The notes under the pieces were generated by a model that saw only the letters and a program-made list of their open reading frames with translations, was not told the origin of the DNA and made no database searches. Below, piece by piece: positions 1 to 64,000 of a stretch of 64,000 bases of DNA; position 1 is the stretch's first letter; every line of letters begins with the position of its first letter. The DNA lies in assembly GCA_046590235.1 (NCBI GenBank), contig JBKJTY010000035.1, positions 14,722 through 78,721 on the forward strand, given 5' to 3'. The stretch comes from Candidatus Magasanikiibacteriota bacterium (lineage in GTDB: Bacteria > Patescibacteriota > Patescibacteriia > Magasanikbacterales > GWA2-37-8). The translations under genes and the position numbers were made by a program.

Positions 1-2
1 AA

Positions 3-3000
3 GCGGATGGCTCAGGAACGCTCACTACAAAGACATGTAATTTAAGTTGTCTTTGGGAAACAAAAGTCTCCGCTCCATCTGAGAATGCTTGCGTTGATTT
101 CAATAAATGTGGCAATGGCCGTATTGATTCTGGTGAACAATGTGATGATGGTAAAAAGGAGCGCGGCGGACAAAATGGTAAGTGGAACAAATGTACAAAT
201 CTATGTACTTTCCCACCAAAGGCGCCTCCAGAAGGCCCGGGTTATTGTGGTGATAAAATAATTGAAGGGGCAAATGAGGTTTGTGATGCAGGTCATGTGA
301 AGGTGAGTTATAGTAATGTTTCCGATGATTGCACACCAATACAAACTTGTCAGAATAAAGAAGTTTGTGATCCAAAAAAGTGTAAAGTTGATGGTATTAG
401 CTATAACGATTTCTGTACCGATGTTGCAGATTGCCGCGGTTACTTATCAGGCTTCCAACAAGCTTTGCAGCCTTGGTACGCTGCTGCTGGAGGGGTAAGT
501 TTCCTTGCACCAAGCTCAAACGAAATCCAGATTACTACTTCACTTGCAGGTACATATAATATAAACTATCAATCAAACGGCTCATATTGTAACTACGCTT
601 CTTCGCCATATAAATGTCATGCAGAATTTACCTATTCCACAGCATTTTGCGCGACAAACTATGGTCATGTTGATTTTACTATTGATAAGAGTCAATGTTC
701 TGGTGGAATTTGTCCTTCGGTGATTACTTCGATGACTAATAACACGGCTTGTGCGGGTACAGGCGTGGGTATTGGCAGTTCACAGGTAACTGTAGTTTTG
801 AAGCGTAACGAAAGTCTGGCTTGTGAAAAACCAGCTAACGCTACATGTCGCACAGAAGTTGACCAAAGCACTTGTGTTACTACAAATAAATGTGTGACAC
901 GACGTGTGGCAACTACCACTGTTGCTGCAGTTGGCGAACCAACATACGGTGTAATAAAAGCAGCTTCGTGTAATTGGGATTGTCAAAATACAGGTCCCTA
1001 TTGCGGTGACGGCGTTGTGCAATCTGAATTTGGTGAAGAATGTGATGGTAACATTACTTGTCCAGTAGGCGGCGTTAGTGGCACTAAAACCTGCAATGCA
1101 AGCTGTAAATTTAATGACAGCGCAAGTGCGGCATGGTGGGCGCTCGATGTACCTTCAAGTGACGGCTATACCTTTGTTGACCGCAATGGAACAGCTAATG
1201 GCAGTTGTGAAAAAGGCAGTTGCCCAGTTTACAATGAAACCGGTGGTCCTAAAAATGGTGGTAACTATCGCTTCACGGGGAGTGATGTGGTAAAAGTTGC
1301 AGATAAAGCTGCGCTTATGCCAACAACTGTAATGAGTATTGAAGCTTGGATCAAACCTGAGGCAAACCCAACTAATTTTGCACGTGTAATTGAAAAAGGT
1401 GGCTATACTGTCGGTGGTGGCTATGATCTTGAAACAAATTATAAATCAGGCGACGCTATAAACAATCGAGTTGCTTTCAATGTGTGGGGAGCAGACGGCA
1501 CAACAAGTGCGCGGGTTTACTCAAAGTCTGAATTACCACTGAATCAGTGGACCTATGTTGTTGCAACATATGAATATCAACCAACTACCGAAAAAGAATC
1601 ATTAAAAATTTATTTAAATGGCAAGATTACGCCTGATAGCGAAGAATTAAGAATAAATGTTAAGGCGCCAACACTTGCTAAAAATACTAAAGAAGTAACG
1701 ATTGGCGGTCGTGCAACTGGTGGAAATTATTTTATTGGTTCCTTAAATAATGTCCGCGTTTTGAATCGTGTGCTCCAACCAAATGAAGTTAAAGATCGTT
1801 TTGAAAATGCATGGCCATGTACAGTTCCAGCACGCTCAAGTGTATTGACTGCGGCAGCTGGTACTTGTGGTGATGGACAAGTCGATCCAAGTGAAGTGTG
1901 CGATCTAGGTGAAAAGAATGGTGTCACATGTAACCCGGCATACGGCCAGACCTGTACCTTCTGTCAGGGAAATAGTGCTCCAGGTAAAAATGATGGCTGT
2001 AAAAATACCTATAATGTACGTTCAGAACAATTTTGTGGCGACGGTATTATCCAAGGTGCTGAGGTTTGTGAAACTGACCAAGCAACAGGTGATATATATG
2101 CAAGTGCGCAAAGCCAGACAAGTACACTTGGTTACACAGCTGAACGTAAGGGTTATAAAGTTTTGCAGTGCAATGCTGAAGTTACGGAAAGCAATGTTTT
2201 CAAGAAAGGTACCAAAACTTGTTCGAATGATTGTAAGCGTCTCTTTGTACAGGAAACCAACACACTTGCTTGTGTAACCTGTGGTATTAATACGGTAAGC
2301 GGTGTTACTGTACAAGGAAATATTATCAATGTTGTTGATGTAAAATCAAAAAATCCACTATACGCAGACTCATTAACTCCGACATCATTTAGCCAAATCA
2401 TACTTCGTGGGGGAATATGTCCAGTAGGTTCTTTCTGTGCTGAAATACTTGGTCGTGAAGGGTTAGCCCGTGTACGTCAAAGTGGTTTAGCTAGCAATAA
2501 TGCCTTGTATGAACTTTATTACGACGCGTCTGCTACTGGCGGCATAAGTCTTCCAAAAATTGCACCATTAAATTCAAACCCACTTTGTTCTGCTCCTGCT
2601 AACGACGTAAAGCAAAGCTATAACATATCTATTAATAATAGCGATCCTTTCATATTCCCAATTTCAGCAGAGCCTACGAGTTGGCAATATGACCTAGTTG
2701 TATCACCGATTATCAGTATCGATGGTCTCAAGGATCAAACCGGACGCATTGCAGGCAGTAGTCGTCCGAATGATATGCGTGTAGTGGTCAGTTGGGTGGG
2801 CGCAACGGATTTCAGCGCCGGATTCGTTCGTTCTATGGCAACAGAATCAGTTGTTGAAGACGCTGTAATGACAGCAAATACAGTGGCAGGTTATAATTAT
2901 TTCTCCAATACTAAAACACGAAGTGATACGGCAACTATTCCGTGGAATATCTGGTATCACGGAAAAGGTGTAACTAACGGTGGTATAAGTGTTGAATCCT

Positions 3001-3374
3001 TCACACTTGATACTAGTAGAATGAGTAATGATAATTATAAATTCTACGTTAGAACATCTAATTCTAACGATCCGATTAAGAATTACAAGACAAGTGCTTT
3101 AGTAAAAGTTGAAGTATACTTGCCAAAAACAGGCGAACAGATGTTCTATAAAACAGATCGTCCAGTTAAAACTTTCTACCTAAGCGGAGCGGATATCAGC
3201 AGTAACACCAACGCAGGTTACTGGCACGTGTTCACCATAGATAAAAATGGCGCACCAATTGCTAACAAAATTCGTAATGCCGCTTTCTATGTTCCTAACT
3301 CAGAAGGCACAGCGACACTCAATGAAAACTATCCAAACGGCCGAATAGTCGGCGGTGTTACGGAAATGTACTAA
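3..3374 (+). CDS. 5'-truncated secreted Cys-rich repeat protein with a LamG/concanavalin-like domain (adhesin-like); the ORF is open from nt 3 with no upstream stop, so the gene starts before the window
   Basis: Frame 3 is open from position 3 to the stop at 3372-3374. It carries repeated CGDGxxxxxE(x)CDxG modules (CGNGRIDSGEQCDDG, CGDGVVQSEFGEECDGN, CGDGQVDPSEVCD, CGDGIIQGAEVCETD) that resemble Myxococcus-type cysteine-rich repeats. The central region is LamG-like (SIEAWIKPEANPTNFARVIEKGG ... LNQWTYVVATYEY ... IYLNGKI). Confidence 0.6.
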   Translation, partial: ADGSGTLTTKTCNLSCLWETKVSAPSENACVDFNKCGNGRIDSGEQCDDGKKERGGQNGKWNKCTNLCTFPPKAPPEGPGYCGDKIIEGANEVCDAGHVKVSYSNVSDDCTPIQTCQNKEVCDPKKCKVDGISYNDFCTDVADCRGYLSGFQQALQPWYAAAGGVSFLAPSSNEIQITTSLAGTYNINYQSNGSYCNYASSPYKCHAEFTYSTAFCATNYGHVDFTIDKSQCSGGICPSVITSMTNNTACAGTGVGIGSSQVTVVLKRNESLACEKPANATCRTEVDQSTCVTTNKCVTRRVATTTVAAVGEPTYGVIKAASCNWDCQNTGPYCGDGVVQSEFGEECDGNITCPVGGVSGTKTCNASCKFNDSASAAWWALDVPSSDGYTFVDRNGTANGSCEKGSCPVYNETGGPKNGGNYRFTGSDVVKVADKAALMPTTVMSIEAWIKPEANPTNFARVIEKGGYTVGGGYDLETNYKSGDAINNRVAFNVWGADGTTSARVYSKSELPLNQWTYVVATYEYQPTTEKESLKIYLNGKITPDSEELRINVKAPTLAKNTKEVTIGGRATGGNYFIGSLNNVRVLNRVLQPNEVKDRFENAWPCTVPARSSVLTAAAGTCGDGQVDPSEVCDLGEKNGVTCNPAYGQTCTFCQGNSAPGKNDGCKNTYNVRSEQFCGDGIIQGAEVCETDQATGDIYASAQSQTSTLGYTAERKGYKVLQCNAEVTESNVFKKGTKTCSNDCKRLFVQETNTLACVTCGINTVSGVTVQGNIINVVDVKSKNPLYADSLTPTSFSQIILRGGICPVGSFCAEILGREGLARVRQSGLASNNALYELYYDASATGGISLPKIAPLNSNPLCSAPANDVKQSYNISINNSDPFIFPISAEPTSWQYDLVVSPIISIDGLKDQTGRIAGSSRPNDMRVVVSWVGATDFSAGFVRSMATESVVEDAVMTANTVAGYNYFSNTKTRSDTATIPWNIWYHGKGVTNGGISVESFTLDTSRMSNDNYKFYVRTSNSNDPIKNYKTSALVKVEVYLPKTGEQMFYKTDRPVKTFYLSGADISSNTNAGYWHVFTIDKNGAPIANKIRNAAFYVPNSEGTATLNENYPNGRIVGGVTEMY

Positions 3375-3386
3375 CTGCTATTACCT

Positions 3387-3779
3387 ATGAGCAAAAAAAT
3401 TGGTATACTATCTCTACTTATTCTCTTAACGGGGCTCGGCTGTAAGCCGGCCCCGGAGCAAACCATACCACCTGCACAGCAGGCGGTAACATCTACTGCC
3501 TCAGCGCAAGAGCTTAGAACTAAACAGGTAACCGCTGAATATCAAATACTGCAGCAAGCAGCCGTTGCCGACACTGATCTAGACGGACTGTCAAATGAAG
3601 AAGAAAAGAAGTTTGGAACCAATGTAAAAAATGCAGATTCGGACGGAGACGGTCTTTTGGATGGAGATGAAATAAAAACATTCAAAACAAATCCGATTAA
3701 TGCAGATACTGACAGTGATGGAAAGAAAGATGGTCAAGAAATTAAAAGCGGTGGTAATCCGCTTGATAGTAAAAAATAA
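3387..3779 (+). CDS. lipoprotein with Asp-rich Ca-binding (thrombospondin type 3-like) repeats
   Basis: Signal peptide with a lipobox (LLTGLGC). Repeats DTDLDGLSNEEE, DSDGDGLLDGDE and DTDSDGKKDGQE. Confidence 0.55.
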   Translation: MSKKIGILSLLILLTGLGCKPAPEQTIPPAQQAVTSTASAQELRTKQVTAEYQILQQAAVADTDLDGLSNEEEKKFGTNVKNADSDGDGLLDGDEIKTFKTNPINADTDSDGKKDGQEIKSGGNPLDSKK

Positions 3780-3780
3780 T

Positions 3781-4530
3781 ATGTTTGACGAAAAACCACC
3801 AAAAACTTTCGAAGCACCCGGTAATGTTCCGACTGAACCAGCAGACATGTTTGCTGGTATTAAAGATGAGTCTGACGACTCGTCAGGTCGTTTACCAGAC
3901 GCATTATCTTCTGGGCTATTAAAAAAGAAAGAATCATCCATGTCAGTAATGCCTGATGTGTCTGGTGGTAACCAAAGTGGTATGACCATGCAGGCAACTG
4001 GCACTTCTGGTTTTGTTAAAGCGTTTATCGGCTTAGCCATCATTGTGGTTGTAGCAGGACTTGGCGCGGGTGGTTGGTGGTTATATAAAACAGCACAAGA
4101 TTCATCTGTACCGGCTACAGTGCAGCAACAAAATGAAACAGAGTCTCCAGTAATTACAGAATCGCCGGTTGTAACGACTTCACCCGAACCAGAACAGCCA
4201 GCTACGGTGTTTGCATCATCTTCAACTCGTACTAATAATGATAGTATATTGTTTGGAACAATGATTGACACAGATAAAGATGGTATCAATGATGTGCAAG
4301 AAAGAGAGATTGGTACGGACCCAGTAAAGAGCGATACTGATGAAGATCAGTTAAATGACGGCGACGAAATGTTTATCTGGAAAACTAACCCGCTAAAAGC
4401 TGATACCGATGGCGATAGTTATCTAGATGGTGCGGAAATTAAAAACGGTTTTACCCCGCTCGGTCCTGGTCGGTTAGTTCCAACCACAAGTACAACAACT
4501 ACAGTTAAAACTTCCTCCACCATTCAATAA
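3781..4530 (+). CDS. membrane-anchored protein with C-terminal TSP3-like Ca-binding repeats
   Basis: The ATG at 3781 immediately follows the upstream stop. It has one TM segment (FIGLAIIVVVAGLGAGGWWLY) and repeats DTDKDGINDVQE, DTDEDQLNDGDE and DTDGDSYLDGAE. Confidence 0.5.
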   Translation: MFDEKPPKTFEAPGNVPTEPADMFAGIKDESDDSSGRLPDALSSGLLKKKESSMSVMPDVSGGNQSGMTMQATGTSGFVKAFIGLAIIVVVAGLGAGGWWLYKTAQDSSVPATVQQQNETESPVITESPVVTTSPEPEQPATVFASSSTRTNNDSILFGTMIDTDKDGINDVQEREIGTDPVKSDTDEDQLNDGDEMFIWKTNPLKADTDGDSYLDGAEIKNGFTPLGPGRLVPTTSTTTTVKTSSTIQ

Positions 4531-4533
4531 ACT

Positions 4534-5760
4534 ATGTTTGGTCAAAAACAAGACAACCAAATCGTCGAACCACAGCTAGATATTGCGGTAACCACTATAC
4601 CAACTGATTTTTATGCGGGTGCAAACCCAACTATCACTTTTAAGCACGTGGAAAAAGTGGTCCAGGCAAATGAGCAAGGATTGCTTACGCCCGCTGATAA
4701 AAAAGCTTTAGATAAAGCAACCGCGGTTGGAAGTGGGCAAGAACTTCATCCAGCTAATGTTCTCGGTAACCGGAAAAAGTTATTTCTCATCGGTGGAGGA
4801 TTGTTTAGTTTATTTGTGGCCGGAGCAGGGGGTTACTACTGGCTTCAAAATAAACCGACAGCTCCAACAACAAATCAAACGCCAATCGCAATCGTTCCTA
4901 CACCGGTTGACGTCGAAGTTCCTTCCACCACACCGTTTGTTGCTCCTGCTACAACTACCGAACAAATCCCTGTAGTTGTAACTAATCCAGATAGTAGTAT
5001 TGAATTTCCTGCGCTCTTGCTAAGTAAAAGTTTTGATTTAGACAATGACGGGCTAACAGATTTAGAAGAAGAGATGTATAAAAGTGATTCAGGTAATCCA
5101 GATACTGATAGTGACGGCTACCTAGATGGTAGTGAAGTGTTTCATTTATACAACCCAATCGGTAAAGAGCCTATCAAACTTATCGAATCTGAGGTAGTTA
5201 AAGAATTTACAAATCCAAGTTTTGGTTACACTCTGTATTACCCAATTAGTTGGGTAGCTGGCAATGTTGACCAGGAATATCGTGACATGCTTTTCAATTC
5301 GGTAAATGGCGAGAATGTCGAAGTGCGTGTTTTTGACAAGCAAAGCGCTATGACATTTGCAGATTGGTTTGCAGTACATGCATCTGATCAAAAATACGGT
5401 GATTTAAACGATTTTGAAACCCGTTTTGGTGACAAGGGATCCCGTCGTTATGATAAGCTGGTTTATTATTTCGCTACTCCAAATCGTGTTTTTGTATTAG
5501 TATATCATCCGACTATTGGAGCATCTACAATCAACTACGCAGCCACAATCGAAATGATGGCGCGCAGCTTTACGGTAAGCGGACAGTCGTTCGATGTTAT
5601 TCCGCTGCAAACCGCTTTAACAAGTCCTGTTACCGAAATCCCATCTGAACCAATTGGTATCACCCAAACAACCCCAGAAACGACCATAGACGACTCAGCT
5701 GCTACAACAACAGTCGCAGCAGACTCAATCGATTCAACTTCAACAAGCACAACATTATGA
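4534..5760 (+). CDS. membrane-anchored protein with a TSP3-like repeat and a C-terminal globular domain
   Basis: One TM segment, a Thr/Pro-rich linker, the motifs DLDNDGLTDLEEE and DTDSDGYLDGSE, then a ~200-aa C-terminal domain. Its stop overlaps the ybeY start. Confidence 0.45.
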   Translation: MFGQKQDNQIVEPQLDIAVTTIPTDFYAGANPTITFKHVEKVVQANEQGLLTPADKKALDKATAVGSGQELHPANVLGNRKKLFLIGGGLFSLFVAGAGGYYWLQNKPTAPTTNQTPIAIVPTPVDVEVPSTTPFVAPATTTEQIPVVVTNPDSSIEFPALLLSKSFDLDNDGLTDLEEEMYKSDSGNPDTDSDGYLDGSEVFHLYNPIGKEPIKLIESEVVKEFTNPSFGYTLYYPISWVAGNVDQEYRDMLFNSVNGENVEVRVFDKQSAMTFADWFAVHASDQKYGDLNDFETRFGDKGSRRYDKLVYYFATPNRVFVLVYHPTIGASTINYAATIEMMARSFTVSGQSFDVIPLQTALTSPVTEIPSEPIGITQTTPETTIDDSAATTTVAADSIDSTSTSTTL

Positions 5761-6191
5761 TAGAAATTGCCTACCATAAGGAGGTAGCATGTCCTATAAG
5801 TAAAGCGGATGTATCTTTAATTACCGCTATTGCAGCTAAGCATGAGAAGAAAATTAAAGGTTTAGTAGAGGTCACCATTGTCAGTGATGCAACAATAAAA
5901 AAATTAAACCACCAATATCGAGGTAAAAATAAAGTTACTGACGTGCTTTCATTTGGTTGGGAAGAAGGGGGCAAAATGCCATCTACGATTCTAGGTGAAA
6001 TTTATATCTGCTACGATCAGATTAAAAGACAGGCAAAAACATTTGAATGTCCTGTTAAAGAAGAGTTTACTCGCATGTTGGTGCACGGATTGTTGCACAT
6101 TGTTGGGTATGATCATGTGACCAAAGCGCAAGCTGGAAAAATGTTTCCACTACAAGAAAAAATTGTTTCTAAAGCTTGCGACCTTTTATGA
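5757..6191 (+). CDS. ybeY: rRNA maturation endoribonuclease YbeY
   Basis: Zinc-binding motif HGLLHIVGYDH; size (144 aa) is typical for YbeY. Confidence 0.8.
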   Translation: MIEIAYHKEVACPISKADVSLITAIAAKHEKKIKGLVEVTIVSDATIKKLNHQYRGKNKVTDVLSFGWEEGGKMPSTILGEIYICYDQIKRQAKTFECPVKEEFTRMLVHGLLHIVGYDHVTKAQAGKMFPLQEKIVSKACDLL

Positions 6192-6556
6192 TGAGCATTA
6201 AACAGCTTGGAAAAAGCTTTAGTCATGCTGTACGGGGAATTATCTACGTTTTTAAAAACGAACAAAATTTTCGGATCCACACTGCTTTAACAATAGTAAC
6301 GGTAGGTGTGGTATGTTTTTTTCCGCTTGTAACCTGGGAGCGTGTATTAGTTATCATATTGATCGTAATGGTACTTACCATGGAGCTTTTGAATACAGCG
6401 CTTGAACGTTTTGCCGACCTCCTAAAGCCGCGGTTAAACTTCTATGTTGGCACAATTAAGGACATTATGGCGGCTGCTGTTCTGATCACTTCGCTCGGTG
6501 CCCTAATAATCGGTATTATCATCCTTTGGCCGCACTTTCTGACTTTGCTTAAATAG
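6176..6556 (+). CDS. dgkA: diacylglycerol/undecaprenol kinase (DgkA family)
   Basis: 126 aa with 3 TM segments and the DgkA-type motifs EQNFRIH and ELLNTALERF. Confidence 0.7.
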   Translation: MRPFMMSIKQLGKSFSHAVRGIIYVFKNEQNFRIHTALTIVTVGVVCFFPLVTWERVLVIILIVMVLTMELLNTALERFADLLKPRLNFYVGTIKDIMAAAVLITSLGALIIGIIILWPHFLTLLK

Positions 6557-6588
6557 TGTATACTAAATAGAAGGATTATCATCAACCT

Positions 6589-7854
6589 ATGAGAAAAGAT
6601 CAACAGCTTATCGCAGGTCTTGATATCGGCTCCTCAGCCGTTCGTATTGCTATTGGTCAATTTGTTGCCGGTGGTGAAATGGGACGTGACGTGGAATTAC
6701 AGATTCTTGGAGCTGGAGAAGTACCCTCCGCCGGTGTTCATAAAGGCGTCGTCAATAGTATTGAAGATGTCGTTTCTTCTGTTTCCGCTTGTCTTGAAGT
6801 AACTGAACGCATGGTTGGTACACCTATTAATTCTATTTGGGTAGGTATTTCTGGCTTACATATTATTTCACAACCAAGTAAAGGCGTTGTCGCAGTGTCA
6901 AAAGCAGACAACGAAATCACTGAAGAGGATGTAGCAAGAGCTATCGATGCTTCACGTACAATTGCCACCCCGCTAAATTACGAAGTTTTGCACGTTTTAC
7001 CAAAAAGTTTCAGTATTGATGGTCAAACAAAAGTCAAAGATCCAGTAGGTATGACGGGCATTCGTTTAGAAGTTGATTCTCAAATTATTCTTGGTTCATC
7101 ATCTCAAATTAAAAATTTAACTAAAGCGGTTTACCGAACCGGATTAAATATCGATGATTTAGTTTTATCTAGTTTAGCAACAGCTGAAGCCGTAATCACT
7201 TCACGCCAAAAAGATATTGGCGTCGTTGTTGTTAATCTGGGTGTCGCTACAACCAGTATGGTAGTTTTTGAAGGTGGAGATATCATTCATACAGCAATTT
7301 TACCAATCGGATCTGAGCATATTACCAACGATGTTGCTATTGGTTTACGCACTTCAATTGAAGTAGCAGAAGCAGTAAAGATTGAACATGGTGACTGTAT
7401 GCCATCTGAAGTTTCAAAACGCGATGAAATTGATTTGTTTGATTTAGGTTCTGCTTCACATGAACCTGTAAAAAAACAATACGTTAGTGAAATTATCGAA
7501 GCGCGCGTTGAAGAAATTATTTCTAAAATCGACCAAGAACTCATTAAAATTAAACGCAATGGTTTGTTGCCAGCTGGCGCGGTCTTTACCGGTGGGGGAG
7601 CAAAGCTTCCTGGTTTGATTGAGCTCGCGAAACGACAATTACGCCTGCCGGCAATCTTAGGTTATCCATTGCATATCACCAGTGTCACCGATAAGGTGAA
7701 TGACTTGGCTTTTTCAACAGCCGTAGGTTTAGTAAAATGGGGTGGAACGATGCAAAACTATGGTCATAGTACAGGAAATCGCGGTGGGTCCATGAAAAAA
7801 GTAGGTAGAGTTTCAACACAGTTAAAGAAGTGGATCAAAACGCTCATTCCGTAA
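6589..7854 (+). CDS. ftsA: cell division protein FtsA
   Basis: N-terminal LIAGLDIGSSAVRIAIGQ, actin-like ATPase fold, 421 aa, located immediately upstream of ftsZ. Confidence 0.85.
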   Translation: MRKDQQLIAGLDIGSSAVRIAIGQFVAGGEMGRDVELQILGAGEVPSAGVHKGVVNSIEDVVSSVSACLEVTERMVGTPINSIWVGISGLHIISQPSKGVVAVSKADNEITEEDVARAIDASRTIATPLNYEVLHVLPKSFSIDGQTKVKDPVGMTGIRLEVDSQIILGSSSQIKNLTKAVYRTGLNIDDLVLSSLATAEAVITSRQKDIGVVVVNLGVATTSMVVFEGGDIIHTAILPIGSEHITNDVAIGLRTSIEVAEAVKIEHGDCMPSEVSKRDEIDLFDLGSASHEPVKKQYVSEIIEARVEEIISKIDQELIKIKRNGLLPAGAVFTGGGAKLPGLIELAKRQLRLPAILGYPLHITSVTDKVNDLAFSTAVGLVKWGGTMQNYGHSTGNRGGSMKKVGRVSTQLKKWIKTLIP

Positions 7855-7865
7855 GAATTGTTAGC

Positions 7866-7894
7866 TTGACAGTAGAGAAAGTGCGTTATACACT
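7866..7894 (+). promoter_or_regulatory. sigma70-like promoter for ftsZ (TTGACA-N17-TACACT)
   Basis: TTGACA at 7866-7871, a 17-nt spacer, TACACT at 7889-7894, about 100 nt upstream of the ftsZ ATG. Confidence 0.5.
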
Positions 7895-7995
7895 ATAGTG
7901 CGAAGGACGCCTTCGCTTATTTTATTACTAAGTAAGTTGAACACAAAAAGTATTCAGGCTGTTAGGAACTAAGTCACTTACATTTTCAAACTTTT

Positions 7996-9255
7996 ATGCC
8001 TCAAGTTAAACCAGAAATTGAAGCGTTCGCAAAAATTAAAGTTGTTGGTGTTGGCGGATCTGGCGGATCAGCAGTTAACCGTATGATGGCGAGTAAAATT
8101 CGCGGTGTTGATTTTATTGTAATGAACACTGATATCCAAGCTTTGCACCACAATAACGCTCCGACTAAAATCCATATTGGTAAAACTGTTACACGTGGTT
8201 TAGGTGCAGGTATGGATCCTGAAATCGGACGCAAAGCTGCTGAAGAATCACAAAATGAAATTCGTGAAGCGCTCAAAGATAGTGATATGGTTTTCATTAC
8301 CTGCGGTATGGGTGGTGGTACAGGCACTGGAGCAGCGCCAGTTGTCGCTCAGGTCGCCAAAGAACTTGGCGCACTCACCGTAGCAGTAGTAACCAAACCA
8401 TTCTCTTTTGAAGGCCCGCAGCGTTCTACGATTGGAAATAAAGGTTGGGAAGACTTAGCAAAAAATGTAGATACGATTATCACTATTCCAAACGATCGTA
8501 TTTTGCAAATAATTGATAAAAAAACAACACTACTCGACGCGTTCAAGATTGTCGATGATATTTTACGCCAAGGTGTGCAAGGTATTTCTGAGCTCATCAC
8601 TATTCCTGGTCTTATCAACGTAGACTTTGCCGATGTTCGAACTATTATGCGCGACACCGGTTCTGCGTTAATGGGTATTGGTACGGGCAGTGGTGAAAAT
8701 CGAGCTATCGAAGCAGCGAAGGCTGCGATTTCTAGTCCGCTCCTCGAGCTTTCTATCGATGGTGCGCATGGTATTTTATTTACTATCACTGGTGGTCCTG
8801 ATCTTACCATGAACGAAGTCAGTGAAGCTGCTAAAATTATTACTTCATCAGCTTCAACTGAAGCAAAAATTATTTTTGGTGCAATCATTGATGAAAGCAT
8901 GACAGGTAGTATGCGTATCAGTGTGGTAGCTACAGGTTTTGACGAACGTCGCCCAAGTTTAGTAAAAGATGATGAAAGTTCTTCAGGTCAAACATTATTT
9001 GCTGCTGGCAAATATATGCCAAGCACCTTCCTACGTAAAGCCCAGAAAGAAGAAGAGGAAGAAGAACGTCGTTTTAAAAACTACACACAAAAAACTTCTC
9101 CACAATCACAATCTCCAGCTCAGGTAATGCAGCAGCCTCCGATGATGTCGCAACCACAACCGCAACAACAGCAGCAACAAGAAAGAACCATGCCAAAAGT
9201 TGGCGATGATGAAATTGAGATCCCAGCTTTCATTCGAAGGAAAATGGGTATATAA
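7996..9255 (+). CDS. ftsZ: cell division GTPase FtsZ
   Basis: [17 protein letters not shown] and the tubulin signature [13 protein letters not shown]. The C-terminus has a Q/P-rich linker ([17 protein letters not shown]) followed by a conserved tail ([12 protein letters not shown]). Confidence 0.9.
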
Positions 9256-9264
9256 TACCTTTGT

Positions 9265-9720
9265 ATGCGTTGCCCTGTTTGTAATCATCCAGACGTAAGC
9301 GTAGTCGATACTCGCTCTGCCGAAGATGATTTGGCAGTTCGACGACGTCGCGAATGTGAAAAGTGCAGTTATCGATTTTCCACGATTGAAGAAATTGAAC
9401 TCTTAGATATTATTGTGGTTAAACAAAACGGTGAGCGTCAAAGCTACATGCGTGAAAAGATTGAAAATGGTATAAAGCGCTCACTAACCAAACGTCCTTA
9501 CACGCAAGATAAATTTCATCGTTTAATCCACGCGATTGAGCGTGACATCCAAAAGAAGCGCCGACGTGAAATTGCAAGTAAAGAACTTGGTGAGATGGTC
9601 ATGAAACATCTTAGCGCGTTTGATAAAGTTGCTTACATCCGTTTTTCGAGTGTGTACCGGGATTTCAAAGATGTAAAAACATTTGAAAAAGAATTAAAAA
9701 AGATTACAAAAAAAGTTTAG
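9265..9720 (+). CDS. nrdR: transcriptional repressor NrdR
   Basis: N-terminal Zn-ribbon MRCPVCNHPDVSVVDTRSAEDD ... CEKC followed by an ATP-cone; 151 aa. Confidence 0.85.
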   Translation: MRCPVCNHPDVSVVDTRSAEDDLAVRRRRECEKCSYRFSTIEEIELLDIIVVKQNGERQSYMREKIENGIKRSLTKRPYTQDKFHRLIHAIERDIQKKRRREIASKELGEMVMKHLSAFDKVAYIRFSSVYRDFKDVKTFEKELKKITKKV

Positions 9721-9728
9721 CCTAGCTT

Positions 9729-10163
9729 ATGTACAAACACGGGGCACAACCTGAACTGGAGTCAGAAAAAAAACTTCCGCTCAAAAAACAGGTTGCTAAG
9801 GAGGGTAGTATAGAGCAAACAACTGTGTCATCGCTTACCAAAGTCGATGAACTTTCGGCTATACGAGAATTGATGGAAAAGAATTTGAAATGGTCGCAAA
9901 TAATCTACGAACAAAATCGTAAAATTAATAATAAGTTATTGTGGGCAGCAATTGCAGGCTGGGTGCGTTTGGTTATCATTGCAGTTCCGCTCATCTTTGC
10001 TTTATTATATTTACCGCCGCTCATTAGAAACGTACAAGAGAGATATGTACAGATCTTTAGCGGATCAACAGAAGCGGGTAGAAGCCAGAGTATCAAAGAC
10101 CTTCTCAATTTGTTGCCGCTGAGCAATAGTCAGCGCGAACAAGTTAAAGCCATGATGAAGTAA
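9729..10163 (+). CDS. hypothetical membrane protein (1 TM)
   Basis: ORF with a single hydrophobic segment (AAIAGWVRLVIIAVPLIFALLYL); no recognisable motif. Confidence 0.35.
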   Translation: MYKHGAQPELESEKKLPLKKQVAKEGSIEQTTVSSLTKVDELSAIRELMEKNLKWSQIIYEQNRKINNKLLWAAIAGWVRLVIIAVPLIFALLYLPPLIRNVQERYVQIFSGSTEAGRSQSIKDLLNLLPLSNSQREQVKAMMK

Positions 10164-10166
10164 CCC

Positions 10167-11603
10167 ATGTTCAAGCATACCAAAATTGGTGCGACAATTG
10201 GTCCGTCATGTGAAAGCATGGCTACTTTAGAGCAAATGGTTAAAGCGGGCATGAATTTTGCTCGACTTAATTTTGCGCATGGCACCTACGAATCACACGC
10301 TGTACTCATTAAAAGTATTCGTGCAGTAGAGAAGAAAACAGGGGAGCCTATAGCTATTCTTCAAGATCTTCAAGGACCGCGTATTCGCATTGGTGCCCTT
10401 CCGGACGCTGGTGTTGATGTAAAAAAAGGGGAAGTGATTGCTTTTAATACCAAAAATACAAAATATAATGGGAAACACATTCCAGTCGATCATCGTGAAT
10501 TACATAAGTTTATCAAAAAAGGACATCGTATTTTAATTGATGACGGTCGTATTGAATGTGAGGTGACAAAGGTTGCGGGCACGGTCGTCACAGCAGAAGT
10601 AACTCAGGAAGGTGTTATCAAATCCCATAAAGGCATCAACCTTCCAGACAGTAAATTAAAGATTCCTGCTCTTAGTGATAAAGATAAATCTGATTTACAA
10701 TTCGGTGTTATTGCAGGGGTTGATATGATAGGTTTATCTTTTGTTAGTACGGCAAAAGATATTAAGGACGTCAGAAAATTAATTGCCAAGTTTTCCAAAG
10801 AAGAAAAGATTGATATCCAGCCAATCGCAATCATTGCCAAGATCGAACGCGTTGAAGCGGTTAAAAATATTAAATCAATTATTGCTGAAGCTGACGGTAT
10901 CATGGTTGCTCGTGGTGATTTAGGTTTAGAGCTTCCAACCGGCGAAGTACCAATTATTCAAAAAAGAATTATTGAAGAATGTAACCGCCAAGCAAAACCA
11001 GTAATGGTAGCGACGCAGCTCCTCAATTCCATGCAGACCAGCAAACGTCCAACCCGTGCTGAAGCGAGTGATGTTGCAAATGCGGTTATTGATCACGCTG
11101 ACGCATTACTTCTTACAAATGAAACAGCTAGCGGTGACTACCCGGTGTTAGCTGTCGCAACAATGTCCTCGATCATCTTTAGTACCGAAAGTTCTGTTTA
11201 TGATGATTTAGCACACGCACCACTCCATAAAAAAGGTCTTCCAATTGATGAGGCTATAGTTGATATGGTAAAACTTCTCACCGATGAAGTTAAGGCCCAT
11301 GTAATCCTCGGCGCAACCAAAACCGGCCTATCCGCTCGCCTCCTCAGTCACGTCCGCCCAGCACTGCCACTAGTAATCGCCACCGATCGTGAAATCATCT
11401 GGCGACAAATAAATATCTCCTGGGGTGTTAAACCAATCCTTTTAAGAGAGCTTCCGGTCAGTAGCGAGCGATTTCTCAAGCTAGCAGAAGACTACCTCCG
11501 CACCAACAAACAAATTAAAACCGGACAAAAACTCGTTGTCGTCCTCGGTGAACCAGTCGGCGAAGCAGGCAGAGTCAACATGGTAGAACTTATAACAGTC
11601 TAA
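10167..11603 (+). CDS. pyk: pyruvate kinase
   Basis: N-terminal TKIGATIGPSCESMATLEQMVKAGMNFARLNFAHG, 478 aa, PK barrel plus C-terminal domain. Confidence 0.85.
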   Translation: MFKHTKIGATIGPSCESMATLEQMVKAGMNFARLNFAHGTYESHAVLIKSIRAVEKKTGEPIAILQDLQGPRIRIGALPDAGVDVKKGEVIAFNTKNTKYNGKHIPVDHRELHKFIKKGHRILIDDGRIECEVTKVAGTVVTAEVTQEGVIKSHKGINLPDSKLKIPALSDKDKSDLQFGVIAGVDMIGLSFVSTAKDIKDVRKLIAKFSKEEKIDIQPIAIIAKIERVEAVKNIKSIIAEADGIMVARGDLGLELPTGEVPIIQKRIIEECNRQAKPVMVATQLLNSMQTSKRPTRAEASDVANAVIDHADALLLTNETASGDYPVLAVATMSSIIFSTESSVYDDLAHAPLHKKGLPIDEAIVDMVKLLTDEVKAHVILGATKTGLSARLLSHVRPALPLVIATDREIIWRQINISWGVKPILLRELPVSSERFLKLAEDYLRTNKQIKTGQKLVVVLGEPVGEAGRVNMVELITV

Positions 11604-11628
11604 AAAACCAGCCGCTCGGCTGGTTTTG
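11604..11628 (+). terminator. rho-independent terminator after pyk
   Basis: aaaaaaCCAGCCgctcGGCTGGtttt directly after the stop codon. Confidence 0.55.
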
Positions 11629-11868
11629 TCATTCACAATAAAATGTCATTCAGAGCGAAGCGTGGAATCTTCCTATTGTTCAATCTACCATTTTTACTTC
11701 ACTATCGTTCTTTTATTCTCTTACTGTTGCACAGTTTGCTTGTCACTTTCTTTATAACTAAAGGAAGGTAACCCCTGCCTGCCGGCAGGCAGGAAAGAAA
11801 GTTTCGGGGGAAAGTAAAACTCGGCTGCGGCCTCAAACAGTTACTTTCCCCCGAACCCCCTAGCGAGT
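11629..11868. repeat. Copy a of a duplicated ~230-nt structured intergenic element (R1). It carries an inserted 20-bp palindrome at 11775-11794.
   Basis: About 85% identical over ~170 nt to 21659-21830 (gtcattcacaataaaatgtcattcagagcgaagcgtggaatcttcctattgttcaat...). The 3' stem gggggaaagtaa...ttacttccccc is replaced in copy b by gggggttgctca...tgagcagcccc, a compensatory change. Confidence 0.6.
11775..11794. repeat. 20-bp perfect palindrome CCTGCCTGCCGGCAGGCAGG (mini-insertion; second copy at 19211-19230)
   Basis: Present after GTAACC in R1 copy a, but absent at the corresponding site of R1 copy b (gtaacc|aaaagaaag at about 21798-21806). Confidence 0.6.
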
Positions 11869-11873
11869 GATTA

Positions 11874-13118
11874 TTAAAGAGTTGGGTAAAGAGGAAATTT
11901 CTTTGTTAACTCCTTAACAGAATTACGGATGTCGAGAAGTTTTGCTTCGTCTTTTGAATTCATAATAGTTTCATCAATCCAAGCTGCAACTAATTCCATC
12001 TCAGCTTCCTTCATGCCACGCGTAGTAAGTGCTGGAGTACCCAAGCGAATACCTGAAGGATCCATTGGAGAACGAGGATCATCTGGAATCATATTCTTAT
12101 TAACCGTAATGCCAGCCTTATCAAGTGCAACCTGCGCTTCTTTTCCAGAAAGACCTTTTTTTGTTACATCAATTAAGAGAAGGTGGTTATCAGTGCCACC
12201 ATGGCAAAGCGCATAACCTTTAGCGCGAAATACATTTTCTAAAACCTTCGCATTTTTCTTAATTTGCAAAGCGTATTCTTTAAACGCTGGCTCAAGGGCT
12301 TCCTTGAAGGATACAGCTTTAGCCGCAATATTGTTTTCGTGTGGACCACCCTGAAGGCCTGGGAAAACAGACTTATCAATCGCTGCTGCATGAATTTTTT
12401 TGCACATAATCATGCCACCTCGAGGCCCACGAAGGGTTTTGTGGGTGGTTGTAGTGACAACATCAAAGAGGGGAACCGGATTGTTCATTTGTCCACCGGC
12501 AATGAGGCCGGCAATGTGGGCGATGTCAGCCATAGTGAGCGCGCCAACTTCGTCAGCAATCTTTTTAATCGCTTCGTATTCAATTTCGCGAGAATAAGCA
12601 GAGTAACCAACTAAGATCATTTTTGGTTTGTGCTCGAGTGCCATTGCGCGAAGGTTGTCGAGGTCAATCTTGCCTTCAGCGTTTGTCTTATAACGGATAA
12701 AGTTAAAAATCTTGGCCATCGCTGTGACCGGGTGGCCGTGGGTCAAATGTCCGCCGTGGGACAAGTCCATACCAAGCACAGTGTCGCCCGGCTTCAAAAG
12801 TGCAAAGTAAACAGCAATATTAGCAGGAGCGCCCGAGAGAGGTTGCACATTCACGTGTTCAGCACCAAAAAGTTCCTTCGCACGATCAATTGCGAGCTGT
12901 TCCACTTGGTCAATATATTCGCAACCACCATAATACCGTTTGCCAACGTAACCTTCAGAATACTTGTTAGTCAAAACAGAACCAAGTGCTTCAAGAACAG
13001 CAGGGGAGACAAAGTTCTCTGATGGAATCATCTCCAAACCTTCTTCCTGGCGCTCCTGTTCGAGTTTAATACTTTTTAAAACGTCTGGGTCAAATTCTTT
13101 TAATGTTTGGGTGTGCAT
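11874..13118 (-). CDS. glyA: serine hydroxymethyltransferase
   Basis: [25 protein letters not shown], a PLP fold, 414 aa. Confidence 0.9.
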
Positions 13119-13227
13119 AAAAAATAACCACTGAATAAAGCCTCCACAGATAGTGCGAATTAAATCATACCGATGTACCTTTAGAATGGGATTATAGTAA
13201 CACTAACTTTGGTGGGATGCAAGGATA

Positions 13228-13257
13228 TAAAAAAGTAGCTGGAAAGCTACTTTTTTA
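13228..13257. terminator. bidirectional terminator hairpin at the elp3 3' end
   Basis: aaaaaaGTAGCTggaaAGCTACtttttt overlaps the elp3 stop codon. Confidence 0.5.
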
Positions 13258-14902
13258 ATGTTTTAACCATATAAGTCTTCTCGAGTTTGTAGCCCCATTT
13301 GCGGTAATAACCACGAACGCCCACACCCGATATAACTGCCAGTTTATCAACTTTACTTTTCTTAACAATTTTTTCCGCCTGCAACACCAACTTTCTTCCT
13401 AAACCTTTATGCTGTGTAGATTCTTTCTGCTGCTTGCCGATACGCACTAGCTGGCCATAAGTATGAAGCTCGCGAATATACGCGCCATATGAGTTTAACT
13501 TTTTATTAGGATGGATAACTGGAACGGTAACTACACGCAAGCGACAGAAAGCAAACACTACTTGGCGCTTCTTATCTTCGTAGCTAATAAAATATTCAAT
13601 ACCACCACGAGTTTCGTATTCATCAATAAACAAAACCGGTTCGAGTTGTTTTGCTGTCCAACCGTCAGTATTCACGTGTCCGATTTCACGACAGCGCAAA
13701 CATTTGCACGTAGTACCATCTTTCTTCATTTCCATTTCAATTACTTGGCGAAGGTTGGTGACCTTGTTACCTTCTTCAATGTATTGGCCTGGAATATCAC
13801 GGATCAAGCGTGAGACACGGGAATAGCGAGGGAGGTGGCTTTTAAATGTTTTGATAATATCGATCAAGTCACGAGTTGGATATGCTTTGTATTTACCCTG
13901 CATAAACAAGTCGTACAATTCAGAACCCTTCACGACCGTGCAGGGGTAAATCTTAATCATATCTGGTTTAAATCCTGGATCAGTAAAAATACTTTCCATC
14001 ATCTCTAAGTCCATTTGCGGAGTAGCACCAGGTAATTGTGGCATCAAATGGAAGTCCACCTTATAGCCATAGTTACGGAGCAATTCAGTTGCTTCACGAG
14101 AACGCTCAGTTGTATGTCCGCGCTTGGTCAATGCTAAAACACGGTCGTCTGTATGCTGGATACCAAGTTCAAGGCGAGTACAGCCTTGTTCGCGCATCTG
14201 CCAAATAGTATGTTTGTTAATACAATCCGGGCGAGTTTCCAAGGTCAGGCCAATAATACGGTGTTTCGCACCTTCATTAAGTCTCTGTTGTTTATATAAT
14301 TCAGCTTTTAATTTTTCGAGCGAAGATGTTTCAGTCAGTTTAGTAAATTTCGGATTCTTTTTTCCGTAGGTATTGCACGCTTCAAATGATCGGAGGATAA
14401 ACCAATATTGGTAGGCGAGGGGATAGGAGTTCCAGGTACCGCCTTTAACAATGAATTCAATTTTATCAGTCGGATGTCCGTTATTTTCGAGCGCTTCAAT
14501 ACGACGGGCCATTTGCTCAAAGGGATCAAAATGTAACATGAGCGCGCGCATCGCGGCAGGCTCTTCAGACAAATAACTTTTCGGCATACGTTCGTCCAAT
14601 GGGCAATAGGTACATTCGCCAGGACATGGATATGGTTTAACTAAAGAAGTAACAATCGTAACACCAGATAATGTTCGGACGGCACGGCGCATTAACATTT
14701 TTTCAAGCGCCTTATTTTGAGTAATTCTTTTCTTCTTCAGCAAGGTATGGTAAACTCTCAAAAGTTCAGTTTTGGTCGGGAAACTCTTCTCACTTTTTAT
14801 ACCAGTCACCGTATCGCGTTTCAGGGTATTAAAAGCAGCCTCGTCTTTCGGGAGTTTAATAGCCGCAGCAAGAATAATTTTTTCAGCATTATGGTTAAGC
14901 AT
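13247..14902 (-). CDS. elp3: Elp3-family radical SAM/GNAT protein (tRNA U34 carboxymethyl-modification enzyme homolog)
   Basis: Radical-SAM cysteine cluster CPGECTYCP, a TIM-barrel radical-SAM region, and a C-terminal GNAT-like segment (QHKGLGRKLVLQAEKIV...). 551 aa. Confidence 0.7.
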   Translation of the reverse strand: MLNHNAEKIILAAAIKLPKDEAAFNTLKRDTVTGIKSEKSFPTKTELLRVYHTLLKKKRITQNKALEKMLMRRAVRTLSGVTIVTSLVKPYPCPGECTYCPLDERMPKSYLSEEPAAMRALMLHFDPFEQMARRIEALENNGHPTDKIEFIVKGGTWNSYPLAYQYWFILRSFEACNTYGKKNPKFTKLTETSSLEKLKAELYKQQRLNEGAKHRIIGLTLETRPDCINKHTIWQMREQGCTRLELGIQHTDDRVLALTKRGHTTERSREATELLRNYGYKVDFHLMPQLPGATPQMDLEMMESIFTDPGFKPDMIKIYPCTVVKGSELYDLFMQGKYKAYPTRDLIDIIKTFKSHLPRYSRVSRLIRDIPGQYIEEGNKVTNLRQVIEMEMKKDGTTCKCLRCREIGHVNTDGWTAKQLEPVLFIDEYETRGGIEYFISYEDKKRQVVFAFCRLRVVTVPVIHPNKKLNSYGAYIRELHTYGQLVRIGKQQKESTQHKGLGRKLVLQAEKIVKKSKVDKLAVISGVGVRGYYRKWGYKLEKTYMVKTLKK

Positions 14903-15598
14903 AAAGGCCTCGACATTATACAGAAAACACGGGATGACTACAACACGATTGCCGAGTCATTTTCCGATACCCGCCAACATGCGGGTGAACTGGTGCAGTT
15001 TAGACCATTTTTGGCTGAAGGTCAATACATCCTGGATTGGGGCTGTGGCAATGGCCGGCTATTGTACTTATTAAAAGATTTCGATATTCACTACTTCGGC
15101 GTTGACCAAAGCCAAGGACTTTTGAAGCAGGCTAAGAAAAACCCGCTTGTGGAGTTCCAAGATGCTAAGTTTTTTTGCACTGCGCACAAAGATAAAAAGT
15201 TTGATAACGATTACTTCGACCTCGTTTTCATGATCGCATCATTCCATCATTTACCTGATGAAAAAACTCGCCTCGCACAGCTCAAAAAGACTTTTAAAGA
15301 AATGAAGTCCGGCGCACGAATTATTATGGTTAATTGGAACCTAGAAAGCGACTGGGCTAAAGCAAAATTTAAAAAAGATTGGGAAAAAATTGATGAAAAT
15401 GATTTCTTAATCCCATGGAAAAGTAAGGATGGCGCAATCATCGTTCAGCGCTATTATCACCACTTTGAAAAACAAGAAATCGAAGATTTAGTAACAAAAA
15501 TCGGTTTCACTATTGAGAAACTGGCATTTGCTACAAATGGAGAGTGGAGTGATAAGAAAGCCGGTAAAAACCTCGTTTTAATCGCTAAAAAGCCCTAG
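14891..15598 (+). CDS. Trm9/ALKBH8-type class I SAM methyltransferase (putative tRNA cm5U methyl ester synthase)
   Basis: ESFSDTRQ (the Trm9 FSxTR motif), motif I LDWGCGNGRLL, FMIASFHHLPDEKTRL (compare IAVxHHxxxxERR), LIPW and QRYYHHFEKQEIEDL (compare ALKBH8 HRYYHVF). Its ATG at 14891 overlaps the divergent elp3 start (14900-14902) by 12 nt. Confidence 0.7.
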   Translation: MVKHKGLDIIQKTRDDYNTIAESFSDTRQHAGELVQFRPFLAEGQYILDWGCGNGRLLYLLKDFDIHYFGVDQSQGLLKQAKKNPLVEFQDAKFFCTAHKDKKFDNDYFDLVFMIASFHHLPDEKTRLAQLKKTFKEMKSGARIIMVNWNLESDWAKAKFKKDWEKIDENDFLIPWKSKDGAIIVQRYYHHFEKQEIEDLVTKIGFTIEKLAFATNGEWSDKKAGKNLVLIAKKP

Positions 15599-15624
15599 TA
15601 TAGCGACTGCTGTGGATAATTGCA

Positions 15625-15653
15625 TTGACCTTAGGCAAAAATAGGACTATACT
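15625..15653 (+). promoter_or_regulatory. promoter TTGACC-N17-TATACT driving the GC-rich cassette
   Basis: TTGACC at 15625-15630, a 17-nt spacer, TATACT at 15648-15653. Confidence 0.5.
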
Positions 15654-15667
15654 CGTTCAATAGTTAT

Positions 15668-15775
15668 ATGAATCATATTCAATCCTACAATTTGTGCGCA
15701 ATGAAGAAGTTGGTTATTACCACCTCTATTGTCGTGCGTTTTGATAGCCAGGGTGAATATGGTCTTCGTGCATAA
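15668..15775 (+). CDS. small ORF (35 aa) at the 5' end of the GC-rich cassette; possible leader peptide or small protein
   Basis: ATG 15668 ... TAA. The ORF is just downstream of the promoter; there is no homology evidence. Confidence 0.2.
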   Translation: MNHIQSYNLCAMKKLVITTSIVVRFDSQGEYGLRA

Positions 15776-15936
15776 ACAAGTGCATCAATCCATCCTTTCA
15801 CCCTGAACTACCAAGTTCGGGGCTTTTTTATGAGAGGGGTGTAACGTCGTTTGGAGCAGCCAGTTTTAAGAGAGATTGGCTGATCCAAAGGATCCAGTTC
15901 GCTATATCGGCGACTGTCACACGGCAGGAGTCTCAG

Positions 15937-16233
15937 ATGAACATCGATCGGCACATGGAAGGCATTCGCACTAGGAGCGACATCGAGAAGGAGCGCAAGC
16001 AGAAGGAGCGCGAGAAGCTCGAGGACAGCGTCAAGCTGTCGATGTGGATCGGGAACAACCAGAAGGCCAGGGGAGTTTTGCAGCTCCCGTCGGACATCAA
16101 CGTCCTTCCGGGCTGCGGCTGCGAGAAGAAGGACCAGATCGGCAAGAAGGGGTTCTCGATGACTCGCCTCAACGTGAGCCTGCCCTGGGAACACTACCGG
16201 TGCCCGAAGAAGGCTAAGAAGGGTAACGCCTAG
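15937..16233 (+). CDS. hypothetical basic protein (98 aa), GC-rich with foreign codon usage
   Basis: RBS AGGAG 7 nt upstream. Codons are strongly G/C-ending (GAG, AAG, CTC, GGC), unlike the flanking genes. Sequence is KERKQKEREKLED...HYRCPKKAKKG. Confidence 0.5.
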   Translation: MNIDRHMEGIRTRSDIEKERKQKEREKLEDSVKLSMWIGNNQKARGVLQLPSDINVLPGCGCEKKDQIGKKGFSMTRLNVSLPWEHYRCPKKAKKGNA

Positions 16234-16254
16234 TTTCCGAAGCTGCTGCCGTGC

Positions 16255-16310
16255 GGAGGGAGGCGGTCCATATATTTCGACGAACAGTCGAATACATGGC
16301 CGCCCCCTCC
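16255..16310 (+). other. long hairpin (15-bp stem with a nested inner hairpin) between the ORF and the ribozyme
   Basis: GGAGGGAGGCGGTCCAT ... ATGGCCGCCCCCTCC; the loop contains a TTCGAC/GTCGAA palindrome. Confidence 0.5.
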
Positions 16311-16312
16311 GA

Positions 16313-16383
16313 GCCTCTATTCTTTCCTTAGTAAGGAAACTGATGAGTCCCTGATAGTTATGAAGAGGACGAAAATAGAAGTG
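16313..16383 (+). ncRNA. hammerhead self-cleaving ribozyme, type III topology (predicted cleavage between 16322 and 16323)
   Basis: Helix III 5' strand CUCUAU (16315-16320), then UUC with cleavage predicted after it. Helix I is UUUCCUU-AGU-AAGGAAA (16323-16339). CUGAUGA is at 16340-16346. Helix II is GUCC-16 nt loop-GGAC, with G10.1-C11.1 conserved. GAAA is at 16371-16374. Helix III 3' strand is AUAGAAG. Confidence 0.6.
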
Positions 16384-16477
16384 TAATCATATAGATCAGT
16401 GAGTTGTTGTATGACGATTGACTGATCTACATGATTTTGCACTTTCACCGGCCACACGGCCGCATTGGAGGCAGCAC

Positions 16478-16657
16478 ATGTGTGAGGCAAAGGATGGTTC
16501 GTTTAGTGGCGTTTCCACACAGAGCGATCTTTCGCCTGAAGACCAGGCTGAACTCGCTAAGCTCGTTACGCCAACATCGGTCACACCGGTCAAGCCGCGC
16601 GAGCTCATCGATGCGCGCAAGCAGTGCTCGGAGCGCACGAAGCCGCCGATCTGGTAG
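16478..16657 (+). CDS. hypothetical small acidic protein (59 aa), GC-rich
   Basis: RBS GGAGG upstream of the ATG; same foreign codon usage as its neighbours. Confidence 0.4.
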   Translation: MCEAKDGSFSGVSTQSDLSPEDQAELAKLVTPTSVTPVKPRELIDARKQCSERTKPPIW

Positions 16658-16804
16658 TTCTTTTTTCCTCCCGGTCGGCCAGGTATGTGTACCTGGCCGA
16701 CCGCGGAGTTCAATCTGAACGATAAGCTATTTTTAAAAAATGGTTTACCGGTCCGATTGACCTACGACTACCATACCGGTGGTCTAAACAAAGGAGTAGT
16801 TCGC

Positions 16805-17194
16805 ATGAGCCGGCCGTTCAAGGTCTTTGGTGCGCTGAGCAGTGAAGGCCTCAAGTTTCTCGAGGAGTTCTTCGAGGGAGGAAAGGAGGAGTTCGAGCAG
16901 TCGCTGGCGTTGGTCCTCGACAAGGGCCATCTCAACCTGAAGAAGGGTGTGCGGATCGAGATCCAGATCCCGCTGATCGTCTTCACTTTGAAGGCGAGCG
17001 CGCAGACGAAGCTCGAGGGCATGTCGCTCGTGAGCGACTCGCTCGTCGAGGTCGCAAAGACCGAAAAGGGGAAGGAAAAGTTTTTCGTCTTCGAGCGCTT
17101 TAAGCTCGTTGAGAAGTACCCCGCCGCCAAGACGCCCCAGCTCGCGATCGTTCCGACCGAGGCGGAAGCTGGCGTCGCCGAAACGGCCGCCTAA
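16805..17194 (+). CDS. hypothetical protein (129 aa), GC-rich
   Basis: RBS AAGGAG upstream; G/C-ending codons; no recognisable motif. Confidence 0.5.
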   Translation: MSRPFKVFGALSSEGLKFLEEFFEGGKEEFEQSLALVLDKGHLNLKKGVRIEIQIPLIVFTLKASAQTKLEGMSLVSDSLVEVAKTEKGKEKFFVFERFKLVEKYPAAKTPQLAIVPTEAEAGVAETAA

Positions 17195-17213
17195 CGGTGG
17201 TCACAACACAATA

Positions 17214-17247
17214 GGGGATGGTAGCAGCTACGCTGGCTACCATCCCC
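17214..17247 (+). terminator. strong hairpin terminator closing the GC-rich cassette
   Basis: GGGGATGGTAGC-agctacgctg-GCTACCATCCCC, a 12-bp stem. Confidence 0.55.
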
Positions 17248-17315
17248 GAACCTTATTCTTATTTTGTTAACGTCCATCACGGCCGTTTTTTTATTTTTTA
17301 TGGTATAATAAAGCC

Positions 17316-18224
17316 ATGACACTTTCCATCATCCTAGCCGCCATCGGTTTTTCCCTCCTAGCGATCGTCACCATCCTCGATAAGTTTATTGTCTCCAACG
17401 AAAAAGTTTCACCGTTGGTCTTTGTTTTTTATTCTACTATAATTGCACTACCACTCGTTCTTATTACACCGTTCGCAGAACCGCTCGCCACTACGCGTCT
17501 CTGGATTTTTGCCGGTGTCAGTGGTACGAGTTACGCAATAGCGCTTTATACATTGTATAAAGGTTTTCAAGCTAGCGAAGTAAGTCATGTCGGGCCGCTA
17601 GTCGGTGCGATGGTACCAATTTTTACAATTCTTCTCAGCACATTTTTTGCTCCTGAAATATTTTCACAAAATCAAATGTTTGGGATCGGCTTACTCGTAT
17701 TTGGTTCTCTGATTATTTCAATTGAGAATGATAAACATTTTTTTGGTTGGCATGAAAGCATGTTGTGGGGAGTGGTAGCAGCATTTTTCTTTGCACTTTT
17801 TTATACGACGGCAAAACCAGTCTACGATGGTGCAGGTTTTTATCCGGGTTTTGTTTGGGTTTGGTTGCCAATGGGGCTGTGGGGAATCGCGCTACTCGTA
17901 TTTTCTAAAGCAGTTCGCAAGCATGTTTTTACAAAACGAAAAAAACAAGCAGCTACAAATCATAAAGACACACTTATTATTATTTCCAATAAAGTTGCGG
18001 CCTTCGCGGCTGTCGGTCTGACACAATACGCTGTCTCGATTGGGAGTGTAACGATCGTGAATGCGCTCACCGGTTTACAATATGCAGTACTTGTAACATT
18101 AGTTGGTGTCTTATCTCATTTTAAACCAAAATTATTTAAAGAAGAGTATACACATGGTGAGGTGTTGCAAGAAACACTTGCGGTACTACTTATAATCGCT
18201 GGTTTAGCTTTGTTATTGGTTTAG
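17316..18224 (+). CDS. polytopic membrane protein, probably a DMT/EamA-like transporter
   Basis: About 10 TM segments in two halves; there is an extended -10 (TGGTATAAT) upstream. Confidence 0.4.
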   Translation: MTLSIILAAIGFSLLAIVTILDKFIVSNEKVSPLVFVFYSTIIALPLVLITPFAEPLATTRLWIFAGVSGTSYAIALYTLYKGFQASEVSHVGPLVGAMVPIFTILLSTFFAPEIFSQNQMFGIGLLVFGSLIISIENDKHFFGWHESMLWGVVAAFFFALFYTTAKPVYDGAGFYPGFVWVWLPMGLWGIALLVFSKAVRKHVFTKRKKQAATNHKDTLIIISNKVAAFAAVGLTQYAVSIGSVTIVNALTGLQYAVLVTLVGVLSHFKPKLFKEEYTHGEVLQETLAVLLIIAGLALLLV

Positions 18225-18225
18225 T

Positions 18226-19209
18226 ATGAAGAAAAAATTACTTGTCGTAGGAATTATTTTAACTGCATTGCTCGCCGGGTATATAAGCCTATTTTTTATC
18301 GACACATCAAGTCAGGATATTCGCTATGGTATTAGTTTTGATCCAGATTACGCACGATATATTAATAAAGATGCAGGTAAGGCGTATATGACCACACTAA
18401 ATGATTGGCATTTTAAATTAATCCGTTTACCGGTGCACTGGGATGTTATTGAAAAAAAACAAGGTACATTTGATTTCAGCGACATCGATTGGTATGTTGA
18501 TCGAGCAAAAGATAGTGGGGCAAAAGTGATTTTGTCTATCGGTCAAAAAACACCACGCTGGCCAGAGTGTCATATTCCAACGTGGACTAAAGAATTGGAC
18601 CAGGCAGAATATATCGCTGCGGTTAAAAGCTATTTAGAGGCCGCTGTTGTGCATTACCGTGGTAATCCGGCATTAGAAATGTGGCAAGTTGAAAACGAAC
18701 CTTTTTTACATTTTGGTAACTGTCCAACAGTTACAACTGGCGATTTACATTCCGAAATTACACTCGTAAAAAAACTTGACCCAAACCATCCTACGCTTGT
18801 AGGGGACAGCGGTGAACTAAGTAGCTGGCTGGTAACCGGTACTGCGGGAGATTATTTTGGTACAACTGTATACCGCTTGGTTTACAATAAATACTTTGGC
18901 TACCTTAATTATGATTTCCTTCCTGCCGCATTCTACCGTTTAAAGCTATGGTTAGTAGGTAGAGAACCATCAAAAGCCTTCTTGTTGGAGTTGCAAGCGG
19001 AACCTTGGCTCACTGAAAAGCCCTTTAAAGAAGTTGCGCTTGAGGAGCAATATCAATCAATGAATTTGAATCGTTTAGAAAACAACATTTCCTACGCGCA
19101 ACAGATTGGTTTAAGCCGGGTATATCTCTGGGGTGCGGAGTGGTGGTATTGGCTTTTGGAACAAGGTATTCATGATATTCCGGATTATGTAAAAACTCTC
19201 CCCAAGTAA
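18226..19209 (+). CDS. membrane-anchored TIM-barrel glycoside hydrolase (GH5-like NEP catalytic motif)
   Basis: N-terminal TM segment. The sequence reads HWDVIE...KVILSIGQKTPRWP...EMWQVENEP, where the ENEP motif is typical of clan GH-A acid/base sites. Confidence 0.45.
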   Translation: MKKKLLVVGIILTALLAGYISLFFIDTSSQDIRYGISFDPDYARYINKDAGKAYMTTLNDWHFKLIRLPVHWDVIEKKQGTFDFSDIDWYVDRAKDSGAKVILSIGQKTPRWPECHIPTWTKELDQAEYIAAVKSYLEAAVVHYRGNPALEMWQVENEPFLHFGNCPTVTTGDLHSEITLVKKLDPNHPTLVGDSGELSSWLVTGTAGDYFGTTVYRLVYNKYFGYLNYDFLPAAFYRLKLWLVGREPSKAFLLELQAEPWLTEKPFKEVALEEQYQSMNLNRLENNISYAQQIGLSRVYLWGAEWWYWLLEQGIHDIPDYVKTLPK

Positions 19210-19210
19210 C

Positions 19211-19230
19211 CCTGCCTGCCGGCAGGCAGG
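19211..19230. repeat. second copy of the 20-bp palindrome CCTGCCTGCCGGCAGGCAGG
   Basis: An exact copy of 11775-11794, here immediately after GTAAC of the hydrolase stop codon context. Confidence 0.6.
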
Positions 19231-19276
19231 CGTTGACTTCTTTAAGTATTTAAGCTATACTGAAGAAGCTTTAAAA

Positions 19277-19350
19277 GCGCACTTAGCTCAGTTGGTTAGA
19301 GCATCTCGTTTACACCGAGAGGGTCGAGGGTTCGAATCCCCCAGTGCGCA
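19277..19350 (+). tRNA. tRNA-Val (anticodon TAC)
   Basis: Acceptor stem GCGCACT/AGTGCGC, D-arm GCTC..GAGC, anticodon stem TCTCG/CGAGA with loop TTTACAC, T-loop TTCGAAT. No CCA is encoded. There is one A-C mismatch in the T-stem. Confidence 0.8.
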
Positions 19351-19356
19351 CGTATG

Positions 19357-19389
19357 AAAATAGCAGCTTAACGCTGTTGTTTTTTTATT
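19357..19389 (+). terminator. terminator module T (left direct repeat of the islet)
   Basis: aaaatAGCAGCttaacGCTGTTgttttttt; an almost identical copy is at 21619-21648 and a variant at 20604-20634. Confidence 0.55.
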
Positions 19390-19463
19390 CCTACTTCATT
19401 CGAGCACCATGTCGTGCACAATAAAAACACATTCGTTTAATCGAGTGTGTTTTGTTGTGTGTA

Positions 19464-19492
19464 TTGACAAAATTGCATTTTATTGCTATACT
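19464..19492 (+). promoter_or_regulatory. promoter TTGACA-N17-TATACT for cassette A
   Basis: TTGACA at 19464-19469, TATACT at 19487-19492. Confidence 0.5.
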
Positions 19493-19554
19493 ATGCCGTT
19501 GGGATTAATTTCTCAACACAACCATAAACGTTTTTTACAACCCAAGGAGTAGTG

Positions 19555-20412
19555 ATGGAAAAGGTGCGTGCCGTAGCGGTTCTGTTGTTCATGTTTACAA
19601 CCTCCAACCTTGCCATCGCGGCAGAGAAAGAGCTCTCGATTCCCAAGGATCAGCTAGCCCTGCTCGACAAGGCCAGGAAGGCCCTCGTCAAGATCGCCGC
19701 CAAGAGCGACCGTGCGAAAGGGTTGTTGGCTTTGTACAACAACCACGCAGTTCCGGCCCTTACCGATAGCGACCAGGTTCGGATCGTTTCCATCCCGAAG
19801 GTGGTGCCGTACTTTTTTGTGGCGGCGAACCCGCGGGTTGAGACGCAAGTCTCGAATGAGGGTGGAACATTCGCCTATTTTAACTGTACTGAACAGCCGA
19901 GCTTGCTCTTGAAGAATTTCCCGACTGTCTCAGAAACGGTCCATGGCATTATGCTGGCCCACGAGTTGGTGCATGCTGAGGACTGCCTGTTCGGAGGCGA
20001 GGGGGCAAATAAACAGCATGATGATGCTTGGTTGATCGGCGAATTGCATGCGCACAACACTGTCTGGATGCTGCTTAACGACATCTCCGACGGAGGTTGG
20101 AATAAGGTTGTGACAGGTTCTCTCCGTCGGCGAATGCAGATGATGAGCGCCGGCCAGGACAACCCGAAAGCAATGGTCTTCGGATATTCTACAGATGATA
20201 TCGTGAGCATTGAAAAAATGTTCGGTGCCCAAGATGATGTCGCAATCGGCGCCTTGATTGCCCAACTCCAGGTTGATGTGAACATGCTCAAAATCGCGCT
20301 CAATACACCTGGCAGCGGCGTGCTCTACGACGTGTCTCCTGAACTGGCAGAAAATCAGTTGAGGTTAGTCAAAGCGTTCTACAAAGAGAACGAACAAGCT
20401 ATTCAGCAGTAG
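19555..20412 (+). CDS. secreted protein with an HExxH-like motif (possible metallopeptidase-like), GC-rich cassette A
   Basis: RBS AAGGAG; signal peptide (AVAVLLFMFTTSNLAIAAE); motif AHELVHAED; GC-rich codon usage. The ORF track's first M is a GTG at 19552. Confidence 0.5.
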   Translation: MEKVRAVAVLLFMFTTSNLAIAAEKELSIPKDQLALLDKARKALVKIAAKSDRAKGLLALYNNHAVPALTDSDQVRIVSIPKVVPYFFVAANPRVETQVSNEGGTFAYFNCTEQPSLLLKNFPTVSETVHGIMLAHELVHAEDCLFGGEGANKQHDDAWLIGELHAHNTVWMLLNDISDGGWNKVVTGSLRRRMQMMSAGQDNPKAMVFGYSTDDIVSIEKMFGAQDDVAIGALIAQLQVDVNMLKIALNTPGSGVLYDVSPELAENQLRLVKAFYKENEQAIQQ

Positions 20413-20430
20413 CGGTTTCTTCGCAAACCG

Positions 20431-20634
20431 CCACGGTCCCGGATACTCAGGGGATCGTGGCGAGTAGGGTCAAAAAACCACCTACAAACTCACGAAGTTT
20501 TCAAGCGATTGGAAATTTCATGAGTAGGTGGTTTTTTAATTCCAACCACCGCTTTATTTCTCTAACCATGGTGTTCCATCGAGCACCCACGTCGTGCACA
20601 CATGAAAATAACAGTGTTTAGCTGTTATTTTTTT
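20431..20634 (+). repeat. structured 3' repeat unit of cassette A (modules S1 stem-loop, S2 long hairpin, M motif, T terminator)
   Basis: S1 is ccacggtccc...gggatcgtgg. S2 is aaaaaaccacctac-38 nt-gtaggtggtttttt. M is ggtgttccatcgagcacccacgtcgtgcaca. T is aaaataacagtgtttagctgttattttttt. All four are repeated after cassette B. Confidence 0.55.
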
Positions 20635-20656
20635 GTCTTCACACAAGCTTCAATCC

Positions 20657-20685
20657 TTGACAATGGATCAAAAATTAATTACACT
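20657..20685 (+). promoter_or_regulatory. promoter TTGACA-N17-TACACT for cassette B
   Basis: TTGACA at 20657-20662, TACACT at 20680-20685. Confidence 0.45.
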
Positions 20686-20734
20686 GTCACAGCCCTTTTC
20701 CAATGAAACCTTCTATCCCTTGGAGAAATAAACG

Positions 20735-21424
20735 ATGCGTGCAATTATTTTCACGATCTTCATTGCTGCTCTGCAGCCGTTGGGTGAGCAGCCTATAAAA
20801 TCACAAGCACCTTTAGCGGAAGAAAAGACAGCCTCTTTGGCTTGTAAGAACGGTCAGGAAGGGCTCAAGAACACGAAAGGATCGCCGTGGTGGTGGATTA
20901 ATAAGATCAATCGGAATTGCGACGCAGAAGCAAGTCGTGAAGCCTACCGTGCAAACTGGGAGCGTTTTCGGACAACTTTCCCAGTTGCGGCAGCTTGGAT
21001 GGCTATGCAGTTAGACTATGTAGTCGACGCAACAATCATCCAGAAAGACCTGTTGTCAGGCTTCGTAACAAACGTAAACTTTGATTCTGACGCAATTGAT
21101 CCAGAAATGGCACAAAAAATACTCGAAAGATTAAAGGGTTATGGTGCCATAATTTCTGCCGAATCAAAACCAATCATTGTGACGGTAACCAGCGTGTTCG
21201 ACAAGCCGGATTGGTCAGAAGCAGACAAGTACCGATACGTCTTTGCCTGCAAGTTTTCTCAAGTGGTGATGGAGTATGGAGCCTTCAAGGTAATTGCTGA
21301 TGCCGCCGATGAAGTCGTAGTGCCAGACATTTACATGAAAATGGGAGATTGTCACGAGTTAATGACAGTCATCCCCGAGTTGGTAGAAAATATCGTGGCT
21401 GAATACCGCAAGCAGAACAAATGA
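20735..21424 (+). CDS. secreted hypothetical protein, GC-rich cassette B
   Basis: Signal peptide MRAIIFTIFIAALQP; GC-rich; no recognisable motif. Confidence 0.5.
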   Translation: MRAIIFTIFIAALQPLGEQPIKSQAPLAEEKTASLACKNGQEGLKNTKGSPWWWINKINRNCDAEASREAYRANWERFRTTFPVAAAWMAMQLDYVVDATIIQKDLLSGFVTNVNFDSDAIDPEMAQKILERLKGYGAIISAESKPIIVTVTSVFDKPDWSEADKYRYVFACKFSQVVMEYGAFKVIADAADEVVVPDIYMKMGDCHELMTVIPELVENIVAEYRKQNK

Positions 21425-21438
21425 ACATGTCAAAAAGT

Positions 21439-21648
21439 CACCGCGATCCCGGATACTCTGGGGGTCGTGGTGGGAGCTAAAAAACCACCTACAAACTCAT
21501 AAGTTTTTCAAGTAATTGGAAACTTCATGAGTAGGTGGTTTTTTATTTCAACACTTCCAACCATCGCCTAATCTCAACAACCACGGTGTTCCATCGAGCA
21601 CCCACGTCGTGCACATATAAAATAGCAGCTTAATGCTGTTGTTTTTTT
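21439..21648 (+). repeat. structured 3' repeat unit of cassette B (S1, S2, M, T). The T copy is the right direct repeat of the islet.
   Basis: Modules are colinear with 20431-20634. The S1 stem has compensatory changes (caccgcgatccc/ggggtcgtggtg versus ccacggtccc/gggatcgtgg). Confidence 0.55.
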
Positions 21649-21658
21649 ATACCCACAA

Positions 21659-21870
21659 GGTGTCACTCGCAATAAAATGTCATCCAGAGCGGAGCGTGGG
21701 ATCTTCCTATTATTCAATTTTACTTCGCTATCGTTCTTTCTTATTTTTCACTCTTGCACAGTCCGCTTGTCACTTTTCTTTGTAACCAAAGCAAAGTAAC
21801 CAAAAGAAAGTTTCGGGGGTTGCTCAGACTCGCCTCGGCTCAGACAGTGAGCAGCCCCAGAACCCCAACT
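21659..21870. repeat. copy b of structured element R1 (lacks the 20-bp palindrome)
   Basis: Aligns with 11629-11868 and carries the compensatory 3' stem. Confidence 0.6.
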
Positions 21871-21933
21871 CCTCGGGCTGTTTTATTATTCTTACTCATG
21901 GTATAATTAAGTAATATTTAATTATCTGAATGG

Positions 21934-24069
21934 ATGTTTATGCAAAAAAGTAAAAGGATTTCGACGCTATCAATCGCGTTACTTAGTTTGCTTTCTTTGG
22001 CAACTTCACTATTTAATCCAATAGCAGCGTCAGCGCTTGAAACATGGACTGAACGTCGGCCTGAAGGCATCGATGGCGATAATACTTGGGAAGGTGCTAG
22101 CGATGCTGATGGGTCAAACCTGATCGCAATAAACACAGCTGGTGAATTATTCATTTCGACAGATAGTGGTGTTAGCTGGAATCCGACTAATCCAGTACTA
22201 GATTCTGAAAATTGGAGCACGGTAGCATCTGATGCAGATGGTTCAAATTTAATTGTTGCACGCAATGGTCGTGCTTACATTACGACTAATGGCGGTTCTA
22301 GCTGGGCTGAAACACAACCAGCAGGGGATACAGATAAGTTGTGGATAACTGTTGGTAGTGATGCTGACGGCTCCACACTTATGGCAGCTGCTAGTTTTGG
22401 TCGTTTGTACATCTCTGCAAACGGTGGTACTACATGGACCGAACGCCAGCCAGCTGGAGATGTTAATAGTAGTTGTCAAAGCATGGTATCAGACACTACT
22501 GGTACTAATCTTTTTGTTCAATGTGCGAACCGTCTTTATACTTCAACTGATGGTGGTGTCAATTGGACTGAACGCCAGCCTATGGGTAATACAAATTTTT
22601 TTGCGAGAGATCTTGCTTCTGATGCGACAGGTTTAAAACTTGTTGCGGGCGTTGAAGGTGGTCGCCTGTATACGTCAGCCGACGGTGGCGCTACATGGAC
22701 CGAGCGTCAACCTGCTGGGGATACAAATCAACAGTGGGTAGGACTTGATTCGGGTGCAGATGGCACACATTTGATCGCAGCGGCGAACTCTGGTCGTTTG
22801 TACACATCCTCAGATAGCGGTGTTACTTGGACTGAGCGCCGGCCAGCAGGTGATGTAGATATAGGATGGAGATTTGCGGCCATGGGCGGTAATTTTACTT
22901 TCTTTGTAGGTGCAAATAATGGTAGGTTGTATACGGGTATTATAGATGAAGCCGGCCCAATAATTACCACTTACTCCCCAGCTGACAATGCTACCGATGT
23001 TGCTGTTACTGCCAATCTCACTATCACCCTAGATAGCACCTTCGTCACCGGAACAAACAAAAATATTATCATTAAAAAATCTTCTGACGATAGTATTGTT
23101 GAAACAATTTCAGTTAGCAGTAGTCAAGTAATCGCAAGTGGTTTAGAAATTACCATTAATCCAAGCGCATCTTTGAGCTATAGTACAAGCTACTATGTCC
23201 AAATGGACGCTGGTGCGTTCCAAGACGCCTATAGCAATGACATGCTAGCTATCTCCAATACAACAACCTGGAACTTTACAACTGTCGCCGCACCACGAGT
23301 TGGTGGTGGCGGATATAGTCCACCACTCGTTTCCACACCAGTCGCGCCTGTAATCACCATGCCAATTTACGAACCACCCCTCATCCCCAATCCAGCGGAT
23401 CCGGTAACAATCTCACCAATAAACATTGCGCCACCTATTATTGTGCAACCTGTCATTGCTCCTGTTGCACCAGTCATTACGCCGGTGGTCGTTGTTCCAG
23501 AAGTAACAACCCCTGTTGTCGTCACGCCTGTCTCAGCCCCGCTCATTACTGCGCCACCAATCCAAGTTAAACTCCTCAACCCAGGCATCCGCTCAGTAGA
23601 AGTGTTAAATCTTCAAAAAACACTTAACCAACTCGGTTATACTGTTGCACAAACTGGTCCTGGCTCAATCGGCAATGAAACAAATTTCTTCGGTAAAGCC
23701 ACCTATAACGCGCTTCTGAATTTCCAAAAATTAAATAATTTGCCAACAACCGGTATTGCCGATAAAGCTACAATAGAAACAATCAATCAAAAGTCTGTTA
23801 CAGGAGAAGTACTAGGTGTAAAACTCATTAAATTTACACGCAACTTAGCAACCGGCAGTAATGGCGATGATGTTAAACGCTTACAGCAGTGGCTTAATGC
23901 CAACGGCTTCACGGTCGCGGAGTCAGGTCCTGGCTCTGTTGGTAAAGAAACTAAACAGTTCGGTAAAGCAACCCGCGAAGCACTCAAACGCTTCCAAAAG
24001 GATAGTGGTGAAAAAGAAACGGGAATCTTTAGCGTAAACACAAAAGAGAAGATTAATGGAATGCTCTAA
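21934..24069 (+). CDS. secreted BNR/Asp-box beta-propeller protein with an Ig-like domain, a Pro-rich linker and two C-terminal peptidoglycan-binding domains
   Basis: Signal peptide. At least six Sx[DN]xGxxW repeats (STDSGVSWN, TTNGGSSWA, SANGGTTWT, STDGGVNWT, SADGGATWT, SSDSGVTWT). Pro/Val linker. Two PG_binding_1-like repeats (LQKTLNQLGYTV..., VKRLQQWLNANGFTV...). Confidence 0.65.
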   Translation: MFMQKSKRISTLSIALLSLLSLATSLFNPIAASALETWTERRPEGIDGDNTWEGASDADGSNLIAINTAGELFISTDSGVSWNPTNPVLDSENWSTVASDADGSNLIVARNGRAYITTNGGSSWAETQPAGDTDKLWITVGSDADGSTLMAAASFGRLYISANGGTTWTERQPAGDVNSSCQSMVSDTTGTNLFVQCANRLYTSTDGGVNWTERQPMGNTNFFARDLASDATGLKLVAGVEGGRLYTSADGGATWTERQPAGDTNQQWVGLDSGADGTHLIAAANSGRLYTSSDSGVTWTERRPAGDVDIGWRFAAMGGNFTFFVGANNGRLYTGIIDEAGPIITTYSPADNATDVAVTANLTITLDSTFVTGTNKNIIIKKSSDDSIVETISVSSSQVIASGLEITINPSASLSYSTSYYVQMDAGAFQDAYSNDMLAISNTTTWNFTTVAAPRVGGGGYSPPLVSTPVAPVITMPIYEPPLIPNPADPVTISPINIAPPIIVQPVIAPVAPVITPVVVVPEVTTPVVVTPVSAPLITAPPIQVKLLNPGIRSVEVLNLQKTLNQLGYTVAQTGPGSIGNETNFFGKATYNALLNFQKLNNLPTTGIADKATIETINQKSVTGEVLGVKLIKFTRNLATGSNGDDVKRLQQWLNANGFTVAESGPGSVGKETKQFGKATREALKRFQKDSGEKETGIFSVNTKEKINGML

Positions 24070-24123
24070 ACTTCATTACTAAAAAATAATGGCTTTAATA
24101 AGCCATTATTTTTTTGTTTATCC

Positions 24124-24152
24124 TTGACAAGCGCAACTCTTACGGGCATACT
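24124..24152 (+). promoter_or_regulatory. promoter TTGACA-N17-CATACT
   Basis: TTGACA at 24124-24129, CATACT at 24147-24152. Confidence 0.4.
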
Positions 24153-24201
24153 ATGCACGAAGAATAACCTTAACCTATCTCAAATACCCTGGAGTCAGAC
24201 A

Positions 24202-24600
24202 ATGTCTAACACGGCGGTTAAGGAAGTAAAAAAAGTCCTTCCTCCTATTCCCCCCATCGAAAATACAAGGTGTTCACCTGCCAACAGAAAGCAGAAAGAA
24301 CTTCCGTTATTTGACGATGTGCAGCAGTTTGTGGTGACCGTTGTGGCATCACACGTCGGTGTCGGTTGGATTACTCCGCGCCAATTGTTTGAGGTAATTG
24401 CGAAGTATGACGGTTGGAACACCGGTCAGAAAACCACGTTTCTTCCGTTGTTCAGTCGGCTGATTGAGCTTGAATTACTTGAAGTTCGAGGGCCGAAAAA
24501 AGGTTTGGAATACCGTATAACTGTTTCTGCCGCAATCAAATACCTTGAATGGACAGAAGAACAAGCTCGCGACTTAGGCCTCAGTGGAACGGCCGAATGA
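24202..24600 (+). CDS. hypothetical protein (132 aa), possibly winged-helix
   Basis: ORF starting MSNTAVKEV...; weak resemblance to wHTH folds only. Confidence 0.35.
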   Translation: MSNTAVKEVKKVLPPIPPIENTRCSPANRKQKELPLFDDVQQFVVTVVASHVGVGWITPRQLFEVIAKYDGWNTGQKTTFLPLFSRLIELELLEVRGPKKGLEYRITVSAAIKYLEWTEEQARDLGLSGTAE

Positions 24601-24632
24601 TAAAAAAATACGATTGGGGATAAATAAAAGCA

Positions 24633-24693
24633 AGACCGTCTCCAACTCGTTTTAACAATAAATATTGTTGTTAGAACGAGGCGGTCTTATAAA
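24633..24693. other. long imperfect inverted repeat with a palindromic loop, followed by a terminator-like hairpin (24700-24730)
   Basis: aagaccgtctccaactcgttttaac-aataaatatt-gttgttagaacgaggcggtctt, then AACAAC-tgagtatagctcg-GTTGTTtttt. Confidence 0.4.
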
Positions 24694-24752
24694 CAACTGA
24701 GTATAGCTCGGTTGTTTTTTAATCTGACATTTTAGGCAAAATCTGGTATACT

Positions 24753-26912
24753 GTGGTCATGACTCGATCCATGCTTTCCAGTCTATTTTCTCCGAAATCA
24801 ATCGCGATTGTCGGAGCATCCCGCGATAAGACCAAAATTGGTCATATTGTTTTGCGTAACATAAAAGATGGGGGATATGAAGGGAAAATTTTTCCGGTTA
24901 ATCCTTCCGCAAAGAAAATAGATGGACTCGAAGCATTTCCAAATTACGAAGCACTTCCGAAAGTTCCTGATCTTGCCATCATTGCACTACCAGCCGCACT
25001 TGTACTTGAATCTGTCACCGCAATCGGAAAAAAGGGAACAAAAAATATTATCATTTTCAGCGCCGGTTTTAAAGAAATGGGTGGGGAAGGCGCAAAACTG
25101 GAAGAACAACTGCTCGCGCTCGCGAACAAATATAAATTAACAATTGTTGGTCCGAATTGCTTAGGTTTAGTAAGTCCGGAAGCACATTTAAACGCAACAT
25201 TTGGAAAGGTAGATCTTAAACCAGGCAATGTTCGCTTCATCTCTCAGTCCGGCGCCATTGCGACCAGTATTTTTGATTGGGCAGAATCCGCACAGATTGG
25301 TTTAGGAGAATTTATTACACTTGGTAACAAAACTGTAGTTGGCGAAGATGCCGTTTTACGCCACTGGAACGAACAAACAATCAAACCAATAACTAGAAAG
25401 AAACAGCAAAATGAAGGATTGTCTGGTTACCAGCCTGTTGGATTATATTTAGAATCCATTGTCCACGGCCGAGAATTTTTACGTTATGCTAAAGAAATTT
25501 CTAAACACGATCCAGTTTTTCTTTTAAAACCTGGAAAATCTGCTGGCGCGCAAAAAGCCATGATGTCTCACACTGGATCATTGGCGGGCAACGATGCAGT
25601 GCTCAACGCTGCACTCAAGGATGCGGGTATTATGCGTTGTGATGGTATCGAGGATGTCTTTGACTTAACCCGTGCATTTGCTTGGGAAAATGCACCAGAA
25701 GGTCCAAACGTAGCCGTCGTATCAAATGCTGGAGGTCCAGCCGTTATGAGTGCCGATCTTCTCGTTGAAGCAGGGCTTACCCTTGCTCCGTTAAGTGAAA
25801 AAACACATCAAGCACTTCAAAAACATCTTCCACGTGCCGCTGGAATCATGAATCCAGTTGATGTTCTCGGTGACGCCTTAGCAGATCGATACGCCATCGC
25901 CCTTGAAGCAGTGCTTACAGATAAAGCAGTTGATGCGTTGGTGGTTATTTTAACACCGCAAATGATGACGCAGGTTGCTGAAACAGCGAAAGTTATTGCG
26001 ACACTTGGAAAAAAGCATCATAAACCAATTGTTTGTTCATTCATGGGTGGTCGCACTATTATTAGCGGTGAAGTTATTTTGAATAAATATAAATTACCAT
26101 CATTCCGTTATCCAGAACGAGCTATTAAAGCGCTTGGCAAAATGTGGTGGTGGCAATCATGGAGAACAAAACAGCAAAAAACAATGGATAAGCCAAAACC
26201 GGTCATTGGTAGTGCAAAAATTGAAAGTGAATTGCAGGCTCGACAGAAAAAAGGCCAAACTGCATTAACTCCAATCGAAGCAAACAATCTTTTAGAAAAA
26301 ATTGGTTTGCGTATCCCACCATCTTTCAGTTGTAGTAAAAAAATAGATGCAGAAAATTTCTTTAAACAGCAAGGTGCTATTGTTTTAAAACTTGCTTCTG
26401 AACGCGTGCTTCACAAAAGTGATGCCGGCGGTATTATTACTAATATCCGCACGGTAGATGAATTGTCGAAAGCTTGGGATGTGCTTGAAAAAAAAGTTAC
26501 TGATTTGAAATCAGCAGGGGACATCAGTGCGACTATTCAAGCGCAAAAACAACTAACGGGCGGCTTAGAAATCATCGTTGGTATCACTACTGATGCGACA
26601 TTTGGTCGTGTGCTTATGTTTGGTGCTGGTGGTGTATTGGTTGAGCTTGTTAAAGATCGCAATTTGCACTTACTACCTCTCAGCAGAACGGCTATCGAAG
26701 AATTAGTCAGTTCATCACTCATTTTCCCAATGCTCAAAGGTTACCGCGGTGAACAATCGTTTGCCTTGGAAAAATTGTATGATCTCATTGAGCGACTCAT
26801 CAACGCTATTAACGAAATGCCATCCATTGCTGATGTAGAAATAAATCCGATTATCATTACTCATGAAGACGCTTGGGCAGTAGATGGAAGAATCATTTTA
26901 CACACCGTATGA
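24753..26912 (+). CDS. acd: ADP-forming acetyl-CoA synthetase (fused alpha/beta; acetate--CoA ligase [ADP-forming])
   Basis: N-terminal CoA-binding domain SIAIVGASRDKTKIGHIV, a succinyl-CoA-synthetase-like flavodoxin domain, and a C-terminal ATP-grasp. 719 aa. Confidence 0.75.
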   Translation: MVMTRSMLSSLFSPKSIAIVGASRDKTKIGHIVLRNIKDGGYEGKIFPVNPSAKKIDGLEAFPNYEALPKVPDLAIIALPAALVLESVTAIGKKGTKNIIIFSAGFKEMGGEGAKLEEQLLALANKYKLTIVGPNCLGLVSPEAHLNATFGKVDLKPGNVRFISQSGAIATSIFDWAESAQIGLGEFITLGNKTVVGEDAVLRHWNEQTIKPITRKKQQNEGLSGYQPVGLYLESIVHGREFLRYAKEISKHDPVFLLKPGKSAGAQKAMMSHTGSLAGNDAVLNAALKDAGIMRCDGIEDVFDLTRAFAWENAPEGPNVAVVSNAGGPAVMSADLLVEAGLTLAPLSEKTHQALQKHLPRAAGIMNPVDVLGDALADRYAIALEAVLTDKAVDALVVILTPQMMTQVAETAKVIATLGKKHHKPIVCSFMGGRTIISGEVILNKYKLPSFRYPERAIKALGKMWWWQSWRTKQQKTMDKPKPVIGSAKIESELQARQKKGQTALTPIEANNLLEKIGLRIPPSFSCSKKIDAENFFKQQGAIVLKLASERVLHKSDAGGIITNIRTVDELSKAWDVLEKKVTDLKSAGDISATIQAQKQLTGGLEIIVGITTDATFGRVLMFGAGGVLVELVKDRNLHLLPLSRTAIEELVSSSLIFPMLKGYRGEQSFALEKLYDLIERLINAINEMPSIADVEINPIIITHEDAWAVDGRIILHTV

Positions 26913-28666
26913 AATCATCGTTTGTCATAACTATCGGCGGGGAAGCAGGCTTTGGTATTATGTCAGCCGGTTTAACGCTTGCAAAAATTGCCACCCGCTC
27001 AGGTTTTAGTTCATTTGGCTACGCAGAATATCCTTCAATTGTTCGTGGAGGATACAACGTCATGCATATTGCTGTTGGGGCTGAAGTTCGCGCGCCAAAA
27101 AAGTCTGTCGACTTTCTCATTGCCTTAAATCAAGAATCAATTAAACAAAACGCAGCAATTTTAGAACATGATGCCTGTGTTATTTTTGACGCTGACCAAA
27201 AAATTACTACGACGACACTAGCTCCGAGTATTGAAAAAATTCCAGTTCCATTTAACCGTTTTGCTAAAGAAATTGGTGGAAGTATTTTGATGCGCAACAC
27301 CGTCGCGCTCGGGGCGTTAGTAGCGCTTGCAGGTGGAGACTTAGAAATTCTCAAAGAATTAATTGATGAAGAATTTGCAACCAAGAAAAAAGATGTTGCT
27401 GTCCGTAATAAAAAATGTGCCGAAGCTGGTTATAATTATGTCAAAAAAGAATTTGCTTCGTTGATAAGAACTGATCTAAAACCTTTCAGTAAAAAAACAG
27501 AACGCTTGGTCATGACTGGTAATGACGCCATTGCACTCGGAGCAATTGCTGCCGGTATGCAATTTGCGGCGATTTATCCAATGACCCCAACATCAAACAT
27601 TCTCCATATTCTTGCTCCACACCAAGAAGAATTTGGGTATATTTACAAACAACCAGAAGATGAAATTTCTGCATTAACTATGGCCATTGGTGCATCGTTT
27701 GCTGGTGCTCGTTCAATGGTGGCGACAGCCGGTGGGGGCTTTTGTCTCATGACTGAAGGCTACGGACTGGCTGCTATGACCGAAACACCTGTTGTGATCG
27801 TCGTAGGGATGCGCGGTGGGCCGGCAACCGGCCTTCCCACATGGACTGAACAAGGTGATCTACAATTCATACTGCACGCGCATCAAGGCGAATTTCCACG
27901 CATCGTGCTCGCTGCTGGAGATCTTGAGGAAGCCTTTTCGCTTACCATGGATTCTTTTAATCTGGCAGAAAAATATCAAACACCGGTTATTGTACTTGTT
28001 GATAAACATCTCTGTGAGAGTTTTGCCTCAACCAAACCATTTGCGTATGGTAAATACAGTATTGAACGCGGAAAAACGTTGCTCAAATACCAAGAAAATT
28101 ATCCACGTTACGCCTTTGCTGATGATGGAATTTCACCGCGCGCTTTTCCAGGCAGCGGTAATCACATCTTGGCAAACTCCGATGAACACAATGAACGAGG
28201 GTTTACTGATGAAAGCAGTAAAAACCGTATTCATATGATGGATAAACGCATGAAAAAATTGGAAACGTGCGCTAGAGTAGAAATGCCTGAACCAATAATG
28301 TATGGGCCTAAAAATGCTGATTTAACAATTGTTTCCTGGGGAAGTAATAAGGGTGTCATTCTCGACGCAATACAAAAGTACGACAATGTAAATTATCTCC
28401 ATATCACTTGGATGAACCCGTTTCCAACAGCCTTTGTAAAAAAGATTTTGGCAGGAAGTGAGCGCATCATGATTATGGAATGTAATTACAACGGACAGCT
28501 CGACCAACTTATCCAAGAAAAAACCGGCGTAATCATTAAAGAAAAATGGTTCAAATACGACGGCCGCCCATTCTTTGTTGAAGAAGTTATAGAAAAAGTA
28601 AATTCTCTTTTAGCACAACCGTATGGCATTGCCATTCCAAAACAAACTAGAAATAAAGTCGCCTAG
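26909..28666 (+). CDS. 2-oxoacid:ferredoxin oxidoreductase subunit alpha (fused gamma-alpha)
   Basis: POR-gamma-like N-terminus (ITIGGEAGFGIMSAGLTLAKIA) followed by alpha domains. The ATG overlaps the acd stop as ATGA. Confidence 0.75.
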   Translation: MKSSFVITIGGEAGFGIMSAGLTLAKIATRSGFSSFGYAEYPSIVRGGYNVMHIAVGAEVRAPKKSVDFLIALNQESIKQNAAILEHDACVIFDADQKITTTTLAPSIEKIPVPFNRFAKEIGGSILMRNTVALGALVALAGGDLEILKELIDEEFATKKKDVAVRNKKCAEAGYNYVKKEFASLIRTDLKPFSKKTERLVMTGNDAIALGAIAAGMQFAAIYPMTPTSNILHILAPHQEEFGYIYKQPEDEISALTMAIGASFAGARSMVATAGGGFCLMTEGYGLAAMTETPVVIVVGMRGGPATGLPTWTEQGDLQFILHAHQGEFPRIVLAAGDLEEAFSLTMDSFNLAEKYQTPVIVLVDKHLCESFASTKPFAYGKYSIERGKTLLKYQENYPRYAFADDGISPRAFPGSGNHILANSDEHNERGFTDESSKNRIHMMDKRMKKLETCARVEMPEPIMYGPKNADLTIVSWGSNKGVILDAIQKYDNVNYLHITWMNPFPTAFVKKILAGSERIMIMECNYNGQLDQLIQEKTGVIIKEKWFKYDGRPFFVEEVIEKVNSLLAQPYGIAIPKQTRNKVA

Positions 28667-29510
28667 CGATTTAAATTCACCCGAAGTCTGTACGTGGTGC
28701 CCTGGTTGTGGTGACCTGGCTATTTGGGCTGCTTTCAAACAAGCGGCAGTCGAAGCAGGTTGGGATAATACCAACACCGCGCTTGTTGCCGGCATTGGTT
28801 GTCACGGACACATTGTAAACTTTCTTAAAATGACCAGTTTCGAAGGCCTGCACGGACGTGCACTTCCCGTTGCTGCTGGTATCAAAATGGCAAACCACGA
28901 TCTCAACGTTTTTGTTTTCACTGGTGACGGCGATTGTCTGGCTGAAGGCGGTAATCATTTCATGCATGCTGCAAGGCGCAACCACGACATGACCGTTATT
29001 TTGCATGACAACGCCATCTATGGCCTCACCACTGGTCAAACATCACCTCGCTCACCAAAAGGTTTTGTTTCTAAATCAACTCCTGAAGGCAACCTTGAAG
29101 AACCAATCCACCCACTTCGTTTAGCCTTTGCTGCTGGCGCTACTTTTTTAGCACGTTGTTATGCTGGCGACATTCCACGCTTAGTTGAGCTCATGAAATT
29201 AGCAGAGCAACATAAAGGTTTTGCCGTGCTCCAAGTTTTGCAGCCGTGTGTCACATTCAACAAATTATACACGCACCAGTTTTATCAAGAAAATATTTAC
29301 GAATTACCAGTTGAGTACGATCGCACTGATAAGACGGCAGCTTTTGGTAAACTACAAGAGTGGGGGATGAAGCAAATTCCTGTTGGTATTTTCTATCAAG
29401 TCGACGAACCAACGTTCGAAGGACAGGTTCCGCAACTCAAAAAACAAACACTCGTCAAAGGTGGTCCGAAAAAAAGAACGATTACGGATTTGTATAAAAA
29501 TTATCGCTAG
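28623..29510 (+). CDS. 2-oxoacid:ferredoxin oxidoreductase subunit beta (TPP-binding)
   Basis: GCHGHIVNF and GDGDCLAEGGNHFMHAARRN (TPP/Mg site); Cys residues for the Fe-S cluster (CTWCPGC). Confidence 0.75.
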   Translation: MALPFQNKLEIKSPSDLNSPEVCTWCPGCGDLAIWAAFKQAAVEAGWDNTNTALVAGIGCHGHIVNFLKMTSFEGLHGRALPVAAGIKMANHDLNVFVFTGDGDCLAEGGNHFMHAARRNHDMTVILHDNAIYGLTTGQTSPRSPKGFVSKSTPEGNLEEPIHPLRLAFAAGATFLARCYAGDIPRLVELMKLAEQHKGFAVLQVLQPCVTFNKLYTHQFYQENIYELPVEYDRTDKTAAFGKLQEWGMKQIPVGIFYQVDEPTFEGQVPQLKKQTLVKGGPKKRTITDLYKNYR

Positions 29511-29513
29511 CCT

Positions 29514-29981
29514 ATGCACGTGGTAATTATCTTCGCTACCAATTCAGGTTCGACCTATTTAGTAAGCAAGCGTTTAGAAAAGCTGCTTACTAAAAAACAT
29601 AGTGTTCGAGTGGTTGAAGTAAAAAATGTCATTATCAATGATGTTGCTAACGCTGACTTAGTTATTTTCGGATCTCCAAGTTGGGATTTCGAAGGTCGTG
29701 AAGGAATGCCCCACCAGATGATGCTCGCCTGCATGGAAAGAGTCCGGCCATACAAGTTCAATGGTAAGGCCGTTGCCGTCTTTGGTTGTGGCGACACCTC
29801 CTATACCTATTTCTGCGGGGCAGTCGATCAACTCGAAAAATTTGTCCATGAACAAGGTGGAACGCTTGTTATCCCATCTCTACGGATAGACGGTTACCAT
29901 TTTGACGAAAAAAGAGCGATTACACAGGTAGAAGACTGGGCAATGCACCTCCTCAAAATTAAACGCAGTGTAGAAACGTAA
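29514..29981 (+). CDS. flavodoxin
   Basis: VVIIFATNSGSTYLVSKRL (FMN phosphate-binding loop); 155 aa. Confidence 0.65.
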   Translation: MHVVIIFATNSGSTYLVSKRLEKLLTKKHSVRVVEVKNVIINDVANADLVIFGSPSWDFEGREGMPHQMMLACMERVRPYKFNGKAVAVFGCGDTSYTYFCGAVDQLEKFVHEQGGTLVIPSLRIDGYHFDEKRAITQVEDWAMHLLKIKRSVET

Positions 29982-30017
29982 TAAATGGCTATCTAAGCCA
30001 TTTTTTGCTTAAGAGCC

Positions 30018-30046
30018 TTGACAAAAGGCTCTTTTTATGTTATACT
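30018..30046 (+). promoter_or_regulatory. promoter TTGACA-N17-TATACT
   Basis: TTGACA at 30018-30023, TATACT at 30041-30046. Confidence 0.5.
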
Positions 30047-30069
30047 CATCTGTTTCCTATCGAAACGCA

Positions 30070-30113
30070 CTGGGGAGAAATGAGCTTATAGTATAAGGCT
30101 CATTTCTCCCCAG
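30070..30113 (+). promoter_or_regulatory. perfect 16-bp stem-loop in the 5' leader of the GC-rich ORF
   Basis: CTGGGGAGAAATGAGC-ttatagtataag-GCTCATTTCTCCCCAG, between the promoter and the start codon. Confidence 0.5.
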
Positions 30114-30146
30114 CACGTTACGGCGATGGGGCGCCAAGGGGACCAA

Positions 30147-30560
30147 ATGCAGTCTGTTGTGGGTACGTACTTCCGTCTTGCTCGTGAAAACGAGGTTATC
30201 GACGAAGACGGGTACTTCCACGGTTATATCTGCCAGATGGACCACGGCATCGAACTCGATCGAAGCCGACCGGTGTTCTCGATCGAGGCACTCAAGGAGT
30301 ACCTCGACAAGACCAACACCGTCGATACTGGCGAGTTCGTCGCGACCGCCCGGAAGCTCAAGTTTCCGGAAGAAAAGACGGCTCGCGATCTGTTCTATGA
30401 CGACATGTACGCCCTCGAGGAAGAAGGCGATCGCGTCCGGGCTAAGCGAGCTCTCCCGATGGAGAAGTTCATGAATCTCATGATCCTGGCCGGCCTGTCG
30501 GAACGCGAGCGGGTCGCGGCAAACCTCTTCGGAGGAAGCGCGCAGCACGCAGCCGCGTAA
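30147..30560 (+). CDS. hypothetical protein, GC-rich with foreign codon usage (alternative start at 30126)
   Basis: RBS AAGGGGA upstream of the 30147 ATG; G/C-ending codons; no recognisable motif. Confidence 0.45.
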   Translation: MQSVVGTYFRLARENEVIDEDGYFHGYICQMDHGIELDRSRPVFSIEALKEYLDKTNTVDTGEFVATARKLKFPEEKTARDLFYDDMYALEEEGDRVRAKRALPMEKFMNLMILAGLSERERVAANLFGGSAQHAAA

Positions 30561-30641
30561 TCAAGCGCCTAGTGTCATATGGTGTGAGTAATCGCAACCA
30601 GACCTAGTACTACCGCTCTGACAAGCACAACTTGTCGGAGC

Positions 30642-30672
30642 CCACCAAAAAGAACCCAATAATGGGTTCTTT
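30642..30672 (+). terminator. rho-independent terminator
   Basis: aaaaAGAACCCAataaTGGGTTCTtttt. Confidence 0.55.
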
Positions 30673-30813
30673 TTACGTTTATTGATTTCATAACTATTTT
30701 ATCTTTATTTTATCTAAATAGTAATGCTTCTCATATACACTCCATCAGTCTAAACGAGCCTTGCTGTGGCATGTCTGTTTATAAACCCTAACGCAATAAG
30801 GAGGAGTAATCGA

Positions 30814-31329
30814 ATGAAAGTCGTGAAAGGTCAAAGCCGATTGGTTATTATCTTTCCGATGCTCGGTATTGCAGTCAAATTTCCTCGCGTGTATGTAACT
30901 CAAGGACTACGTACTTTGCATCACCAAGTAAGTCGCGGTAGGTTTCAGAGAGCGTGGAAGCGAGGTATGCATTTGCCAGGCAGTATCCGCGGCCCATTTT
31001 TCCAGGGTGTCGTGATCAATTGGCATGAATTCCGGTTCTATCGGAATACTCGCCACACGTTCTTGCAGCCAACGTACTTCTCATTGTTTGGCTTCGTGAA
31101 TATCCAAAGGGCTGGGAAACCTTGCCTTGAAGATCCGCCGAAATTCTGGAATAAAATGCACTGTGTAATTGGTGATGCGTTGTTCATCGATCCACACCAT
31201 TTTGAAAATCCGGACAACTTCACGGTTGTTAACGGAAAACTCAAGATGCACGACTATGGGTGGGGCGATACGCAGCAGATCATCAAGGAGTACGGAAGAA
31301 GAATTGCCGATGAAGTTGCGCTCGGCTAG
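30814..31329 (+). CDS. hypothetical basic protein (171 aa)
   Basis: Strong RBS AAGGAGG 9 nt upstream of the ATG; no recognisable motif. Confidence 0.4.
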   Translation: MKVVKGQSRLVIIFPMLGIAVKFPRVYVTQGLRTLHHQVSRGRFQRAWKRGMHLPGSIRGPFFQGVVINWHEFRFYRNTRHTFLQPTYFSLFGFVNIQRAGKPCLEDPPKFWNKMHCVIGDALFIDPHHFENPDNFTVVNGKLKMHDYGWGDTQQIIKEYGRRIADEVALG

Positions 31330-31449
31330 TTAGGGGAATCAAAAGGAGGGGGGAACTCGCGGTGCGTACTCAATTGTACGCGCCGCTTGTATTTTTAACT
31401 ACTCTTTACTTTTGTAAAAGCTACGTAAATAAGGTATACTATACGCATT

Positions 31450-32520
31450 ATGAAGGAGGTAGTCTTGCACAAAGGAACATTCAAGAAAACTGCCACGGTC
31501 AGCCAGGCAGTTTTTATGATTACCGGACTCACTATTGGTGCTGGTGTTTTTGGTTTGCCGTACGCCATTGCCCAACTCGGATTAATTCCAGGCCTGTTAT
31601 TATTGCTTTTTATTGGCCTCATCATGCTCGGCATTAATTTGATGGTGGGTGAAATCACGCTTGCATCAGGTGATGAATTACAATTACCAGGACTCGCTGG
31701 AAAATATCTTGGTGGGTGGGCGAAGGCACTTATGTCGGGCGTTATTGTTATCAGTTGGTTTGGCACACTCCTCGCATATCTTGTTGGTGAGGGGCAAGCT
31801 CTCGCTGGTATTTTCGGCGGCAGTGAATTATTGTGGGGAATTATTTTTTGGTCATTAGCCAGCTTCATGCTGTGGGGCGGACTTTCCAGACTTAAAAAAA
31901 TAGATCAAATTATCAGCGCTGTTGTTATTCTTTTCCTTGTCGTCATTTCGCTCGCAATCATTCCGAACGCAACGGTCTTTAATGCGACATTATTTAATCC
32001 GGCAAATCTTTTTGCGCCAATTGGTGTTATTATTTTTGCGTTGCACGCTACCCCCGCAATCGCCGAAGTCCACGCGCTTGTCAGAAAACCTTCACTCTTC
32101 AGGCGTGCTATTATTTGGGGAACAGCTATTCCGGTAGCAGTGTACATGCTTTTTGTTGCGGCAGTCGTGCTCGTCACGGGTACGTTCACCACTGAAGTGG
32201 CAACTATCGGTATTGGTACAGCGTTTGGTCCATTCGCAAGTATCATCGCCAACCTCGTCGCCATTCTTGCCATGTTAACGTGCTATTTGGGATTAGGGAA
32301 CGCGCTCCAGGAAACATTCACCTGGGATCACGCCATCAGCGAACGACTTTCTTTAATGCTCGTTATCACTATCCCGCTCATGTTGTTTTTACTTGGCTTC
32401 AGAAATTTCATCCTTATCCTCAATGTTGTCGGTGGCGTCTTTATCGCTATCGAGATCTGTCTCTTGGTTCTCATCTACCTGAAAATGCGACATCAGCAAC
32501 ATAAAAAAACTCTCCGGTAA
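31450..32520 (+). CDS. amino-acid permease (Aa_trans/HAAAP-like, about 11 TM)
   Basis: TATVSQAVFMITGLTIGAGVFGLPYAIAQLG, typical of Trp/Tyr/Ser-type permeases. Confidence 0.55.
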   Translation: MKEVVLHKGTFKKTATVSQAVFMITGLTIGAGVFGLPYAIAQLGLIPGLLLLLFIGLIMLGINLMVGEITLASGDELQLPGLAGKYLGGWAKALMSGVIVISWFGTLLAYLVGEGQALAGIFGGSELLWGIIFWSLASFMLWGGLSRLKKIDQIISAVVILFLVVISLAIIPNATVFNATLFNPANLFAPIGVIIFALHATPAIAEVHALVRKPSLFRRAIIWGTAIPVAVYMLFVAAVVLVTGTFTTEVATIGIGTAFGPFASIIANLVAILAMLTCYLGLGNALQETFTWDHAISERLSLMLVITIPLMLFLLGFRNFILILNVVGGVFIAIEICLLVLIYLKMRHQQHKKTLR

Positions 32521-32524
32521 AGCC

Positions 32525-32599
32525 TGTCATTCCCGCGCAGGCGGGAATCCAGTATACCAACGATATGTGTCCTGGATTCCCGCCTACGCGGGAATGACA
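32525..32599. terminator. large inverted repeat (28-nt arms, each with an internal palindrome); bidirectional terminator/cruciform between convergent genes
   Basis: tgtcattcccgcgcaggcgggaatccag ... ctggattcccgcctacgcgggaatgaca. Confidence 0.55.
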
Positions 32600-32630
32600 A
32601 AACAAAAAATCCCTCGTTGAGAGAGGGATT

Positions 32631-32984
32631 TTACATCGTCGGAGTTGTCGTGTCGGTAGTAGTGTCAGCGAGGTCGCCAGTTGGCGGCTTCACTGATTTC
32701 GGGTTAGGGGAGTAGAGGGGGTTCTTAATCTTCCAGCGGTCAATGAATTGGCCGATGCCCTTCTTCGCCAACTTGTTCTTAACAGTCGTATGGCGCTGGG
32801 ACCATTTAACCAAACTTTCAAAATTAAGCTTATAACGACCGGAGACCACCACGTAGGTCACTTCCTGGGAAGCAATCGCACGGCGAATCGTCTGGTTGTT
32901 CACGCCAAAGAGGCGAGCCGCTTCAGAGACTGAAACGCGGATAATTTCCTTAGATTCTGGCTTATTTAGCGGGTCTTCGTTCAT
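32631..32984 (-). CDS. HTH DNA-binding protein (excisionase/MerR-like HTH_17) with a T-rich C-terminal tail
   Basis: VSEAARLFGVNNQTIRRAIA helix-turn-helix. The start is chosen at the internal Met; the ORF is open to 33008. Confidence 0.45.
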   Translation of the reverse strand: MNEDPLNKPESKEIIRVSVSEAARLFGVNNQTIRRAIASQEVTYVVVSGRYKLNFESLVKWSQRHTTVKNKLAKKGIGQFIDRWKIKNPLYSPNPKSVKPPTGDLADTTTDTTTPTM

Positions 32985-33271
32985 AGATGTATACAGTAGA
33001 CTACACAAATTATAGCACGATTTACCCCTTTTGTCAATGCCGGCTATAAGTAGTGCTACTCATTTGTCTACACTAGTGTATACAAAAAACATAATTTTTT
33101 ACAAGGTGAGACAGTCAAAAATGCGCTAAAGCTAGAGTAGAACGCCCGCTTCGGGTCTAAGGTTTGACCAAATCGACGTTTTATGGTACTATAATGCCTA
33201 TCCAAAGAGTGTCACAAAAGCTCTTTGAATGGTCAAAGTGTAACACTTTAAACCTTTTCACGTCTTCTAGG

Positions 33272-33817
33272 ATGCTAGAAAAAATCGCGGACAAACTACT
33301 GCTGTACCGGCTGCAAGTGAAACAGGATCCTGAAGCCTACGCTAAGCTATACGATGCTTATGTTAAACAAATCTACCGGTTTGTTTATTTTAAGGTTTCG
33401 TCGCATGAAGAGGCGGAGGACATCACTTCAGAAGTGTTTTTGAAAGCGTGGCACTATATACAAGAAAAAAAGGAAATTAAGAGTTTCAGTGGTTTGCTCT
33501 ACCGCATAGCGCGTAACGCAATCATTGATTTATATCGGTCGAAAGCGACCAAGCCAGAGTCACGCCTAAATGAAGATGTAGAAGTGGGGGATGGTGGTAA
33601 ATGGTTTGCGGACATCAACACGAAAGTGGAGAGTCACCGCGTGATCGAAGCGATAAAAAAATTAAAACAAGAATACCAAGAGGTTTTGACCTTCCGGTAT
33701 GTCGATGAACTTGAAACGGGTGAGATTGCAGAAATTCTAGGAAAGAGCAACCTGACAGTCCGGGTGACGCTCCATCGAGCGGTTTCTAAATTAAAAATGT
33801 TACTAGAAAGTAAATAG
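33272..33817 (+). CDS. ECF-type sigma-70 family RNA polymerase sigma factor
   Basis: Region 2 (YRFVYFKVSSHEEAEDITSEVFLKAW) and region 4 (LTFRYVDELETGEIAEILGKSNLTVRVTLHRAVSKLK); 181 aa from the internal Met. Confidence 0.7.
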   Translation: MLEKIADKLLLYRLQVKQDPEAYAKLYDAYVKQIYRFVYFKVSSHEEAEDITSEVFLKAWHYIQEKKEIKSFSGLLYRIARNAIIDLYRSKATKPESRLNEDVEVGDGGKWFADINTKVESHRVIEAIKKLKQEYQEVLTFRYVDELETGEIAEILGKSNLTVRVTLHRAVSKLKMLLESK

Positions 33818-33831
33818 TATCGTATAAACGT

Positions 33832-35190
33832 ATGAGTAAGGACATTGTCCGACAACTCAAACAGTTAAAACATGACACGGTTAACCCACGAAGTGAGTGG
33901 GTTGCAACAAACCGTGCTCTTTTGCTTTCTCAGATTAAAAACACGCTTCCAGTAGAACCGGTCATCTCGACTGAGAAAAAGCTGGAAAAAATATGGGCAG
34001 CAATGGCTATTTTCTTACCTCGCCCTTTAGTGTATAATGTAGTTCGTCCAATCGGTGTCCTGTTACTCGTCAGTTTTGTAGCTACTAGTGCTTACTCAAG
34101 TACAGTGAAAGCTTCGTACGAGACTTTGCCAGGTGATTGGCTTTATCCAGCTAAACGCACAGCAGAACGTGCACAAGGAGCAGTAATCTCGCTCTTGGGT
34201 GACCAGAATACTGAAACAAAGTTTCATGTCAGTCTGGCACAACGTCGCGCTTCGGAAGTTAAGCAAATCATTGCCATAAACGATCCGGCAAAAGTTGCAA
34301 ACGTTGGCACAACGGTAGCCGAGCTCAAAAACGAATTGAATTCAATCAATACAAAGCTCGAACCCGGATTAAACACGATGCATGCGGATACTGCGAAAGA
34401 AGTAAAACAAAACACTGAAGCGATTAAAGATACGCTCCAGGATGTCAAAAATACTTTGTTACTCAGCTCATCAAGCACCAATAAAACATTGTTGCAGGTA
34501 GGAGAAACAAAAGATTTGGCTAAAGATATTTCAGTGAATGCCATGGAAGCCATGGTAGTAAAACATCTTGAAGGCGACAACACAGTCTCAAGACAAGATG
34601 TTAAAAATGCTCTTGATACTTCAATTGCTAATGTAGCAGTCGACGTACTCGCTTCCAAACAAACAGTTGATGGTGCGAAGACAATCGTAGACAGTGTCAA
34701 AACGCAAGTTACTGATTTAACAGGTGAAATAACAAAACAAAAAACTGAAAGTTCGCTCGCAACAACAACGCAAGCGTATAATCAGAAGTTAACCGATGCG
34801 GCTTCGCAAACAAAAGAAGCTTCCATCCAGACCGATCAAGTAACGGCAGCGGTTGATAAAAAAATCGATGAGGTGCGACAAGCGGTTAGTGATGATAATC
34901 TGACAAAAGCAATCGATAATCTCAAAGAAGCAAGTGAAGCAACAAAACAAGCTGAAAAAATTTCTGACACAACCATTTACACAACGCAGGCGGTACTCCC
35001 GATTGTACAGGTTATAAAAGATGCAACTGCGCTGGCTACCATTATCACTTCTTCCACTTTAAATGTATCGACTACAAAAGATATATTTTCTCTGGCTAGT
35101 ACGTCGCTCATGAGTCCGTTACTTAATGCGCCGATCAGTACTAGTACAAAGATGGTAAGTGAAAGTGTAAGTTCTACCGTTAAAAGATAA
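33832..35190 (+). CDS. putative anti-sigma factor / membrane-anchored coiled-coil protein
   Basis: One TM segment after ~60 aa, the motif ETLPGDWLYPAKR, and a long T/K/Q-rich helical region. It lies immediately downstream of the ECF sigma factor. Confidence 0.4.
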   Translation: MSKDIVRQLKQLKHDTVNPRSEWVATNRALLLSQIKNTLPVEPVISTEKKLEKIWAAMAIFLPRPLVYNVVRPIGVLLLVSFVATSAYSSTVKASYETLPGDWLYPAKRTAERAQGAVISLLGDQNTETKFHVSLAQRRASEVKQIIAINDPAKVANVGTTVAELKNELNSINTKLEPGLNTMHADTAKEVKQNTEAIKDTLQDVKNTLLLSSSSTNKTLLQVGETKDLAKDISVNAMEAMVVKHLEGDNTVSRQDVKNALDTSIANVAVDVLASKQTVDGAKTIVDSVKTQVTDLTGEITKQKTESSLATTTQAYNQKLTDAASQTKEASIQTDQVTAAVDKKIDEVRQAVSDDNLTKAIDNLKEASEATKQAEKISDTTIYTTQAVLPIVQVIKDATALATIITSSTLNVSTTKDIFSLASTSLMSPLLNAPISTSTKMVSESVSSTVKR

Positions 35191-35411
35191 CTACATAAGC
35201 TCATCTCTCTCGATGCATGCTCCTCGACATTCAGGATCAGCCACGGAGAGAGATGGTTTAAGTAAATCAAGTTAGGCTTAAAAGTCGATGATCACATAAG
35301 TGATTTGCCTAGCTATTAAGTCCTTTCTGTCGAAAGATGGAAAGCAACTCTCGTACGCTGACACTCTTTACTGAGTCGCGCAGTTAGTACAGAGTCTATT
35401 TATTATAAATT

Positions 35412-38400
35412 ATGTCGAACGTATTAAAAGTAGGTAAAAAAGTACTTACAGTTGGTACAGTCATGAGCACTATGCTCTGGTCTGTCGGCGTAGCAGCATT
35501 GTTGCCAGTGGCAGCTTCAGCAGCTACTTGCCCAGCATTCAAGTCAGGCGACTTGTTAAAGGTAACTGGTAAACCAGCTATCTACGCTGTTGATTCCAAC
35601 GGTAAGGTTCTCTATTTCCCATCTGGCGATGAATTCAAAAGTTGGAATGTAGACGAAAAATACAGTGGTTACACAACTGTTTCTCAGGAATGTTACGACG
35701 CAATGCCAGTGCCTTCAGCATCACCATTCGGCGTTAACTACCGCGCAGGTTCAAACATCGTAAAACGCTCATCTTCTGATCAGCTTTACGTTGTTCAACC
35801 AGGCAACAAATTGGCAAAGATCACTGTAGATGCTGCTAAAGCTCTCTATGGTACATCTTTCAAAACAATGACTGTTGCTGATGTTTTCTGGCCAAACTAC
35901 TCCGCTAACCGCGGTGCAGATGTGACAGAAGCTAAAGCACACCCAGGTATGCTCGTCTCAAACGGCGGCAAAACTTGGTACGTTGATGCAGACGCTAAGT
36001 TGTGGGAAGTAACCGCAGCTGGTATGTCAGCAAACCGCTTCAAGGCTGCTTTTGTCCGCCCAGTAGCTGCTTCTGCAGTTGCAGGTTTGGTATCTGGTGG
36101 TGTTCTTGATGCATACAACGCAATGGTTGCAGACCGCACTCAAACTGGTGGTGGTTCTGCAGTTGTCCCAGGCACAGTTGTAACAGGTGGAGCTTTGACA
36201 GTCTCATTGGCTGCAAGTAACCCAGCTGGCAACAACTTGGCTTCTGGTTCAGCTTTCAACCAAGTTCTTAAATTGAACTTGTCTGCAGGTTCCCAGGACG
36301 TTTCTGTTACAGGCTTAACATTCCGCAAGAGTGGTTTTGCTGCTAACACAGTAATCAGTGGTCTCGATATCATCGATTCCTCTGGTACACGTCATGGCAA
36401 TGTTGCTTCCTCTGTTAACGCTGATAACGATGTCACTTTGCTTTTTGCAGGTGCTCCTATCACTGTTAAAGCAGGTACAACTGAAACTGCTACTCTCCGC
36501 ATTAACTTGGGAAGTACAGCTACAGCTGGTACACTTTCATTTAGTCTCTTGAACGCAAGTTCAGTCACATCTAACGGTTCCGTTGGTGGTTCCTTCCCTG
36601 TAGCTGGTAACGTATTTACCCTACAAAATGCTGGTAACTCCTTAGGTTCTGTTACTTTGGACGAAGCTGCAATCAGTGGTGCTAATGGCACAACATTAAA
36701 TGTTGATCCAAACAACCAGCAAGAAATTGCTAAATTCTCTTTCGCTGCTGGTAGTAATGAAGCTGTTAAACTCGGCAAATTGACTCTTTACAACAATGGT
36801 ACAGCTAGTGACAGTGATGTCATGGATGTGCAATTGGTTGCACAAGATGGTTCCGTTCTCGCTACTGCTCAGCAGGTTAACAAGAACGTTAACTTCGATT
36901 TGTCTGCAAACCCTTACTTGATCGACAAAGGTCAAACTAAGAGTTTGACTGTTCGCGCTAAAATCGTGAACGGCGCAGCTCGCACAATCCAATTCGTTGT
37001 TTACAACGACTACGATGCAGTGTTGACAGGTGTAAGTACAGGTACAAGTATCCTTTCAGTTGCAGGTGCTACTGACACTTCATTCCCAATCGGCAATGCA
37101 GGTGCTACTTACAACCAAGTAATAGTTGGTAGTGGTTCTATTTCCTTCAACAAGGATTCTAGCTCACCATCTGCTTCTGTTGCTCCAAACACAAGCGGCG
37201 TTGTTTTAGCAAAATACTTTGCTAAACCAACTGGCGAAAGTATGGAATTGCGCAAAATCGCTCTCGGCTTGGTAACAAGTACAGCTCAGGACATGTTCTC
37301 TGGATCCTTCACGGTGAGAGTTAACGGTGCTGCTGTATACAGTGGTTCACCAGACGCGGTTGTTAACCATGCTACTGTTTTGACTTCTATCACACTTTCA
37401 ACATACCCAACGTTGATTGCTGGTCAGAACAACTACATCACAGTTGAAGCTAACATCGATTCACAAGCTACAGGCGGTGCAACAAACATCGTCTACATGG
37501 ATTTGACTGAAGTTAAACGTTTGGTAACAAACGACATCACAGATCCAGGTGTTGGTATCTCACAAGCTAACCAAATTACAGTTCAGGCTGCTGCATTGAA
37601 AGTAACCACATTGGCTACTCCAGTTGCACAGTCAATCGTAGTTGGTACAAGCAACTTCATCTTAGCTCAATTCGAATTGAATCCTTCTTCCGTATCATCT
37701 GGTGAAGATGTACGCGTAAGTAAGATCATCGTTTCTGACGTTAAGACTGGTAGTGCAGCTTATACTGATATCTCCAACTTAGTTCTCTACGATCAGAATG
37801 GCAATGCTATTGCTACTTCTGCAAGTACTGCAACTAACGCAGCTTCTACAACATTCACATTTGCTAACGCTCTAGTAATCCCTAAGACGGGTTCTGTTCT
37901 GTTGACATTGAAGGGTGACGTAGTTGCTCGCGCAGGTTCAGGCACACACACATTCTCAGTAGTTAACGCTGCTGAAGTAACAGTTACAGGCAAGGATACA
38001 GGTAACTCTGTAACTCCATCTGTCGGAAACGGCAGTGGTCAAGCTATGACTGTTGCTACATCTGGCACACTCAACTTATCATTGGTATCTGGCACAAACG
38101 GTGCTCCTTCCAGTGACCAGGTTGTTACTGTTGGTCAGACTAATGTTCCAGTCTTTGCTTTCAAATTAACTGCACAGAACGAGCCAATCAAAGTTACAAC
38201 TTTGAAACTCACTGCTACAGGTACTTTGAACACAGTAAACGACTTGTCAAACATCAAGTTGTACCGCAACAATGAAACCACTCCATTTGCTTCTGCAAAT
38301 CAGATGGCTTCCAGCTCTGCAATCACAAACACTTCAACAGTGTTCACATGGACTGCAACTGACAACTTGCTTGCTGAAGCTGTTCAACCAGGCACATCCG

Positions 38401-39116
38401 TTACTATCTATGTCAAAGCTGACATCGGTATTGCTAACCAGGCTGTCCTCGGTGATAGTTTCCGCTTCGCAATCTTGGATGCTTCCACTGATCTTGTAGC
38501 AAAAGGTGCTTCAAGCGGTGCTTCAGCATCAGTTGCTGGTACTGCAGCTGTTGTAGGCAAAACCTACATCACTCCATTTAGTGTCAGTGTCACTGCAGAT
38601 GCTCCAACAGCAGGCAGTAGTGTTACACAAGCTATCTTGGCTGGTACACAGCTCGCTCGTATTAAGCTCACAAACAATGGTAGTGCTAAGGTCACTATTA
38701 CTGGCATCAAATTCACTAACAGTGGATCAACTGCTGGTACAACAAGTACCTTCAAACTTTGGTACTCTGACCAGAACTCTACTAACTATCTTGGTACTGT
38801 AGCTTCAAGTACAATGGGCTTCACAAACACATTGTCAAACATCGACTTTAGTAGCTTGGCAACAGCTGGTTCAACCTTCACTATTGATGGTGGTACTAGT
38901 CGCTATGTTACAGTAACAGTCGCTGCTTTAGGTGGTTCTTCTACATCTGGTGATACTTACCAGTTGTCTATCGCTTCAGTTGGCGATATCACCTATACTG
39001 CACAGGAAACCGATCTTGGTTACGACTCAAACAACACTGGCGGCGCTCTTTCAGGTGCTTCCAACACATTGTTTGCAGAAGGCAAACCAAGTATGGGCAC
39101 ATTGGTTAAACAATAA
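35412..39116 (+). CDS. giant secreted repetitive surface protein (S-layer-like), 1234 aa
   Basis: Signal peptide. Extremely S/T/A/G/V-rich with ~100-aa periodic beta-rich modules (..LTLKGDVVARAGSGTHTFSV.., ..IKLTNNGSAKVTITGIKFTNSG..). Strongly biased codon usage (gct/ggt/act/tct/gtt), about 220 nt of 5' leader, and a strong terminator. Confidence 0.55.
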   Translation: MSNVLKVGKKVLTVGTVMSTMLWSVGVAALLPVAASAATCPAFKSGDLLKVTGKPAIYAVDSNGKVLYFPSGDEFKSWNVDEKYSGYTTVSQECYDAMPVPSASPFGVNYRAGSNIVKRSSSDQLYVVQPGNKLAKITVDAAKALYGTSFKTMTVADVFWPNYSANRGADVTEAKAHPGMLVSNGGKTWYVDADAKLWEVTAAGMSANRFKAAFVRPVAASAVAGLVSGGVLDAYNAMVADRTQTGGGSAVVPGTVVTGGALTVSLAASNPAGNNLASGSAFNQVLKLNLSAGSQDVSVTGLTFRKSGFAANTVISGLDIIDSSGTRHGNVASSVNADNDVTLLFAGAPITVKAGTTETATLRINLGSTATAGTLSFSLLNASSVTSNGSVGGSFPVAGNVFTLQNAGNSLGSVTLDEAAISGANGTTLNVDPNNQQEIAKFSFAAGSNEAVKLGKLTLYNNGTASDSDVMDVQLVAQDGSVLATAQQVNKNVNFDLSANPYLIDKGQTKSLTVRAKIVNGAARTIQFVVYNDYDAVLTGVSTGTSILSVAGATDTSFPIGNAGATYNQVIVGSGSISFNKDSSSPSASVAPNTSGVVLAKYFAKPTGESMELRKIALGLVTSTAQDMFSGSFTVRVNGAAVYSGSPDAVVNHATVLTSITLSTYPTLIAGQNNYITVEANIDSQATGGATNIVYMDLTEVKRLVTNDITDPGVGISQANQITVQAAALKVTTLATPVAQSIVVGTSNFILAQFELNPSSVSSGEDVRVSKIIVSDVKTGSAAYTDISNLVLYDQNGNAIATSASTATNAASTTFTFANALVIPKTGSVLLTLKGDVVARAGSGTHTFSVVNAAEVTVTGKDTGNSVTPSVGNGSGQAMTVATSGTLNLSLVSGTNGAPSSDQVVTVGQTNVPVFAFKLTAQNEPIKVTTLKLTATGTLNTVNDLSNIKLYRNNETTPFASANQMASSSAITNTSTVFTWTATDNLLAEAVQPGTSVTIYVKADIGIANQAVLGDSFRFAILDASTDLVAKGASSGASASVAGTAAVVGKTYITPFSVSVTADAPTAGSSVTQAILAGTQLARIKLTNNGSAKVTITGIKFTNSGSTAGTTSTFKLWYSDQNSTNYLGTVASSTMGFTNTLSNIDFSSLATAGSTFTIDGGTSRYVTVTVAALGGSSTSGDTYQLSIASVGDITYTAQETDLGYDSNNTGGALSGASNTLFAEGKPSMGTLVKQ

Positions 39117-39166
39117 TCAATTAGCCTAACTAAGGTAACGTTTTCACAACGTAATAAAGTGACTAA

Positions 39167-39199
39167 ACACCCCCGATTATATCGGGGGTGTTTTTGTTT
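39167..39199 (+). terminator. rho-independent terminator after the S-layer-like gene
   Basis: ACACCCCCGAT-tat-ATCGGGGGTGTttttgtttt. Confidence 0.6.
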
Positions 39200-39248
39200 T
39201 ATGATGATTGACTTTTGAAGGTCTTTCCTCTAAACTATAGGAGTAATT

Positions 39249-41321
39249 TTGCTTAACTTTACTATGCGTGAAACTATTGAAAAAGTCATTCGTCTGCTAC
39301 TCTACTGCACATTTTTTGTTCCATTAGTGGTCATGCCGACATCATTTATTTTTCCGTTTATCGTTCCAAAGATTATATTGTTTAGAACCATTGTAATCTG
39401 TATGGGCGCAGGGTACACCATGCTACTCTTTAGTAGTTGGAAAAATTATGCGCCGCGTCTCACCCCGGTTACAGGTGCTCTCTTGGCTTTTTTACTCAGC
39501 TTTACCATTTCAACCTTTGTTGGCATAGACACTTATCACAGTTTTTGGGACAATCATGAACGCATGCTTGGTCTATTTACGATTGCCCATTACGTTCTAT
39601 ACTATTTTGTTCTCAGCGCTGTTTTGAAAACATGGTCGGATTGGAAAACTGCTTGTAAATTATTTTTAATTGCCGGCTCACTTGTCATGTTTGTTGGTTT
39701 AATTCAAGCTGCAAACCCGTATTTCTTGTTAAATGGCGGCAGTGACCGTGTGGCAAGTACGCTTGGCAACTCAATCTACGTCGGGGCATACGGTCTATTT
39801 TTGATCTTTTTAAGCGTACTGATATTTTTGCGTGAAAGCGATGTATTATGGAAGTGGATTACAGTAGTAACTACCTTTTTAGCTTTTTGCGGCATTCTCT
39901 TTAGTGGAACTCGTGGTGCAATTCTTGGCTTAATGGCTGGGATTTTGACCGCAGTTGTGCTCTACATCGTATGTTTAAAGGACCATCTCCGAACAAGAAA
40001 AATGCTAACGGGGATTATTGCGGCCGGCGTAATTATAACTGGAGTAATGTATGTAAACCGCACAAGCGAATTTGTTCTTAACATTCCAGCTGTCAGCCGT
40101 GTACTTAACACTTCAGTTGAGAGTGTTAAGAATAGTCCTCGCGCTTACGCGTGGAAAGCAGCTGTTGAGAGTTGGAAAGATAAACCAGTATTTGGTTGGG
40201 GTCCAAACAATTTTTACTACGCCTTTAATGAAAATTACAATCCGCACACGTTACGTTTTGGCTATGGTGAAACATGGTTTGATAATGCGCATAACATTAT
40301 TCTAAATACCTTAGCAGTCCAAGGCATGTTTGGGGTTATTAGCTACTTAGCGATATTTTGTGCCGGGGTGGTTATGCTAAATCGCGCCCATAAACAGCAG
40401 CGAATTAATATACATCTGTTTGTTGTTGGTACAGCTTTTCTAGTGGCGCATTTAATCCAAAATATTACCGTTTTTGAAAATCCAACATCATACCTATATT
40501 TTATGTTCTGGTTAGCGATGATCAATCGTATGACCCAGGTAGTAGAAACTGTTGATGTAAAAAGCAGTAAACCATTTAAAATTGTTAAAACATTTCATGT
40601 TGTCGTTGTTGGTGGTTTTGCCTTGATAGCAAACCTCATATTCAACTTTGAACCTGCTTCTGCAAACATGCAAACGTTAGCAACTATTCAGGCAATGAGT
40701 TCAGATCCAATTCGTGCTTTACCAGCAATCCAAGACACACTCAATAGAAACTCACCGCATATCGATGATATAAGAAACGATGTTGGTAGACAATTAATTG
40801 ATATCGTAGCAAATAACCATGAAAAGTTGGGCAAAGACAGAAGTATGCAACTTTTATTGGTTGCAGATGAAGCTTTACAGAAAAATTTGGTGTTACACCC
40901 GCGTGATATTCGAATTCATTTATTGATTGCTCAGCTTGATCAAACCGCTCTCCAGATAACCAACCAGCCACAATTCTTAATAGCAGCCGAAGAGTATACG
41001 CAAAAAGCGCTTTTGGAATCACCTCGACGTCAACAAGTAATCTATAGTTTGGCTAATATAAAGTTACAATTAGGTAAAAATGATGAAGCTATCGCCTTGC
41101 TACGAGGGGCGCTCAGTGATGATTCGACGATCGCTGAAACGTATTGGCGGCTAATGGTTGCCGAGAAAATGGCAAACCATGAAGATAAAGTTAAAGAAGT
41201 GTACTCGTTAGCTCAGCAAAACAAGATCACTTTTACTGCGGAAGAACAACAGATCGTTAACCGTGTTTTACTAGCTCCTCCTCCTACACCAGCAGCTGAT
41301 GTAAAGAAAGGTGTAAAATAA
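39249..41321 (+). CDS. O-antigen ligase/Wzy_C-family membrane protein with a C-terminal TPR-like domain (possible O-oligosaccharyltransferase)
   Basis: About 12 TM segments; motif LFSGTRGAILGLMAG typical of the WaaL/PglL family; C-terminal ~250 aa is a soluble helical-repeat region. Confidence 0.55.
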   Translation: MLNFTMRETIEKVIRLLLYCTFFVPLVVMPTSFIFPFIVPKIILFRTIVICMGAGYTMLLFSSWKNYAPRLTPVTGALLAFLLSFTISTFVGIDTYHSFWDNHERMLGLFTIAHYVLYYFVLSAVLKTWSDWKTACKLFLIAGSLVMFVGLIQAANPYFLLNGGSDRVASTLGNSIYVGAYGLFLIFLSVLIFLRESDVLWKWITVVTTFLAFCGILFSGTRGAILGLMAGILTAVVLYIVCLKDHLRTRKMLTGIIAAGVIITGVMYVNRTSEFVLNIPAVSRVLNTSVESVKNSPRAYAWKAAVESWKDKPVFGWGPNNFYYAFNENYNPHTLRFGYGETWFDNAHNIILNTLAVQGMFGVISYLAIFCAGVVMLNRAHKQQRINIHLFVVGTAFLVAHLIQNITVFENPTSYLYFMFWLAMINRMTQVVETVDVKSSKPFKIVKTFHVVVVGGFALIANLIFNFEPASANMQTLATIQAMSSDPIRALPAIQDTLNRNSPHIDDIRNDVGRQLIDIVANNHEKLGKDRSMQLLLVADEALQKNLVLHPRDIRIHLLIAQLDQTALQITNQPQFLIAAEEYTQKALLESPRRQQVIYSLANIKLQLGKNDEAIALLRGALSDDSTIAETYWRLMVAEKMANHEDKVKEVYSLAQQNKITFTAEEQQIVNRVLLAPPPTPAADVKKGVK

Positions 41322-41323
41322 GT

Positions 41324-42046
41324 ATGGTAAGGCCTACCTATTCAGTTGTCATACCAGTGTACAATGAAGAAAAGAGAATTCCGATTAACATCGATGCGAT
41401 TTTCTCTTTTTTTGCTGATGTAGGCAGTTCGGTAGAAATTATTTTTGTAAATGACGGGTCAAAAGACGCTACAGCAAGTGTATTGTCAGAATACCAGAAA
41501 AAATACTTTTTCACGGTAATCAACTATTCAATTAACCGTGGAAAAGGTTACGCTATCCGGGAAGGTGTAAAAAATGCAACAGGGGATTGGGTCGTATTTT
41601 TTGATATCGATCTTGCCACTCCGCTGCAAGAATTTATAAAGCTTATACAATTAAAAACAGATACCGACAATATCATCATTGGCAGTAGAAGAGTAGAGGG
41701 GGCACACATCAAAAAAAGTGAATCAAAGTTGCGGACATTTTTAGGGCAAGGATTTACTAAAATTTCGAACATACTTGTTCCAAATATTGCCGACTTTACT
41801 TGTGGATTTAAATGCTTCTCTCGACAAGCAGCGTTAACAATCTTTAGTCGAGCTCGAATCGATCGGTGGGGGTTCGATACGGAATTATTGTATATAGCTT
41901 ATCTCCATAAAATAGCTATCAAACAAATTCCTGTAGCTTGGTCGCACGATAATAATTCAAAAGTAAGAGTAATTAACGCTATCTTTAGCTCAATTAAAGA
42001 GTTGACGCAGATGAAGATAAACCAATTAAAGGGTTTGTATAAATAA
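41324..42046 (+). CDS. GT2 polyprenol-phosphate sugar synthase (DPM1/GtrB-like)
   Basis: YSVVIPVYNEEKRI, FVNDGSKDAT, FFDIDLATP (DxD). Confidence 0.65.
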   Translation: MVRPTYSVVIPVYNEEKRIPINIDAIFSFFADVGSSVEIIFVNDGSKDATASVLSEYQKKYFFTVINYSINRGKGYAIREGVKNATGDWVVFFDIDLATPLQEFIKLIQLKTDTDNIIIGSRRVEGAHIKKSESKLRTFLGQGFTKISNILVPNIADFTCGFKCFSRQAALTIFSRARIDRWGFDTELLYIAYLHKIAIKQIPVAWSHDNNSKVRVINAIFSSIKELTQMKINQLKGLYK

Positions 42047-42047
42047 T

Positions 42048-42776
42048 ATGGAATTACACGAATACGCAAAAATGGATGCCATAGAAAAGGATCACTGGTG
42101 GTTTGTTGCCAAACGAAAGTTTTTAAGCGTGCTTGTTAGCAATTATGCGGGGGGCGATAAGAAAATGCTCGATATCGGTTGTGGCAGCGGGGCAGTGCTC
42201 GATTTTTTTAAAGCGAAAGGGTATCAAGCGGAGGGTGTCGATATGAGCGAAGCAGCTTTAGAATATTGTGATAAAAAAGGTTTGTCTGTAAAGCAGGGAA
42301 GAGCTGAAGAGTTACTGTATAGTGATAATTCTTTTGATATTATTATAGCTTCTGATGTCTTAGAGCATATTGATGATACGACGAGTGTGCTTAAGGAAAT
42401 TAAAAGAATTTTAAAACCAGGAGGTATATTTATCGTGACTGTGCCGGCTCACCAGTTCTTGTTTTCACAGCACGACATTGCCCTTCATCACGTCCGCCGT
42501 TATAGCAAAAAACTATTAGCACAAAGTTTACAAACGTATTTTTCGGTTGAATGGATCGGGTGGTTGCATGCAGCAATACTTCCGCTTGCCGTGATTGCTC
42601 GTTTGACACGCCGGTTTATTCCGAGCAAAAAAGATTCGGATGTCGGTGAATCAAGTAGGTTTGTTAATGCTATTATGAAAAAAATATATGCATTAGAATT
42701 TTTTTGGTTTAAACATTTGCATTTACCATGTGGATTGTCATTGGGTGCGGTAGTCAAAAAGGCTAAAAAAATTTAG
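42048..42776 (+). CDS. class I SAM-dependent methyltransferase
   Basis: Motif I LDIGCGSGAVL; post-I acidic residue. Confidence 0.6.
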   Translation: MELHEYAKMDAIEKDHWWFVAKRKFLSVLVSNYAGGDKKMLDIGCGSGAVLDFFKAKGYQAEGVDMSEAALEYCDKKGLSVKQGRAEELLYSDNSFDIIIASDVLEHIDDTTSVLKEIKRILKPGGIFIVTVPAHQFLFSQHDIALHHVRRYSKKLLAQSLQTYFSVEWIGWLHAAILPLAVIARLTRRFIPSKKDSDVGESSRFVNAIMKKIYALEFFWFKHLHLPCGLSLGAVVKKAKKI

Positions 42777-42783
42777 GCTGCAT

Positions 42784-44304
42784 ATGTATTTTATCAAAAA
42801 GAACGCAATTATTTTAAGCGGAGTTAGTTGGTTGCTTGTGGCTTTTTTTTCAGTAATTCGGTATGCCGCTATTTTTAACTATAAGTGTTACTTTCTAACT
42901 AATTCATTTTTGTGCCGTACGGAGATTACAAGTAGTGAAAAAGTAATGCTTTTTTTACTTATTACAACTTTCATAGTAGGTGCGATTATTGGGGGGTATG
43001 GAATATGGAAGAGGTATACTGCTGGAGAAAAAGTCTTGCCGTATGAAGGTAAAAAAGCGTACGCTCTTGTGGCCAGCTTTGTGCTGCTAGCGTCGCTGAC
43101 TATTCCGTTTGGTTCAGGGGATTTTTCATATTACTTTAATACTGGGAAAGCTTTTTATCAAAATCAAAACCCATTTGTTGATGAGCGGAACATCGAGCAA
43201 CCCTTTGTAGGTCATGGTAAAGTGTCATCCCTGACCGGATTTACGTATGGGCCGTTAGCCGGGCTGGTCTTTGAAAGGTTTTACGCGTTTAGCCACGATA
43301 GTCAAATTTATTTCATAACTCTTTGGAGACTGTTTATTATCCTCATTACTCTAGCTTGTTGCGGTACAATTGTTAAAATTATCCGCTTGCTTGGTTCAAA
43401 AGCTGAATACGCTAATTGCGCACTAGTATTACTTTTGCAACCGCTCTTTTTATTTGAAGTCATAGTTAATTGTCACTTTGACTTACTGTGGTTATTATTT
43501 GTATTACTGGCGCTATGGGCTGCTATCTTAAAGCGCTGGTGGCTCGTTATTCCGCTGCTTAGTATTGGGATATGGCTCAAATTTATACCGTTACTTTTGA
43601 TCCCATTCTTTGCGTTGTGGTGGTGGCAAGAACTCACAATGGTTAATTGGAAAAAAAGAGTAACAGAAATCGCTCTTAGTAGTTTAGTTGCTGCAATTAT
43701 AACTGTAGTAGCTTGGTGGCCGCTATGGGAAGGTTTTCGTGTGTTTGACTCCTTTATGCTTCAGACAAAATGGGCGGCAAACAGCATCTTCGCAGCTCTC
43801 TACTATTCATTAAAACCAAGCTTTGTTTGGTTATTACAGGATAAGGCCCACTGGTTTTTGACCAGACTCTTGCAAGGCTCGCTTATTATGTTTGGAACAT
43901 ACTTACTACTACCATATATAAAAAAAGTCTTCGCGGTAATTCGGAAAAAAGAACATTTAGCGCCATATGAATATGTGCAAATGATGTTCATTTCTCTTGT
44001 AGTGTATTCCTCACTGATTCAAAAGTCATTTTGGCCCTGGTACATTATTTGGTTGTTACCGTTTGGGGTCATAGTCTATGAAAAAACAAAAAACGTTTTG
44101 TTGGGGCAGCTATTAACATGGTTGAGTCTGGCACCATTAAGTTTCTATCCCATTTGGCAACTTAATTGGGCAATCTTTAAGACAGACGCTGCTGCAACTA
44201 CTTGGTTTTGGTGGGTCCTTTTCATACTAATTTGGGTTTACCCACTTTCAAGATTGATTAAAATGAGAAAAAGTAATTTTGAACAACCAATCGACTCTAT
44301 TTAA
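42784..44304 (+). CDS. polytopic membrane protein, putative GT-C fold glycosyltransferase
   Basis: 506 aa with about 12 TM segments; positioned downstream of the DPM1-like synthase. Confidence 0.35.
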   Translation: MYFIKKNAIILSGVSWLLVAFFSVIRYAAIFNYKCYFLTNSFLCRTEITSSEKVMLFLLITTFIVGAIIGGYGIWKRYTAGEKVLPYEGKKAYALVASFVLLASLTIPFGSGDFSYYFNTGKAFYQNQNPFVDERNIEQPFVGHGKVSSLTGFTYGPLAGLVFERFYAFSHDSQIYFITLWRLFIILITLACCGTIVKIIRLLGSKAEYANCALVLLLQPLFLFEVIVNCHFDLLWLLFVLLALWAAILKRWWLVIPLLSIGIWLKFIPLLLIPFFALWWWQELTMVNWKKRVTEIALSSLVAAIITVVAWWPLWEGFRVFDSFMLQTKWAANSIFAALYYSLKPSFVWLLQDKAHWFLTRLLQGSLIMFGTYLLLPYIKKVFAVIRKKEHLAPYEYVQMMFISLVVYSSLIQKSFWPWYIIWLLPFGVIVYEKTKNVLLGQLLTWLSLAPLSFYPIWQLNWAIFKTDAAATTWFWWVLFILIWVYPLSRLIKMRKSNFEQPIDSI

Positions 44305-44313
44305 TAGTATGTT

Positions 44314-45348
44314 ATGAATCAAAATACACCTAAAAAAGCACTTATCACTGGTATTACTGGGCAAGACGGCTCCTATCTTGCTGAGTTTTTATTAGAAAAG
44401 GGGTATGAAGTACACGGGATTATTCGTCGCTCAAGTAGTTTTAATACTGGACGCATTGACCATCTTTTTAAGGATCGACATGAAAAGAATGTTCGCCTCC
44501 ATCTTCATTATGGAGATTTAACTGATGGTACTAACTTAGAACGCATTCTTGCGAACGTGAAACCTGATGAAATTTATAACCTTGGTGCGCAGAGTCATGT
44601 AAAGGTTAGTTTTGAGATGCCAATCTATACAGCTGAAGCTGATGGCCTGGGAACAATACGCTTACTCGATGCAATTAAAGAATCTAAGTTGCCAATAAAA
44701 TTTTACCAGGCTGGTTCATCTGAAATGTTTGGTAAAGTTCTGGAAGTTCCACAGCGTGAAACTACGCCGTTTTATCCACGTAGCCCGTATGGGTGTGCCA
44801 AGGTGTTTTCTCATCATATTGCTGTAAATTATAGAGAAGCGTACAATATGTTTGTCTGTAACGGCATATTGTTTAACCATGAATCACCTCGTCGAGGTCA
44901 AACATTTGTTACTAAAAAGGTCACTAAGGGTTTAGCAAACATCAAGCTCGGCAAACAAGACGTGGTGTATGTTGGTAATCTAAATGCTAAACGCGACTGG
45001 GGTTTTGCCAAAGATTATGTTGAAGTGATGTGGCTTATGCTGCAGCAAGACAAGCCGGATGATTACGTTGTTGCAACAGGAGAAACACATAGCGTGCGGG
45101 AAATGATTGAAGTTGCTGGCAGTTATCTTGGTTTTACAATTACTTGGAAAGGTGAAGGTTTAGATGAAGTTGGTATTGATGCAAAAACCGGTAAGACAAT
45201 TATTAAAATTGATCCAGAATATTTCCGTCCGTCCGAAGTCGATCTGTTAATTGGTGATGCTACTAAAGCTAAGCAAAAATTAGGCTGGGAGCCAAAAGTT
45301 GGCTTTAAAGAGTTGATCAAAATTATGTGCGAAGCTGACCTCGTCTAA
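44314..45348 (+). CDS. gmd: GDP-mannose 4,6-dehydratase
   Basis: [43 protein letters not shown]. Confidence 0.85.
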
Positions 45349-45365
45349 GAGAACTAATTACTTAT

Positions 45366-46535
45366 ATGATAAAACTTATCAAATCATCGTTTTATAACGA
45401 AAAAAAAACTAAACGTGCTTTAATAAGCTTTATAAAAAAAGCCAAGATTTTTAGCATGAACGATGAATGTGCCCGTTATGAGATTGAATTTGCTAAGAAA
45501 CAGCAACGTAAACATGCGGTATTTGTCAGTAGTGGCAGTATGGCAAATTTGGTTGTATTACAAGCTTTGTTAAATCGTGGTGATCTAAAGGTGGGGGATA
45601 ATGTAGGCGTCTCTGCTCTAACATGGGCCACTAATATCATGCCAATCATACAATTGGGCTTGAAGCCGGTTATAATGGATTGTAGTATAGAAAACCTTAA
45701 TGTCACCGCAGAAACGGTTATTGAAACATTAAAAAAATATAAACTTAAAGCTTTTTTTATCACGCATGTCCTAGGATTCTGTGCTGATATTGCTAAGATT
45801 AAAAAAATCTGTGATCAGGAAAAAATTATTCTTCTCGAAGATACGTGTGAGTCGCTTGGGTCAAAAGCAGAAGGAAAACTACTGGGGAACTTTGGTTTAG
45901 CCAGTACTTTTTCCAGCTTTGTCGGCCACCACTTTTCAACTATTGAAGGTGGAATGATCTGCACTGACGATTCAGAATTGCATGAGTATTTAGTAATGGC
46001 ACGTGCGCATGGTTGGGATAGGAATCTTACTCCAAAACAGCAGGCAGCTTGGAGAAAAAAATACAACATAGACGAGTTCTATTCTAAATACACCTTTTAT
46101 GATCTAGCTTATAACGCCCGTCCAACTGAAATCCAAGGTTTCATAGGTAAAACAACTATTGGCTATTGGAATACAATCGTTAAAAAACGTGAAGGACATT
46201 TTAAAAAACTACATAAAGCAACACTGGAAAACCCAGACATACTTCCGTTGAAGGTGGGTCATATGGATGTTGTGTCTAATTTTGCTATGCCGGTTGTTTT
46301 CAAAAGCAAAGAGCTTTGGAAGTTGTATCGTACCCGTTTTGAAAAAGCTAAAGTGGAGATCAGACCTATTATCGCTGGTAATATGTCAAAACAACCCTTT
46401 TTCACCAAGCGTGTAGCGAAAGGACAATCTTGCCCGGGGGCTGCGTTTGCTCACGAGAACGGCTTCTACTTTGGTAATAATCCAGAGTTAACCAAGAAAG
46501 AAGTGCAACAGCTCTGTACATTGCTTAAAAAATAA
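45366..46535 (+). CDS. DegT/DnrJ/EryC1-family PLP enzyme with His-His replacing the Schiff-base Lys (ColD-like GDP-4-keto-6-deoxymannose 3-dehydratase)
   Basis: FSSFVGHHFSTIEGG at the position where aminotransferases carry SxxxK. Confidence 0.55.
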   Translation: MIKLIKSSFYNEKKTKRALISFIKKAKIFSMNDECARYEIEFAKKQQRKHAVFVSSGSMANLVVLQALLNRGDLKVGDNVGVSALTWATNIMPIIQLGLKPVIMDCSIENLNVTAETVIETLKKYKLKAFFITHVLGFCADIAKIKKICDQEKIILLEDTCESLGSKAEGKLLGNFGLASTFSSFVGHHFSTIEGGMICTDDSELHEYLVMARAHGWDRNLTPKQQAAWRKKYNIDEFYSKYTFYDLAYNARPTEIQGFIGKTTIGYWNTIVKKREGHFKKLHKATLENPDILPLKVGHMDVVSNFAMPVVFKSKELWKLYRTRFEKAKVEIRPIIAGNMSKQPFFTKRVAKGQSCPGAAFAHENGFYFGNNPELTKKEVQQLCTLLKK

Positions 46536-46537
46536 TT

Positions 46538-47491
46538 ATGGAAAAACAAGCAAAAATTTACGTCGCTGGTCATAAGGGGTTGGTTGGTTCAGCAATTAAA
46601 CGTGCGTTGGAACGCGAGGGTTATACCTCGATAATTGTGAGAACGCATCAAGAATTAGATCTATTGGATCAGCATGCCGTTGAAGAATTTTTTAGCCACG
46701 AACAGCCGGTGTATGTTTTTTTAGCGGCAGCAAAAGTTGGCGGAATAGTCGCTAACATGGCTGCGCCAGCTTCGTTTATCTATGAAAATGTTCAGATTCA
46801 GAATAGCATCATACACGCTTCCTATAAGCATGGTGTTAAAAAACTATTATTCTTAGGTACTTCATGTATCTATCCGCGCGTATGTCCGCAACCAATGAAA
46901 GAAGAGTATCTATTAACAGGTCCTCTTGAGCCGACTAACGAAGCATACGCATTAGCCAAAATTACAGGCATTAAAATGTGCCAGTATTATGACGTGCAGT
47001 ACCAGACAGACTTTGTTGCCGTCATGCCACCTAATATCTACGGCTACAATGATACCTTCGATTTACAGCGCTCTCATGTCATTCCAGCGTTGATCCGTCG
47101 TTTCCATGAAGCCAAGGTCGCAAATAGCCCAACAGTGACCCTGTGGGGAACGGGTACTGCCCGCCGAGAATTCTTATTTGCCGATGATGTGGCAGAAGCC
47201 TGTTTGTTTTTTATGGATAACTTTAAGCCGTCTGAGGAGCAGGTTAAAAAAGGTGAGATATTCATGAATGTAGCGGCTGGAACGGACCAAACCATCGCCG
47301 AGCTTGCCAAAGTGGTCGCGTCAGCGGTAGGGTATACGGGCACGATTGCCTGGGATACTACCAAGCCTGATGGTATGCCTCAAAAGCTGCTTGATACCAC
47401 TAAAATGACAACTCTGGGTTGGCGGCAAAAAACGAGCTTAGAAAAGGGTGTCGCCCTGACATATCAATGGTATTTAGAAAATCAGCCTTAA
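46538..47491 (+). CDS. fcl: GDP-L-fucose synthase-like epimerase/reductase (Fcl/ColC-like)
   Basis: KIYVAGHKGLVGSAIKR, an SDR Rossmann fold, 317 aa. Confidence 0.75.
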   Translation: MEKQAKIYVAGHKGLVGSAIKRALEREGYTSIIVRTHQELDLLDQHAVEEFFSHEQPVYVFLAAAKVGGIVANMAAPASFIYENVQIQNSIIHASYKHGVKKLLFLGTSCIYPRVCPQPMKEEYLLTGPLEPTNEAYALAKITGIKMCQYYDVQYQTDFVAVMPPNIYGYNDTFDLQRSHVIPALIRRFHEAKVANSPTVTLWGTGTARREFLFADDVAEACLFFMDNFKPSEEQVKKGEIFMNVAAGTDQTIAELAKVVASAVGYTGTIAWDTTKPDGMPQKLLDTTKMTTLGWRQKTSLEKGVALTYQWYLENQP

Positions 47492-47498
47492 GACTACT

Positions 47499-48314
47499 AT
47501 GGAAACCATAATTCGACCAAGAAAAAAAATTACGCTACGGGATTTTACTGAGTTAGTTCAGTATCGTGAATTATTGTATTTTTTCACCTGGCGTGATGTT
47601 AAAGTCAGGTATAAACAAACCATGCTTGGTGTAATGTGGGCTATTTTTCAACCCGTCATCACCATGGTAGTGTTTACCATCTTCTTTGGTAAATTAGCAA
47701 AAATTCCTTCAGATAATATCCCTTATCCAATTTTTGTGTATGTCGGCTTGCTTATTTGGCAATTTTTCTCCACATCACTCAATGAAACAAGTGATTGTCT
47801 GGTACAAAATAAAGCCATTATTACCAAAGTCTACTTTCCACGCTTATTGTTGCCATTTTCTTCAGTCATTACAAAGTTTGTAGATTTTTTCATCGCTTCG
47901 TTAGTCTTAATCGTATTAATGGCTTACTATCATTACTTACCTAATATTTTAGGATTATTTATCTTGCCACTCCTATTGTTTATCTCATTTTTAGCAGCAT
48001 CCGGCGCAGGTTTACTCTTGGCTTCAATCAATGTAAAATACCGCGATGTCAGATATATTTTGCCTTTCTTTATTCAGCTATTACTCTTCATGACTCCTGT
48101 CATTTACCCAGCGAGTATAGCGGGTAAATATTCGTGGATATTGGCGCTTAACCCTATGACTGGTGTAATTAAGGCGGCACATGCGGCTATTTTGGGCAAC
48201 GCACCTATAAATTGGGTGTTGCTTGGTATTTCAGGCATAATTTCAGCTATCCTGTTTGTGGTAGGAATACTCTACTTTAAAAAGACCGAACGTTACTTTG
48301 CAGATATCGTATAA
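47499..48314 (+). CDS. wzm: ABC-2 type polysaccharide export permease (Wzm/TagG-like)
   Basis: ELLYFFTWRDVKVRYKQTMLGVMWAIFQP; 6 TM segments. Confidence 0.75.
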   Translation: METIIRPRKKITLRDFTELVQYRELLYFFTWRDVKVRYKQTMLGVMWAIFQPVITMVVFTIFFGKLAKIPSDNIPYPIFVYVGLLIWQFFSTSLNETSDCLVQNKAIITKVYFPRLLLPFSSVITKFVDFFIASLVLIVLMAYYHYLPNILGLFILPLLLFISFLAASGAGLLLASINVKYRDVRYILPFFIQLLLFMTPVIYPASIAGKYSWILALNPMTGVIKAAHAAILGNAPINWVLLGISGIISAILFVVGILYFKKTERYFADIV

Positions 48315-48318
48315 ACCT

Positions 48319-49611
48319 ATGGAACCAATTATTAGTGTCAAAAGTGTCAGTAAGCGGTACGATATTACCCATGCTAATGGGAAGTATGTTACCTTGCGCG
48401 ATGTAATGACTAACATACTCAAAAGTCCGTTTAGTTTTCTTAAAAGCAAGGCAAAAAAAGCCTTTCATGGTGAGAATAAAGAAATTTTTTGGGCATTAAA
48501 GGATGTAAATTTTGATATTAAACGTGGTGAAGTCGTTGGTATTATTGGCCGTAATGGTGCTGGTAAATCAACCTTACTTAAAATTCTTTCGCAAATTACA
48601 CCGCCAACCGGTGGTGAAATTACGTTGCGAGGTCGGGTTGGTTCATTGCTTGAAGTCGGAACTGGATTTCACCCTGAATTATCAGGTCGAGAAAACATTT
48701 TGTTAAACGGGGCGATTTTGGGCATGAAGAAAAAAGAAATAATTGCTAAGTTTGATGAAATAGTTGCATTTGCGGGCATTGAAAAATTTTTAGATACTCC
48801 AGTTAAATATTATTCATCTGGCATGTATGTTCGGCTGGCTTTCTCTGTTGCCGCACACATGGAGCCGGATATTTTAATTATTGACGAAGTGCTAGCAGTG
48901 GGAGACGTTGAATTTCAAAAGAAATGTCTCGGAAAAATGAACGAAGTTTCAAAACAAGATGGGCGCACTGTCTTGTTCGTTAGTCATAACATGAATGCTA
49001 TCGAGGATTTATGTTCTCGGGTTTTATACTTCGATAAAGGGGTTCTTATTAAAGATAGTACTAATGTACGCGAGGTTGTAAGTGAGTATATTCGTGGTCA
49101 AGAAGACGGTAATATTGTCACCGAATGGGTTAATAATGGTAAAGAGTATCGTAATCCATATTTCATTCCAGAACGTATTGCTATCGTTGATGAACGCGGC
49201 GATAAAATGGTCATGCCAAAACGGAACGACGCTGAATGCTGGATTCAAATCGAAGGAACAGTTACAAGTCTTAACAAATCTCTGACAATAGGTTACGCAA
49301 TTTTTAGTGAAGAGGGGAATTTGCTCTATTGGTCATTTCATACCGATGCTGAAGAAAATAAGTGGCCCCAATTAAAAATGGGAAAAAATGTGTTGCGAAG
49401 TAAGTTTCCAACTCGGTTATTGAACGAAGGTCTTTATCGTATCGAATTCATAAGCAGCCTACATTTTATCCAGTGGCTAACCGAGCCTGGTGTAAACGCG
49501 CCGGCAGTGTATCTGACTATACAGGGTGGCTTAAGTAATTCACCATATTGGATGATCAAGCGAGCGGGTTTGTTAGCTCCGGTTAACGAATGGTCATCAT
49601 TGAATCAATAA
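48319..49611 (+). CDS. wzt: ABC transporter ATP-binding protein Wzt/TagH-like with a C-terminal glycan-binding domain
   Basis: Walker A GRNGAGKST; the ABC signature region LSGGQ is present as YSSGM; about 180 aa beyond the NBD. The ORF track starts at a TTG at 48298; the ATG at 48319 is preferred. Confidence 0.7.
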   Translation: MEPIISVKSVSKRYDITHANGKYVTLRDVMTNILKSPFSFLKSKAKKAFHGENKEIFWALKDVNFDIKRGEVVGIIGRNGAGKSTLLKILSQITPPTGGEITLRGRVGSLLEVGTGFHPELSGRENILLNGAILGMKKKEIIAKFDEIVAFAGIEKFLDTPVKYYSSGMYVRLAFSVAAHMEPDILIIDEVLAVGDVEFQKKCLGKMNEVSKQDGRTVLFVSHNMNAIEDLCSRVLYFDKGVLIKDSTNVREVVSEYIRGQEDGNIVTEWVNNGKEYRNPYFIPERIAIVDERGDKMVMPKRNDAECWIQIEGTVTSLNKSLTIGYAIFSEEGNLLYWSFHTDAEENKWPQLKMGKNVLRSKFPTRLLNEGLYRIEFISSLHFIQWLTEPGVNAPAVYLTIQGGLSNSPYWMIKRAGLLAPVNEWSSLNQ

Positions 49612-49625
49612 CTATAAAGAAGGAT

Positions 49626-50507
49626 ATGGTTATAATGCAGTTACTCGGTGGTTTAGGAAATCAGATGTTTCAGTATGCGGCAGGAAAAGCACTGGCAACC
49701 CATCATAAAACAGAATTTAAAATTGATACGAGCGGATTTAAAGAGTACGCCTTGCATGATTATGTACTGGATCATTTTATGATAACAGCGGGGGAAGTTA
49801 GTGAGAGTGAGTTACCCTCTGTTAAAGAACGTGCACTGCCCACATCCCGAATATGGCGAAAGTTATATCCGTATGTGCAAGCTTTACGGCCATACCATTC
49901 AAGACGCATTTTTGACGAACCATATTATCACTTTAATAAGCGTTTTTTAAAGCTACCGCCAAATGTTTATATCCGTGGTTATTTTCAAAGTGAACGTTAT
50001 TTTAAAGATATTGAAGATATTATCCGCAAAGAATTTGTAGTAAAACAAGAATATGGCCAGCTGGATCAGTTTTTGGCTGAAAAGCTAAAAACGCATGATG
50101 TAATTTCAGTTCACTTTAGACGCGGTGATTATGTTACCAATAAAGGTATAAACAAATTGTATGGTACGCCGTCATTTGAGTACTATGAAAAATCCATCCA
50201 GCAAATTGCCGCACGCTGCAAAAATCCGTATCTATTTATTTTCTCAAACGACAGCGCGTGGGTTAAAGAAAACTTTACCACACAAGTTCCAAAAACATTT
50301 ATTAGTGATTTCTCAATGAGTAATTTTCAAGAGCTCACTTTAATGTCAAAGTGTCACCACAACGTCATTGCTAATAGTAGTTTTAGTTGGTGGGGTGCGT
50401 GGCTTAATCAAAATCCGTCAAAAATAGTTCACGCGCCATCTCGATGGTTTGTAACTAAAAGGTGGAATACGAAAGATGTTATTCCAAAAAATTGGACGCA
50501 AGTATGA
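49626..50507 (+). CDS. GT11 alpha-1,2-fucosyl(colitosyl)transferase-like glycosyltransferase
   Basis: GT11 motif I LLGGLGNQMFQYAAGKALA. Alternative starts are at 49590 and 49635. Confidence 0.65.
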   Translation: MVIMQLLGGLGNQMFQYAAGKALATHHKTEFKIDTSGFKEYALHDYVLDHFMITAGEVSESELPSVKERALPTSRIWRKLYPYVQALRPYHSRRIFDEPYYHFNKRFLKLPPNVYIRGYFQSERYFKDIEDIIRKEFVVKQEYGQLDQFLAEKLKTHDVISVHFRRGDYVTNKGINKLYGTPSFEYYEKSIQQIAARCKNPYLFIFSNDSAWVKENFTTQVPKTFISDFSMSNFQELTLMSKCHHNVIANSSFSWWGAWLNQNPSKIVHAPSRWFVTKRWNTKDVIPKNWTQV

Positions 50508-51520
50508 GTAAAAATCCCAGAGTTTCAGTGGTAATGCCCGCATATAATGCAGAAAAGTTTATTGGCGAGGCAGTTGAAAGCATACTTAATCAAACGTATG
50601 CGGATTTTGAATTAATTATTATTGACGATGGGTCAACGGATCAAACTGCTGCTATTGTGCGTTCATTCAAAGATGATCGCATACGTCTTATGCAGAATGG
50701 GGTTAATTTAAAAATTACCAAGAGCCTTCTTCGTGGGTGGGATGCTGCAAAAGGGGAGTATATTATTCGAGCTGACAGCGATGATATTAATCTTCCAGAA
50801 AGATTTTTTGAGCAAGTGCAGTTCATGGATACACATAAAGATGTAGATATATGCGGTTCATGGCTACAATGTTTTGGTGTTTCGGATGAAATAGTGCGTT
50901 ATTTACCAGAACACAATGATATACAGCTTTATTTAATGGTTTTCTGCTGTATCGGTCACCCAACAGTAATAATGAGAAAAAAGTCGTTTGAGACACATGG
51001 TTTGGGATATGATGAGAAGCTTGTATATTGCGAAGATTATGATCTGTGGGTGCGCTCAAGAAAGCTATTGCGTTTTGCCAATATACAAAAAGTATTAGTT
51101 AAATATAGACTTTTAACATTCACAAAATCAATACAGAAAGATCTTGATAGTAAGTCAGATGAAATTCGTTTTAGGCAGATTATTGAATTATTACCTGAAT
51201 GTTCCGAGGCAGACAAAAAAACTTTTTATAGCATAATTACTTTACAATTTGAACGTAATCCAATCTTTCTTAAGGAGGCTTGCGCTTTTTTAATTCGCAT
51301 GTCAAAAGCAAATAAAGTGCAAAAGATTTACGATCAAAAAGCCCTTTACGCATTTATAATTCAAAACTGGTTGTATATCTGCAATCTCTACAGTAAATCG
51401 CAGCTGGTATCTTGGCCAAATTTTTGGAAAGCCACCGCACAAATTGCATACCTTAGTCCAAGTGTATTTATGTATAAAATTATTCACAAATTACTAAAAG
51501 TGATTAGTCATAAAACTTGA
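50504..51520 (+). CDS. GT2 glycosyltransferase
   Basis: VSVVMPAYNAEKFIGEAVESILNQTYADFELIIIDDGSTD and DSDD. Its ATG overlaps the upstream stop as ATGA. Confidence 0.7.
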   Translation: MSKNPRVSVVMPAYNAEKFIGEAVESILNQTYADFELIIIDDGSTDQTAAIVRSFKDDRIRLMQNGVNLKITKSLLRGWDAAKGEYIIRADSDDINLPERFFEQVQFMDTHKDVDICGSWLQCFGVSDEIVRYLPEHNDIQLYLMVFCCIGHPTVIMRKKSFETHGLGYDEKLVYCEDYDLWVRSRKLLRFANIQKVLVKYRLLTFTKSIQKDLDSKSDEIRFRQIIELLPECSEADKKTFYSIITLQFERNPIFLKEACAFLIRMSKANKVQKIYDQKALYAFIIQNWLYICNLYSKSQLVSWPNFWKATAQIAYLSPSVFMYKIIHKLLKVISHKT

Positions 51521-51532
51521 TCGTAGAATAAT

Positions 51533-52309
51533 ATGGCAATTACTGCTCACTGCTTAGTTAAAAATGAAGAAAAGTTTATTACATACGCCGTACGATCGGT
51601 GATCGATTTTATTGACCAGATACTGATCTTTGATACAGGATCTTCAGATACTACTGTTGCAAAAATTGAGGCTTTAATGAAAGAATACCCTTCAAAAATA
51701 TATTTTGAAGAAAAGGGTATATGTGATAAAAAACGTCATACAGAGCTTCGCCAGGAAATGGTTGAAAAAACGACAACTGACTGGTTTATGGTTTTAGACG
51801 GTGATGAAGTATGGACTAGGAGAGCGATTGCCGAAGCGGCAGAATTAACAAAGCGAACTGACATAGATTGTCTTATTGCACCTTTTTATCTTGCTGTGGG
51901 TGATATCTACCATTATTCTTGGCGTGGACAATTTACAATAAATGATAAAAAAATCCATGCCACTGCGCGTTTTTTCAAAAAACATACGGGAATACGCTGG
52001 AAGGGTCAGTATGGGGAAGATTGCCTATTTATTAATGGAAAAAACTGTATTGATATAAGTAGAAAACAAATTTTACAGCATAAATTCTGGCACCTAACGC
52101 ATTTAGAGCGTTCATCGATTGGTAGCGATTATTCCTCAGGACAGTCGCGAGATTTAAAAAGAGTCCCGACGTACTTCTTGCTTGGAAAAAAGATTACCGA
52201 ACCAGTTCCGGAAGTTTTTGAAGGTCAACCCAAGCTTGGCTCTGCACGTTCATTTATACTATTTTTGGGTCACTGCGTAAGAAAGATGCAGCAAAAATTA
52301 TATTATTAA
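51533..52309 (+). CDS. GT2-like glycosyltransferase (divergent)
   Basis: ITAHCLVKNEEKFITYAVRSV...FDTGSSDTT and DGDE. Confidence 0.45.
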   Translation: MAITAHCLVKNEEKFITYAVRSVIDFIDQILIFDTGSSDTTVAKIEALMKEYPSKIYFEEKGICDKKRHTELRQEMVEKTTTDWFMVLDGDEVWTRRAIAEAAELTKRTDIDCLIAPFYLAVGDIYHYSWRGQFTINDKKIHATARFFKKHTGIRWKGQYGEDCLFINGKNCIDISRKQILQHKFWHLTHLERSSIGSDYSSGQSRDLKRVPTYFLLGKKITEPVPEVFEGQPKLGSARSFILFLGHCVRKMQQKLYY

Positions 52310-52319
52310 CTTAAAGTTT

Positions 52320-53294
52320 ATGACTATTCTAGTTACAGGTGGAGCAGGATTTATTGGGTCGCATTTTGTGCAGCTTATTTCAGCCCAGCCAAACACAAAA
52401 GTTATTGTAGTAGATAACTACTATCAAGGTAAAGAAAATATTTTAAAAAGAGACAATGTAACCTATCACGAAGTTGATATCTGTAACCTTGAAAAATTAC
52501 AGGCTGTGTTCAAAGAATCTCCTGTTGACGCTGTGGTTCATTTTGCCGCCATAGCAAACGTGCCAGACTCTATTGCTCGACCTGCTGGTTATTATCAAGC
52601 TAATATCATCGGCGGATGGAATCTTTTAGCTTGCATGTTAGAAAATGGAGTTAAAAAAATAATATTTTCGTCTTCAGCCGCAGTCTATGGTGAGCCGCTC
52701 AGCGATTTGATTAAAGAGGACCATCAGAAAAAGCCAATCAATCCATATGGGTATACCAAATTAGCTTTCGAAATAATGCTTAAAGATTATCATACAGCAT
52801 ACGGTATTAATTCCGTATCTTTCCGTTATTTCTGTGCGGCAGGCCGTGAAGAAACTGGAGAAATTAATGAGCATCATATTCCAGAAACACATGTTATACC
52901 AATGTTGCTTGAAACAGTCACAGGCAAACGAAAAGAATTTTGTGTGTACGGCAATGATTTTCCTACTCCAGACGGCACCGGAATTCGTGATTATATCCAT
53001 GTGAGTGATTTGGCTGAAGCGCACGCATCAGCTCTTGATGTTCTTATGAAAGGTAATTCTGTGTGCACAGCATATAACTTGGGTACGAACCGCGGCTGTT
53101 CAGTTATGGAGCTTATCACCGCAGTTGAAAAAGCGAGTGGGAAAAAGGTTCCGTACGCAGTAAAACCTCGACGGCCAGGGGATGCGTCAGTTTTGGTAGC
53201 TGATGCTACAGCTGCGCGCCGCGATCTTGGATGGCTCCCTAAGTATATTTCCATAGATTCAATTATTGAATCAGTGTATAAATTTTACCGGTAA
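52320..53294 (+). CDS. galE: UDP-glucose 4-epimerase family SDR
   Basis: ILVTGGAGFIGSH and the YxxxK catalytic pair (YGYTKLAFE). Confidence 0.75.
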   Translation: MTILVTGGAGFIGSHFVQLISAQPNTKVIVVDNYYQGKENILKRDNVTYHEVDICNLEKLQAVFKESPVDAVVHFAAIANVPDSIARPAGYYQANIIGGWNLLACMLENGVKKIIFSSSAAVYGEPLSDLIKEDHQKKPINPYGYTKLAFEIMLKDYHTAYGINSVSFRYFCAAGREETGEINEHHIPETHVIPMLLETVTGKRKEFCVYGNDFPTPDGTGIRDYIHVSDLAEAHASALDVLMKGNSVCTAYNLGTNRGCSVMELITAVEKASGKKVPYAVKPRRPGDASVLVADATAARRDLGWLPKYISIDSIIESVYKFYR

Positions 53295-53296
53295 CT

Positions 53297-54025
53297 ATGA
53301 AAGCACTTATTTTAGCTGCTGGTCTAGGCACGCGTTTACGTCCTCTGACTGATACAATTCCTAAGCCCCTGGTTAAAATAGGTGGGCGCCCGTTGCTCGC
53401 TTACCATTTTGATTCTTTGCGGAAACATGGAGTTAATGAAGTTTTGATTAATACTCATTATCTATCAGAGCAAATCAACCATTTTGTTAAAGAGTACTGC
53501 GCTGAACACAGTGATTTCCAAGTAAGTCTTACATTTGAACCTGAACTCATCGGTAGTGCTGGCACATTACGTGCAAATGAAGGATTTTTTAGTAATTGCG
53601 AGGATTTCTTTGTTGTTTATAGCGATAATTTAACCAACATTAACTACAGCCAATTATTGTTAGAGCATAGGTTAAAGAAAGGTATTGCCACAATTGCAAG
53701 CTACTTTGAACCAAATCCAAGTTCTAAGGGAATTATTATTTTTGATAAGAATAATCGAATTGAGCAATTTATTGAAAAACCTCGACCAGAACAAATTGTT
53801 AGTAATATTGCAAACGGTGGTATTTATGTGTATAATAAAGCGATTTTATCATACGTACGGGGCCTAAAGAAGGATCCTGTAGACATAGGTAAAGATCTTT
53901 TTCCGGCTTTGGTGGCTGCTGGAGAAAATATGTACATATATCCAATGAAAGAATTCTTACTTGATATTGGAACTATGGAAGGTTACGATAAAGCAAATAA
54001 CATAATAAATACATTGGAATTTTAA
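53297..54025 (+). CDS. sugar-1-phosphate nucleotidyltransferase (HddC/ManC-like guanylyltransferase candidate)
   Basis: KALILAAGLGTRLRPLTDTIPKPLV; 242 aa, short form. Confidence 0.6.
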   Translation: MKALILAAGLGTRLRPLTDTIPKPLVKIGGRPLLAYHFDSLRKHGVNEVLINTHYLSEQINHFVKEYCAEHSDFQVSLTFEPELIGSAGTLRANEGFFSNCEDFFVVYSDNLTNINYSQLLLEHRLKKGIATIASYFEPNPSSKGIIIFDKNNRIEQFIEKPRPEQIVSNIANGGIYVYNKAILSYVRGLKKDPVDIGKDLFPALVAAGENMYIYPMKEFLLDIGTMEGYDKANNIINTLEF

Positions 54026-54027
54026 AT

Positions 54028-54792
54028 ATGGAAAATAGTACAAATATTTTTGGCGGTGAACGATTAGATTCAAAAAGTGGTTTATCAAAAAATAACCTCA
54101 CGGAGCATTTAGCGCGCTATGGGCAAGTGCCGGGAAATACAGAAGCTATTATTTTAGATATTGGCTGTGGTAGCGGACACGGCAGCTCACTTTTGGCAAA
54201 AAAGTTTAAAAAAGTTTATGGTGTAGATGTTGCGGAGGACGCAATTGCTTACGCAAAAAAGAATTGGGCTACCTTGAATGCTGAGTTTATGGTAGGTTCT
54301 GGCACAGCTATTCCCTTTGCCGATAAAACATTTGATGCGGTAGCTGCTTTTGAAGTTTTTGAGCATATTGAAAAATGGGGATTATTCTTACAAGAAATAA
54401 AACGCGTTTTAAAACCGGGCGGCAAGCTCTACATGTCAACCCCAAATAAAGATATTTATTCGCCGGGCACAAAAAAGCCGATCAATCCACACCACTTTTT
54501 TGAAATGACTATTCCTGAGTTCAAGAATGCATTATCAAACTATTTTGTAATTGAGAAGTTTTGCGGCCAACGCACACCGATTTATAACGACCATTTTGTG
54601 TGGAAGATAGCTAACCCGCTCTTTAAGCTTTTTAAGCCAATTATTGGGTATAAAGCTATTAATACCTGTAAATTAAAAATTATCAATTGGATTAAACCAG
54701 ATCTTGAATTGAGTGATATTGTATTTTCAACTGATGAGGCCTTTTTGAAAAAATCTCGATTTATGCTCGCGCATTGCGTCAACTCATTGTAA
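54028..54792 (+). CDS. class I SAM-dependent methyltransferase
   Basis: ILDIGCGSGHGS. Confidence 0.6.
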   Translation: MENSTNIFGGERLDSKSGLSKNNLTEHLARYGQVPGNTEAIILDIGCGSGHGSSLLAKKFKKVYGVDVAEDAIAYAKKNWATLNAEFMVGSGTAIPFADKTFDAVAAFEVFEHIEKWGLFLQEIKRVLKPGGKLYMSTPNKDIYSPGTKKPINPHHFFEMTIPEFKNALSNYFVIEKFCGQRTPIYNDHFVWKIANPLFKLFKPIIGYKAINTCKLKIINWIKPDLELSDIVFSTDEAFLKKSRFMLAHCVNSL

Positions 54793-54803
54793 AAGCATTT
54801 ATT

Positions 54804-56126
54804 ATGGGCGAAAAGGTAAAATTGCTCGAACTAGTAAGTTCATTGGGGTATGCCGGCACACAACGTGCCATGTTAACTTTTTGCAGGAATATCAATAAAA
54901 ACTTTTTTGAAGCTTTTGTTGGTGCGTATGATGCCGGCGGACCTCGTGAAAATGATATTAAAGAGATGGGCCTCAAATACGTAGTTGCAAACAAAGACAT
55001 CACTGCATTGCTTCGTTTTATAGAAGAAAACACCATTGACATAGTTCATTTCCATCGTTCCGGTCACCATATCCCATTTGAGTATGAAATCATTAAAGGT
55101 ATAAAAAATTTAAACAAAAACATTATTATTATTGAAACAAATGTTTTTGGAAAATTTGATACCCTCGCATTCCCGCTAATCGATTGTAGTATAGAGGTTA
55201 GTAAAATGATGATGAACGAGCGGTATGTAAAGCTCGCGGGTGCATTTGATCCGGGACGCATGCTGGTATTATACAGTCCTGTCGATGTGAACACATTTCT
55301 AAAAAATAAACCTACTGAGGAAGAAGTGTTAGTTTACAAAAATAAAAATGGCATCAAAAAGGATGAATTCGTTATTGGCCGATTGGGGAGGCCAGATGTT
55401 TCAAAATGGTCTGATCTACTCATCAATATGATGCCGCACCTTGTGAAATTAGTGCCAAACGTAAAATGTATCTTGCAAGCAGCGCCAACATCACGGATTA
55501 AAAGGATTAAGAAAAGTCGTTGGGCAAAGTATTTTGTCTTCCTGGAGCCGTCCACAGATGATAAACAAATTGGATTATTCTATAGCGCACTCGATGTTTA
55601 TACACATTCATCAAAAATTGGTGAGTCTTTTGGGTTAACAATGGCTGAAGCCGCACTTTTTGATAAGCCGGTGGTGGTTAACTCAACTCCTAACCGAGAT
55701 AATAATCAATTGGAGTTAGTTGATCATATGCAAACGGGCATTATCGCAAATGAGCCACAAACATTTGCCCGCGCACTTGCGTATTTGTATCAGAATTCCG
55801 AAGAGCGAGAGCGAATGGGAAAAAAAGGTCACGAAAAAATTGTGCGTGAGTGTGATGGAAGGCTTGTTACAAGTATGCTCGAAAAGATATGTATAGAAAA
55901 AATGTTGGAAAAAAGTTTGCCTGTTGAGCCTCTTGCCGCTAAACACTATCGCTTAGTACAACACTATCCTTCAACAGAAGACGTTATAGATTACCGTGTA
56001 GAATATCAAAAAAGATTGCTTAATAATTTTACCAAGTTAACGGCCGTTGAAAAAGCTGTTAATTTGTTAAATAAACCAAAAGATTATTTTTACAAACTAT
56101 CAGATTTCATAGAAAATAAATTTTAA
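54804..56126 (+). CDS. GT4 retaining glycosyltransferase
   Basis: C-terminal EX7E-like region SKIGESFGLTMAEAALFDKPVVV. Confidence 0.6.
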   Translation: MGEKVKLLELVSSLGYAGTQRAMLTFCRNINKNFFEAFVGAYDAGGPRENDIKEMGLKYVVANKDITALLRFIEENTIDIVHFHRSGHHIPFEYEIIKGIKNLNKNIIIIETNVFGKFDTLAFPLIDCSIEVSKMMMNERYVKLAGAFDPGRMLVLYSPVDVNTFLKNKPTEEEVLVYKNKNGIKKDEFVIGRLGRPDVSKWSDLLINMMPHLVKLVPNVKCILQAAPTSRIKRIKKSRWAKYFVFLEPSTDDKQIGLFYSALDVYTHSSKIGESFGLTMAEAALFDKPVVVNSTPNRDNNQLELVDHMQTGIIANEPQTFARALAYLYQNSEERERMGKKGHEKIVRECDGRLVTSMLEKICIEKMLEKSLPVEPLAAKHYRLVQHYPSTEDVIDYRVEYQKRLLNNFTKLTAVEKAVNLLNKPKDYFYKLSDFIENKF

Positions 56127-56181
56127 GCTTATGTATTGAACCAAAGTTATTTACATATATGATCTTGATAACAACAAAAAA

Positions 56182-57504
56182 ATGATCGAAAAAATAAAAG
56201 TTGTTTCACTCGCTAATGACCTTGGTATGGGCGGAACAGCGCGACAAATTGTAACATTGGATAATTACATTAACAAAGACATCTTTGATCATCTTGTAAT
56301 ATCACTATCCTCAAACGATAATACACGACGTCAGAGGCTGGGCCAAGAAACCGTACGTGAAGCGGGAACGAGCGAAGAGGCAGCCAAAATAATACAAGAA
56401 TTTGGGGCCCATATTGTTTACGGTCATAGACATGGGCGCAATGAGCCTTCGCATGATGCTTTAGCACGTTTACTTACTGATCAGACGATAATCCATCAAA
56501 ATACTTTTAGTGCTTTTGATGCTGGAGATTTTGGGAAAAAGGCAGTTCAGCATGTGTTTGTAAGTCAAACAAACGTTGTAAAATATTGCCGTCAAAACCG
56601 GTTACCATTTGTTTTTAATAAATTAAAAACAGTTTTTGCTCTCGTAGATGTTAATAACTTTGAAAAAAACAAACCAACAGTTGAAGAAATAGAAAAATAT
56701 CGTAAAAAAATAGGTTTAAGGCAGGGCAGCTTTGTTGTGGGAAGAATTGCACGCCCAGTGGCGGAAAAATGGGATGATATGATGGTTCTTTTTGGAAAAA
56801 GAATTTCAGATCCGAAGCCTGATATTCAGTTTGTCGTTTATGGGGTCCCTGAAAATAAAAAAGAACTTCTGAAAGTTGTAAACAGTAATATAATAATTTG
56901 CGACCCAACCGCGTCTGATAAGGAATTGGCCTGCTTTTATTCTGTAATAGATGTTTTGGTGCACGCCAGTCCTATCGGTGAGTGTAGTTCAGCAAACATA
57001 GCTGAAGCAATGCTGTTTGGAAAACCCATCGTGGTTAGCTCAACACCATTCCCGCTTTTTACATTTGGACGCAATCACACTAAAGATAATGGTCAAATTG
57101 AGCAGATAATAAATGGAGTTAATGGTTATATAGTAAAAAATGCTGCAGCAATGGCCAAAGCTGTAATTGAACTTCAGAATAATAAGGAGGTAACAAGAGA
57201 AATAGGAGAGCGAAATCGCAAAAAAGTAATGGAAAATTATGATGCAAATATTGGTGTTAAAACGTTAGAAAAAACATTTATTGAAACACTTGCGAGTAGC
57301 GGTAAAGAATTGAGTCCTGCAATCAACAAATATGCGGCAACATTAGTCTATTTCCCTTCAGAGCAGATGATAGCACAATGGTTTGACGAGTATGATAGAC
57401 AACTTGCACATTTTTATGGCAAAGAGTACCATAATACTGCTTTTGAAGTATTAAAGTTGTTTTGGTGGAAAAATAAAAGCCGATTTAAATCTTATTTTAG
57501 GTAA
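56182..57504 (+). CDS. GT4 retaining glycosyltransferase
   Basis: SPIGECSSANIAEAMLFGKPIVVS. Confidence 0.6.
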   Translation: MIEKIKVVSLANDLGMGGTARQIVTLDNYINKDIFDHLVISLSSNDNTRRQRLGQETVREAGTSEEAAKIIQEFGAHIVYGHRHGRNEPSHDALARLLTDQTIIHQNTFSAFDAGDFGKKAVQHVFVSQTNVVKYCRQNRLPFVFNKLKTVFALVDVNNFEKNKPTVEEIEKYRKKIGLRQGSFVVGRIARPVAEKWDDMMVLFGKRISDPKPDIQFVVYGVPENKKELLKVVNSNIIICDPTASDKELACFYSVIDVLVHASPIGECSSANIAEAMLFGKPIVVSSTPFPLFTFGRNHTKDNGQIEQIINGVNGYIVKNAAAMAKAVIELQNNKEVTREIGERNRKKVMENYDANIGVKTLEKTFIETLASSGKELSPAINKYAATLVYFPSEQMIAQWFDEYDRQLAHFYGKEYHNTAFEVLKLFWWKNKSRFKSYFR

Positions 57505-57525
57505 AAATAATATTGTATTCTAGCT

Positions 57526-58542
57526 ATGATTATTGTACGCGCGCCGTTAAGAATCAGCTTTATTGGGGGAGGCACTGACCTGCCTGATTTTTATTCTAGA
57601 TATCCAGGTAGAGTCATCTCAACCACAATAGATAAATTCGTCTATATTACAATCAATCCAATGTATCGTGATGGTCGTTTTATCGTAAAATATCAAACGG
57701 TAGAAACGGTGGAAAAGCCAGAAGAATTAAAACACGACCGTGTTCGTGCGGCATTGCTTGATCTTAACGTCAAAAAAGGTTTGGAATTAAGTTCTTTTGC
57801 GGATATTCCTTCTAAAACAGGTCTTGGATCATCTTCTAGTTTTTCAGTCGCTCTTATTAAAGGTCTTAATGCGTTAGCTGGTAAAACAATGAGTCGCGGT
57901 GAAGCCGCTGAAGCAGCGTGTCGTCTAGAAATTGACCTACTACGAGAGCCGATTGGCAAACAAGACCAATATGCAGCTGCATTTGGCGGTTTTAATATCT
58001 TTCAATTCAATTCTGATCATACGGTAACCGTTGAACCTGTGCTGCTTGATTTTAAAAAGCGTGCGACACTCGAGGATCATGTGTTGCTTTTCTTTACAGG
58101 TATTACACGTCAGGCTTCAAGTGTCTTAGTAGACCAACGCTCAAAAATTGATAAAAATTTTGAAACCTACAAGCAAATGTCCGATTCAGTTTACGATTTT
58201 CGTGACAAATTAGTTGAAGGAGATGTGGCTGGAATGGCAGCAATGTTACACGAAGGATGGTTGCGTAAAAAGAGCTTGAGTGACAAAGTGTCCAACGGGC
58301 CAATAGACAATCTTTATGAAGAAGGTATTCGAGCTGGGGCGCTCGGCGGTAAGGTTTTGGGCGCGGGCGGCGGCGGTTGTTTATTGTTTTTGGCTCCCCC
58401 AGAAAAGCATGCGGCAATCCTGCAAGCGCTTACAGAAAAAGCTAAACAAGAGGGTCTGGGAGACTCCCAAGAAATAAAAGTTAAATGTTCACAATCAGGT
58501 ACTGATATCCTGTTTAATACTAGCTGGCACTCATACACCTAA
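57526..58542 (+). CDS. hddA: GHMP sugar kinase, D-glycero-D-manno-heptose 7-phosphate kinase-like (HddA)
   Basis: IIVRAPLRISFIGGGTDLPDFY; GHMP motif GLGSSSSFSVAL. Confidence 0.65.
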   Translation: MIIVRAPLRISFIGGGTDLPDFYSRYPGRVISTTIDKFVYITINPMYRDGRFIVKYQTVETVEKPEELKHDRVRAALLDLNVKKGLELSSFADIPSKTGLGSSSSFSVALIKGLNALAGKTMSRGEAAEAACRLEIDLLREPIGKQDQYAAAFGGFNIFQFNSDHTVTVEPVLLDFKKRATLEDHVLLFFTGITRQASSVLVDQRSKIDKNFETYKQMSDSVYDFRDKLVEGDVAGMAAMLHEGWLRKKSLSDKVSNGPIDNLYEEGIRAGALGGKVLGAGGGGCLLFLAPPEKHAAILQALTEKAKQEGLGDSQEIKVKCSQSGTDILFNTSWHSYT

Positions 58543-58546
58543 TACT

Positions 58547-59143
58547 ATGAAAACATACATTAATAACTATCTTCAAGAAAATATTGATGCGATGAATGCA
58601 GTCTCACGTCTTGAAATTTCTAAAGCGATAGCGCTTTTACAGTCTACCTACGAACGAGATGGTCGTATTTATATTTTTGGAAATGGCGGATCACTGGCGC
58701 TCGCTACACATTGGGTAAGTGATTTTAATAAAACAGTCTTCAGTCACAATCTTGAATTGCACACTCGACGATTCCAAGCAATTCGCTTGCCGACCACTGA
58801 AGAAGAAATGTCAGCATGGGCTAACGACGTAGGCTTTGATATGGTTTTTGCAGGCCCATTACAGAACTATCTCCAGGACAGTGATTGTGTTATTGCTATT
58901 AGCAGTTCCGGCAACTCCCCAAATATTATTAAAGCTGTTGAACTCGCTAAAAGCCGTCATGTACCAGTGATTGGTCTGTCAGGTTTCGACGGCGGTAAAT
59001 TAGCAGCCTTAGCCGATGCCGCGCTAGTTGTTCCGACTGAAAAAGGAAAATATGGACCGGTTGAGGGCGTCCATGGAGTATTGTTGCACCTCATCACCAT
59101 GTATTTTCAAGCTTATTTTGACCATCTAGTGGCTAAAAAATAA
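58547..59143 (+). CDS. gmhA: sedoheptulose-7-phosphate isomerase (SIS domain)
   Basis: RIYIFGNGGSLALATHWVSDF...IAISSSGNSPNII. Confidence 0.7.
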   Translation: MKTYINNYLQENIDAMNAVSRLEISKAIALLQSTYERDGRIYIFGNGGSLALATHWVSDFNKTVFSHNLELHTRRFQAIRLPTTEEEMSAWANDVGFDMVFAGPLQNYLQDSDCVIAISSSGNSPNIIKAVELAKSRHVPVIGLSGFDGGKLAALADAALVVPTEKGKYGPVEGVHGVLLHLITMYFQAYFDHLVAKK

Positions 59144-59146
59144 TAC

Positions 59147-59653
59147 ATGAGCAAAGGAATGAAAATAGCCTTTTTTGACCGCGATGGCGTAATAAACAAA
59201 AAGGCAGAAGAACATCATTATATTACTCGAGTAGAAGATTTTGTATTTAACAAGTCAATTTTTCAGCTTTTCCACAAATTAAAAAAGTTAGGTTTTGAGT
59301 TCATTGTTATTACAAATCAGCGCGGTGTTGCGCGCGGGCTCTATACCGAACAAGATTTAAAAAACATCCACGATCACATGTGTCAGAAATTGACAGAGCA
59401 GGGGATTACTTTGCTCGATATTTTTTATTGTCCACACGATATCGGACAGTGCGATTGTCGAAAGCCTCAGCCTGGATTATTAGAGCAAGCATGTAAAAAA
59501 TATACTATCGACCTTTCAAAGTCGGCGTTAATAAGCGATAGTAAAGGCGAGATTGAAATGGGTAAGCTTTTTGGTATTAAAAAATCAATATACATTGAAT
59601 CTGATACTATAACCGATGATACGGCAAAAGAATTAGAACAATCAACGTTATAG
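59147..59653 (+). CDS. gmhB: D,D-heptose 1,7-bisphosphate phosphatase (HAD)
   Basis: IAFFDRDGVIN and the CxHxxxxxCxC-like zinc motif (CPHDIGQCDCRKP). Confidence 0.7.
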   Translation: MSKGMKIAFFDRDGVINKKAEEHHYITRVEDFVFNKSIFQLFHKLKKLGFEFIVITNQRGVARGLYTEQDLKNIHDHMCQKLTEQGITLLDIFYCPHDIGQCDCRKPQPGLLEQACKKYTIDLSKSALISDSKGEIEMGKLFGIKKSIYIESDTITDDTAKELEQSTL

Positions 59654-59683
59654 CCCTCTGGATGAGCCTGGAAGGTTTAAACT

Positions 59684-60592
59684 TTGTCTTACTGGCAAGA
59701 AAGGATCAAGCGTATTGATTTTTGCCTTAAAAAGGAGTATTCTGAAGATGAATTACTCAACCAAAATATGGCCACTATTTCCGCCTGTTTAGTCGTTTAC
59801 AACGAAGAAAAAGTTATTGAAAAGTGTCTATCCAGCATCAAGGGGTTAGCTGATGAAATTATCATTGTTCATGATGGACAATGCTCTGATAGAACTCTTG
59901 AAATAGCTAAAAAATATACAAATAAAATTTTTATTCGTGAACATATCGGTGAAGCAGAGCCACACCGTGCTTTTTCTTTTAATCAAGCGAGTGGTGACTG
60001 GATTTTACAAATTGACGCGGATGAATTCCTCAACGAAAAAGATTTTCCAATTATACGACAAAAATTGCTTAATCCAGATATAGGTGGACTGCTGTTTCAA
60101 TGGGAAATGTGGACCGGAAGCAAAAGTGTTATTATACCCGGTTTCCGAAAAATGTGCTTTATACGCAAGGACTCTTTCCATTACTGCGGAGTACCGCACG
60201 AAGCTGGAACTGTAGATAAACGTTTGGAAAAAACTGATATAACATTATTCCATCGTCCTGCCTATAATAACATTGCTTGGAGAGCATTTCTAAAAAAGCG
60301 CGCTAAGTGGGTTCCGGTGCATGCAAAATACTTCTTTCCCGAGCTAGTTAGCTATGACTGTTTTAACACTAGTCCAGAGAAGTGGATTAAAAGAACTGAG
60401 CGCGTTAAAAAATACATTGCATTTTATATTCTTGTTGAGCCGTTTAAAATGTTTTTAGGCCAACAAAAGAATGGTTTATGGAAGAGTTGGTCCGGGATAA
60501 ACATTTCAATGCAGCATTTTTACTACTATTTGACTCTCTACCTCCTGGTTAGGAAAATGAAAACAGCAGTACTACCTAAAGAACACTTATGA
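59684..60592 (+). CDS. GT2 glycosyltransferase
   Basis: ISACLVVYNEEKVIEKCL, DGQCSDRT, QIDADEF. The ORF track starts at a TTG at 59684; an alternative ATG is at 59768. Confidence 0.6.
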   Translation: MSYWQERIKRIDFCLKKEYSEDELLNQNMATISACLVVYNEEKVIEKCLSSIKGLADEIIIVHDGQCSDRTLEIAKKYTNKIFIREHIGEAEPHRAFSFNQASGDWILQIDADEFLNEKDFPIIRQKLLNPDIGGLLFQWEMWTGSKSVIIPGFRKMCFIRKDSFHYCGVPHEAGTVDKRLEKTDITLFHRPAYNNIAWRAFLKKRAKWVPVHAKYFFPELVSYDCFNTSPEKWIKRTERVKKYIAFYILVEPFKMFLGQQKNGLWKSWSGINISMQHFYYYLTLYLLVRKMKTAVLPKEHL

Positions 60593-61305
60593 TGATACTT
60601 ATCCAAACGATAGTTATACTAATTGCAGTAAAGTACCTATTACTATCTTTTGGGTATAGTATTTGTTTTATTATTACTTCAAAGACTTTTAGGCAGCTAA
60701 TTGTAAAAAGAAAAGCAACTAAGAATGAAAATGCTAGCGCAGATAAAGCAGTGCAGCCAGGTTTTTTGAGCAGAGTACTAAACGGTTGGTTGCGATACTC
60801 ATTAATGTGCACCGGTCGGATTCCAAGTCACTTTATAAGAAGTATTCTTTATAAGAAGGTGTATCATGTACAATTAGGAAAAAAAGTAGTGGTCCATGGC
60901 GGGGCGGAGATTAGAGCTCCCTATAATGTTGAAATTGGAACAGGCACTATTATTGGTGATAACGCAATACTAGATGGTAGGAACGGCATAGTAATCGGGA
61001 AGAACGTTAATCTAAGCACTGGAGTGTGGATTTGGACAGAACAGCACGATGTGCAAAGCCCGCATTTTTCATGTAATAACCAGGGTGGGCGTGTTACTAT
61101 CGGTGATAGAGTGTGGATTAGCGGTAGAGCAATTATTTTACCTGGAGTTACTATCGGTGAAGGCGCTGTGGTAGCCGCAGGCGCAGTCGTAACCAAAGAC
61201 GTAGAGCCATTCAGTATCTATGGCGGTGTTCCAGCTAAAAAGATAGGTGAAAGAAATAAAGATCTTGTTTATGAGTTTGATGGTAAGCCGCTAGCTTTTT
61301 ATTAA
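60589..61305 (+). CDS. membrane-anchored hexapeptide-repeat (LbH) sugar O-acetyltransferase
   Basis: N-terminal TM segment; IGTGTIIGDNAILDGRNGIVIGKNVNLSTGVWI...IGDRVWISGRAIILPGVTIGEGAVVAAGAVV. Confidence 0.65.
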   Translation: MMILIQTIVILIAVKYLLLSFGYSICFIITSKTFRQLIVKRKATKNENASADKAVQPGFLSRVLNGWLRYSLMCTGRIPSHFIRSILYKKVYHVQLGKKVVVHGGAEIRAPYNVEIGTGTIIGDNAILDGRNGIVIGKNVNLSTGVWIWTEQHDVQSPHFSCNNQGGRVTIGDRVWISGRAIILPGVTIGEGAVVAAGAVVTKDVEPFSIYGGVPAKKIGERNKDLVYEFDGKPLAFY

Positions 61306-61307
61306 TA

Positions 61308-62018
61308 TTGCATATGGATTCAAAAAACGAAATGGCTGTTTCGATCGTAATCCCAACGTATAATGAAGCAAAAAATCTTCCGCTGTTGCTTGAAGAAATA
61401 TTCATGTATTTAAAACAGGCGTCTATTGAAGCTGAAGTTGTTATTGTTGACGATAATTCACCAGATGGGACAGGGGATATTGCTGAAGAGCTTAAAAGAA
61501 CCTATCCATTGCAAGTAATCCATCGGACTGGTAAACTGGGGCTGGGGAGTGCGGTGCGCGCAGGTTTTAAAGTGGCACGAAACCCGATAATCGGCGTTAT
61601 GGACGCTGATTTAAGTCATGATCCAGCAATCTTAAAGGAGCTCATACATTCATTAAATGATAATGATATAGTAATTGGTAGTCGATTTAATGAAGGAAGT
61701 ACGGTTGAAAACTGGACAATTATTCGGCAGATAATTTCTAAAAGCGGGGTATGGATTGCCTGTAAATTAACTAAGGTTAAGGATCCTCTGAGTGGTTACT
61801 TTTTTTTAAAAAAAGAAAATTTAGAAAAGTTGGAGCTACAAACAACCGGCTACAAAATTCTTTTGGAAATACTTGTAAAAATGATTGATGTTAAAGCGAA
61901 AGAAGTACCTTACACATTCCGAATGCGAAAATACAGTACGTCAAAATTAAACTTTAAAGAATTTATTTATTTTGGCAAACAGTTAATTGAGTATTCTTGG
62001 TATAAATTATTTCATTAA
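61308..62018 (+). CDS. GT2 polyprenol-phosphate mannose/glucose synthase (DPM1-like)
   Basis: VSIVIPTYNEAKNLPLLLEEI, VVIVDDNSPDGTGDIAEEL, GVMDADLSHDP. Confidence 0.75.
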   Translation: MHMDSKNEMAVSIVIPTYNEAKNLPLLLEEIFMYLKQASIEAEVVIVDDNSPDGTGDIAEELKRTYPLQVIHRTGKLGLGSAVRAGFKVARNPIIGVMDADLSHDPAILKELIHSLNDNDIVIGSRFNEGSTVENWTIIRQIISKSGVWIACKLTKVKDPLSGYFFLKKENLEKLELQTTGYKILLEILVKMIDVKAKEVPYTFRMRKYSTSKLNFKEFIYFGKQLIEYSWYKLFH

Positions 62019-62027
62019 AACTTTTTT

Positions 62028-62654
62028 ATGGCAAAAAATAGTTGGGATAGTTATTGGAAAGAAAATAAAAATAAAGAAACATTTTTTAATGGACTTGTTG
62101 CAGTATTGCGTAAGTATTACTTTGCAAAAGCCTTTGCTAAATTTCTTAACCAACATCATCCAGTTAAAGGGAAGAAAGTTTGTGAAATCGGCGTAGGTTC
62201 TGGACTTACCTTGGCACATATTAAAAACCTTGGTGCTAGCAGTTGTGTCGGCGTTGATAATTCGAATGAAGCAATCGAATTGGCAAAGCAAGAAAATAAA
62301 ACGTGCGAATTTGTCTTTGGTGACGCTTTTAAACTTCCGTTTGCGGACAAAGAATTTGATATCGTGTATTCACTTGGTCTAATCGAACATTTTAACAGAG
62401 ATCAGCAGCGCCAAATTTTGGCTGAGCAAAAGCGAATTGCTAAGGAATGTGTATTTATCGAAGTTCCATACGACGTATTCTACTTTAGATGGTTATTTGC
62501 ATTTAATCGTTCACGCGGCCGTACGTTAACCTTCAGTGATGAAGAATTATTTACCAAAGCTACTTTCCGTGATATTGGATTAAAAGGTGAAAGTAAGTTA
62601 ATGCCAACTACCTTCTTCCTGACCATCGGACATTTTGAACCTAGTAATACTTAG
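62028..62654 (+). CDS. class I SAM-dependent methyltransferase
   Basis: VCEIGVGSGLTLAH; VFGDAFKLPFADKEFDIV. Confidence 0.55.
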   Translation: MAKNSWDSYWKENKNKETFFNGLVAVLRKYYFAKAFAKFLNQHHPVKGKKVCEIGVGSGLTLAHIKNLGASSCVGVDNSNEAIELAKQENKTCEFVFGDAFKLPFADKEFDIVYSLGLIEHFNRDQQRQILAEQKRIAKECVFIEVPYDVFYFRWLFAFNRSRGRTLTFSDEELFTKATFRDIGLKGESKLMPTTFFLTIGHFEPSNT

Positions 62655-62656
62655 GT

Positions 62657-64000
62657 ATGTGGGAAAAAATTCAAAAGATCTATAACCACAAATGGTGTAA
62701 TTATTACCTTGTATTAGTGGGTTCTCTTTTGATATCTTTTTTTCGAATTGACCACCAAAGTCTTTGGTTGGACGAATCAATTAGTATTGAATGGGCGGCA
62801 AAAAAGCCATTGATTTGGATTTGGGAAAATGTTCCGAAAACCGATCTTCATCCACCAGTTTATTACAGTATTCTGCATTTCTGGCAAAGCGTTTTTGGTG
62901 ATTCAGTCTTTTCTATCCGCGCCCTTTCCGCATTATTCTTTGTAGGCAGTAGTTTGCTTATATATTACTTTGCGAAATTAATTTTTTCATCAGATAAAAA
63001 AGCATTGGTGGCAAGTTTGTTGTTCATAACAAATCCATTCGCCGTCTTGTACGCACAAGAAGTGCGCTCATACTCATTTCTGATTTTTTTAATTCTCATA
63101 AATGCTATTTTCTATTATAAAATAGTTTTCTTGAAAGAAGAAAATAAGCGTTTATATCTGTGGTACTTCCTAACGGCCCTCATTTTCATCTATACCAATA
63201 TTATTAGTTTGTTTGTATTGCTAGCGCACGCAATCATTGTGCTTTCAAAGAAAGATTTGAATTTATTTAAGAAATTTTTATTTGTATATACTTTATTATT
63301 TTTGGCTTACATTCCCGTGCTGAAAATTGTACAAAGCGCTAACAAGTTTGATTACTCATATTACTACACAGAAAAGTTTAACATTGTAATGCAAGGTGTC
63401 GTTGCTATAGCCGGCTTTATTGGCGCAAGAGTAAACGTCTTAAATGGTAAAAATCATATTTACGGCTTGTTAGCAGCGAGCTTGGCGCTTTACGGGTTGA
63501 TTTTTCTTTTTGGTTTAAAAAATATAAAAAAATTAAATACCTACTTACTTTATTTTTTTGGTCTTTCATTAGCGATTACTTTAGCTGTAACATATAGTAA
63601 ATTTCCAGTACCCGATCCTAAATACTTTTATGTAGCTTTCCCTTCGTTCATCCTCCTAGTCGCTAATATACTAGCTGTTATCGATAAAAAAATTATTAGG
63701 AATACAATTTTAGCTGCAGTATTACTGGTTAATAGTGTTTTTCTTTACAATTACTTTTTTGTAAAAGCGTACGAGAGAGAAAATTGGAAGTCAGCAGTAA
63801 AGCAGGTTGAACAAAACTATGCCACAGAAAAGAATAAAACAGCTGTAATGATAGCCCCGTTTTCTGAGCCGTATACAGCATGGTCATATTATAGTCAGGA
63901 TAGTATTCCGGGTATTGGCGCTTTTAAATATGGAAATAGCACCACATCCATAGAACGAGCTTTTAGCGAATTTAACAAACCAGCAAAAGACATTATTTAT
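62657..64000 (+). CDS. 3'-truncated GT-C fold membrane glycosyltransferase (PMT/ArnT GT39/GT83-like). The ORF is open to the window end.
   Basis: The ATG at 62657 has no stop through 64000 (absent from the ORF track for that reason). Motif SLWLDESI in the first periplasmic loop (compare the DE/DD motif of PMT/ArnT); more than 9 TM segments. Confidence 0.5.
   Translation, partial: MWEKIQKIYNHKWCNYYLVLVGSLLISFFRIDHQSLWLDESISIEWAAKKPLIWIWENVPKTDLHPPVYYSILHFWQSVFGDSVFSIRALSALFFVGSSLLIYYFAKLIFSSDKKALVASLLFITNPFAVLYAQEVRSYSFLIFLILINAIFYYKIVFLKEENKRLYLWYFLTALIFIYTNIISLFVLLAHAIIVLSKKDLNLFKKFLFVYTLLFLAYIPVLKIVQSANKFDYSYYYTEKFNIVMQGVVAIAGFIGARVNVLNGKNHIYGLLAASLALYGLIFLFGLKNIKKLNTYLLYFFGLSLAITLAVTYSKFPVPDPKYFYVAFPSFILLVANILAVIDKKIIRNTILAAVLLVNSVFLYNYFFVKAYERENWKSAVKQVEQNYATEKNKTAVMIAPFSEPYTAWSYYSQDSIPGIGAFKYGNSTTSIERAFSEFNKPAKDIIY

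Follow-up and report, generated by a model that had tools for sequence, protein, structure and literature searches.

Organization of the locus

The window, i.e. the whole 64-kb stretch of DNA analyzed here, contains, as a previous sequence-only reading had described, a GC-rich island. It spans about 15900–17250, with 55–62% GC compared to about 41% around it, and the only genes recognizable in its surroundings are ELP3-like, Trm9-like methyltransferase, EamA and GH5 genes. The region holds a putative operon ordered as leader peptide/attenuator, ORF1, hairpin A, hammerhead, hairpin B and ORF2/ORF3, which comprises the following features:

15625–15653, + strand: promoter-like site (TTGACC, 17 nt, TATACT) at the putative operon start; consensus match only
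15701–15775, + strand: 24-codon ORF of a candidate leader peptide (MKKLVITTSIVVRFDSQGEYGLRA); sequence reading
15749–15829, + strand: putative antiterminator/terminator pair; terminator-like site prediction and complementarity
15857–15897, + strand: conserved 5′-UTR element CAGCCAGU...AAGAGAGAUUGGCUG, then GAUCC-AAA-GGAUC, ahead of ORF1; comparison with relatives
15937–16233, + strand: ORF1, 98 aa; GC3 0.89, homologues at the same locus
16255–16310, + strand: hairpin A, a long stable stem-loop; −36 kcal/mol, z −7.4
16314–16381, + strand: type III hammerhead ribozyme; Rfam RF00008, minimum-free-energy fold, orthologues and covariation
16385–16436, + strand: hairpin B, directly 3′ of the ribozyme; 23-nt arms, −24.5 kcal/mol, z −6.6
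16478–16657, + strand: ORF2, 59 aa, with GGAGG upstream, coding uncertain; sequence reading, GC3 0.67
16672–16703, + strand: hairpin C, a perfect stem of 14 bp that no T-run follows; inverted-repeat search (I7)
16805–17194, + strand: ORF3, 129 aa from an ATG behind AAAGGAG; GC3 0.84
17214–17247, + strand: hairpin D, a perfect 12-bp stem after ORF3; inverted-repeat search (I8) and sequence

The promoter-like site is the sole sigma-70-like match within 15400–17500, and its TTGAC block is conserved in relatives (designated here by L numbers). The 24-codon ORF that follows, which may act as a leader peptide, keeps its frame in L003 despite a 3-nt indel, and comparable short ORFs are found in L012, L013, L019 and L032. 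Within the leader, CAGGGTGAA (15749–15757) can pair with TTCACCCTG (15797–15805), overlapping a terminator stem (15801–15822) and its T-run; a GGGTGAA/TTCACCC complementarity is shared by the window, L003, L012, L013, L019 and L033, and the arrangement would be compatible with an attenuation mechanism. The 5′-UTR element lies within a stretch that is 83–87% identical to L003, is also present in L012 and L013, and is duplicated in L005, where it stands ahead of two cistrons. Comparison of the conserved leader and 5′ UTR with Rfam matched no known RNA family.

ORF1 consists of charged N-terminal helices followed by an invariant C-x-C ... W-x-H-x2-C motif; its homologues at the same locus in relatives are 25–53% identical, and its AlphaFold model (pLDDT 77.5) has no fold match in the PDB. 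ORF3, which the public record calls as a 169-aa protein starting at 16685, has distant homologues at the same position in L003, L005, L012, L013 and L030. Neither ORF1 nor ORF3 matched a Pfam, PHROG or PADLOC family, and a word-indexed protein search recovered only the two proteins themselves; an exhaustive search with ORF1 added five matches, one of which is a spurious repeat protein. The coding status of ORF2 is uncertain because no counterpart exists in L003, L005, L012 or L013. Assignment of the cassette to a defence or toxin-antitoxin system was rejected, since none of its proteins matched a PADLOC or Pfam family. Contigs with an identical methyltransferase but differing sets of ORFs had also suggested a hypervariable, shuffling locus; this was discarded after an all-against-all BLASTP comparison revealed the same sequence under different gene calls.

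Both hairpins that flank the ribozyme are real and strong, as stated in the sequence-only reading, the second being better drawn at 16385–16436 than at the 16392–16422 given there. Hairpin A begins 22 nt past the ORF1 stop codon and ends 4–5 nt ahead of the ribozyme; it is retained in L003, and L005 and L030 differ in it by compensatory changes. L012 and L013, which carry no ribozyme, have an equivalent hairpin after ORF1. The sequence of hairpin B is not conserved in L003 or L005. Further downstream, a T-rich stretch separates hairpin D from the EamA gene.

A complete type III hammerhead in the ORF1–ORF2 spacer

A complete type III hammerhead can be read at 16314–16381, as had been claimed from the sequence, with a full-model Rfam match, the minimum-free-energy fold and orthologous copies in agreement. 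Sequence reading and Rfam alignment place the catalytic core at CUGAUGA (16340–16346) and GAAA (16371–16374), with C17 corresponding to 16322, so that cleavage is predicted between C16322 and U16323. The hammerhead consensus is matched at all conserved positions (C3 U4 G5 A6 N7 G8 A9, G12 A13 A14 and an H17 that is not G, here the C at the cleavage site), and the pairs adjoining the core are intact: A16374–U16321 (A15.1–U16.1), G16347–C16370 (G10.1–C11.1) and U16323–A16339 (N1.1–N2.1).

Helix I is a perfect 7-bp hairpin (TTTCCTT-AGT-AAGGAAA, 16323–16339), and helix II pairs GTCC (16347–16350) with GGAC (16367–16370) across a 16-nt loop. Helix III is assembled from CTCTAT (16315–16320) and the TTC ending at 16322 on one side and ATAGAAG (16375–16381) on the other. 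The description of AUAGAAG as pairing back to CUCUAU holds for six pairs, between U16316–U16321 and A16374–A16379, but is not exact, because an A.C mismatch (C16315/A16380) follows before a possible C16314–G16381 pair. With helix III open and helices I and II capped, the topology is type III; the accompanying statement that this type is the rarer one in bacteria disagrees with Perreault et al. 2011, who report type II to be as frequent in bacteria as types I and III (PMC3088659).

The covariance-model check proposed with the motif had a divided outcome. Rfam Hammerhead_3 (RF00008, clan CL00010) matches over its full length (model positions 1–54 of 54) with 43.3 bits and an E-value of 2.6e-8, which refers to the 401-base stretch searched and scales to about 1e-6 to 1e-5 for the whole window. 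The hammerhead motif exceeds chance, its significance being given by E-value only, as the score is 5 bits under the curated gathering threshold of 48.5 bits, an operational database cut-off and not a feature of the structural class. For the same reason a default Rfam scan misses the ribozyme (at gathering thresholds, only a tRNA is reported in the whole window), and the rule of the sequence-only reading that the motif be abandoned if no covariance-model hit lies above threshold is formally triggered.

The minimum-free-energy fold is the hammerhead three-way junction both for the element alone and for the nascent transcript, and agrees with the Rfam structure line; for the window, L005 and the unrelated L022 alike, the nascent transcript is predicted to fold into a hairpin plus a complete hammerhead. 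In a 247-nt fold, long-range pairing displaces helix III, so that cleavage would then need co-transcriptional folding. The folding energy of the ribozyme is no better than that of shuffled sequences (z −0.5 to −1.0), which is usual for short AU-rich ribozymes but lends the motif no support.

Fast natural hammerheads normally possess a tertiary contact between loops 1 and 2, which speeds cleavage at physiological Mg; inspection of the two loops detected complementarities of 3 nt only and no convincing contact or pseudoknot. Loop 2 displays, in the aligned copies, a conserved UGA...UGA pattern, from which tandem G.A pairs could extend stem II. The element belongs to a sub-type in which a 3–4-nt loop caps a 7-bp stem I, and a conserved 16-nt loop, NUGAYNGU...A.AA, caps a 4-bp stem II. 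Searches with a dedicated covariance model gave a single copy in the window and, likewise, one per related locus.

Conservation and covariation of the ribozyme

Three other uncultured relatives share the gene neighbourhood and carry the ribozyme at the equivalent position: L003 (Rfam, 32 bits; dedicated covariance model, 94 bits), L005/L007 (Rfam, 41.9 bits) and L030 (dedicated model, 73 bits). Its core is identical in L003, L005, L030 and L022, and helices I, II and III all contain compensatory changes. Across only five same-architecture sequences (four orthologous variants and one paralogous), aligned with a covariance model of the hammerhead structure that was built from two of them, MAFFT having misaligned the ribozymes, pairing is observed in 97.6% of cells and both sides have changed in 7–8 of 17 pairs. 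None of 500 shuffles equals the real alignment in pairing or in covariation score, and pairing drops to 41–61% in slid controls. Where the closely related L005 and L030 differ within the element, the substitutions lie in loop 1 and distal loop 2 only.

Between the window and L003, hairpin A and the ribozyme form a conservation peak of 82–88%, compared to 57–70% for ORF1, and the sequence downstream is unalignable. The homology breaks off precisely where the ribozyme ends on its 3′ side, which links the ribozyme to the upstream module. The L012, L013 and L019 operons retain ORF1 (and, in L012 and L013, also ORF3) without a hammerhead, which implies that the ribozyme is dispensable for the operon.

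A hammerhead of the same architecture (a triloop on a 7-bp stem I and a 16-nt loop on a 4-bp stem II) is found behind a GC-rich gene and a hairpin at an unrelated metagenomic locus (L022/L024/L028/L021); in L022, what follows it is just a terminator, and no gene lies downstream on that strand. The ribozyme always comes after a very stable hairpin that itself follows a small GC3-rich orphan gene, an arrangement seen at two unrelated loci (the present operon and L022/L024/L028). It would be rather speculative, and on balance we doubt it, to regard this distinct hammerhead sub-family as a portable 3′-end module, made of GC3-rich orphan gene, long hairpin and ribozyme, that marks the boundary of exchangeable cassettes in AT-rich uncultured bacteria; were it so, ribozyme-made ends would replace terminators for fast-evolving genes of aberrant composition. 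A scan of GTDB species genomes for the loop-2 motif returned no match, and a first, too strict, motif scan of metagenomes returned none either.

Proposed mechanism

The ribozyme lies on the coding strand, within the untranslated stretch that separates two small ORFs of the same orientation; in line with the sequence-only reading, a polycistronic transcript would therefore be cut between the two. With a probability of roughly 0.8, the 16314–16381 element is a functional type III hammerhead whose self-cleavage splits the attenuator-controlled transcript of the small operon into two messages. Once RNA polymerase has moved past 16381, the nascent RNA would fold into hairpin A and then into the three-way junction, and would self-cleave after C16322. 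The upstream product would be an ORF1 message ending in hairpin A and a 12-nt tail with a 2′,3′-cyclic phosphate; the downstream product would begin with a 5′-OH and carry the helix I and helix II hairpins, then hairpin B, then ORF2/ORF3. Having defined structured ends, the two messages could differ in stability and translation; in Bacillus, the 5′-OH product of the glmS ribozyme is degraded by RNase J1. Because the ribozyme travels with the upstream module of GC-rich gene and hairpin, its primary selected role is probably 3′-end formation of the upstream message.

Alternative explanations

The sequence-only reading spoke of a GC-rich foreign cassette, in which case the ribozyme would be the trace of a mobile, viroid-like/retro-element or prophage fragment that delivered the GC-rich genes. 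The GC3 of ORF1 and ORF3 is in fact strongly anomalous, that of neighbouring genes being 0.35–0.44; the unrelated locus provides a second pairing of a GC-rich gene with a hammerhead; and many bacterial hammerheads reside in prophages or selfish elements (PMC3088659). However, in all the relatives recovered, out to a flanking-methyltransferase identity of about 60%, homologous GC3-rich genes occupy this very locus and follow the same putative leader/attenuator, so that the odd composition is a conserved property of a long-resident operon; a recent foreign insertion was rejected on this basis, and the foreign-cassette label is not supported. A phage origin was likewise rejected, as 50,697 phage records gave no DNA match and the cassette proteins no PHROG match. 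Two motif scans of viral contigs did not find the ribozyme motif, neither an integrase nor a transposase turned up in the locus, and no direct or inverted repeats bounding the island were found in the window, where the ribozyme is moreover single-copy. Delivery by a mobile element is accordingly regarded as extremely improbable.

A different possibility is that the hammerhead is real but was selected for its effect downstream, as an insulator that removes the upstream context and frees or stabilizes the 5′ UTR of ORF2/ORF3, with expression only after cleavage. Hairpin B does immediately follow the ribozyme, as in RiboJ-type designs; in the 247-nt fold, 16246–16252 pairs with the spacer of the ORF2 ribosome-binding site in a helix that cleavage would split; and the stretch from the ribozyme to ORF3 is 88–97% conserved between L005 and L030. 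On the other hand, neither the long-range pairing nor hairpin B is conserved in L003 or L005, the abrupt end of the window–L003 homology ties the ribozyme to what lies upstream, and the L022 hammerhead has only a terminator after it, which together make a downstream role unlikely. Even less credit is given to a non-cleaving relic, or to a structured spacer or protein-binding site that merely resembles a hammerhead, although the score below the gathering threshold, the lack of an identified tertiary contact, the unremarkable folding energy and the existence of related operons that work without the ribozyme would all suit such an element. Its core is invariant in four diverged orthologues whose stems change in a compensatory manner and whose loops are free to vary, as expected of a maintained catalytic fold and not of a relic, and the grounds on which Perreault et al. 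reject candidates (a mispair adjoining the core, multiple bulges in short stems) do not apply to it (PMC3088659). Cleavage by a functional hammerhead, with 3′-end formation as its probable primary role, hence remains the preferred interpretation.

Comparison with known systems

Most bacterial hammerheads are still without a clear biological role. The element described here adds a well-supported natural hammerhead from an operon that is not of phage nature and is conserved on the chromosome of an uncultured, probably patescibacterial, lineage (a full-text literature search found no paper linking hammerheads with this group, those that mention both not being about the hammerhead), and a sub-type that curated Rfam thresholds miss. 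The lineage is assigned tentatively: methyltransferase homologues at 52–60% identity bear Patescibacteria/Magasanikbacteria names, whereas two GTDB MAGs at 72–73% identity are labelled uncultured Gammaproteobacteria. The fixed order of gene, stable hairpin and ribozyme under a putative attenuator offers a concrete bacterial case in which ribozyme-made mRNA ends can be tested.

One precedent in placement is that of the gene-flanking hammerheads of prophages, which also lie in intergenic spacers of co-oriented genes, have been proposed to cut transcripts into gene-length messages and cleave native polycistronic fragments of about 2 kb in vitro (Perreault et al. 2011, PMC3088659). Prophage arrays bracket genes with several ribozymes in a phage/integrase context, whereas here a single ribozyme, with no such context found, belongs to a chromosomal operon that is syntenic across the clade and is, unlike those arrays, always coupled to an upstream stabilizing hairpin and a putative leader-peptide attenuator. 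Viroid-like, retrozyme and satellite elements differ further, in that paired or repeated ribozymes bound a circularizable, typically multi-copy unit; the present ribozyme is single and on one strand, without bounding repeats, and its chromosomal position is fixed across relatives.

The glmS ribozyme and other cis-cleaving elements of bacterial mRNAs act within a leader or spacer and leave a 5′-OH end that alters the fate of the message. Self-cleavage within a leader or spacer with a 5′-OH product is also predicted here, but the ribozyme class is different and no ligand dependence is indicated. RiboJ, an engineered insulator made of the type III sTRSV hammerhead and a hairpin, strips upstream context from the downstream message. 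The order of type III hammerhead and hairpin upstream of a ribosome-binding site, with a structured 5′-OH leader (predicted here), is common to both; however, the present element is natural, its downstream hairpin is not conserved and its evolutionary link is to the upstream gene, so that the analogy is functional only.

With the RF00008 type III hammerheads, finally, the element shares the CUGAUGA ... GAAA core, C as H17, the open helix III and the capped helices I and II, and it departs from them in scoring 5 bits under the family cut-off, in its 3–4-nt loop 1 and 16-nt loop 2, and in having no evident loop–loop contact. Knowledge of the hammerhead class itself is unchanged, and the element adds a new member to an RNA class already known.

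Candidate hammerhead and its context

The small genes of the GC-rich cassette and the RNA elements around them are arranged as follows, with the operon start consisting of four parts that are conserved across all relatives.

Features of the operon
15625-15653: promoter-like site
15701-15775: leader ORF of about 24 codons
15749-15757: segment CAGGGTGAA, complementary to the terminator 5' arm
15801-15822 plus T-run: terminator
15857-15897: conserved 5'-UTR element, duplicated ahead of two cistrons in the related contig L005
15937-16233: ORF1 (98 aa)
16255-16310: hairpin A
16314-16381, + strand: hammerhead
16385-16436: hairpin B
16478-16657: ORF2 (59 aa)
16805-17194: ORF3 (129 aa)

The hammerhead reads CCUCUAUUC / UUUCCUU-AGU-AAGGAAA / CUGAUGA / GUCC-(16 nt)-GGAC / GAAA / AUAGAAG, with every element listed in the sequence-only reading found where it had been placed. 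Six Watson-Crick pairs make up helix III (16316-16321 with 16374-16379), among them the obligatory A15.1-U16.1; helix I forms 7 bp without a mismatch, capped by the loop AGU, and helix II is GUCC/GGAC with G10.1-C11.1 as its core-adjacent pair; the predicted cleavage-site nucleotide is C16322. A sensitive scan of 16150-16550 matched Hammerhead_3 (RF00008) at 16315-16380 (+ strand) over model positions 1-54 of 54, with an E-value of 2.6e-8 and a score (43.3 bits) under the curated gathering cut-off of 48.5 bits; the Rfam check proposed in that reading thus gave a strong full-model match, but one below threshold. Scanning the whole window at gathering thresholds reported tRNA-Val alone, with no hammerhead. 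Judged by core, topology and covariation, 16314-16381 is a type III hammerhead that falls short only of Rfam's operational score cut-off; the motif is genuine on these grounds, and the predicted ribozyme is probably active.

Folded in isolation, the element adopts the hammerhead three-way junction as both its minimum-free-energy and its centroid structure, with an energy similar to that of shuffled sequences (z about -0.5 to -1), so that thermodynamics is uninformative by itself. In a 247-nt fold, long-range pairing outcompetes helix III, and cleavage would therefore need to happen during transcription. Both flanking hairpins of the sequence-only reading proved very stable: -36 kcal/mol (z -7.4) for hairpin A and -24.5 kcal/mol (z -6.6) for hairpin B.

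The same locus in relatives

Related loci, recovered by following the flanking genes of the cassette, share the gene order ELP3-like radical SAM, Trm9-like methyltransferase, small GC-rich genes, EamA and GH5, with tRNA-Val(UAC) (19277 to about 19351 in the window) lying 3' of GH5 in the window and L005. The host is tentatively placed as most likely one of the Patescibacteria (CPR). Homologues of the methyltransferase at 52-60% identity are named as Patescibacteria or Magasanikbacteria, and those in two GTDB MAGs reach 72-73%. The window gene set is fermentative (pyruvate kinase, ADP-forming acetyl-CoA synthetase, 2-oxoacid:ferredoxin oxidoreductase) and also encodes SHMT. Directly upstream of the leader-controlled operon, at 13247-15598, the ELP3-like radical-SAM/GNAT gene stands beside the divergently oriented Trm9-like methyltransferase, one homologue of which is named as a tRNA methyltransferase esterifying modified uridine; together the two genes point to a bacterial pathway for tRNA modification of the mcm5U type.

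In four lineages the hammerhead occupies the same place, 3' of the ORF1 homologue and its hairpin and 5' of the ORF3 homologue.

Hammerheads at the locus
Window: 16314-16381, + strand, RF00008 match
L003: 3595-3661
L005 / L007: 2565-2631
L030: 8023-8089

Contigs L012 and L013 have ORF1, the hairpin and ORF3 without the hammerhead, L019 has ORF1 only and again no hammerhead, and L032-L035 have other gene combinations, all without it; the ribozyme is optional at this locus.

Covariation and conservation

The hammerhead core is identical in the window, L003, L005 and L030, and the helices differ through compensatory changes. Helix III changes from CUAU/AUAG in the window to ACGAU/AUCGU in L005 and L030, and retains pairing in a shifted register (AAGAGA) in L003; in helix I one U-A pair becomes C-G and another U.G, and in helix II one C-G becomes U-A. 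In a covariance-model alignment of only five same-architecture sequences (four orthologous variants and one paralogous), itself fitted to a model of hammerhead structure, pairing holds in 97.6% of cells, 7 of 17 pairs show changes on both sides, none of 500 shuffles matched the observed pairing or covariation score, and sliding the partner by 1-3 columns left pairing at only 41-60%; a further run of this test gave a similar result. L005 and L030, which are closely related, have substitutions within the ribozyme only in loop 1 and distal loop 2. Identity between the window and L003 varies along the locus.

Identity between the window and L003
Flanking genes: 70-90%
ORF1: 57-70%
Hairpin A and ribozyme: 82-88%
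Downstream of core GAAA: unalignable

Such a conservation pattern marks a catalytic RNA that is being maintained.

With L003, the closest relative, alignable homology ends at the ribozyme 3' edge (16381/16382 versus 3661/3662), and the ORF3 of each is nearer to the ORF3 of remoter genomes than to the other's; together, these observations suggest a recombination breakpoint at the ribozyme.

A recurring gene-hairpin-ribozyme module

Ten contigs came out of a scan of JGI metagenomes for the motif, and four of them (L021, L022, L024 and L028) carry a hammerhead identical to the window's in architecture and length (7-bp stem I with triloop, 4-bp stem II with 16-nt loop), scoring 50 bits with the covariance model built in this analysis. 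The L022-type locus is unrelated to that of the window and, to judge from its ORF translations, adjoins ClpP, a toxin/antitoxin pair of RelE-like type and a DHH phosphoesterase. At L022 3933-4580, and also in L021, L024 and L028, a lipoprotein-like ORF (58-66% GC, in surroundings of about 40%) precedes a long hairpin abutting the ribozyme, after which comes an intrinsic terminator; L022 has no gene downstream of the ribozyme on that strand. When the nascent RNA is folded as far as the ribozyme 3' end, the window, L005 and L022 all give a stable hairpin, 0-4 nt and a complete hammerhead. The gene-hairpin-ribozyme arrangement is a recurring module, of which the window's copy lies in a putatively attenuator-controlled, compositionally aberrant orphan operon.

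The same scan also returned L020, with a type III element (1685-1748; 6-bp stem I, AAA loop) 3' of a 472-aa repeat protein, and other hammerhead-like matches in L023, L025, L026, L027 and L029.

A resident, fast-evolving operon

The operon start looks like a leader-peptide transcription attenuator; the conserved leader matched no Rfam family. ORF1 belongs to a small family confined to this clade, with invariant W, G, P, C-x-C, R and W-x-H-x2-C residues, and its AlphaFold model (pLDDT 77.5), confident enough for use, found no structural neighbour in the PDB. ORF3 represents a second, more divergent family, and ORF2 has no counterpart in related loci. The cassette proteins had no match in Pfam, PHROGs or PADLOC and no close relatives in a word-indexed protein search. 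Some relatives have a third orphan family, ORF-X, absent from the window, between leader and ORF1 (L005 1508-1939; L004 3252-3656; L030 6965-7396; L032 1764-2366), where it brings along a separate copy of the 5'-UTR element and is trailed by a separate hairpin; protein P0131 of L032 fuses an ORF1-like N-terminus to an ORF-X-like C-terminus.

The GC-rich island, borne out at about 15900-17250 (55-62% GC versus about 41%), has GC3 values of 0.89 in ORF1 and 0.84 in ORF3, against 0.35-0.44 in neighbouring genes, and its junctions on both sides were independently assembled in two Logan contigs of run SRR31159418. The Logan assembly is interrupted within ORF2, with L002 stopping near 16563 and L001 beginning near 16556, a possible result of strain variation or of lower coverage there. 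Further GC-rich patches lie at 22601-22850, 27651-27950 and 30101-30650, and a 286-aa orphan ORF 3' of tRNA-Val(UAC) (19552-20412) has at least 54% GC in its first 600 nt.

This composition had led to the cassette being called foreign, a label that the relatives do not support. Cassette-gene GC3 is 0.59-0.93 in the window (15937-17194) and every relative compared (L003, L005, L012, L013, L019, L030, L032-L034) versus 0.35-0.53 in neighbours, and the cassette invariably has the same genes on either side and the same leader in front; no repeats bound the island in the window, no phage similarity was found for the cassette (DNA, PHROGs), and none of the viral contigs scanned carries the ribozyme motif. 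High GC3 at a fixed position, without repeats or phage similarity, is therefore no evidence for recent insertion. In genomes that share 84-87% identity in the flanking proteins, ORF1 reaches 53%, and the GC3 anomaly is a conserved trait of an operon that is resident and evolves fast; biased gene conversion and repeated allelic exchange are possible causes of the high GC3 and rapid divergence.

Proposed mechanism

The evidence best fits a model of self-cleavage during transcription, in which the nascent RNA is cut at the predicted site after C16322. The upstream product would be an ORF1 message whose last 12 nt lie beyond hairpin A and carry a 2',3'-cyclic phosphate. The downstream product would open with a 5'-OH, and the hairpins of helix I and helix II and then hairpin B would come next. 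The homology boundary against L003, the L022 locus without a downstream gene and the constant abutment of hairpin and ribozyme link the element to the upstream gene and hairpin; because of this linkage, our preferred selected role is to form the 3' end of the upstream message and uncouple it. Changes in how ORF2/ORF3 are expressed would be a secondary consequence, or else a competing role.

Comparison with known systems

Full-text searches of the literature turned up no paper that connects hammerheads to Patescibacteria or the CPR; in the two papers where both words occur, hammerhead is not the topic. Bacterial hammerheads that flank genes cleave polycistronic RNAs in vitro, their biological role being unsettled (PMC3088659). 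The view that type III is less common among bacteria disagrees with Perreault et al. (PMC3088659), who state that bacteria have type II as often as types I and III. Unlike prophage multi-hammerhead arrangements, the window element is single-copy and has no phage context, and unlike viroid-like elements it is single-copy and has no repeats, which places it outside both groups.

What the first reader, a model, noticed from the sequence alone, without database searches (positions are those of the whole stretch)
19351..21660. tRNA-Val-adjacent islet: two secreted-protein cassettes with shared modular 3' structured repeats, bracketed by a 31-nt direct repeat
Immediately after tRNA-Val there is a ~2.3 kb GC-rich islet. 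Each of its two unrelated secreted-protein ORFs has its own TTGACA-N17-TAtACT promoter.

Each ORF is followed by the same ~200-nt ordered set of RNA-structure modules:
- S1: a 10-12 bp stem-loop with compensatory changes between copies.
- S2: a 14-bp stem with a 38-nt loop.
- M: a GCAC-N7-GTGC-containing motif, ggtgttccatcgagcacccacgtcgtgcaca.
- T: a terminator.

The T module aaaatagcagcttaaYgctgttgttttttta occurs at 19357 and 21619, differing at one position, so it forms direct repeats at both islet ends. An M-like motif also follows the left copy.

This architecture resembles a cassette array (integron-like attC or another site-specific recombination site) or a degenerate tRNA-targeting integrative element. 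No recombinase is visible in the window.
Basis: seen in the sequence. Interest (0 to 1): 0.7.

Follow-up and report, generated by a model that had tools for sequence, protein, structure and literature searches.

The report
Two-gene foreign islet behind tRNA-Val
Right after a tRNA-Val gene sits a small, horizontally acquired pair of self-contained secreted-protein genes that share a duplicated block of terminator hairpins and are bracketed by a copy of the tRNA's own terminator; it is a real insertion scar, but not an integron, and no mobility machinery is visible.

Summary
The repeats are real. tRNA-Val(TAC) at 19277-19351 is followed by T1, a diverged M1, a hairpin, a promoter and ORF1. Then come S1-S2-M2-T2, a promoter and ORF2, then S1'-S2'-M3-T3.

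- **3' blocks:** the two ~215-nt blocks differ at 10% of paired columns and 40% of unpaired columns. None of 63 predicted pairs is broken.
- **M box:** it is invariant over 31 nt and holds two direct TCGWGCAC octamers.
- **T1 and T3:** they are 30/31 identical, while T2 is only ~70% identical to them.
- **Uniqueness:** none of the modules occurs elsewhere in the window, in ~800 kb of related loci, or in viral contigs. M was also absent from JGI metagenomes.
- **ORFs:** both are compositionally foreign (GC3 0.65 and 0.49 against 0.31-0.39), yet their promoters match the host's own consensus. ORF1 belongs to an unnamed secreted HExxH (zincin-like) family. ORF2 has no detectable relative.
- **Relatives:** eight distant relatives run tRNA-Val straight into a permease gene.
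- **Mobility machinery:** no recombinase is found in the 64 kb, and no attC-type site.

Best reading: a moron-like two-gene segment of 2,262 bp, whose 3' blocks act as double terminators, entered by a single crossover at the tRNA terminator. This resembles shuffling between phage PeSL regulatory cassettes. The integron reading is rejected. A trans-mobilised cassette remains possible.

The parts
19233..19261 (+). Promoter-like site of tRNA-Val (TTGACT-N17-TATACT). It shows the host consensus that the islet promoters share.
19277..19351 (+). tRNA-Val (anticodon TAC). The acceptor stem is intact across the point where independent unitigs break (19325).
19346..19392 (+). Left direct repeat (DR-L): the last 6 nt of the tRNA plus terminator T1 (19357-19387) plus a short flank.
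19395..19421 (+). M1: a diverged copy of the M box, with octamers TCGAGCAC (19400) and TCGTGCAC (19412).
19424..19453 (+). T1b: an A-tract/hairpin/T-tract terminator-like hairpin. Together M1-T1b score as a weak third copy of the M-T model (17.8 bits).
   Evidence: (I13)
19464..19492 (+). P1: promoter-like site TTGACA-N17-TATACT with a TG extension (11/12 match).
19555..20412 (+). ORF1, 285 aa. It has a signal peptide (…NLAIA/AE) and invariant HExxH plus E. It belongs to an unnamed secreted or lipoprotein zincin-like family. GC3 is 0.65.
20429..20462 (+). S1: a 12-bp GC-rich hairpin just after the ORF1 stop codon.
20472..20537 (+). S2: a ~27-bp interrupted hairpin flanked by A6 and T6 (bidirectional intrinsic-terminator shape).
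   Evidence: (I10)
20570..20600 (+). M2: the invariant 31-nt box GGTGTTCCATCGAGCACCCACGTCGTGCACA. It forms a 7-bp hairpin and holds two direct TCGWGCAC octamers.
20605..20635 (+). T2: a terminator hairpin, 68-73% identical to T1/T3, with pairing kept.
20657..20685 (+). P2: promoter-like site TTGACA-N17-TACACT.
20735..21424 (+). ORF2, 229 aa. It has an N-terminal hydrophobic segment and no detectable homolog, family or fold. GC3 is 0.49.
21439..21472 (+). S1': the second copy of S1. It carries 1 compensatory and 3 wobble-compatible changes relative to S1.
21479..21544 (+). S2': the second copy of S2 (89% identical).
21585..21615 (+). M3: identical to M2 over 31 nt.
21609..21655 (+). Right direct repeat (DR-R): GTGCAC plus terminator T3 (21619-21649) plus flank. 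T3 is 30/31 identical to T1.
21661..21885 (+). R element: the second copy of a ~235-nt structured repeat (the other copy is at 11627-11865). It forms the resident right-hand border of the islet.

Best explanation
**What it is.** The stretch 19352-21656 is a genuine, horizontally acquired two-gene islet in the variable slot just 3' of tRNA-Val. It consists of two self-contained, moron-like transcription units. Each unit has a host-type sigma-70 promoter, a signal-peptide ORF, and a shared ~215-nt 3' block.

**What the 3' block does.** The block acts as a double terminator/insulator and abuts the next promoter. Its parts are:
- S1, a stop-proximal hairpin.
- S2, a strong A6-hairpin-T6 terminator.
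- M, an invariant 31-nt box.
- T, a second A-tract/hairpin/T-tract terminator.

**How it arrived.** The islet is bracketed by a ~47-nt imperfect direct repeat that is the tRNA-Val terminator itself (T1 and T3). The T1/T3 pair is 97% identical. The two 3' blocks are only 82-89% identical in S1 and S2, and T2 is ~70% identical to T3. So the two-cassette array was already assembled elsewhere. Its carrier probably had host-like non-coding DNA. The array then entered this site recently as one 2,262-bp piece, by a single (Campbell-type) crossover between a T-bearing circular DNA and the resident terminator. This is recombination between repeated terminator/promoter regulatory cassettes, as documented for phage PeSLs. 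It is not integron-type capture.

**Shown:** the repeats, structure-preserving substitutions, foreign ORF composition, host-type promoters, absence from relatives, and absence of a recombinase and of attC.

**Inferred:** terminator function, the single-piece Campbell entry, and whether the crossover was homologous or catalysed in trans. The role of M is unknown; it is probably a protein-recognition site.
For: **Repeats**
- T1/T3 are 30/31 identical, with none expected by chance. With flanks the repeat reaches ~47 nt.
- The 3' blocks align end to end.
- Paired columns differ at 10% and unpaired columns at 40%. Of 63 predicted pairs, 11 vary and none is broken (3 double compensatory, 8 wobble).
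- The two blocks fold far better than shuffles (z = -9.0 and -6.1).
- T1 and T1b match the terminator scan. S2 and T have the A-tract/hairpin/T-tract shape of the window's other terminators.

**Composition and expression signals**
- GC3 is 0.65 for ORF1 and 0.49 for ORF2, against 0.31-0.39 for neighbouring genes.
- The islet promoters match the same consensus as the tRNA promoter and other host promoters.

**ORF relatives**
- ORF1's relatives are at most 39% identical. The closest lies on a 55% GC contig.
- ORF2 has only itself in a database of 5.8 billion proteins.

**Relatives and uniqueness**
- In L124, L125, L127, L129, L133, L140, L141 and L142 the permease ortholog follows tRNA-Val within ~90-150 bp. 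L139 and L144 each carry a different single gene at that position.
- The modules were not found in ~800 kb of related loci by BLAST, pattern search or covariance models.

**No recombination machinery**
- No recombinase is found in the window (and the L207 domain marks).
- No attC-type site is present.

**Precedent**
- PeSL promoter/stem-loop cassettes flank ORFans and recombine into mini-circles (PMC2839356; PMC4122927).
- Morons are independent transcription units spread by HGT (PMC3594210).
Against: - There is no direct evidence of a crossover. No empty site or circular junction was seen, and the read data could not be searched.
- Only one genome carries the islet. The single close relative (L122, 79% nt identity) ends inside the tRNA, so recent presence or absence is untested.
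- The relatives that lack the islet are distant (40-55% aa identity). They also lack the whole 12 kb between the tRNA and the permease, including housekeeping-like ACS/POR genes of host composition. So the synteny break by itself does not date the islet.
- A pure terminator role does not explain why M is 31/31 identical when its flanks are 57% and 73% identical.
- The tandem order rests on how the assembler resolved a 31-nt repeat. Independent unitigs of the same strain break exactly at M2 and M3 and inside the tRNA.
Confidence: 0.5

Rival explanations
1. The two units are non-autonomous, site-specifically mobilised cassettes (CIME-like or 'trans-integron'). The M-T junctions would be att-type sites, with the two direct TCGWGCAC octamers acting as recombinase binding sites. 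The units would be inserted one after another at the tRNA-Val/T site by a recombinase encoded elsewhere (an integrase of a phage or ICE, or a host Xer-type enzyme). T1-M1 would be the scar or an empty cassette.
For: - There are three M-(terminator) junctions in the same orientation, at every cassette boundary.
- M is invariant over 31 nt while its flanks diverge.
- Six of the window's eight TCGWGCAC octamers lie in the three M boxes.
- The islet lies directly 3' of a tRNA and is bounded by direct repeats.
- A 1,014-bp unitig of the same strain spans exactly one M-to-M period. That is also what an excised circle would give.
- CIMEs are defined as elements that keep attL and attR but have lost their integrase (PMC5704250).
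Against: - No recombinase is found in 64 kb.
- The repeat covers at most 6 nt of the tRNA, and M is not tRNA-derived.
- M was not found anywhere else: viral contigs, JGI metagenomes, the related loci.
- The inverted symmetry of M is only 6 bp, unlike the 11-bp arms of Xer sites.
- T1/T3 near-identity against T2 divergence fits one recent entry of the whole array better than stepwise capture.
- The unitig breaks are equally explained by a plain 31-nt repeat.
Confidence: 0.2
2. S1-S2-M-T is a member of a dispersed family of structured intergenic repeats (like BOX, REP/BIME or MITE elements). It happens to have landed, or been duplicated, behind both genes. The islet's architecture would then say nothing about how the genes arrived.
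For: This genome clearly carries other structured intergenic repeats:
- The ~235-nt R element occurs at 11627 and 21661, with 8 compensatory pairs.
- A 20-nt palindrome occurs at 11774 and 19211.
- GGGG...CCCCGAACC hairpins recur.
- The module is itself modular, as BOX elements are.
Against: - The only copies in 64 kb are adjacent to each other, inside the compositionally foreign islet.
- There are none in ~800 kb of relatives.
- No terminal inverted repeats or target-site duplications were seen at the block ends.
- The rest of the genome could not be searched.
Confidence: 0.12
3. The arrangement is an assembly artefact or population collapse. Alternative cassettes from different strains, or a chimeric join at the conserved tRNA body, were strung together through the 31-nt M repeat.
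For: - Independent Logan unitigs of the same strain end at 19325 (inside the tRNA), at 20571 and at 21584 (the M boxes).
- ORF1's exact protein is not on record for that sample, although ORF2 and the neighbouring genes are.
Against: - The tRNA acceptor stem is perfectly complementary across the 19325 break, whereas relatives have different acceptor stems.
- The two blocks are diverged copies (82-89% identical in S1 and S2), not collapsed identical repeats.
- With two in-edges and two out-edges at M, the tandem path is the simplest linear solution.
- The non-coding parts share the host promoter consensus.
Confidence: 0.05
4. It is a classical integron-type cassette array in which S2 or M serves as attC.
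For: ORF-plus-3'-hairpin units are arranged head to tail.
Against: - No R''/R' core-site pair lies at attC spacing on either strand.
- Each ORF has its own promoter.
- There is no IntI or any other integrase.
- The hairpins carry A and T tracts typical of terminators, and their substitutions include G-U wobbles on the + strand, which points to an RNA-level constraint.
Confidence: 0.02

Closest known systems
PeSL (promoter-early stem-loop) regulatory cassettes of T4-type phages (Arbiol et al. 2010, PMC2839356; Comeau et al. 2014, PMC4122927)
   Same: - Repeated composites of a stem-loop terminator and a strong sigma-70-type promoter flank small genes that are often ORFans.
- Recombination between neighbouring copies explains insertion, deletion and replacement of the genes in between, and can release mini-circles.
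- Here terminator hairpins (T1b, T2) sit directly in front of P1 and P2, and a T duplicate brackets the segment.
   Different: - This locus is chromosomal, next to a tRNA, with no phage genes in 64 kb.
- The conserved block here is much longer (~215 nt, two terminators plus S1 and M). It lies mainly 3' of the ORF rather than being centred on the promoter.
- No mini-circles or recombinants were observed.
Phage morons (reviewed in PMC3594210)
   Same: Each is an independent transcription unit with its own promoter, one ORF and a terminator. Each has nucleotide composition unlike its surroundings, is acquired by HGT, and often encodes a secreted or host-interaction protein.
   Different: This locus is not inside a recognisable prophage. 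Two units share a duplicated 3' block, and a direct repeat brackets the pair.
tRNA-adjacent genomic islets and CIMEs (cis-mobilizable elements; PMC5704250, PMC6323972)
   Same: - It is located at the 3' side of a tRNA gene.
- It is bounded by direct repeats and has no integrase of its own.
- Units are arranged in tandem, as in accretion.
   Different: - The repeat is the terminator downstream of the tRNA, not the tRNA 3' end.
- It is only 2.3 kb long.
- No cognate integrase or related autonomous element is known.
- Excision is untested.
Integron gene cassettes
   Same: Small single-ORF units, each with a structured 3' element, lie in one orientation.
   Different: There are no attC core sites, no IntI, no attI or Pc, and each unit has its own promoter.
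Modular intergenic repeats (pneumococcal BOX, REP/BIME, Correia-type MITEs) — recalled from general knowledge, not tested against those families
   Same: It is a modular, hairpin-rich non-coding block repeated in intergenic DNA.
   Different: Only two full copies are seen, both inside one islet. No dispersed copies, TIRs or TSDs were seen.

Membership tests
Integron cassette array | An IntI-type tyrosine recombinase with attI and Pc next to the array | tested here: not met
   Pfam scans of nearly all window ORFs of at least 120 aa found no integrase or recombinase domain (57.5-62.7 kb covered by the L207 domain marks). The 29 kb of the contig outside the window was not seen.
Integron cassette array | An attC at the 3' end of each ORF: an imperfect palindrome with R'' (RYYYAAC) and R' (GTTRRRY) core sites 50-160 nt apart | tested here: not met
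   A script scan of 19352-21700 on both strands found 2-3 isolated core-like heptamers per strand and no R''/R' pair at attC spacing.
Integron cassette array | Mostly promoterless cassettes expressed from Pc | tested here: not met
   Each ORF is preceded by a 10-11/12 match to the sigma-70 consensus. This is a consensus match only; no expression data exist.
tRNA-targeting integrative element (genomic island, IME or prophage) | An integrase gene next to one att site | tested here: not met
   None was found between the tRNA and the permease, or anywhere in the window.
tRNA-targeting integrative element (genomic island, IME or prophage) | A direct repeat that duplicates the 3' part of the tRNA gene | tested here: inconclusive
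   The repeat shares only GCGCAC/GTGCAC with the tRNA end. The rest is the downstream terminator. M against the tRNA 3' half is not better than shuffles (p = 0.39-0.66). The covariance-model hit on 19320-19392 is carried by T1, not by the T-arm.
tRNA-targeting integrative element (genomic island, IME or prophage) | Present or absent at the same tRNA among related genomes | tested here: inconclusive
   Absent from 10 distant relatives with GH5-tRNA-Val synteny. The one close relative's contig ends inside the tRNA.
CIME (cis-mobilizable element) | Retains functional attL and attR of a known ICE/IME family and is mobilised by a related integrase | not testable with these tools
   No related autonomous element was found in phage, plasmid or viral collections.
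PeSL-type regulatory cassettes | Repeated composite of a stem-loop terminator and a sigma-70 promoter flanking small accessory ORFs | tested here: met
   T1b-P1 and T2-P2 are such composites, and M-T occurs at all three boundaries. The sequence similarity between M1-T1b-P1 and M2-T2-P2 is weak outside M and the promoter hexamers.
PeSL-type regulatory cassettes | Located in hyperplastic regions of T4-type phage genomes | tested here: not met
   No phage genes are present. PHROGs gave no hits for the ORFs, and there are no matches in phage records.
PeSL-type regulatory cassettes | Recombination between copies gives indels and mini-circles | not testable with these tools
   This needs read-level data or PCR.
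Moron | An independent promoter-ORF-terminator unit with composition unlike its surroundings | tested here: met
   (signals by consensus and structure only).
Moron | Embedded in a phage or prophage genome | tested here: not met
   No phage genes are found in the window.
Dispersed intergenic repeat (BOX/REP/MITE-like) | Many copies scattered through the genome behind unrelated genes | tested here: inconclusive
   No other copy is found in the 64-kb window.
Zincin-like HExxH metallopeptidases (ORF1) | An HExxH motif plus a downstream third ligand, and a zincin-like fold | tested here: inconclusive
   [not shown]

The most novel reading that the evidence does not exclude
M-T would be the recombination site of a cassette-capture system that has not been described, in a small-genome (possibly CPR-type) bacterium. 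Promoter-bearing single-ORF cassettes carrying foreign secreted-protein genes would be inserted one after another at the tRNA-Val terminator. The enzyme would be a recombinase acting in trans (for example a host Xer-type enzyme or a phage integrase). It would recognise the invariant box with its two direct TCGWGCAC octamers. Functionally this would be an integron analogue without attC or IntI.
Probability: 0.1. Interest if true: 0.75.

Novelty: new member of a known kind. Interest (0 to 1): 0.3.

Why it matters
If the reading is right, this is a clean small example of how a streamlined bacterium acquires and wires in foreign secreted-protein genes. The foreign ORFs sit between native-style promoter and terminator cassettes, dropped into the hot spot behind a tRNA. 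The scar (a duplicated terminator) points to recombination between regulatory cassettes rather than to a dedicated integrase.

It also yields three concrete leads:
- The invariant M box is unexplained and could be a regulator or recombinase site.
- ORF1 defines an unnamed secreted HExxH protein family of about 50 clusters, with a confident model but no close solved fold.
- The genome carries other structured intergenic repeats (the R element and a 20-nt palindrome).

None of this overturns current views. The value is descriptive unless M turns out to be a recombination site.

Tried and rejected
1. **Integron/attC reading.** Rejected: no core sites, no IntI, and each ORF has its own promoter.
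2. **M as a degenerate tRNA 3' end (classic att duplication).** Local alignment was no better than shuffles. The covariance-model hit on the tRNA end is carried by T1.
3. **Genome-wide search for M.** The pattern I gave to genome contigs (18 specified bases) was too loose. That scan was wasted. A stricter M pattern found nothing in JGI metagenomes.
4. **Viral contigs.** M, S2, T and S1 patterns found nothing. The R-element pattern also found nothing.
5. **Phage and plasmid collections.** The islet DNA and the ORF2 protein gave nothing beyond one 43-nt chance match.
6. **Known RNA families.** Rfam found only the tRNA. Nothing matched the modules or R.
7. **ORF2.** No homolog, family, solved relative or defence-system match. 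The single-sequence AF2 model is unusable (pLDDT 43).
8. **A conserved ORF1-ORF2 gene pair.** The neighbour of the closest ORF1 homolog is a response regulator, not an ORF2 relative.
9. **Extending beyond the window or into close relatives.** Exact-protein look-ups returned only short unitigs that break at the tRNA and at M.
10. **Covariance models of S1-S2 and M-T against ~870 kb of window plus relatives.** They recovered the known copies, M1-T1b weakly, and otherwise generic terminators or tRNA ends.
11. **A small conserved ORF inside the 3' block.** Rejected because the copies differ by 3-, 8- and 1-nt indels.

Full report
**1. What is there**

ARAGORN and Rfam place tRNA-Val(TAC) at 19277-19351 on the + strand. 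Reading the sequence together with the repeat finder gives this order, left to right:

- tRNA-Val
- T1 (19357-19387), then a short flank
- M1 (19395-19421)
- hairpin T1b (19424-19453)
- promoter P1 (19464-19492)
- ORF1 (19555-20412)
- S1 (20429-20462), S2 (20472-20537), a spacer, M2 (20570-20600), T2 (20605-20635)
- promoter P2 (20657-20685)
- ORF2 (20735-21424)
- S1' (21439-21472), S2' (21479-21544), a spacer, M3 (21585-21615), T3 (21619-21649)

T1 and T3 are 30/31 identical. Exact or near-exact searches for T, M, S2 and S1 find only these copies in the 64-kb window, with zero expected by chance. The corrections are listed under the observation check.

**2. The shared 3' block is a set of conserved hairpins plus one invariant box**

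The two blocks align end to end.

- Each folds far better than shuffled sequence (z = -9.0 and -6.1).
- On the two-sequence alignment RNAalifold predicts 63 pairs. Eleven of them vary and none is broken: 3 changed on both sides and 8 are wobble-compatible.
- Paired columns differ at 10% and unpaired columns at 40%.
- Several kept pairs are G-U on the + strand only. This fits an RNA-level constraint on the sense transcript.

S2 is not a 14-bp stem with a big loop. It is a ~27-bp interrupted hairpin between A6 and T6. T is likewise an A-tract/hairpin/T-tract. Both have the shape of the other terminators in this window, such as those at 11601, 24081 and 24691.

Identity by segment:

| Segment | Identity between the two blocks |
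|---|---|
| S1 | 82% |
| S2 | 89% |
| spacer | 57% |
| M | 100% (30/30 columns; 31 nt in sequence) |
| T | 73% |

M stands out. It forms a 7-bp hairpin (GGUGUUC/GAGCACC). It also contains two direct octamers, TCGAGCAC and TCGTGCAC, 12-13 nt apart. Six of the eight such octamers in the window lie in the three M boxes. M1-T1b is a weak third copy of the M-T unit (17.8 bits).

**3. The ORFs**

ORF1 (285 aa) has a signal peptide.

- The word-seeded search found only itself.
- The exhaustive HMMER search found about 50 cluster representatives at 39% identity or less.
- In an alignment of 40 members, the HExxH histidines and a glutamate 23 residues downstream are invariant, and the HExxH glutamate is nearly so (H136, E137, H140, E163). 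Most members start with signal or lipoprotein-like sequences.
- The AlphaFold model is confident (pLDDT 90.7).
- No Pfam, PHROG, NCBIfam or PADLOC family passes threshold.

I read ORF1 as a secreted zincin-like HExxH protein of an unnamed family.

ORF2 (229 aa) has an N-terminal hydrophobic segment. It has no detectable relative, family or usable model. The two proteins are unrelated.

**4. Foreign ORFs in native wrapping**

GC3 is 0.65 for ORF1 and 0.49 for ORF2, against 0.31-0.39 for GH5, EamA, BNR, ACS, POR and SHMT. The closest ORF1 homolog sits on a 55% GC contig.

By contrast the 3' blocks are 43-45% GC. P1 and P2 match the same TTGACA-N17-TAtACT consensus as the tRNA-Val promoter (19233) and other host promoters at 15625, 24124 and 24724. 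So the promoter motif is not an islet signature. The coding parts are foreign and the regulatory parts look native to this lineage.

**5. Context in relatives**

A protein-guided scan of JGI metagenomes with the upstream GH5-like gene returned 80 loci.

- Twelve keep tRNA-Val downstream of GH5, ten of them within about 110 bp of its end.
- In eight (L124, L125, L127, L129, L133, L140, L141, L142) the gene that starts ~90-150 bp after the tRNA is the ortholog of the window's permease at 31450-32520.
- L139 and L144 each have one different extra gene there.

The tRNA-Val 3' flank is therefore a variable slot. In this genome 12 kb lie between the tRNA and the permease:

- the islet
- the R element
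- a BNR/peptidoglycan-binding protein
- ADP-forming acetyl-CoA synthetase
- 2-oxoacid:ferredoxin oxidoreductase
- flavodoxin
- several hypothetical proteins

. Most of that has host composition. PORβ and the permease of one close relative both report the same longest-contig length of 7,649 bp, so they probably share a contig (inference). Only the first 2.3 kb looks recent.

These relatives are distant (40-55% aa identity). The only close one (L122, 79% nt identity) ends inside the tRNA. Recent gain is therefore inferred, not shown. No part of the islet is found in any related locus by BLAST, by pattern search, or by covariance models of S1-S2 and M-T.

**6. No mobility machinery and no attC**

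Pfam scans of nearly all window ORFs of at least 120 aa give FtsA/FtsZ, NrdR, pyruvate kinase, SHMT, a radical-SAM protein, sugar-nucleotide and glycosyltransferase genes and the like. They give no integrase, transposase or resolvase (and the L207 domain marks). A scan for attC core sites found no R''/R' pair at the right spacing on either strand. The integron reading is rejected.

M is not measurably derived from the tRNA 3' half. The bracketing repeat contains at most the last 6 nt of the tRNA. The classical signature of a tRNA-targeting integrase is therefore not met either.

**7. How it most likely arose and works**

T1/T3 are 97% identical, or about 88% over 47 nt with flanks (42 of 47). 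The two 3' blocks are 82-89% identical in S1 and S2, and T2 is only ~70% identical to T3. The block duplication is therefore older than the T duplication.

The simplest history has three steps:

1. A two-cassette array with already diverged 3' blocks existed on some carrier whose non-coding DNA resembles this host.
2. The array formed, or was part of, a circle carrying a T-like terminator.
3. A single crossover with the resident tRNA-Val terminator inserted 2,262 bp (the T1-to-T3 spacing) and left T on both sides.

This gives exactly the observed order: tRNA-T1 | M1-T1b-P1-ORF1-...-M3 | T3-R.

It mirrors what is documented for PeSL promoter/stem-loop cassettes in T4-type phages. These flank ORFans, recombine with each other and release mini-circles (PMC2839356; PMC4122927). 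The units themselves fit the definition of morons, apart from not lying in a prophage (PMC3594210).

In function, S1/S2/T most likely terminate and insulate two strongly promoted genes next to a tRNA gene. M is probably a protein-recognition site. Which protein binds it is unknown.

I put about 0.5 on this overall reading.

**8. Rivals**

- **Trans-mobilised, site-specific cassettes with M-T as att sites (CIME-like; PMC5704250), about 0.2.** M's invariance and its presence at every boundary speak for it. Against it: no recombinase, no tRNA-derived repeat, and no M box anywhere else.
- **A dispersed BOX/MITE-like repeat family, about 0.12.** The genome does have other structured repeats. But the only module copies seen are adjacent to each other inside the islet. 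Only the full genome can settle this.
- **Assembly artefact, about 0.05.** Independent unitigs of the same strain break at 19325, 20571 and 21584, and ORF1 is not on record in that sample. Against it: the tRNA acceptor stem is intact across the break, and the blocks are diverged copies rather than collapsed ones.
- **Integron, about 0.02.**

**9. Verdict**

This is a real, tidy, tRNA-adjacent islet of two moron-like secreted-protein genes that share a duplicated double-terminator block. The scar left by its insertion is a duplicated terminator. It is a new example of known kinds of things (a tRNA-flank islet, morons, recombination between regulatory cassettes) and not a new system.

The one unexplained feature is the invariant M box. 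It leaves roughly a one-in-ten chance that a trans-acting cassette-recombination system is hiding here.

Interest: 0.3.

Noticed in passing
window 11627-11865 and 21661-21885 (+); also L122 1-60: The R element is a ~235-nt structured repeat, 77% identical between its two copies, with 8 double-compensatory base pairs. One 3' hairpin has its 7-nt stem fully swapped (GGGGGAAAGTAA…TTACTTTCCCCC against GGGGGTTGCTCA…TGAGCAGCCCC). Each copy starts right after an intrinsic terminator, and its 5' end is also present in the 79%-identical relative. It matches no Rfam family. The 5' end TGTCAYTCRCAATAAAA resembles the 3' half of M1.
   Followed up: partly
window 11774-11793 and 19211-19230: A perfect 20-nt palindrome, CCTGCCTGCCGGCAGGCAGG, occurs twice. 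One copy is an insertion inside R copy 1. The other lies between the GH5 stop codon and the tRNA-Val promoter. None is expected by chance.
   Followed up: partly
window 15750-17250: A second GC-rich islet (55% GC; ORF GC3 0.51-0.60) lies behind a host-type promoter at 15625. It carries about three small ORFs without family matches, each followed by a GC-rich hairpin. The stretch 16375-17281 does not align with the close relative L122, so it is variable between relatives.
   Followed up: partly
window 17213-17250, 11810-11860, 21819-21870: Hairpins of the form GGGG(G)-variable stem-loop-CCCC(C)GAACC recur: twice as the 3' hairpin of R and once after the last ORF of the first GC-rich islet. They may form a family of terminator-like elements with a conserved base.
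   Followed up: no
window 19352-31400 against L124, L125, L127, L129, L133, L140-L142: In distant relatives tRNA-Val is followed directly by the amino-acid permease that lies 12 kb downstream here. The intervening 12 kb includes ADP-forming acetyl-CoA synthetase, a 2-oxoacid:ferredoxin oxidoreductase, flavodoxin and a BNR/PG-binding protein, all of host composition. L139 (SulP transporter) and L144 (387-aa hypothetical) carry other single genes in the same slot.
   Followed up: partly
[not shown]
   Followed up: partly
Logan sample SRR31159418 (L001, L123, L207, L208): The same strain is present at 100% identity in an independent assembly. Its unitigs break at 19325 (inside the tRNA) and at both M boxes. 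ORF1's exact protein is not on record there, while ORF2 and the neighbouring genes are. One unitig (1,014 bp) equals one M-to-M period.
   Followed up: no
window 32631-33008 (-): A small HTH_17 (excisionase/MerR-like) protein lies just downstream of the permease. It is 69-86% identical in distant relatives and keeps its position, so it is a conserved host gene rather than an islet-borne excisionase.
   Followed up: partly

Follow-up and report, generated by a model that had tools for sequence, protein, structure and literature searches.

Does the secreted 1,234-aa protein encoded by an uncultured, ultra-small Magasanikbacteria-like member of the Patescibacteria (CPR) receive the glycan specified by the genes that follow it? 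The initial annotation of this 64,000-nt stretch of DNA (the window) proposed that an ABC-transporter-dependent glycan is transferred en bloc onto an S-layer-like protein, and all of its open reading frames were confirmed at their coordinates (Table 1). What could be shown are the families and folds of the proteins, their topology, the codon bias and the synteny; the best, though tentative, explanation of the whole is an S-layer-type protein with a conserved cassette and a glycan that is exported by Wzm/Wzt and transferred by a Wzy_C-TPR enzyme.

Table 1. Features of the locus, with window coordinates, strand and supporting evidence.
Feature	Coordinates	Strand	Evidence
HTH_17-type DNA-binding protein, divergently transcribed, cassette member	32631..33008	-	Pfam HTH_17, E 3.5e-5
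Palindrome TGTCTACACTAGTGTATACA, likely HTH_17 operator	33065..33084	.	chance expectation 0
ECF-type promoter TGTAACA-N15-CGTCT	33239..33265	+	single match in window vs 0.01 expected
ECF sigma factor	33272..33817	+	Sigma70_r2 1.7e-14, r4_2 2.9e-13
DUF5667 single-pass membrane protein, domain extracytoplasmic	33832..35190	+	DUF5667 1.9e-8
5' leader of surface-protein gene, strongly structured, four hairpins	35191..35411	+	RNA fold
Conserved RNA element	35267..35322	+	covariance model, covariation
1,234-aa secreted surface protein	35412..39116	+	signal peptide, terminal module, beta-sandwich repeats
Intrinsic terminator 3' of surface-protein gene	39165..39193	+	13-bp stem, 7 GC pairs, then TTGTTTTATG
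Sigma70-like promoter candidate, glycan operon	39208..39236	+	TTGACT-17-TAAACT; consensus match only
Wzy_C (O-antigen-ligase superfamily) membrane enzyme, C-terminal extracytoplasmic TPR	39249..41321	+	Wzy_C 2.2e-22
Soluble 240-aa GT2, candidate polyprenyl-phosphate-sugar synthase	41324..42046	+	Glycos_transf_2 2e-28
SAM-dependent methyltransferase between GT2 and GT-C	42048..42776	+	Methyltransf_11 4e-24
506-aa GT-C-fold membrane glycosyltransferase, PimE/GPI-mannosyltransferase-like	42784..44304	+	AF2, Foldseek
GDP-sugar genes: Gmd, RfbH/ColD-like PLP enzyme, Fcl-like GDP-fucose/colitose synthase	44314..47491	+	
Wzm (ABC-2 permease) and Wzt (ATPase, ~170-aa C-terminal extension)	47499..49611	+	ABC2_membrane 6e-17, ABC_tran 3e-23
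Glycosyltransferases GT11, three GT2, two GT4	49590..61305 (shared region)	+	
GalE, NTP-transferase, methyltransferase, hexapeptide acyltransferase	49590..61305 (shared region)	+	
GHMP kinase, SIS and HAD, GDP-D-glycero-D-manno-heptose-type pathway	49590..61305 (shared region)	+	
Second GT2-methyltransferase-GT-C (PMT_2) module; last gene cut by window end	61308..64000	+	

The surface protein begins with the Sec-type signal peptide that had been claimed (residues 1-37; by inspection of the sequence, a K-rich n-region, a hydrophobic core and ASA/A at residue 37), followed by a three-repeat alpha/beta terminal module (residues 38-244) and six repeats. Its predicted structure bears out the suggestion of beta-sandwich repeats, modelled as cohesin-like; the actual units are of ~157 aa and not the ~100-aa modules first described, and neither a tandem repeat in the DNA of the gene nor a BLAST self-hit of the protein was found. 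Ser and Thr make up 23% of the residues (~1.7x the window background), an enrichment that is real but not the extreme one that had been stated. The 207-aa terminal module is common to hundreds of other CPR secreted proteins, occurring in 874 cluster representatives (proteins of 200-3159 aa) either immediately behind the signal peptide or at the very C-terminal end, and in one homologue (P0026) PG_binding_1 stands in place of the N-terminal module. In line with the very high expression proposed earlier, the codon bias of the gene, which favours GCT/GGT/CCA/AAC/ATC/TTC/TAC, is the strongest in the window (its ENC is 36.3, and 36 other genes lie at 44.1-56.3) and its ENC is the lowest in 24 of 42 related loci, suggesting high, constitutive expression. 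The designation as a secreted surface protein was upheld, but sequence-profile and structure searches linked it to no characterised S-layer protein or family, either by sequence or by fold; the best structural matches were adhesin-type Ig/cohesin arrays (PrgB, AgI/II, CLIPPER and Bap domains). Because a highly expressed wall-anchored protein adjoins a large cluster for glycan assembly, export and transfer, a glycosylated S-layer is plausible, if unproven. The gene would encode the major secreted surface protein of the cell, of S-layer type and exported by Sec, which the terminal module would keep on the wall with the six beta-sandwich modules pointing outward; that it forms a lattice is what we infer.

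A strong terminator and a new promoter candidate split the surface-protein gene from the glycan operon, where the O-antigen-ligase-family protein with a TPR domain was recovered as annotated (Wzy_C match above the cutoff, TPR profile matches reaching 2e-51). Its gene probably starts at ATG 39264, because the protein has 685 aa in the database record. By hydropathy and the positive-inside rule it has 13 TM helices in N-in/C-out topology, and R222/R298/H348 are invariant as the catalytic Arg/Arg/His. The suggested profile check confirmed the Wzy_C family but not the O-oligosaccharyltransferase branch: the enzyme is equidistant from the ligase WaaL (7tpg, 1.6e-12) and a solved oligosaccharyltransferase (9rmk, 6.2e-12), and comparison with these two gave no assignment to the protein-transferase branch over the ligase branch. 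With both it shares the Pfam Wzy_C domain, a large outer loop following TM9 and the aligned Arg/Arg/His; it differs from both in its 13th TM helix and in a 220-aa extracytoplasmic TPR with invariants of its own (PH.DD.R.D, H..D.R and P.RQQ). Since it scores ~50 bits to each, it represents a separate subfamily, whose 712 close members are named only 'O-antigen ligase family'.

The nucleotide-sugar, glycosyltransferase and Wzm/Wzt genes listed in the initial annotation were all found downstream, Wzm/Wzt with TagH/Wzt-type NCBIfam matches of 1e-59 and 2e-54, and there is good support for an ABC-transporter-dependent glycan with ligation outside the cell. Within the 64-kb window, no initiating phosphoglycosyl transferase and no LCP, Wzx or polymerase-type Pfam families were detected. 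The small GT2 annotated as a polyprenol-P-sugar synthase matched PgfS, ArnC, PpgS and Dol-P-hexose transferase of NCBIfam over its full length, with every score under the curated cutoff, and the methyltransferase after it was likewise confirmed. The next protein had no match in Pfam scans; in agreement with its description as GT-C-like, its AF2 model (pLDDT 89.6, pTM 0.91) is predicted to resemble PimE (9dm5, the top Foldseek match in the PDB; E 1.7e-4, TM 0.67), with further PDB matches to 9wno, ArnT, ALG9/12, EmbB and Pmt4 and a match to GPI-MT-I, and D113 in its first outer loop is invariant. This GT2-methyltransferase-GT-C order recurs in loci L049 and L063 and at the end of the window. 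A GT2 paired with a GT-C suggests not en-bloc transfer but extracytoplasmic decoration with a polyprenyl-phosphate sugar as the donor, a role on which the initial annotation was silent. In the proposed mechanism, the downstream operon would assemble the glycan on the cytoplasmic side of the membrane, with undecaprenyl phosphate as carrier, from GDP-sugars of 6-deoxyhexose and heptose types, using GT2, GT4 and GT11 transferases plus methylation. Wzm/Wzt would carry it out, the two GT-C enzymes would decorate it outside the membrane with polyprenyl-phosphate sugars from the two small GT2s, and the Wzy_C-TPR enzyme would move the lipid-linked glycan en bloc onto an acceptor, for which Ser/Thr/Tyr residues of the neighbouring surface protein are the likeliest candidates, in the manner of WsaB/WsfB in Firmicutes.

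That the surface protein is this acceptor is a credible reading, if a cautious one. In 27 of 44 related loci, a Wzy_C gene lies <=1.7 kb from the surface-protein stop, with variable glycan genes after it. It is not adjacent in the other 17, where Wzy_C-TPR orthologues occur elsewhere on the same contig, and in a clade of 45% identity it comes after a different, 1,280-aa protein. For transfer onto the S-layer-like protein, recurrent linkage speaks in favour, but the identity of the acceptor is not borne out, given the equidistant enzyme, the terminator and a Ser+Thr content that does not track with Wzy_C adjacency (22.6% vs 22.8%). The main rival to a protein acceptor is a cell-wall polymer or lipid acceptor: the cluster would make a glycopolymer anchored in the wall or the membrane, such as a lipoglycan or a secondary cell-wall polymer, which the Wzy_C-TPR enzyme, as near to the ligase WaaL as to an oligosaccharyltransferase, would ligate to lipid or wall. 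We rate this as rather unlikely. Such a polymer may be the ligand bound by the terminal module, which would explain the gene linkage; Firmicutes S-layer genes adjoin anchor-polymer loci, and the ligand relation explains the linkage there. The many other proteins with this module would need a common wall ligand, and the flat Ser+Thr content also suits a non-protein acceptor. Moreover, Wzy_C orthologues keep ~50% identity across lineages in which that of the surface protein has fallen to 30-40%, and they are retained even if non-adjacent; both observations fit a core envelope function. Against a glycopolymer, LCP enzymes, which in monoderm bacteria normally attach ABC-transporter-exported wall polymers, are absent from the window, and we know of no precedent for a Wzy_C enzyme attaching a wall polymer in a monoderm. 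The downstream glycan genes vary strongly by locus, which is unusual for the ligand of a conserved anchor module, and a TPR on Wzy_C enzymes is associated with protein O-oligosaccharyltransferases: WsfB and PglL also have it at the C-terminus, and WsaB has a TPR partner protein (PMC2943079).

Whichever the acceptor of the glycan, a regulatory cassette and an RNA leader, neither described before, lie ahead of the surface-protein gene. Among 49 related loci, the succession HTH_17, ECF sigma, DUF5667 and big protein was essentially invariant; the HTH_17 gene was found in 42/42 loci, the DUF5667 gene stood between sigma and the big gene in 41/42, and the sigma/DUF5667 pair was linked to the surface-protein gene in 41-42 of 42. 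A consensus sigma70 promoter (33037-33009) precedes the HTH_17 gene, the palindrome TGTCTACACTAGTGTATACA is the likely operator of the HTH_17 protein, and TTTGTATACACTAGTGTATACAAA occurs in 1-3 copies per corresponding intergenic region of related loci. The mechanical open reading frame of sigma begins at TTG 33164; promoter position and homologue starts place the conserved start at ATG 33272. Ending ~6 nt 5' of this ATG, the ECF-type promoter appears leaderless and autoregulatory. Each of 47 loci has the motif once, in every case upstream of sigma, and it is absent upstream of the surface-protein gene in these loci and in the window. The ECF sigma factor and putative anti-sigma of the initial annotation were found, the latter as a DUF5667 protein (one TM, ~residues 65-92; a putative anti-sigma factor or envelope sensor), but the promoter motif gives no support to the proposed control of the protein gene. 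The leader has no terminator-like or sigma70-like site, and 35191-35420 folds at -71.2 kcal/mol (z = -4.96). Its conserved element (P1 stem, invariant bulge A(A/G)GUCGA, P2 hairpin with a RUAN loop, P1' arm, then UUGUA) has no Rfam match; a covariance model searched over 1.33 Mb found 47 copies, every one at the leader position. Compensatory changes affect 8/8 pairs of P1 and 5/6 of P2, which is 94% paired, and covariation is 0.533 vs 0.281 in shuffles. As we infer the wiring, the cassette would run from the HTH_17 regulator through autoregulated sigma, DUF5667 sensor/anti-sigma and RNA leader to the protein gene and its terminator.

This strict linkage to an ECF sigma factor and a membrane sensor, the adhesin-type structural matches and the view of CPR bacteria as episymbionts (PMC10936435) would also suit a fibrillar adhesin or host-attachment protein, not a lattice-former, induced via ECF sigma/DUF5667 on contact or envelope stress. 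We consider this improbable: the codon bias suggests constitutive high expression, no ECF promoter precedes the protein gene, and the length is near constant (about 1,220-1,260 aa among the 120 homologues listed), whereas repeat numbers of adhesins usually vary. Least probable is a non-functional adjacency of a highly expressed surface-protein gene and a variable surface-polysaccharide island, which would fit the terminator and new promoter between the units, the varying downstream gene content and the missing linkage in 39% of loci, but not the 27/44 species-level representatives in which the two genes run in the same direction at a short distance, far above random placement in ~1-Mb genomes, nor the second, divergent Wzy_C paralogue directly 3' of the protein gene in many loci.

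An S-layer-type protein as acceptor agrees with the likeness to Firmicutes slg logic that had been pointed out and that the gene content matches: a surface protein stands with a Wzy_C transferase that carries a TPR, and with Wzm/Wzt, glycosyltransferases and GDP-sugar genes. As in Geobacillus stearothermophilus NRS 2004/3a (SgsE, WsaA-F, WsaP, Wzm/Wzt, WsaB) and Paenibacillus alvei (SpaA, WsfB), a surface-protein gene lies beside nucleotide-sugar, glycosyltransferase, methyltransferase, Wzm/Wzt and Wzy_C-family transferase genes in a monoderm-type cell without lipid A, and the C-terminal TPR resembles that of WsfB (PMC2943079). In contrast to these loci, the present one belongs to a CPR lineage, its protein lacks SLH or another known anchor and any similarity to SgsE or SpaA, no WsaP-type initiating enzyme was found in the window, two extra GT2-methyltransferase-GT-C modules are present, the HTH_17, ECF sigma, DUF5667 and RNA leader cassette has no counterpart there, and glycosylation and lattice formation are predictions. 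Three-component extracytoplasmic glycosylation systems, such as Gtr, ArnC/ArnT, CsbB/YfhO and PgfS/PgfM, combine a GtrB-type GT2 with a GT-C enzyme. The window twice holds a small polyprenyl-phosphate-sugar-synthase-like GT2 adjoining a GT-C-fold membrane enzyme; unlike in those systems, a methyltransferase separates the two in both modules, a GtrA-type flippase was not seen, and the first GT-C fold is nearest to PimE and GPI-mannosyltransferase I, not to Gtr/YfhO types.

Predicted Patescibacteria S-layer proteins, whose lists hold no Magasanikbacteria entry, are of 1,131-1,274 aa (bioRxiv 10.1101/2024.05.28.596244), a size class that the present protein shares, and in Paceibacteria the secreted proteins with the highest expression join an Ig-like fold to a PG-binding domain (PMC10936435). 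Compared by description only, it resembles both groups in its size class or in its signal peptide, wall-binding end and beta-sandwich array, with high expression measured by transcriptomics in Paceibacteria (PMC10936435) and suggested by codon bias here.

Every large ORF between 33.2 kb and the window end lies on the + strand, and all ORFs named in the initial annotation of this DNA were present. Their families were assigned with Pfam and NCBIfam, and the genes and sequence elements of the region are collected in the table.

Genes and sequence elements of the surface-protein locus and the glycan cluster behind it
Feature	Position	Strand	Assignment
HTH_17 gene	32631-33008	-	
Palindrome between HTH_17 and sigma genes	33065-33084		
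Sigma70-like promoter	33164-33192		
ECF-type promoter, window copy (N15)	33239-33265		
ECF sigma, regions 2 and 4	33164/33272-33817	+	Pfam/NCBIfam
Single-pass membrane protein with DUF5667	33832-35190	+	Pfam/NCBIfam
Leader of surface-protein gene	35191-35411		
Core RNA element	35267-35322		
1,234-aa surface protein	35412-39116	+	without family match
207-aa module (mature residues 1-207)	35523-36143		
13-bp GC-rich terminator	39165-39193		
Wzy_C + TPR enzyme	39249-41321	+	Pfam/NCBIfam
240-aa GT2	41324-42046	+	Pfam/NCBIfam
Methyltransferase	42048-42776	+	Pfam/NCBIfam
506-aa polytopic protein	42784-44304	+	no Pfam/NCBIfam match
Next: Gmd, RfbH/ColD-like PLP enzyme, Fcl-like synthase, Wzm, Wzt, GT11, several GT2 and GT4		+	Pfam/NCBIfam
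Among further glycan genes: GalE, NTP-transferase, methyltransferases, acyltransferase		+	Pfam/NCBIfam
GHMP kinase + SIS + HAD (GDP-heptose-type pathway)		+	Pfam/NCBIfam
Second GT2 - methyltransferase - GT-C (PMT_2) module, GT-C truncated by window end	61308-64000	+	

The 1,234-aa product begins, as annotated, with a Sec signal peptide, which was read from the sequence as ending in ASA, with A as the next residue. A, V, G and N are abundant in the protein, charged residues are few and there are only two Cys. It had been described as extremely Ser/Thr-rich with a period of about 100 aa; Ser+Thr is indeed enriched (23% vs a background of 13.5%) but not to an extreme degree, and the period was wrong, the units being ~157 aa long. 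DNA tandem repeats were not found in the gene and a BLAST self-comparison of the protein gave no match. Smith-Waterman self-alignment returned offsets of about 157, 317, 472 and 790 residues, and profile-profile self-comparison of a 62-sequence family alignment revealed six tandem ~157-aa units at 90-98% probability, beginning at about mature residues 222, 376, 538, 694, 847 and 1016. In an AF2 model built on this alignment (pLDDT 88.9), an alpha/beta domain (mature residues 1-215) made of three beta-beta-beta-alpha repeats is followed by a short linker and then by an all-beta repeat array, in line with the Ig-like/beta-sandwich repeats that had been expected. Searches of Pfam and NCBIfam at E <= 10 gave nothing useful (BNR_assoc_N, 0.037, was the sole match), and characterised S-layer protein families showed neither a homology nor a fold match to the protein. 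Its named homologs come from Magasanikbacteria, Parcubacteria and Patescibacteria or stand in mislabelled TPA assemblies, the closest at 71% (locus L006) and 63% (locus L007, a Magasanikbacteria RIFCSPLOWO2 genome). By these labels, the window derives from a CPR bacterium.

The first 207 residues of the mature protein form a three-repeat alpha/beta module that carries no annotation and has two conserved Cys. A search of 1.84 billion cluster representatives with this module by itself matched 874 proteins, 287 of them at E <= 1e-10. Its carriers are 200-3,159 aa long, always hold it directly behind the signal peptide or at the extreme C-terminus and, within the fetched genomes, include FN3-rich, Calx-like and beta-helix proteins. 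In one homolog (P0026) PG_binding_1 takes its place in front of the same repeat array, a terminal swap that resembles the behaviour of the anchor modules SLH and CWB2. Known anchor families gave no match to the module, which, by its terminal position, its 874 carriers and this swap, behaves like an anchor and is a candidate for a new cell-wall-binding domain of CPR bacteria. The strong codon bias noted for the gene was confirmed: its ENC, a measure that is lower where bias is stronger, is 36.3 and the lowest in the window (44.1-56.3 for 36 other genes), and the preference for C-ending codons plus GCT/GGT/CCA is the pattern of translational selection. The gene also has the lowest ENC in 24 of 42 related loci (median 42.4 vs 49.8), and a GC-rich terminator lies downstream of it. 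Full-length homologs among the matches listed are mostly about 1,190-1,300 aa, a strikingly constant length, and the protein falls in the size class of the predicted Patescibacteria S-layer proteins, given as 1,131-1,274 aa in a preprint (bioRxiv 10.1101/2024.05.28.596244). In Paceibacteria transcriptomics, proteins with both PG-binding and Ig-like parts ranked highest in expression among those secreted (PMC10936435), and some CPR members have been reported with S-layers (PMC13293708); our literature search for Magasanikbacteria together with S-layer found nothing. The 1,234-aa product very probably serves as a major surface protein anchored to the wall, and it is reasonable to consider it a putative S-layer protein.

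For the comparison of gene order, 76 related loci were fetched and their ORFs were scored with phmmer, giving 49 full-length surface-protein homologs. Among the loci with at least 3.2 kb upstream of the surface-protein gene (n = 42), the sigma gene was present in 42, the DUF5667 gene in 41 and the divergent HTH_17 gene in 42. The ECF-type promoter TGTAACA-N15-17-CGTCT occurs in exactly one copy per locus, before the sigma gene only (47 loci and the window). The window copy ends about 6 nt upstream of an ATG, which places the sigma start at 33272 and suggests that the sigma transcript is leaderless and autoregulated; a sigma70-like promoter is also present. The annotated pair of an ECF sigma factor and a membrane protein directly upstream of the surface-protein gene was thus borne out by sigma regions 2 and 4, the DUF5667 protein and a promoter of the autoregulatory ECF type. 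The proposal that the sigma factor controls the surface-protein gene fared less well: looked for ahead of this gene, the strict ECF promoter proved absent, and the invariant GTCGA of the leader is not preceded at a constant spacing by any conserved -35-like box. Sigma-dependent read-through into the gene is nevertheless possible, since no terminator was detected between the DUF5667 and surface-protein genes. Between the divergent HTH_17 and sigma genes there are one to three copies of a near-perfect 20-24-nt palindrome (TTTGTATACACTAGTGTATACAAA; L001-L035 and the window), presumably the HTH_17 operator. A literature search on DUF5667 found nothing.

Four hairpins make up the fold of the 221-nt leader that precedes the surface-protein gene (-71.2 kcal/mol, z = -4.96). 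Its core element consists of a P1 stem, an asymmetric and invariant A(A/G)GUCGA bulge, a P2 hairpin with a RUAN loop, the P1' arm and UUGUA. When 1.33 Mb of related loci was scanned with a covariance model, 47 copies came up, at one position and on one strand throughout and none elsewhere; the window element has its equivalent at this position in 46 related loci. In P2, 94% is paired and five of the six pairs show compensatory changes; P1 shows such changes at all eight pairs, and only 65% of it is paired in the fitted alignment as its register varies. The covariation score was 0.533 vs 0.281 in shuffles (none of 500 reached 0.533) and at most 0.20 in slid controls. The element had no Rfam match even at E <= 1, and on this ground a known ribozyme or riboswitch identity was rejected; it is a candidate 5' stabiliser, processing site or protein-binding site.

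In 27 of the 44 loci that extend at least 3 kb downstream of the surface-protein gene, the start of a Wzy_C gene lies no more than 1.7 kb away, and the content of the glycan genes behind it changes from locus to locus. Many loci contain two Wzy_C genes, a divergent ~750-aa paralog adjoining the surface-protein gene and, 1-5 kb beyond it, the ortholog; this is seen in L020, L021, L023, L024, L027, L028, L029, L030, L033, L038 and L072, where the paralog matches the window enzyme at E 1e-34 to 1e-73. In a clade of ~40% identity the Wzy_C gene is absent within 10 kb, yet the contig carries an ortholog at another place (P0330 with P0048, P0311 with P0042, P0325 with P0052 and P0391 with P0039). 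Ser+Thr content is equal in surface proteins with and without an adjacent Wzy_C gene, against the idea that adjacency goes with a higher Ser+Thr content. In a clade of 45% identity the Wzy_C ortholog lies behind a different protein of 1,282-1,296 aa (L001, 18748-22638; L005, 11132-14980, with an LTD domain in L005), which may be a second large surface protein.

The HMM check of the window enzyme upheld its placement in the Wzy_C family (79.9 bits over residues 208-367, E 2.2e-22, with the Pfam gathering threshold at 31.7). R222, R298 and H348 form the Arg/Arg/His of the outer-face active site, do not vary among 30 sequences and line up with the WaaL structure 7tpg and the solved oligosaccharyltransferase structure 9rmk. 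A single-sequence PDB search returned TPR proteins only, and family profiles were needed: a profile of 30 orthologs and paralogs matched 7tpg (1.6e-12) and 9rmk (6.2e-12) about equally, so that the choice between ligase and protein transferase cannot be made from sequence. Hydropathy predicts nine TM segments, a large outer loop (267-349) ahead of the catalytic His and four further TM segments, and the positive-inside rule holds throughout; the 220-aa C-terminal domain is therefore predicted to be extracytoplasmic. A profile of residues ~550-670 matched consensus TPR proteins (down to 2e-51) as well as the OGT TPR (1.7e-16), and by these matches the domain is a real TPR array, which carries invariant motifs of its own. 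C-terminal TPRs are found in WsfB and PglL, and WsaB has a TPR partner protein (PMC2943079); the window enzyme thus shares this feature with the protein O-oligosaccharyltransferases WsfB and PglL. Its family has more than 712 close members of about 50% identity, named at most 'O-antigen ligase family', and a literature search joining 'Candidate Phyla Radiation' and 'O-antigen ligase' found nothing. CPR bacteria are monoderm-like and, to our knowledge, LPS is absent from them.

The annotation of the 240-aa GT2 as a polyprenol-P-sugar synthase held in part: its whole-domain NCBIfam matches are to such synthases (PgfS 3e-20, ArnC 6e-18, PpgS 1e-10, Dol-P-hexose transferase 2e-9), but all are far below the curated cutoffs. 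The GT-C-like character of the 506-aa protein was supported by its model (pTM 0.91), which matched GT-C folds, PimE best (TM 0.67, E 1.7e-4), with GPI-mannosyltransferase I also at the top and ArnT, ALG9/12, EmbB, Pmt4 and AglB lower. An hmmscan against Pfam-A gave no match even at E <= 10, despite which PF26314 is precomputed in the database for this protein and its homologs P0121-P0153; a profile search against PDB sequences gave no match either, and the fold search settled the family. The acidic D113, invariant in 26 sequences, lies behind TM3 in the first extracytoplasmic loop. Judged from the modelled fold, the protein is a GT-C glycosyltransferase. A small GT2 is kept beside the GT-C gene in L007, L049 and L063, and the order GT2, methyltransferase, GT-C recurs in L049 and L063 (L007 is without the methyltransferase). 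Because the small GT2 adjoins, the donor of the GT-C enzyme would be a polyprenyl-phosphate sugar. Gtr, CsbB/YfhO and Pgf-type systems perform extracytoplasmic decoration from such a sugar, and by analogy this is the natural interpretation of the GT2 and GT-C pair; the pairing is read as decoration instead of as part of the en-bloc transfer first proposed. The second module at the window end mirrors the first (41324-44304), and the methyltransferase is seemingly integral to such modules.

Wzm/Wzt, GDP-sugar genes and glycosyltransferases are present, as expected for the ABC-transporter-dependent glycan that had been predicted. The likeness to the Firmicutes S-layer glycosylation (slg) loci is partial. 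As in these loci, a structural surface-protein gene stands beside the glycan cluster, and their Wzm/Wzt, nucleotide-sugar genes and glycosyltransferases all have counterparts in the window. The slg clusters also contain the initiating phosphoglycosyl transferase, whereas the ORFs scanned in the window included no phosphoglycosyl transferase, LCP, Wzx or polymerase-type family and gave no Bac_transf or Glycos_transf_4 match for an initiating enzyme of the WsaP/WbaP or WecA type; its gene may lie beyond the window end, since the glycan cluster continues past it. A PDB sequence search with the C-terminal extension of Wzt gave no significant match. The CPR locus follows the slg logic in kind and adds to it a surface protein of a new family with a new candidate anchor module, additional GT-C modules and a regulatory cassette that had not been described. 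An ABC-transporter-dependent glycan pathway in which the outward-facing Wzy_C-TPR transferase acts last, with GT-C-mediated decoration, is well supported.

That the adjoining surface protein is the acceptor of this glycan is the best single hypothesis, and we hold it tentatively, at somewhat less than an even chance. In the main rival explanation, which we consider rather unlikely, the glycan is attached to the wall or to a lipid instead, and this acceptor may be what the anchor module binds; were the acceptor a wall polymer, the locus would still define how the surface proteome of these cells is anchored. With the surface protein as acceptor, the most far-reaching reading, improbable as a whole, would be that Magasanikbacteria-like CPR bacteria possess a glycosylated S-layer of an unrecognised protein family (the new wall-anchor module plus six cohesin-like repeats). 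An envelope-sensing circuit of its own, made up of an HTH_17 repressor, a leaderless and autoregulated ECF sigma and a DUF5667 sensor, would control its synthesis together with a new structured RNA leader with an invariant AAGGUCGA bulge, and the Wzy_C-TPR enzyme would be the general protein O-oligosaccharyltransferase of the radiation. The CPR/Patescibacteria make up a large share of bacterial diversity, and the construction of their envelope is almost wholly obscure, yet it is the envelope that contacts the host cell. If true, this reading would identify in molecular terms the major surface protein of one major CPR class. It would also provide a wall-anchoring module in wide use, carried by hundreds of secreted proteins, together with a candidate O-oligosaccharyltransferase working in an LPS-free cell and a compact regulatory cassette with a new cis-RNA.

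Many of the TPA_asm MAG records in which this CPR-specific cassette occurs bear the title 'uncultured Gammaproteobacteria bacterium', and one is called 'Candidatus Udaeobacter' (L006, L009, L012-L015, L019-L024 and others); these are apparently taxonomic mislabels. Elsewhere in the window, large secreted-looking proteins are encoded at 297-3374, 3387-4530 and 21934-24069, comprising a 1,025-aa Laminin_G_3 protein, two TSP3-repeat proteins and a 711-aa BNR/Sortilin and Big_5 protein with two PG_binding_1 domains. The ORF at 19552-20412, which is without a Pfam match, is a compositional outlier (GC3 0.65 vs about 0.3-0.4 elsewhere), and so is the stretch 16001-18000, with 50% GC vs about 41%.
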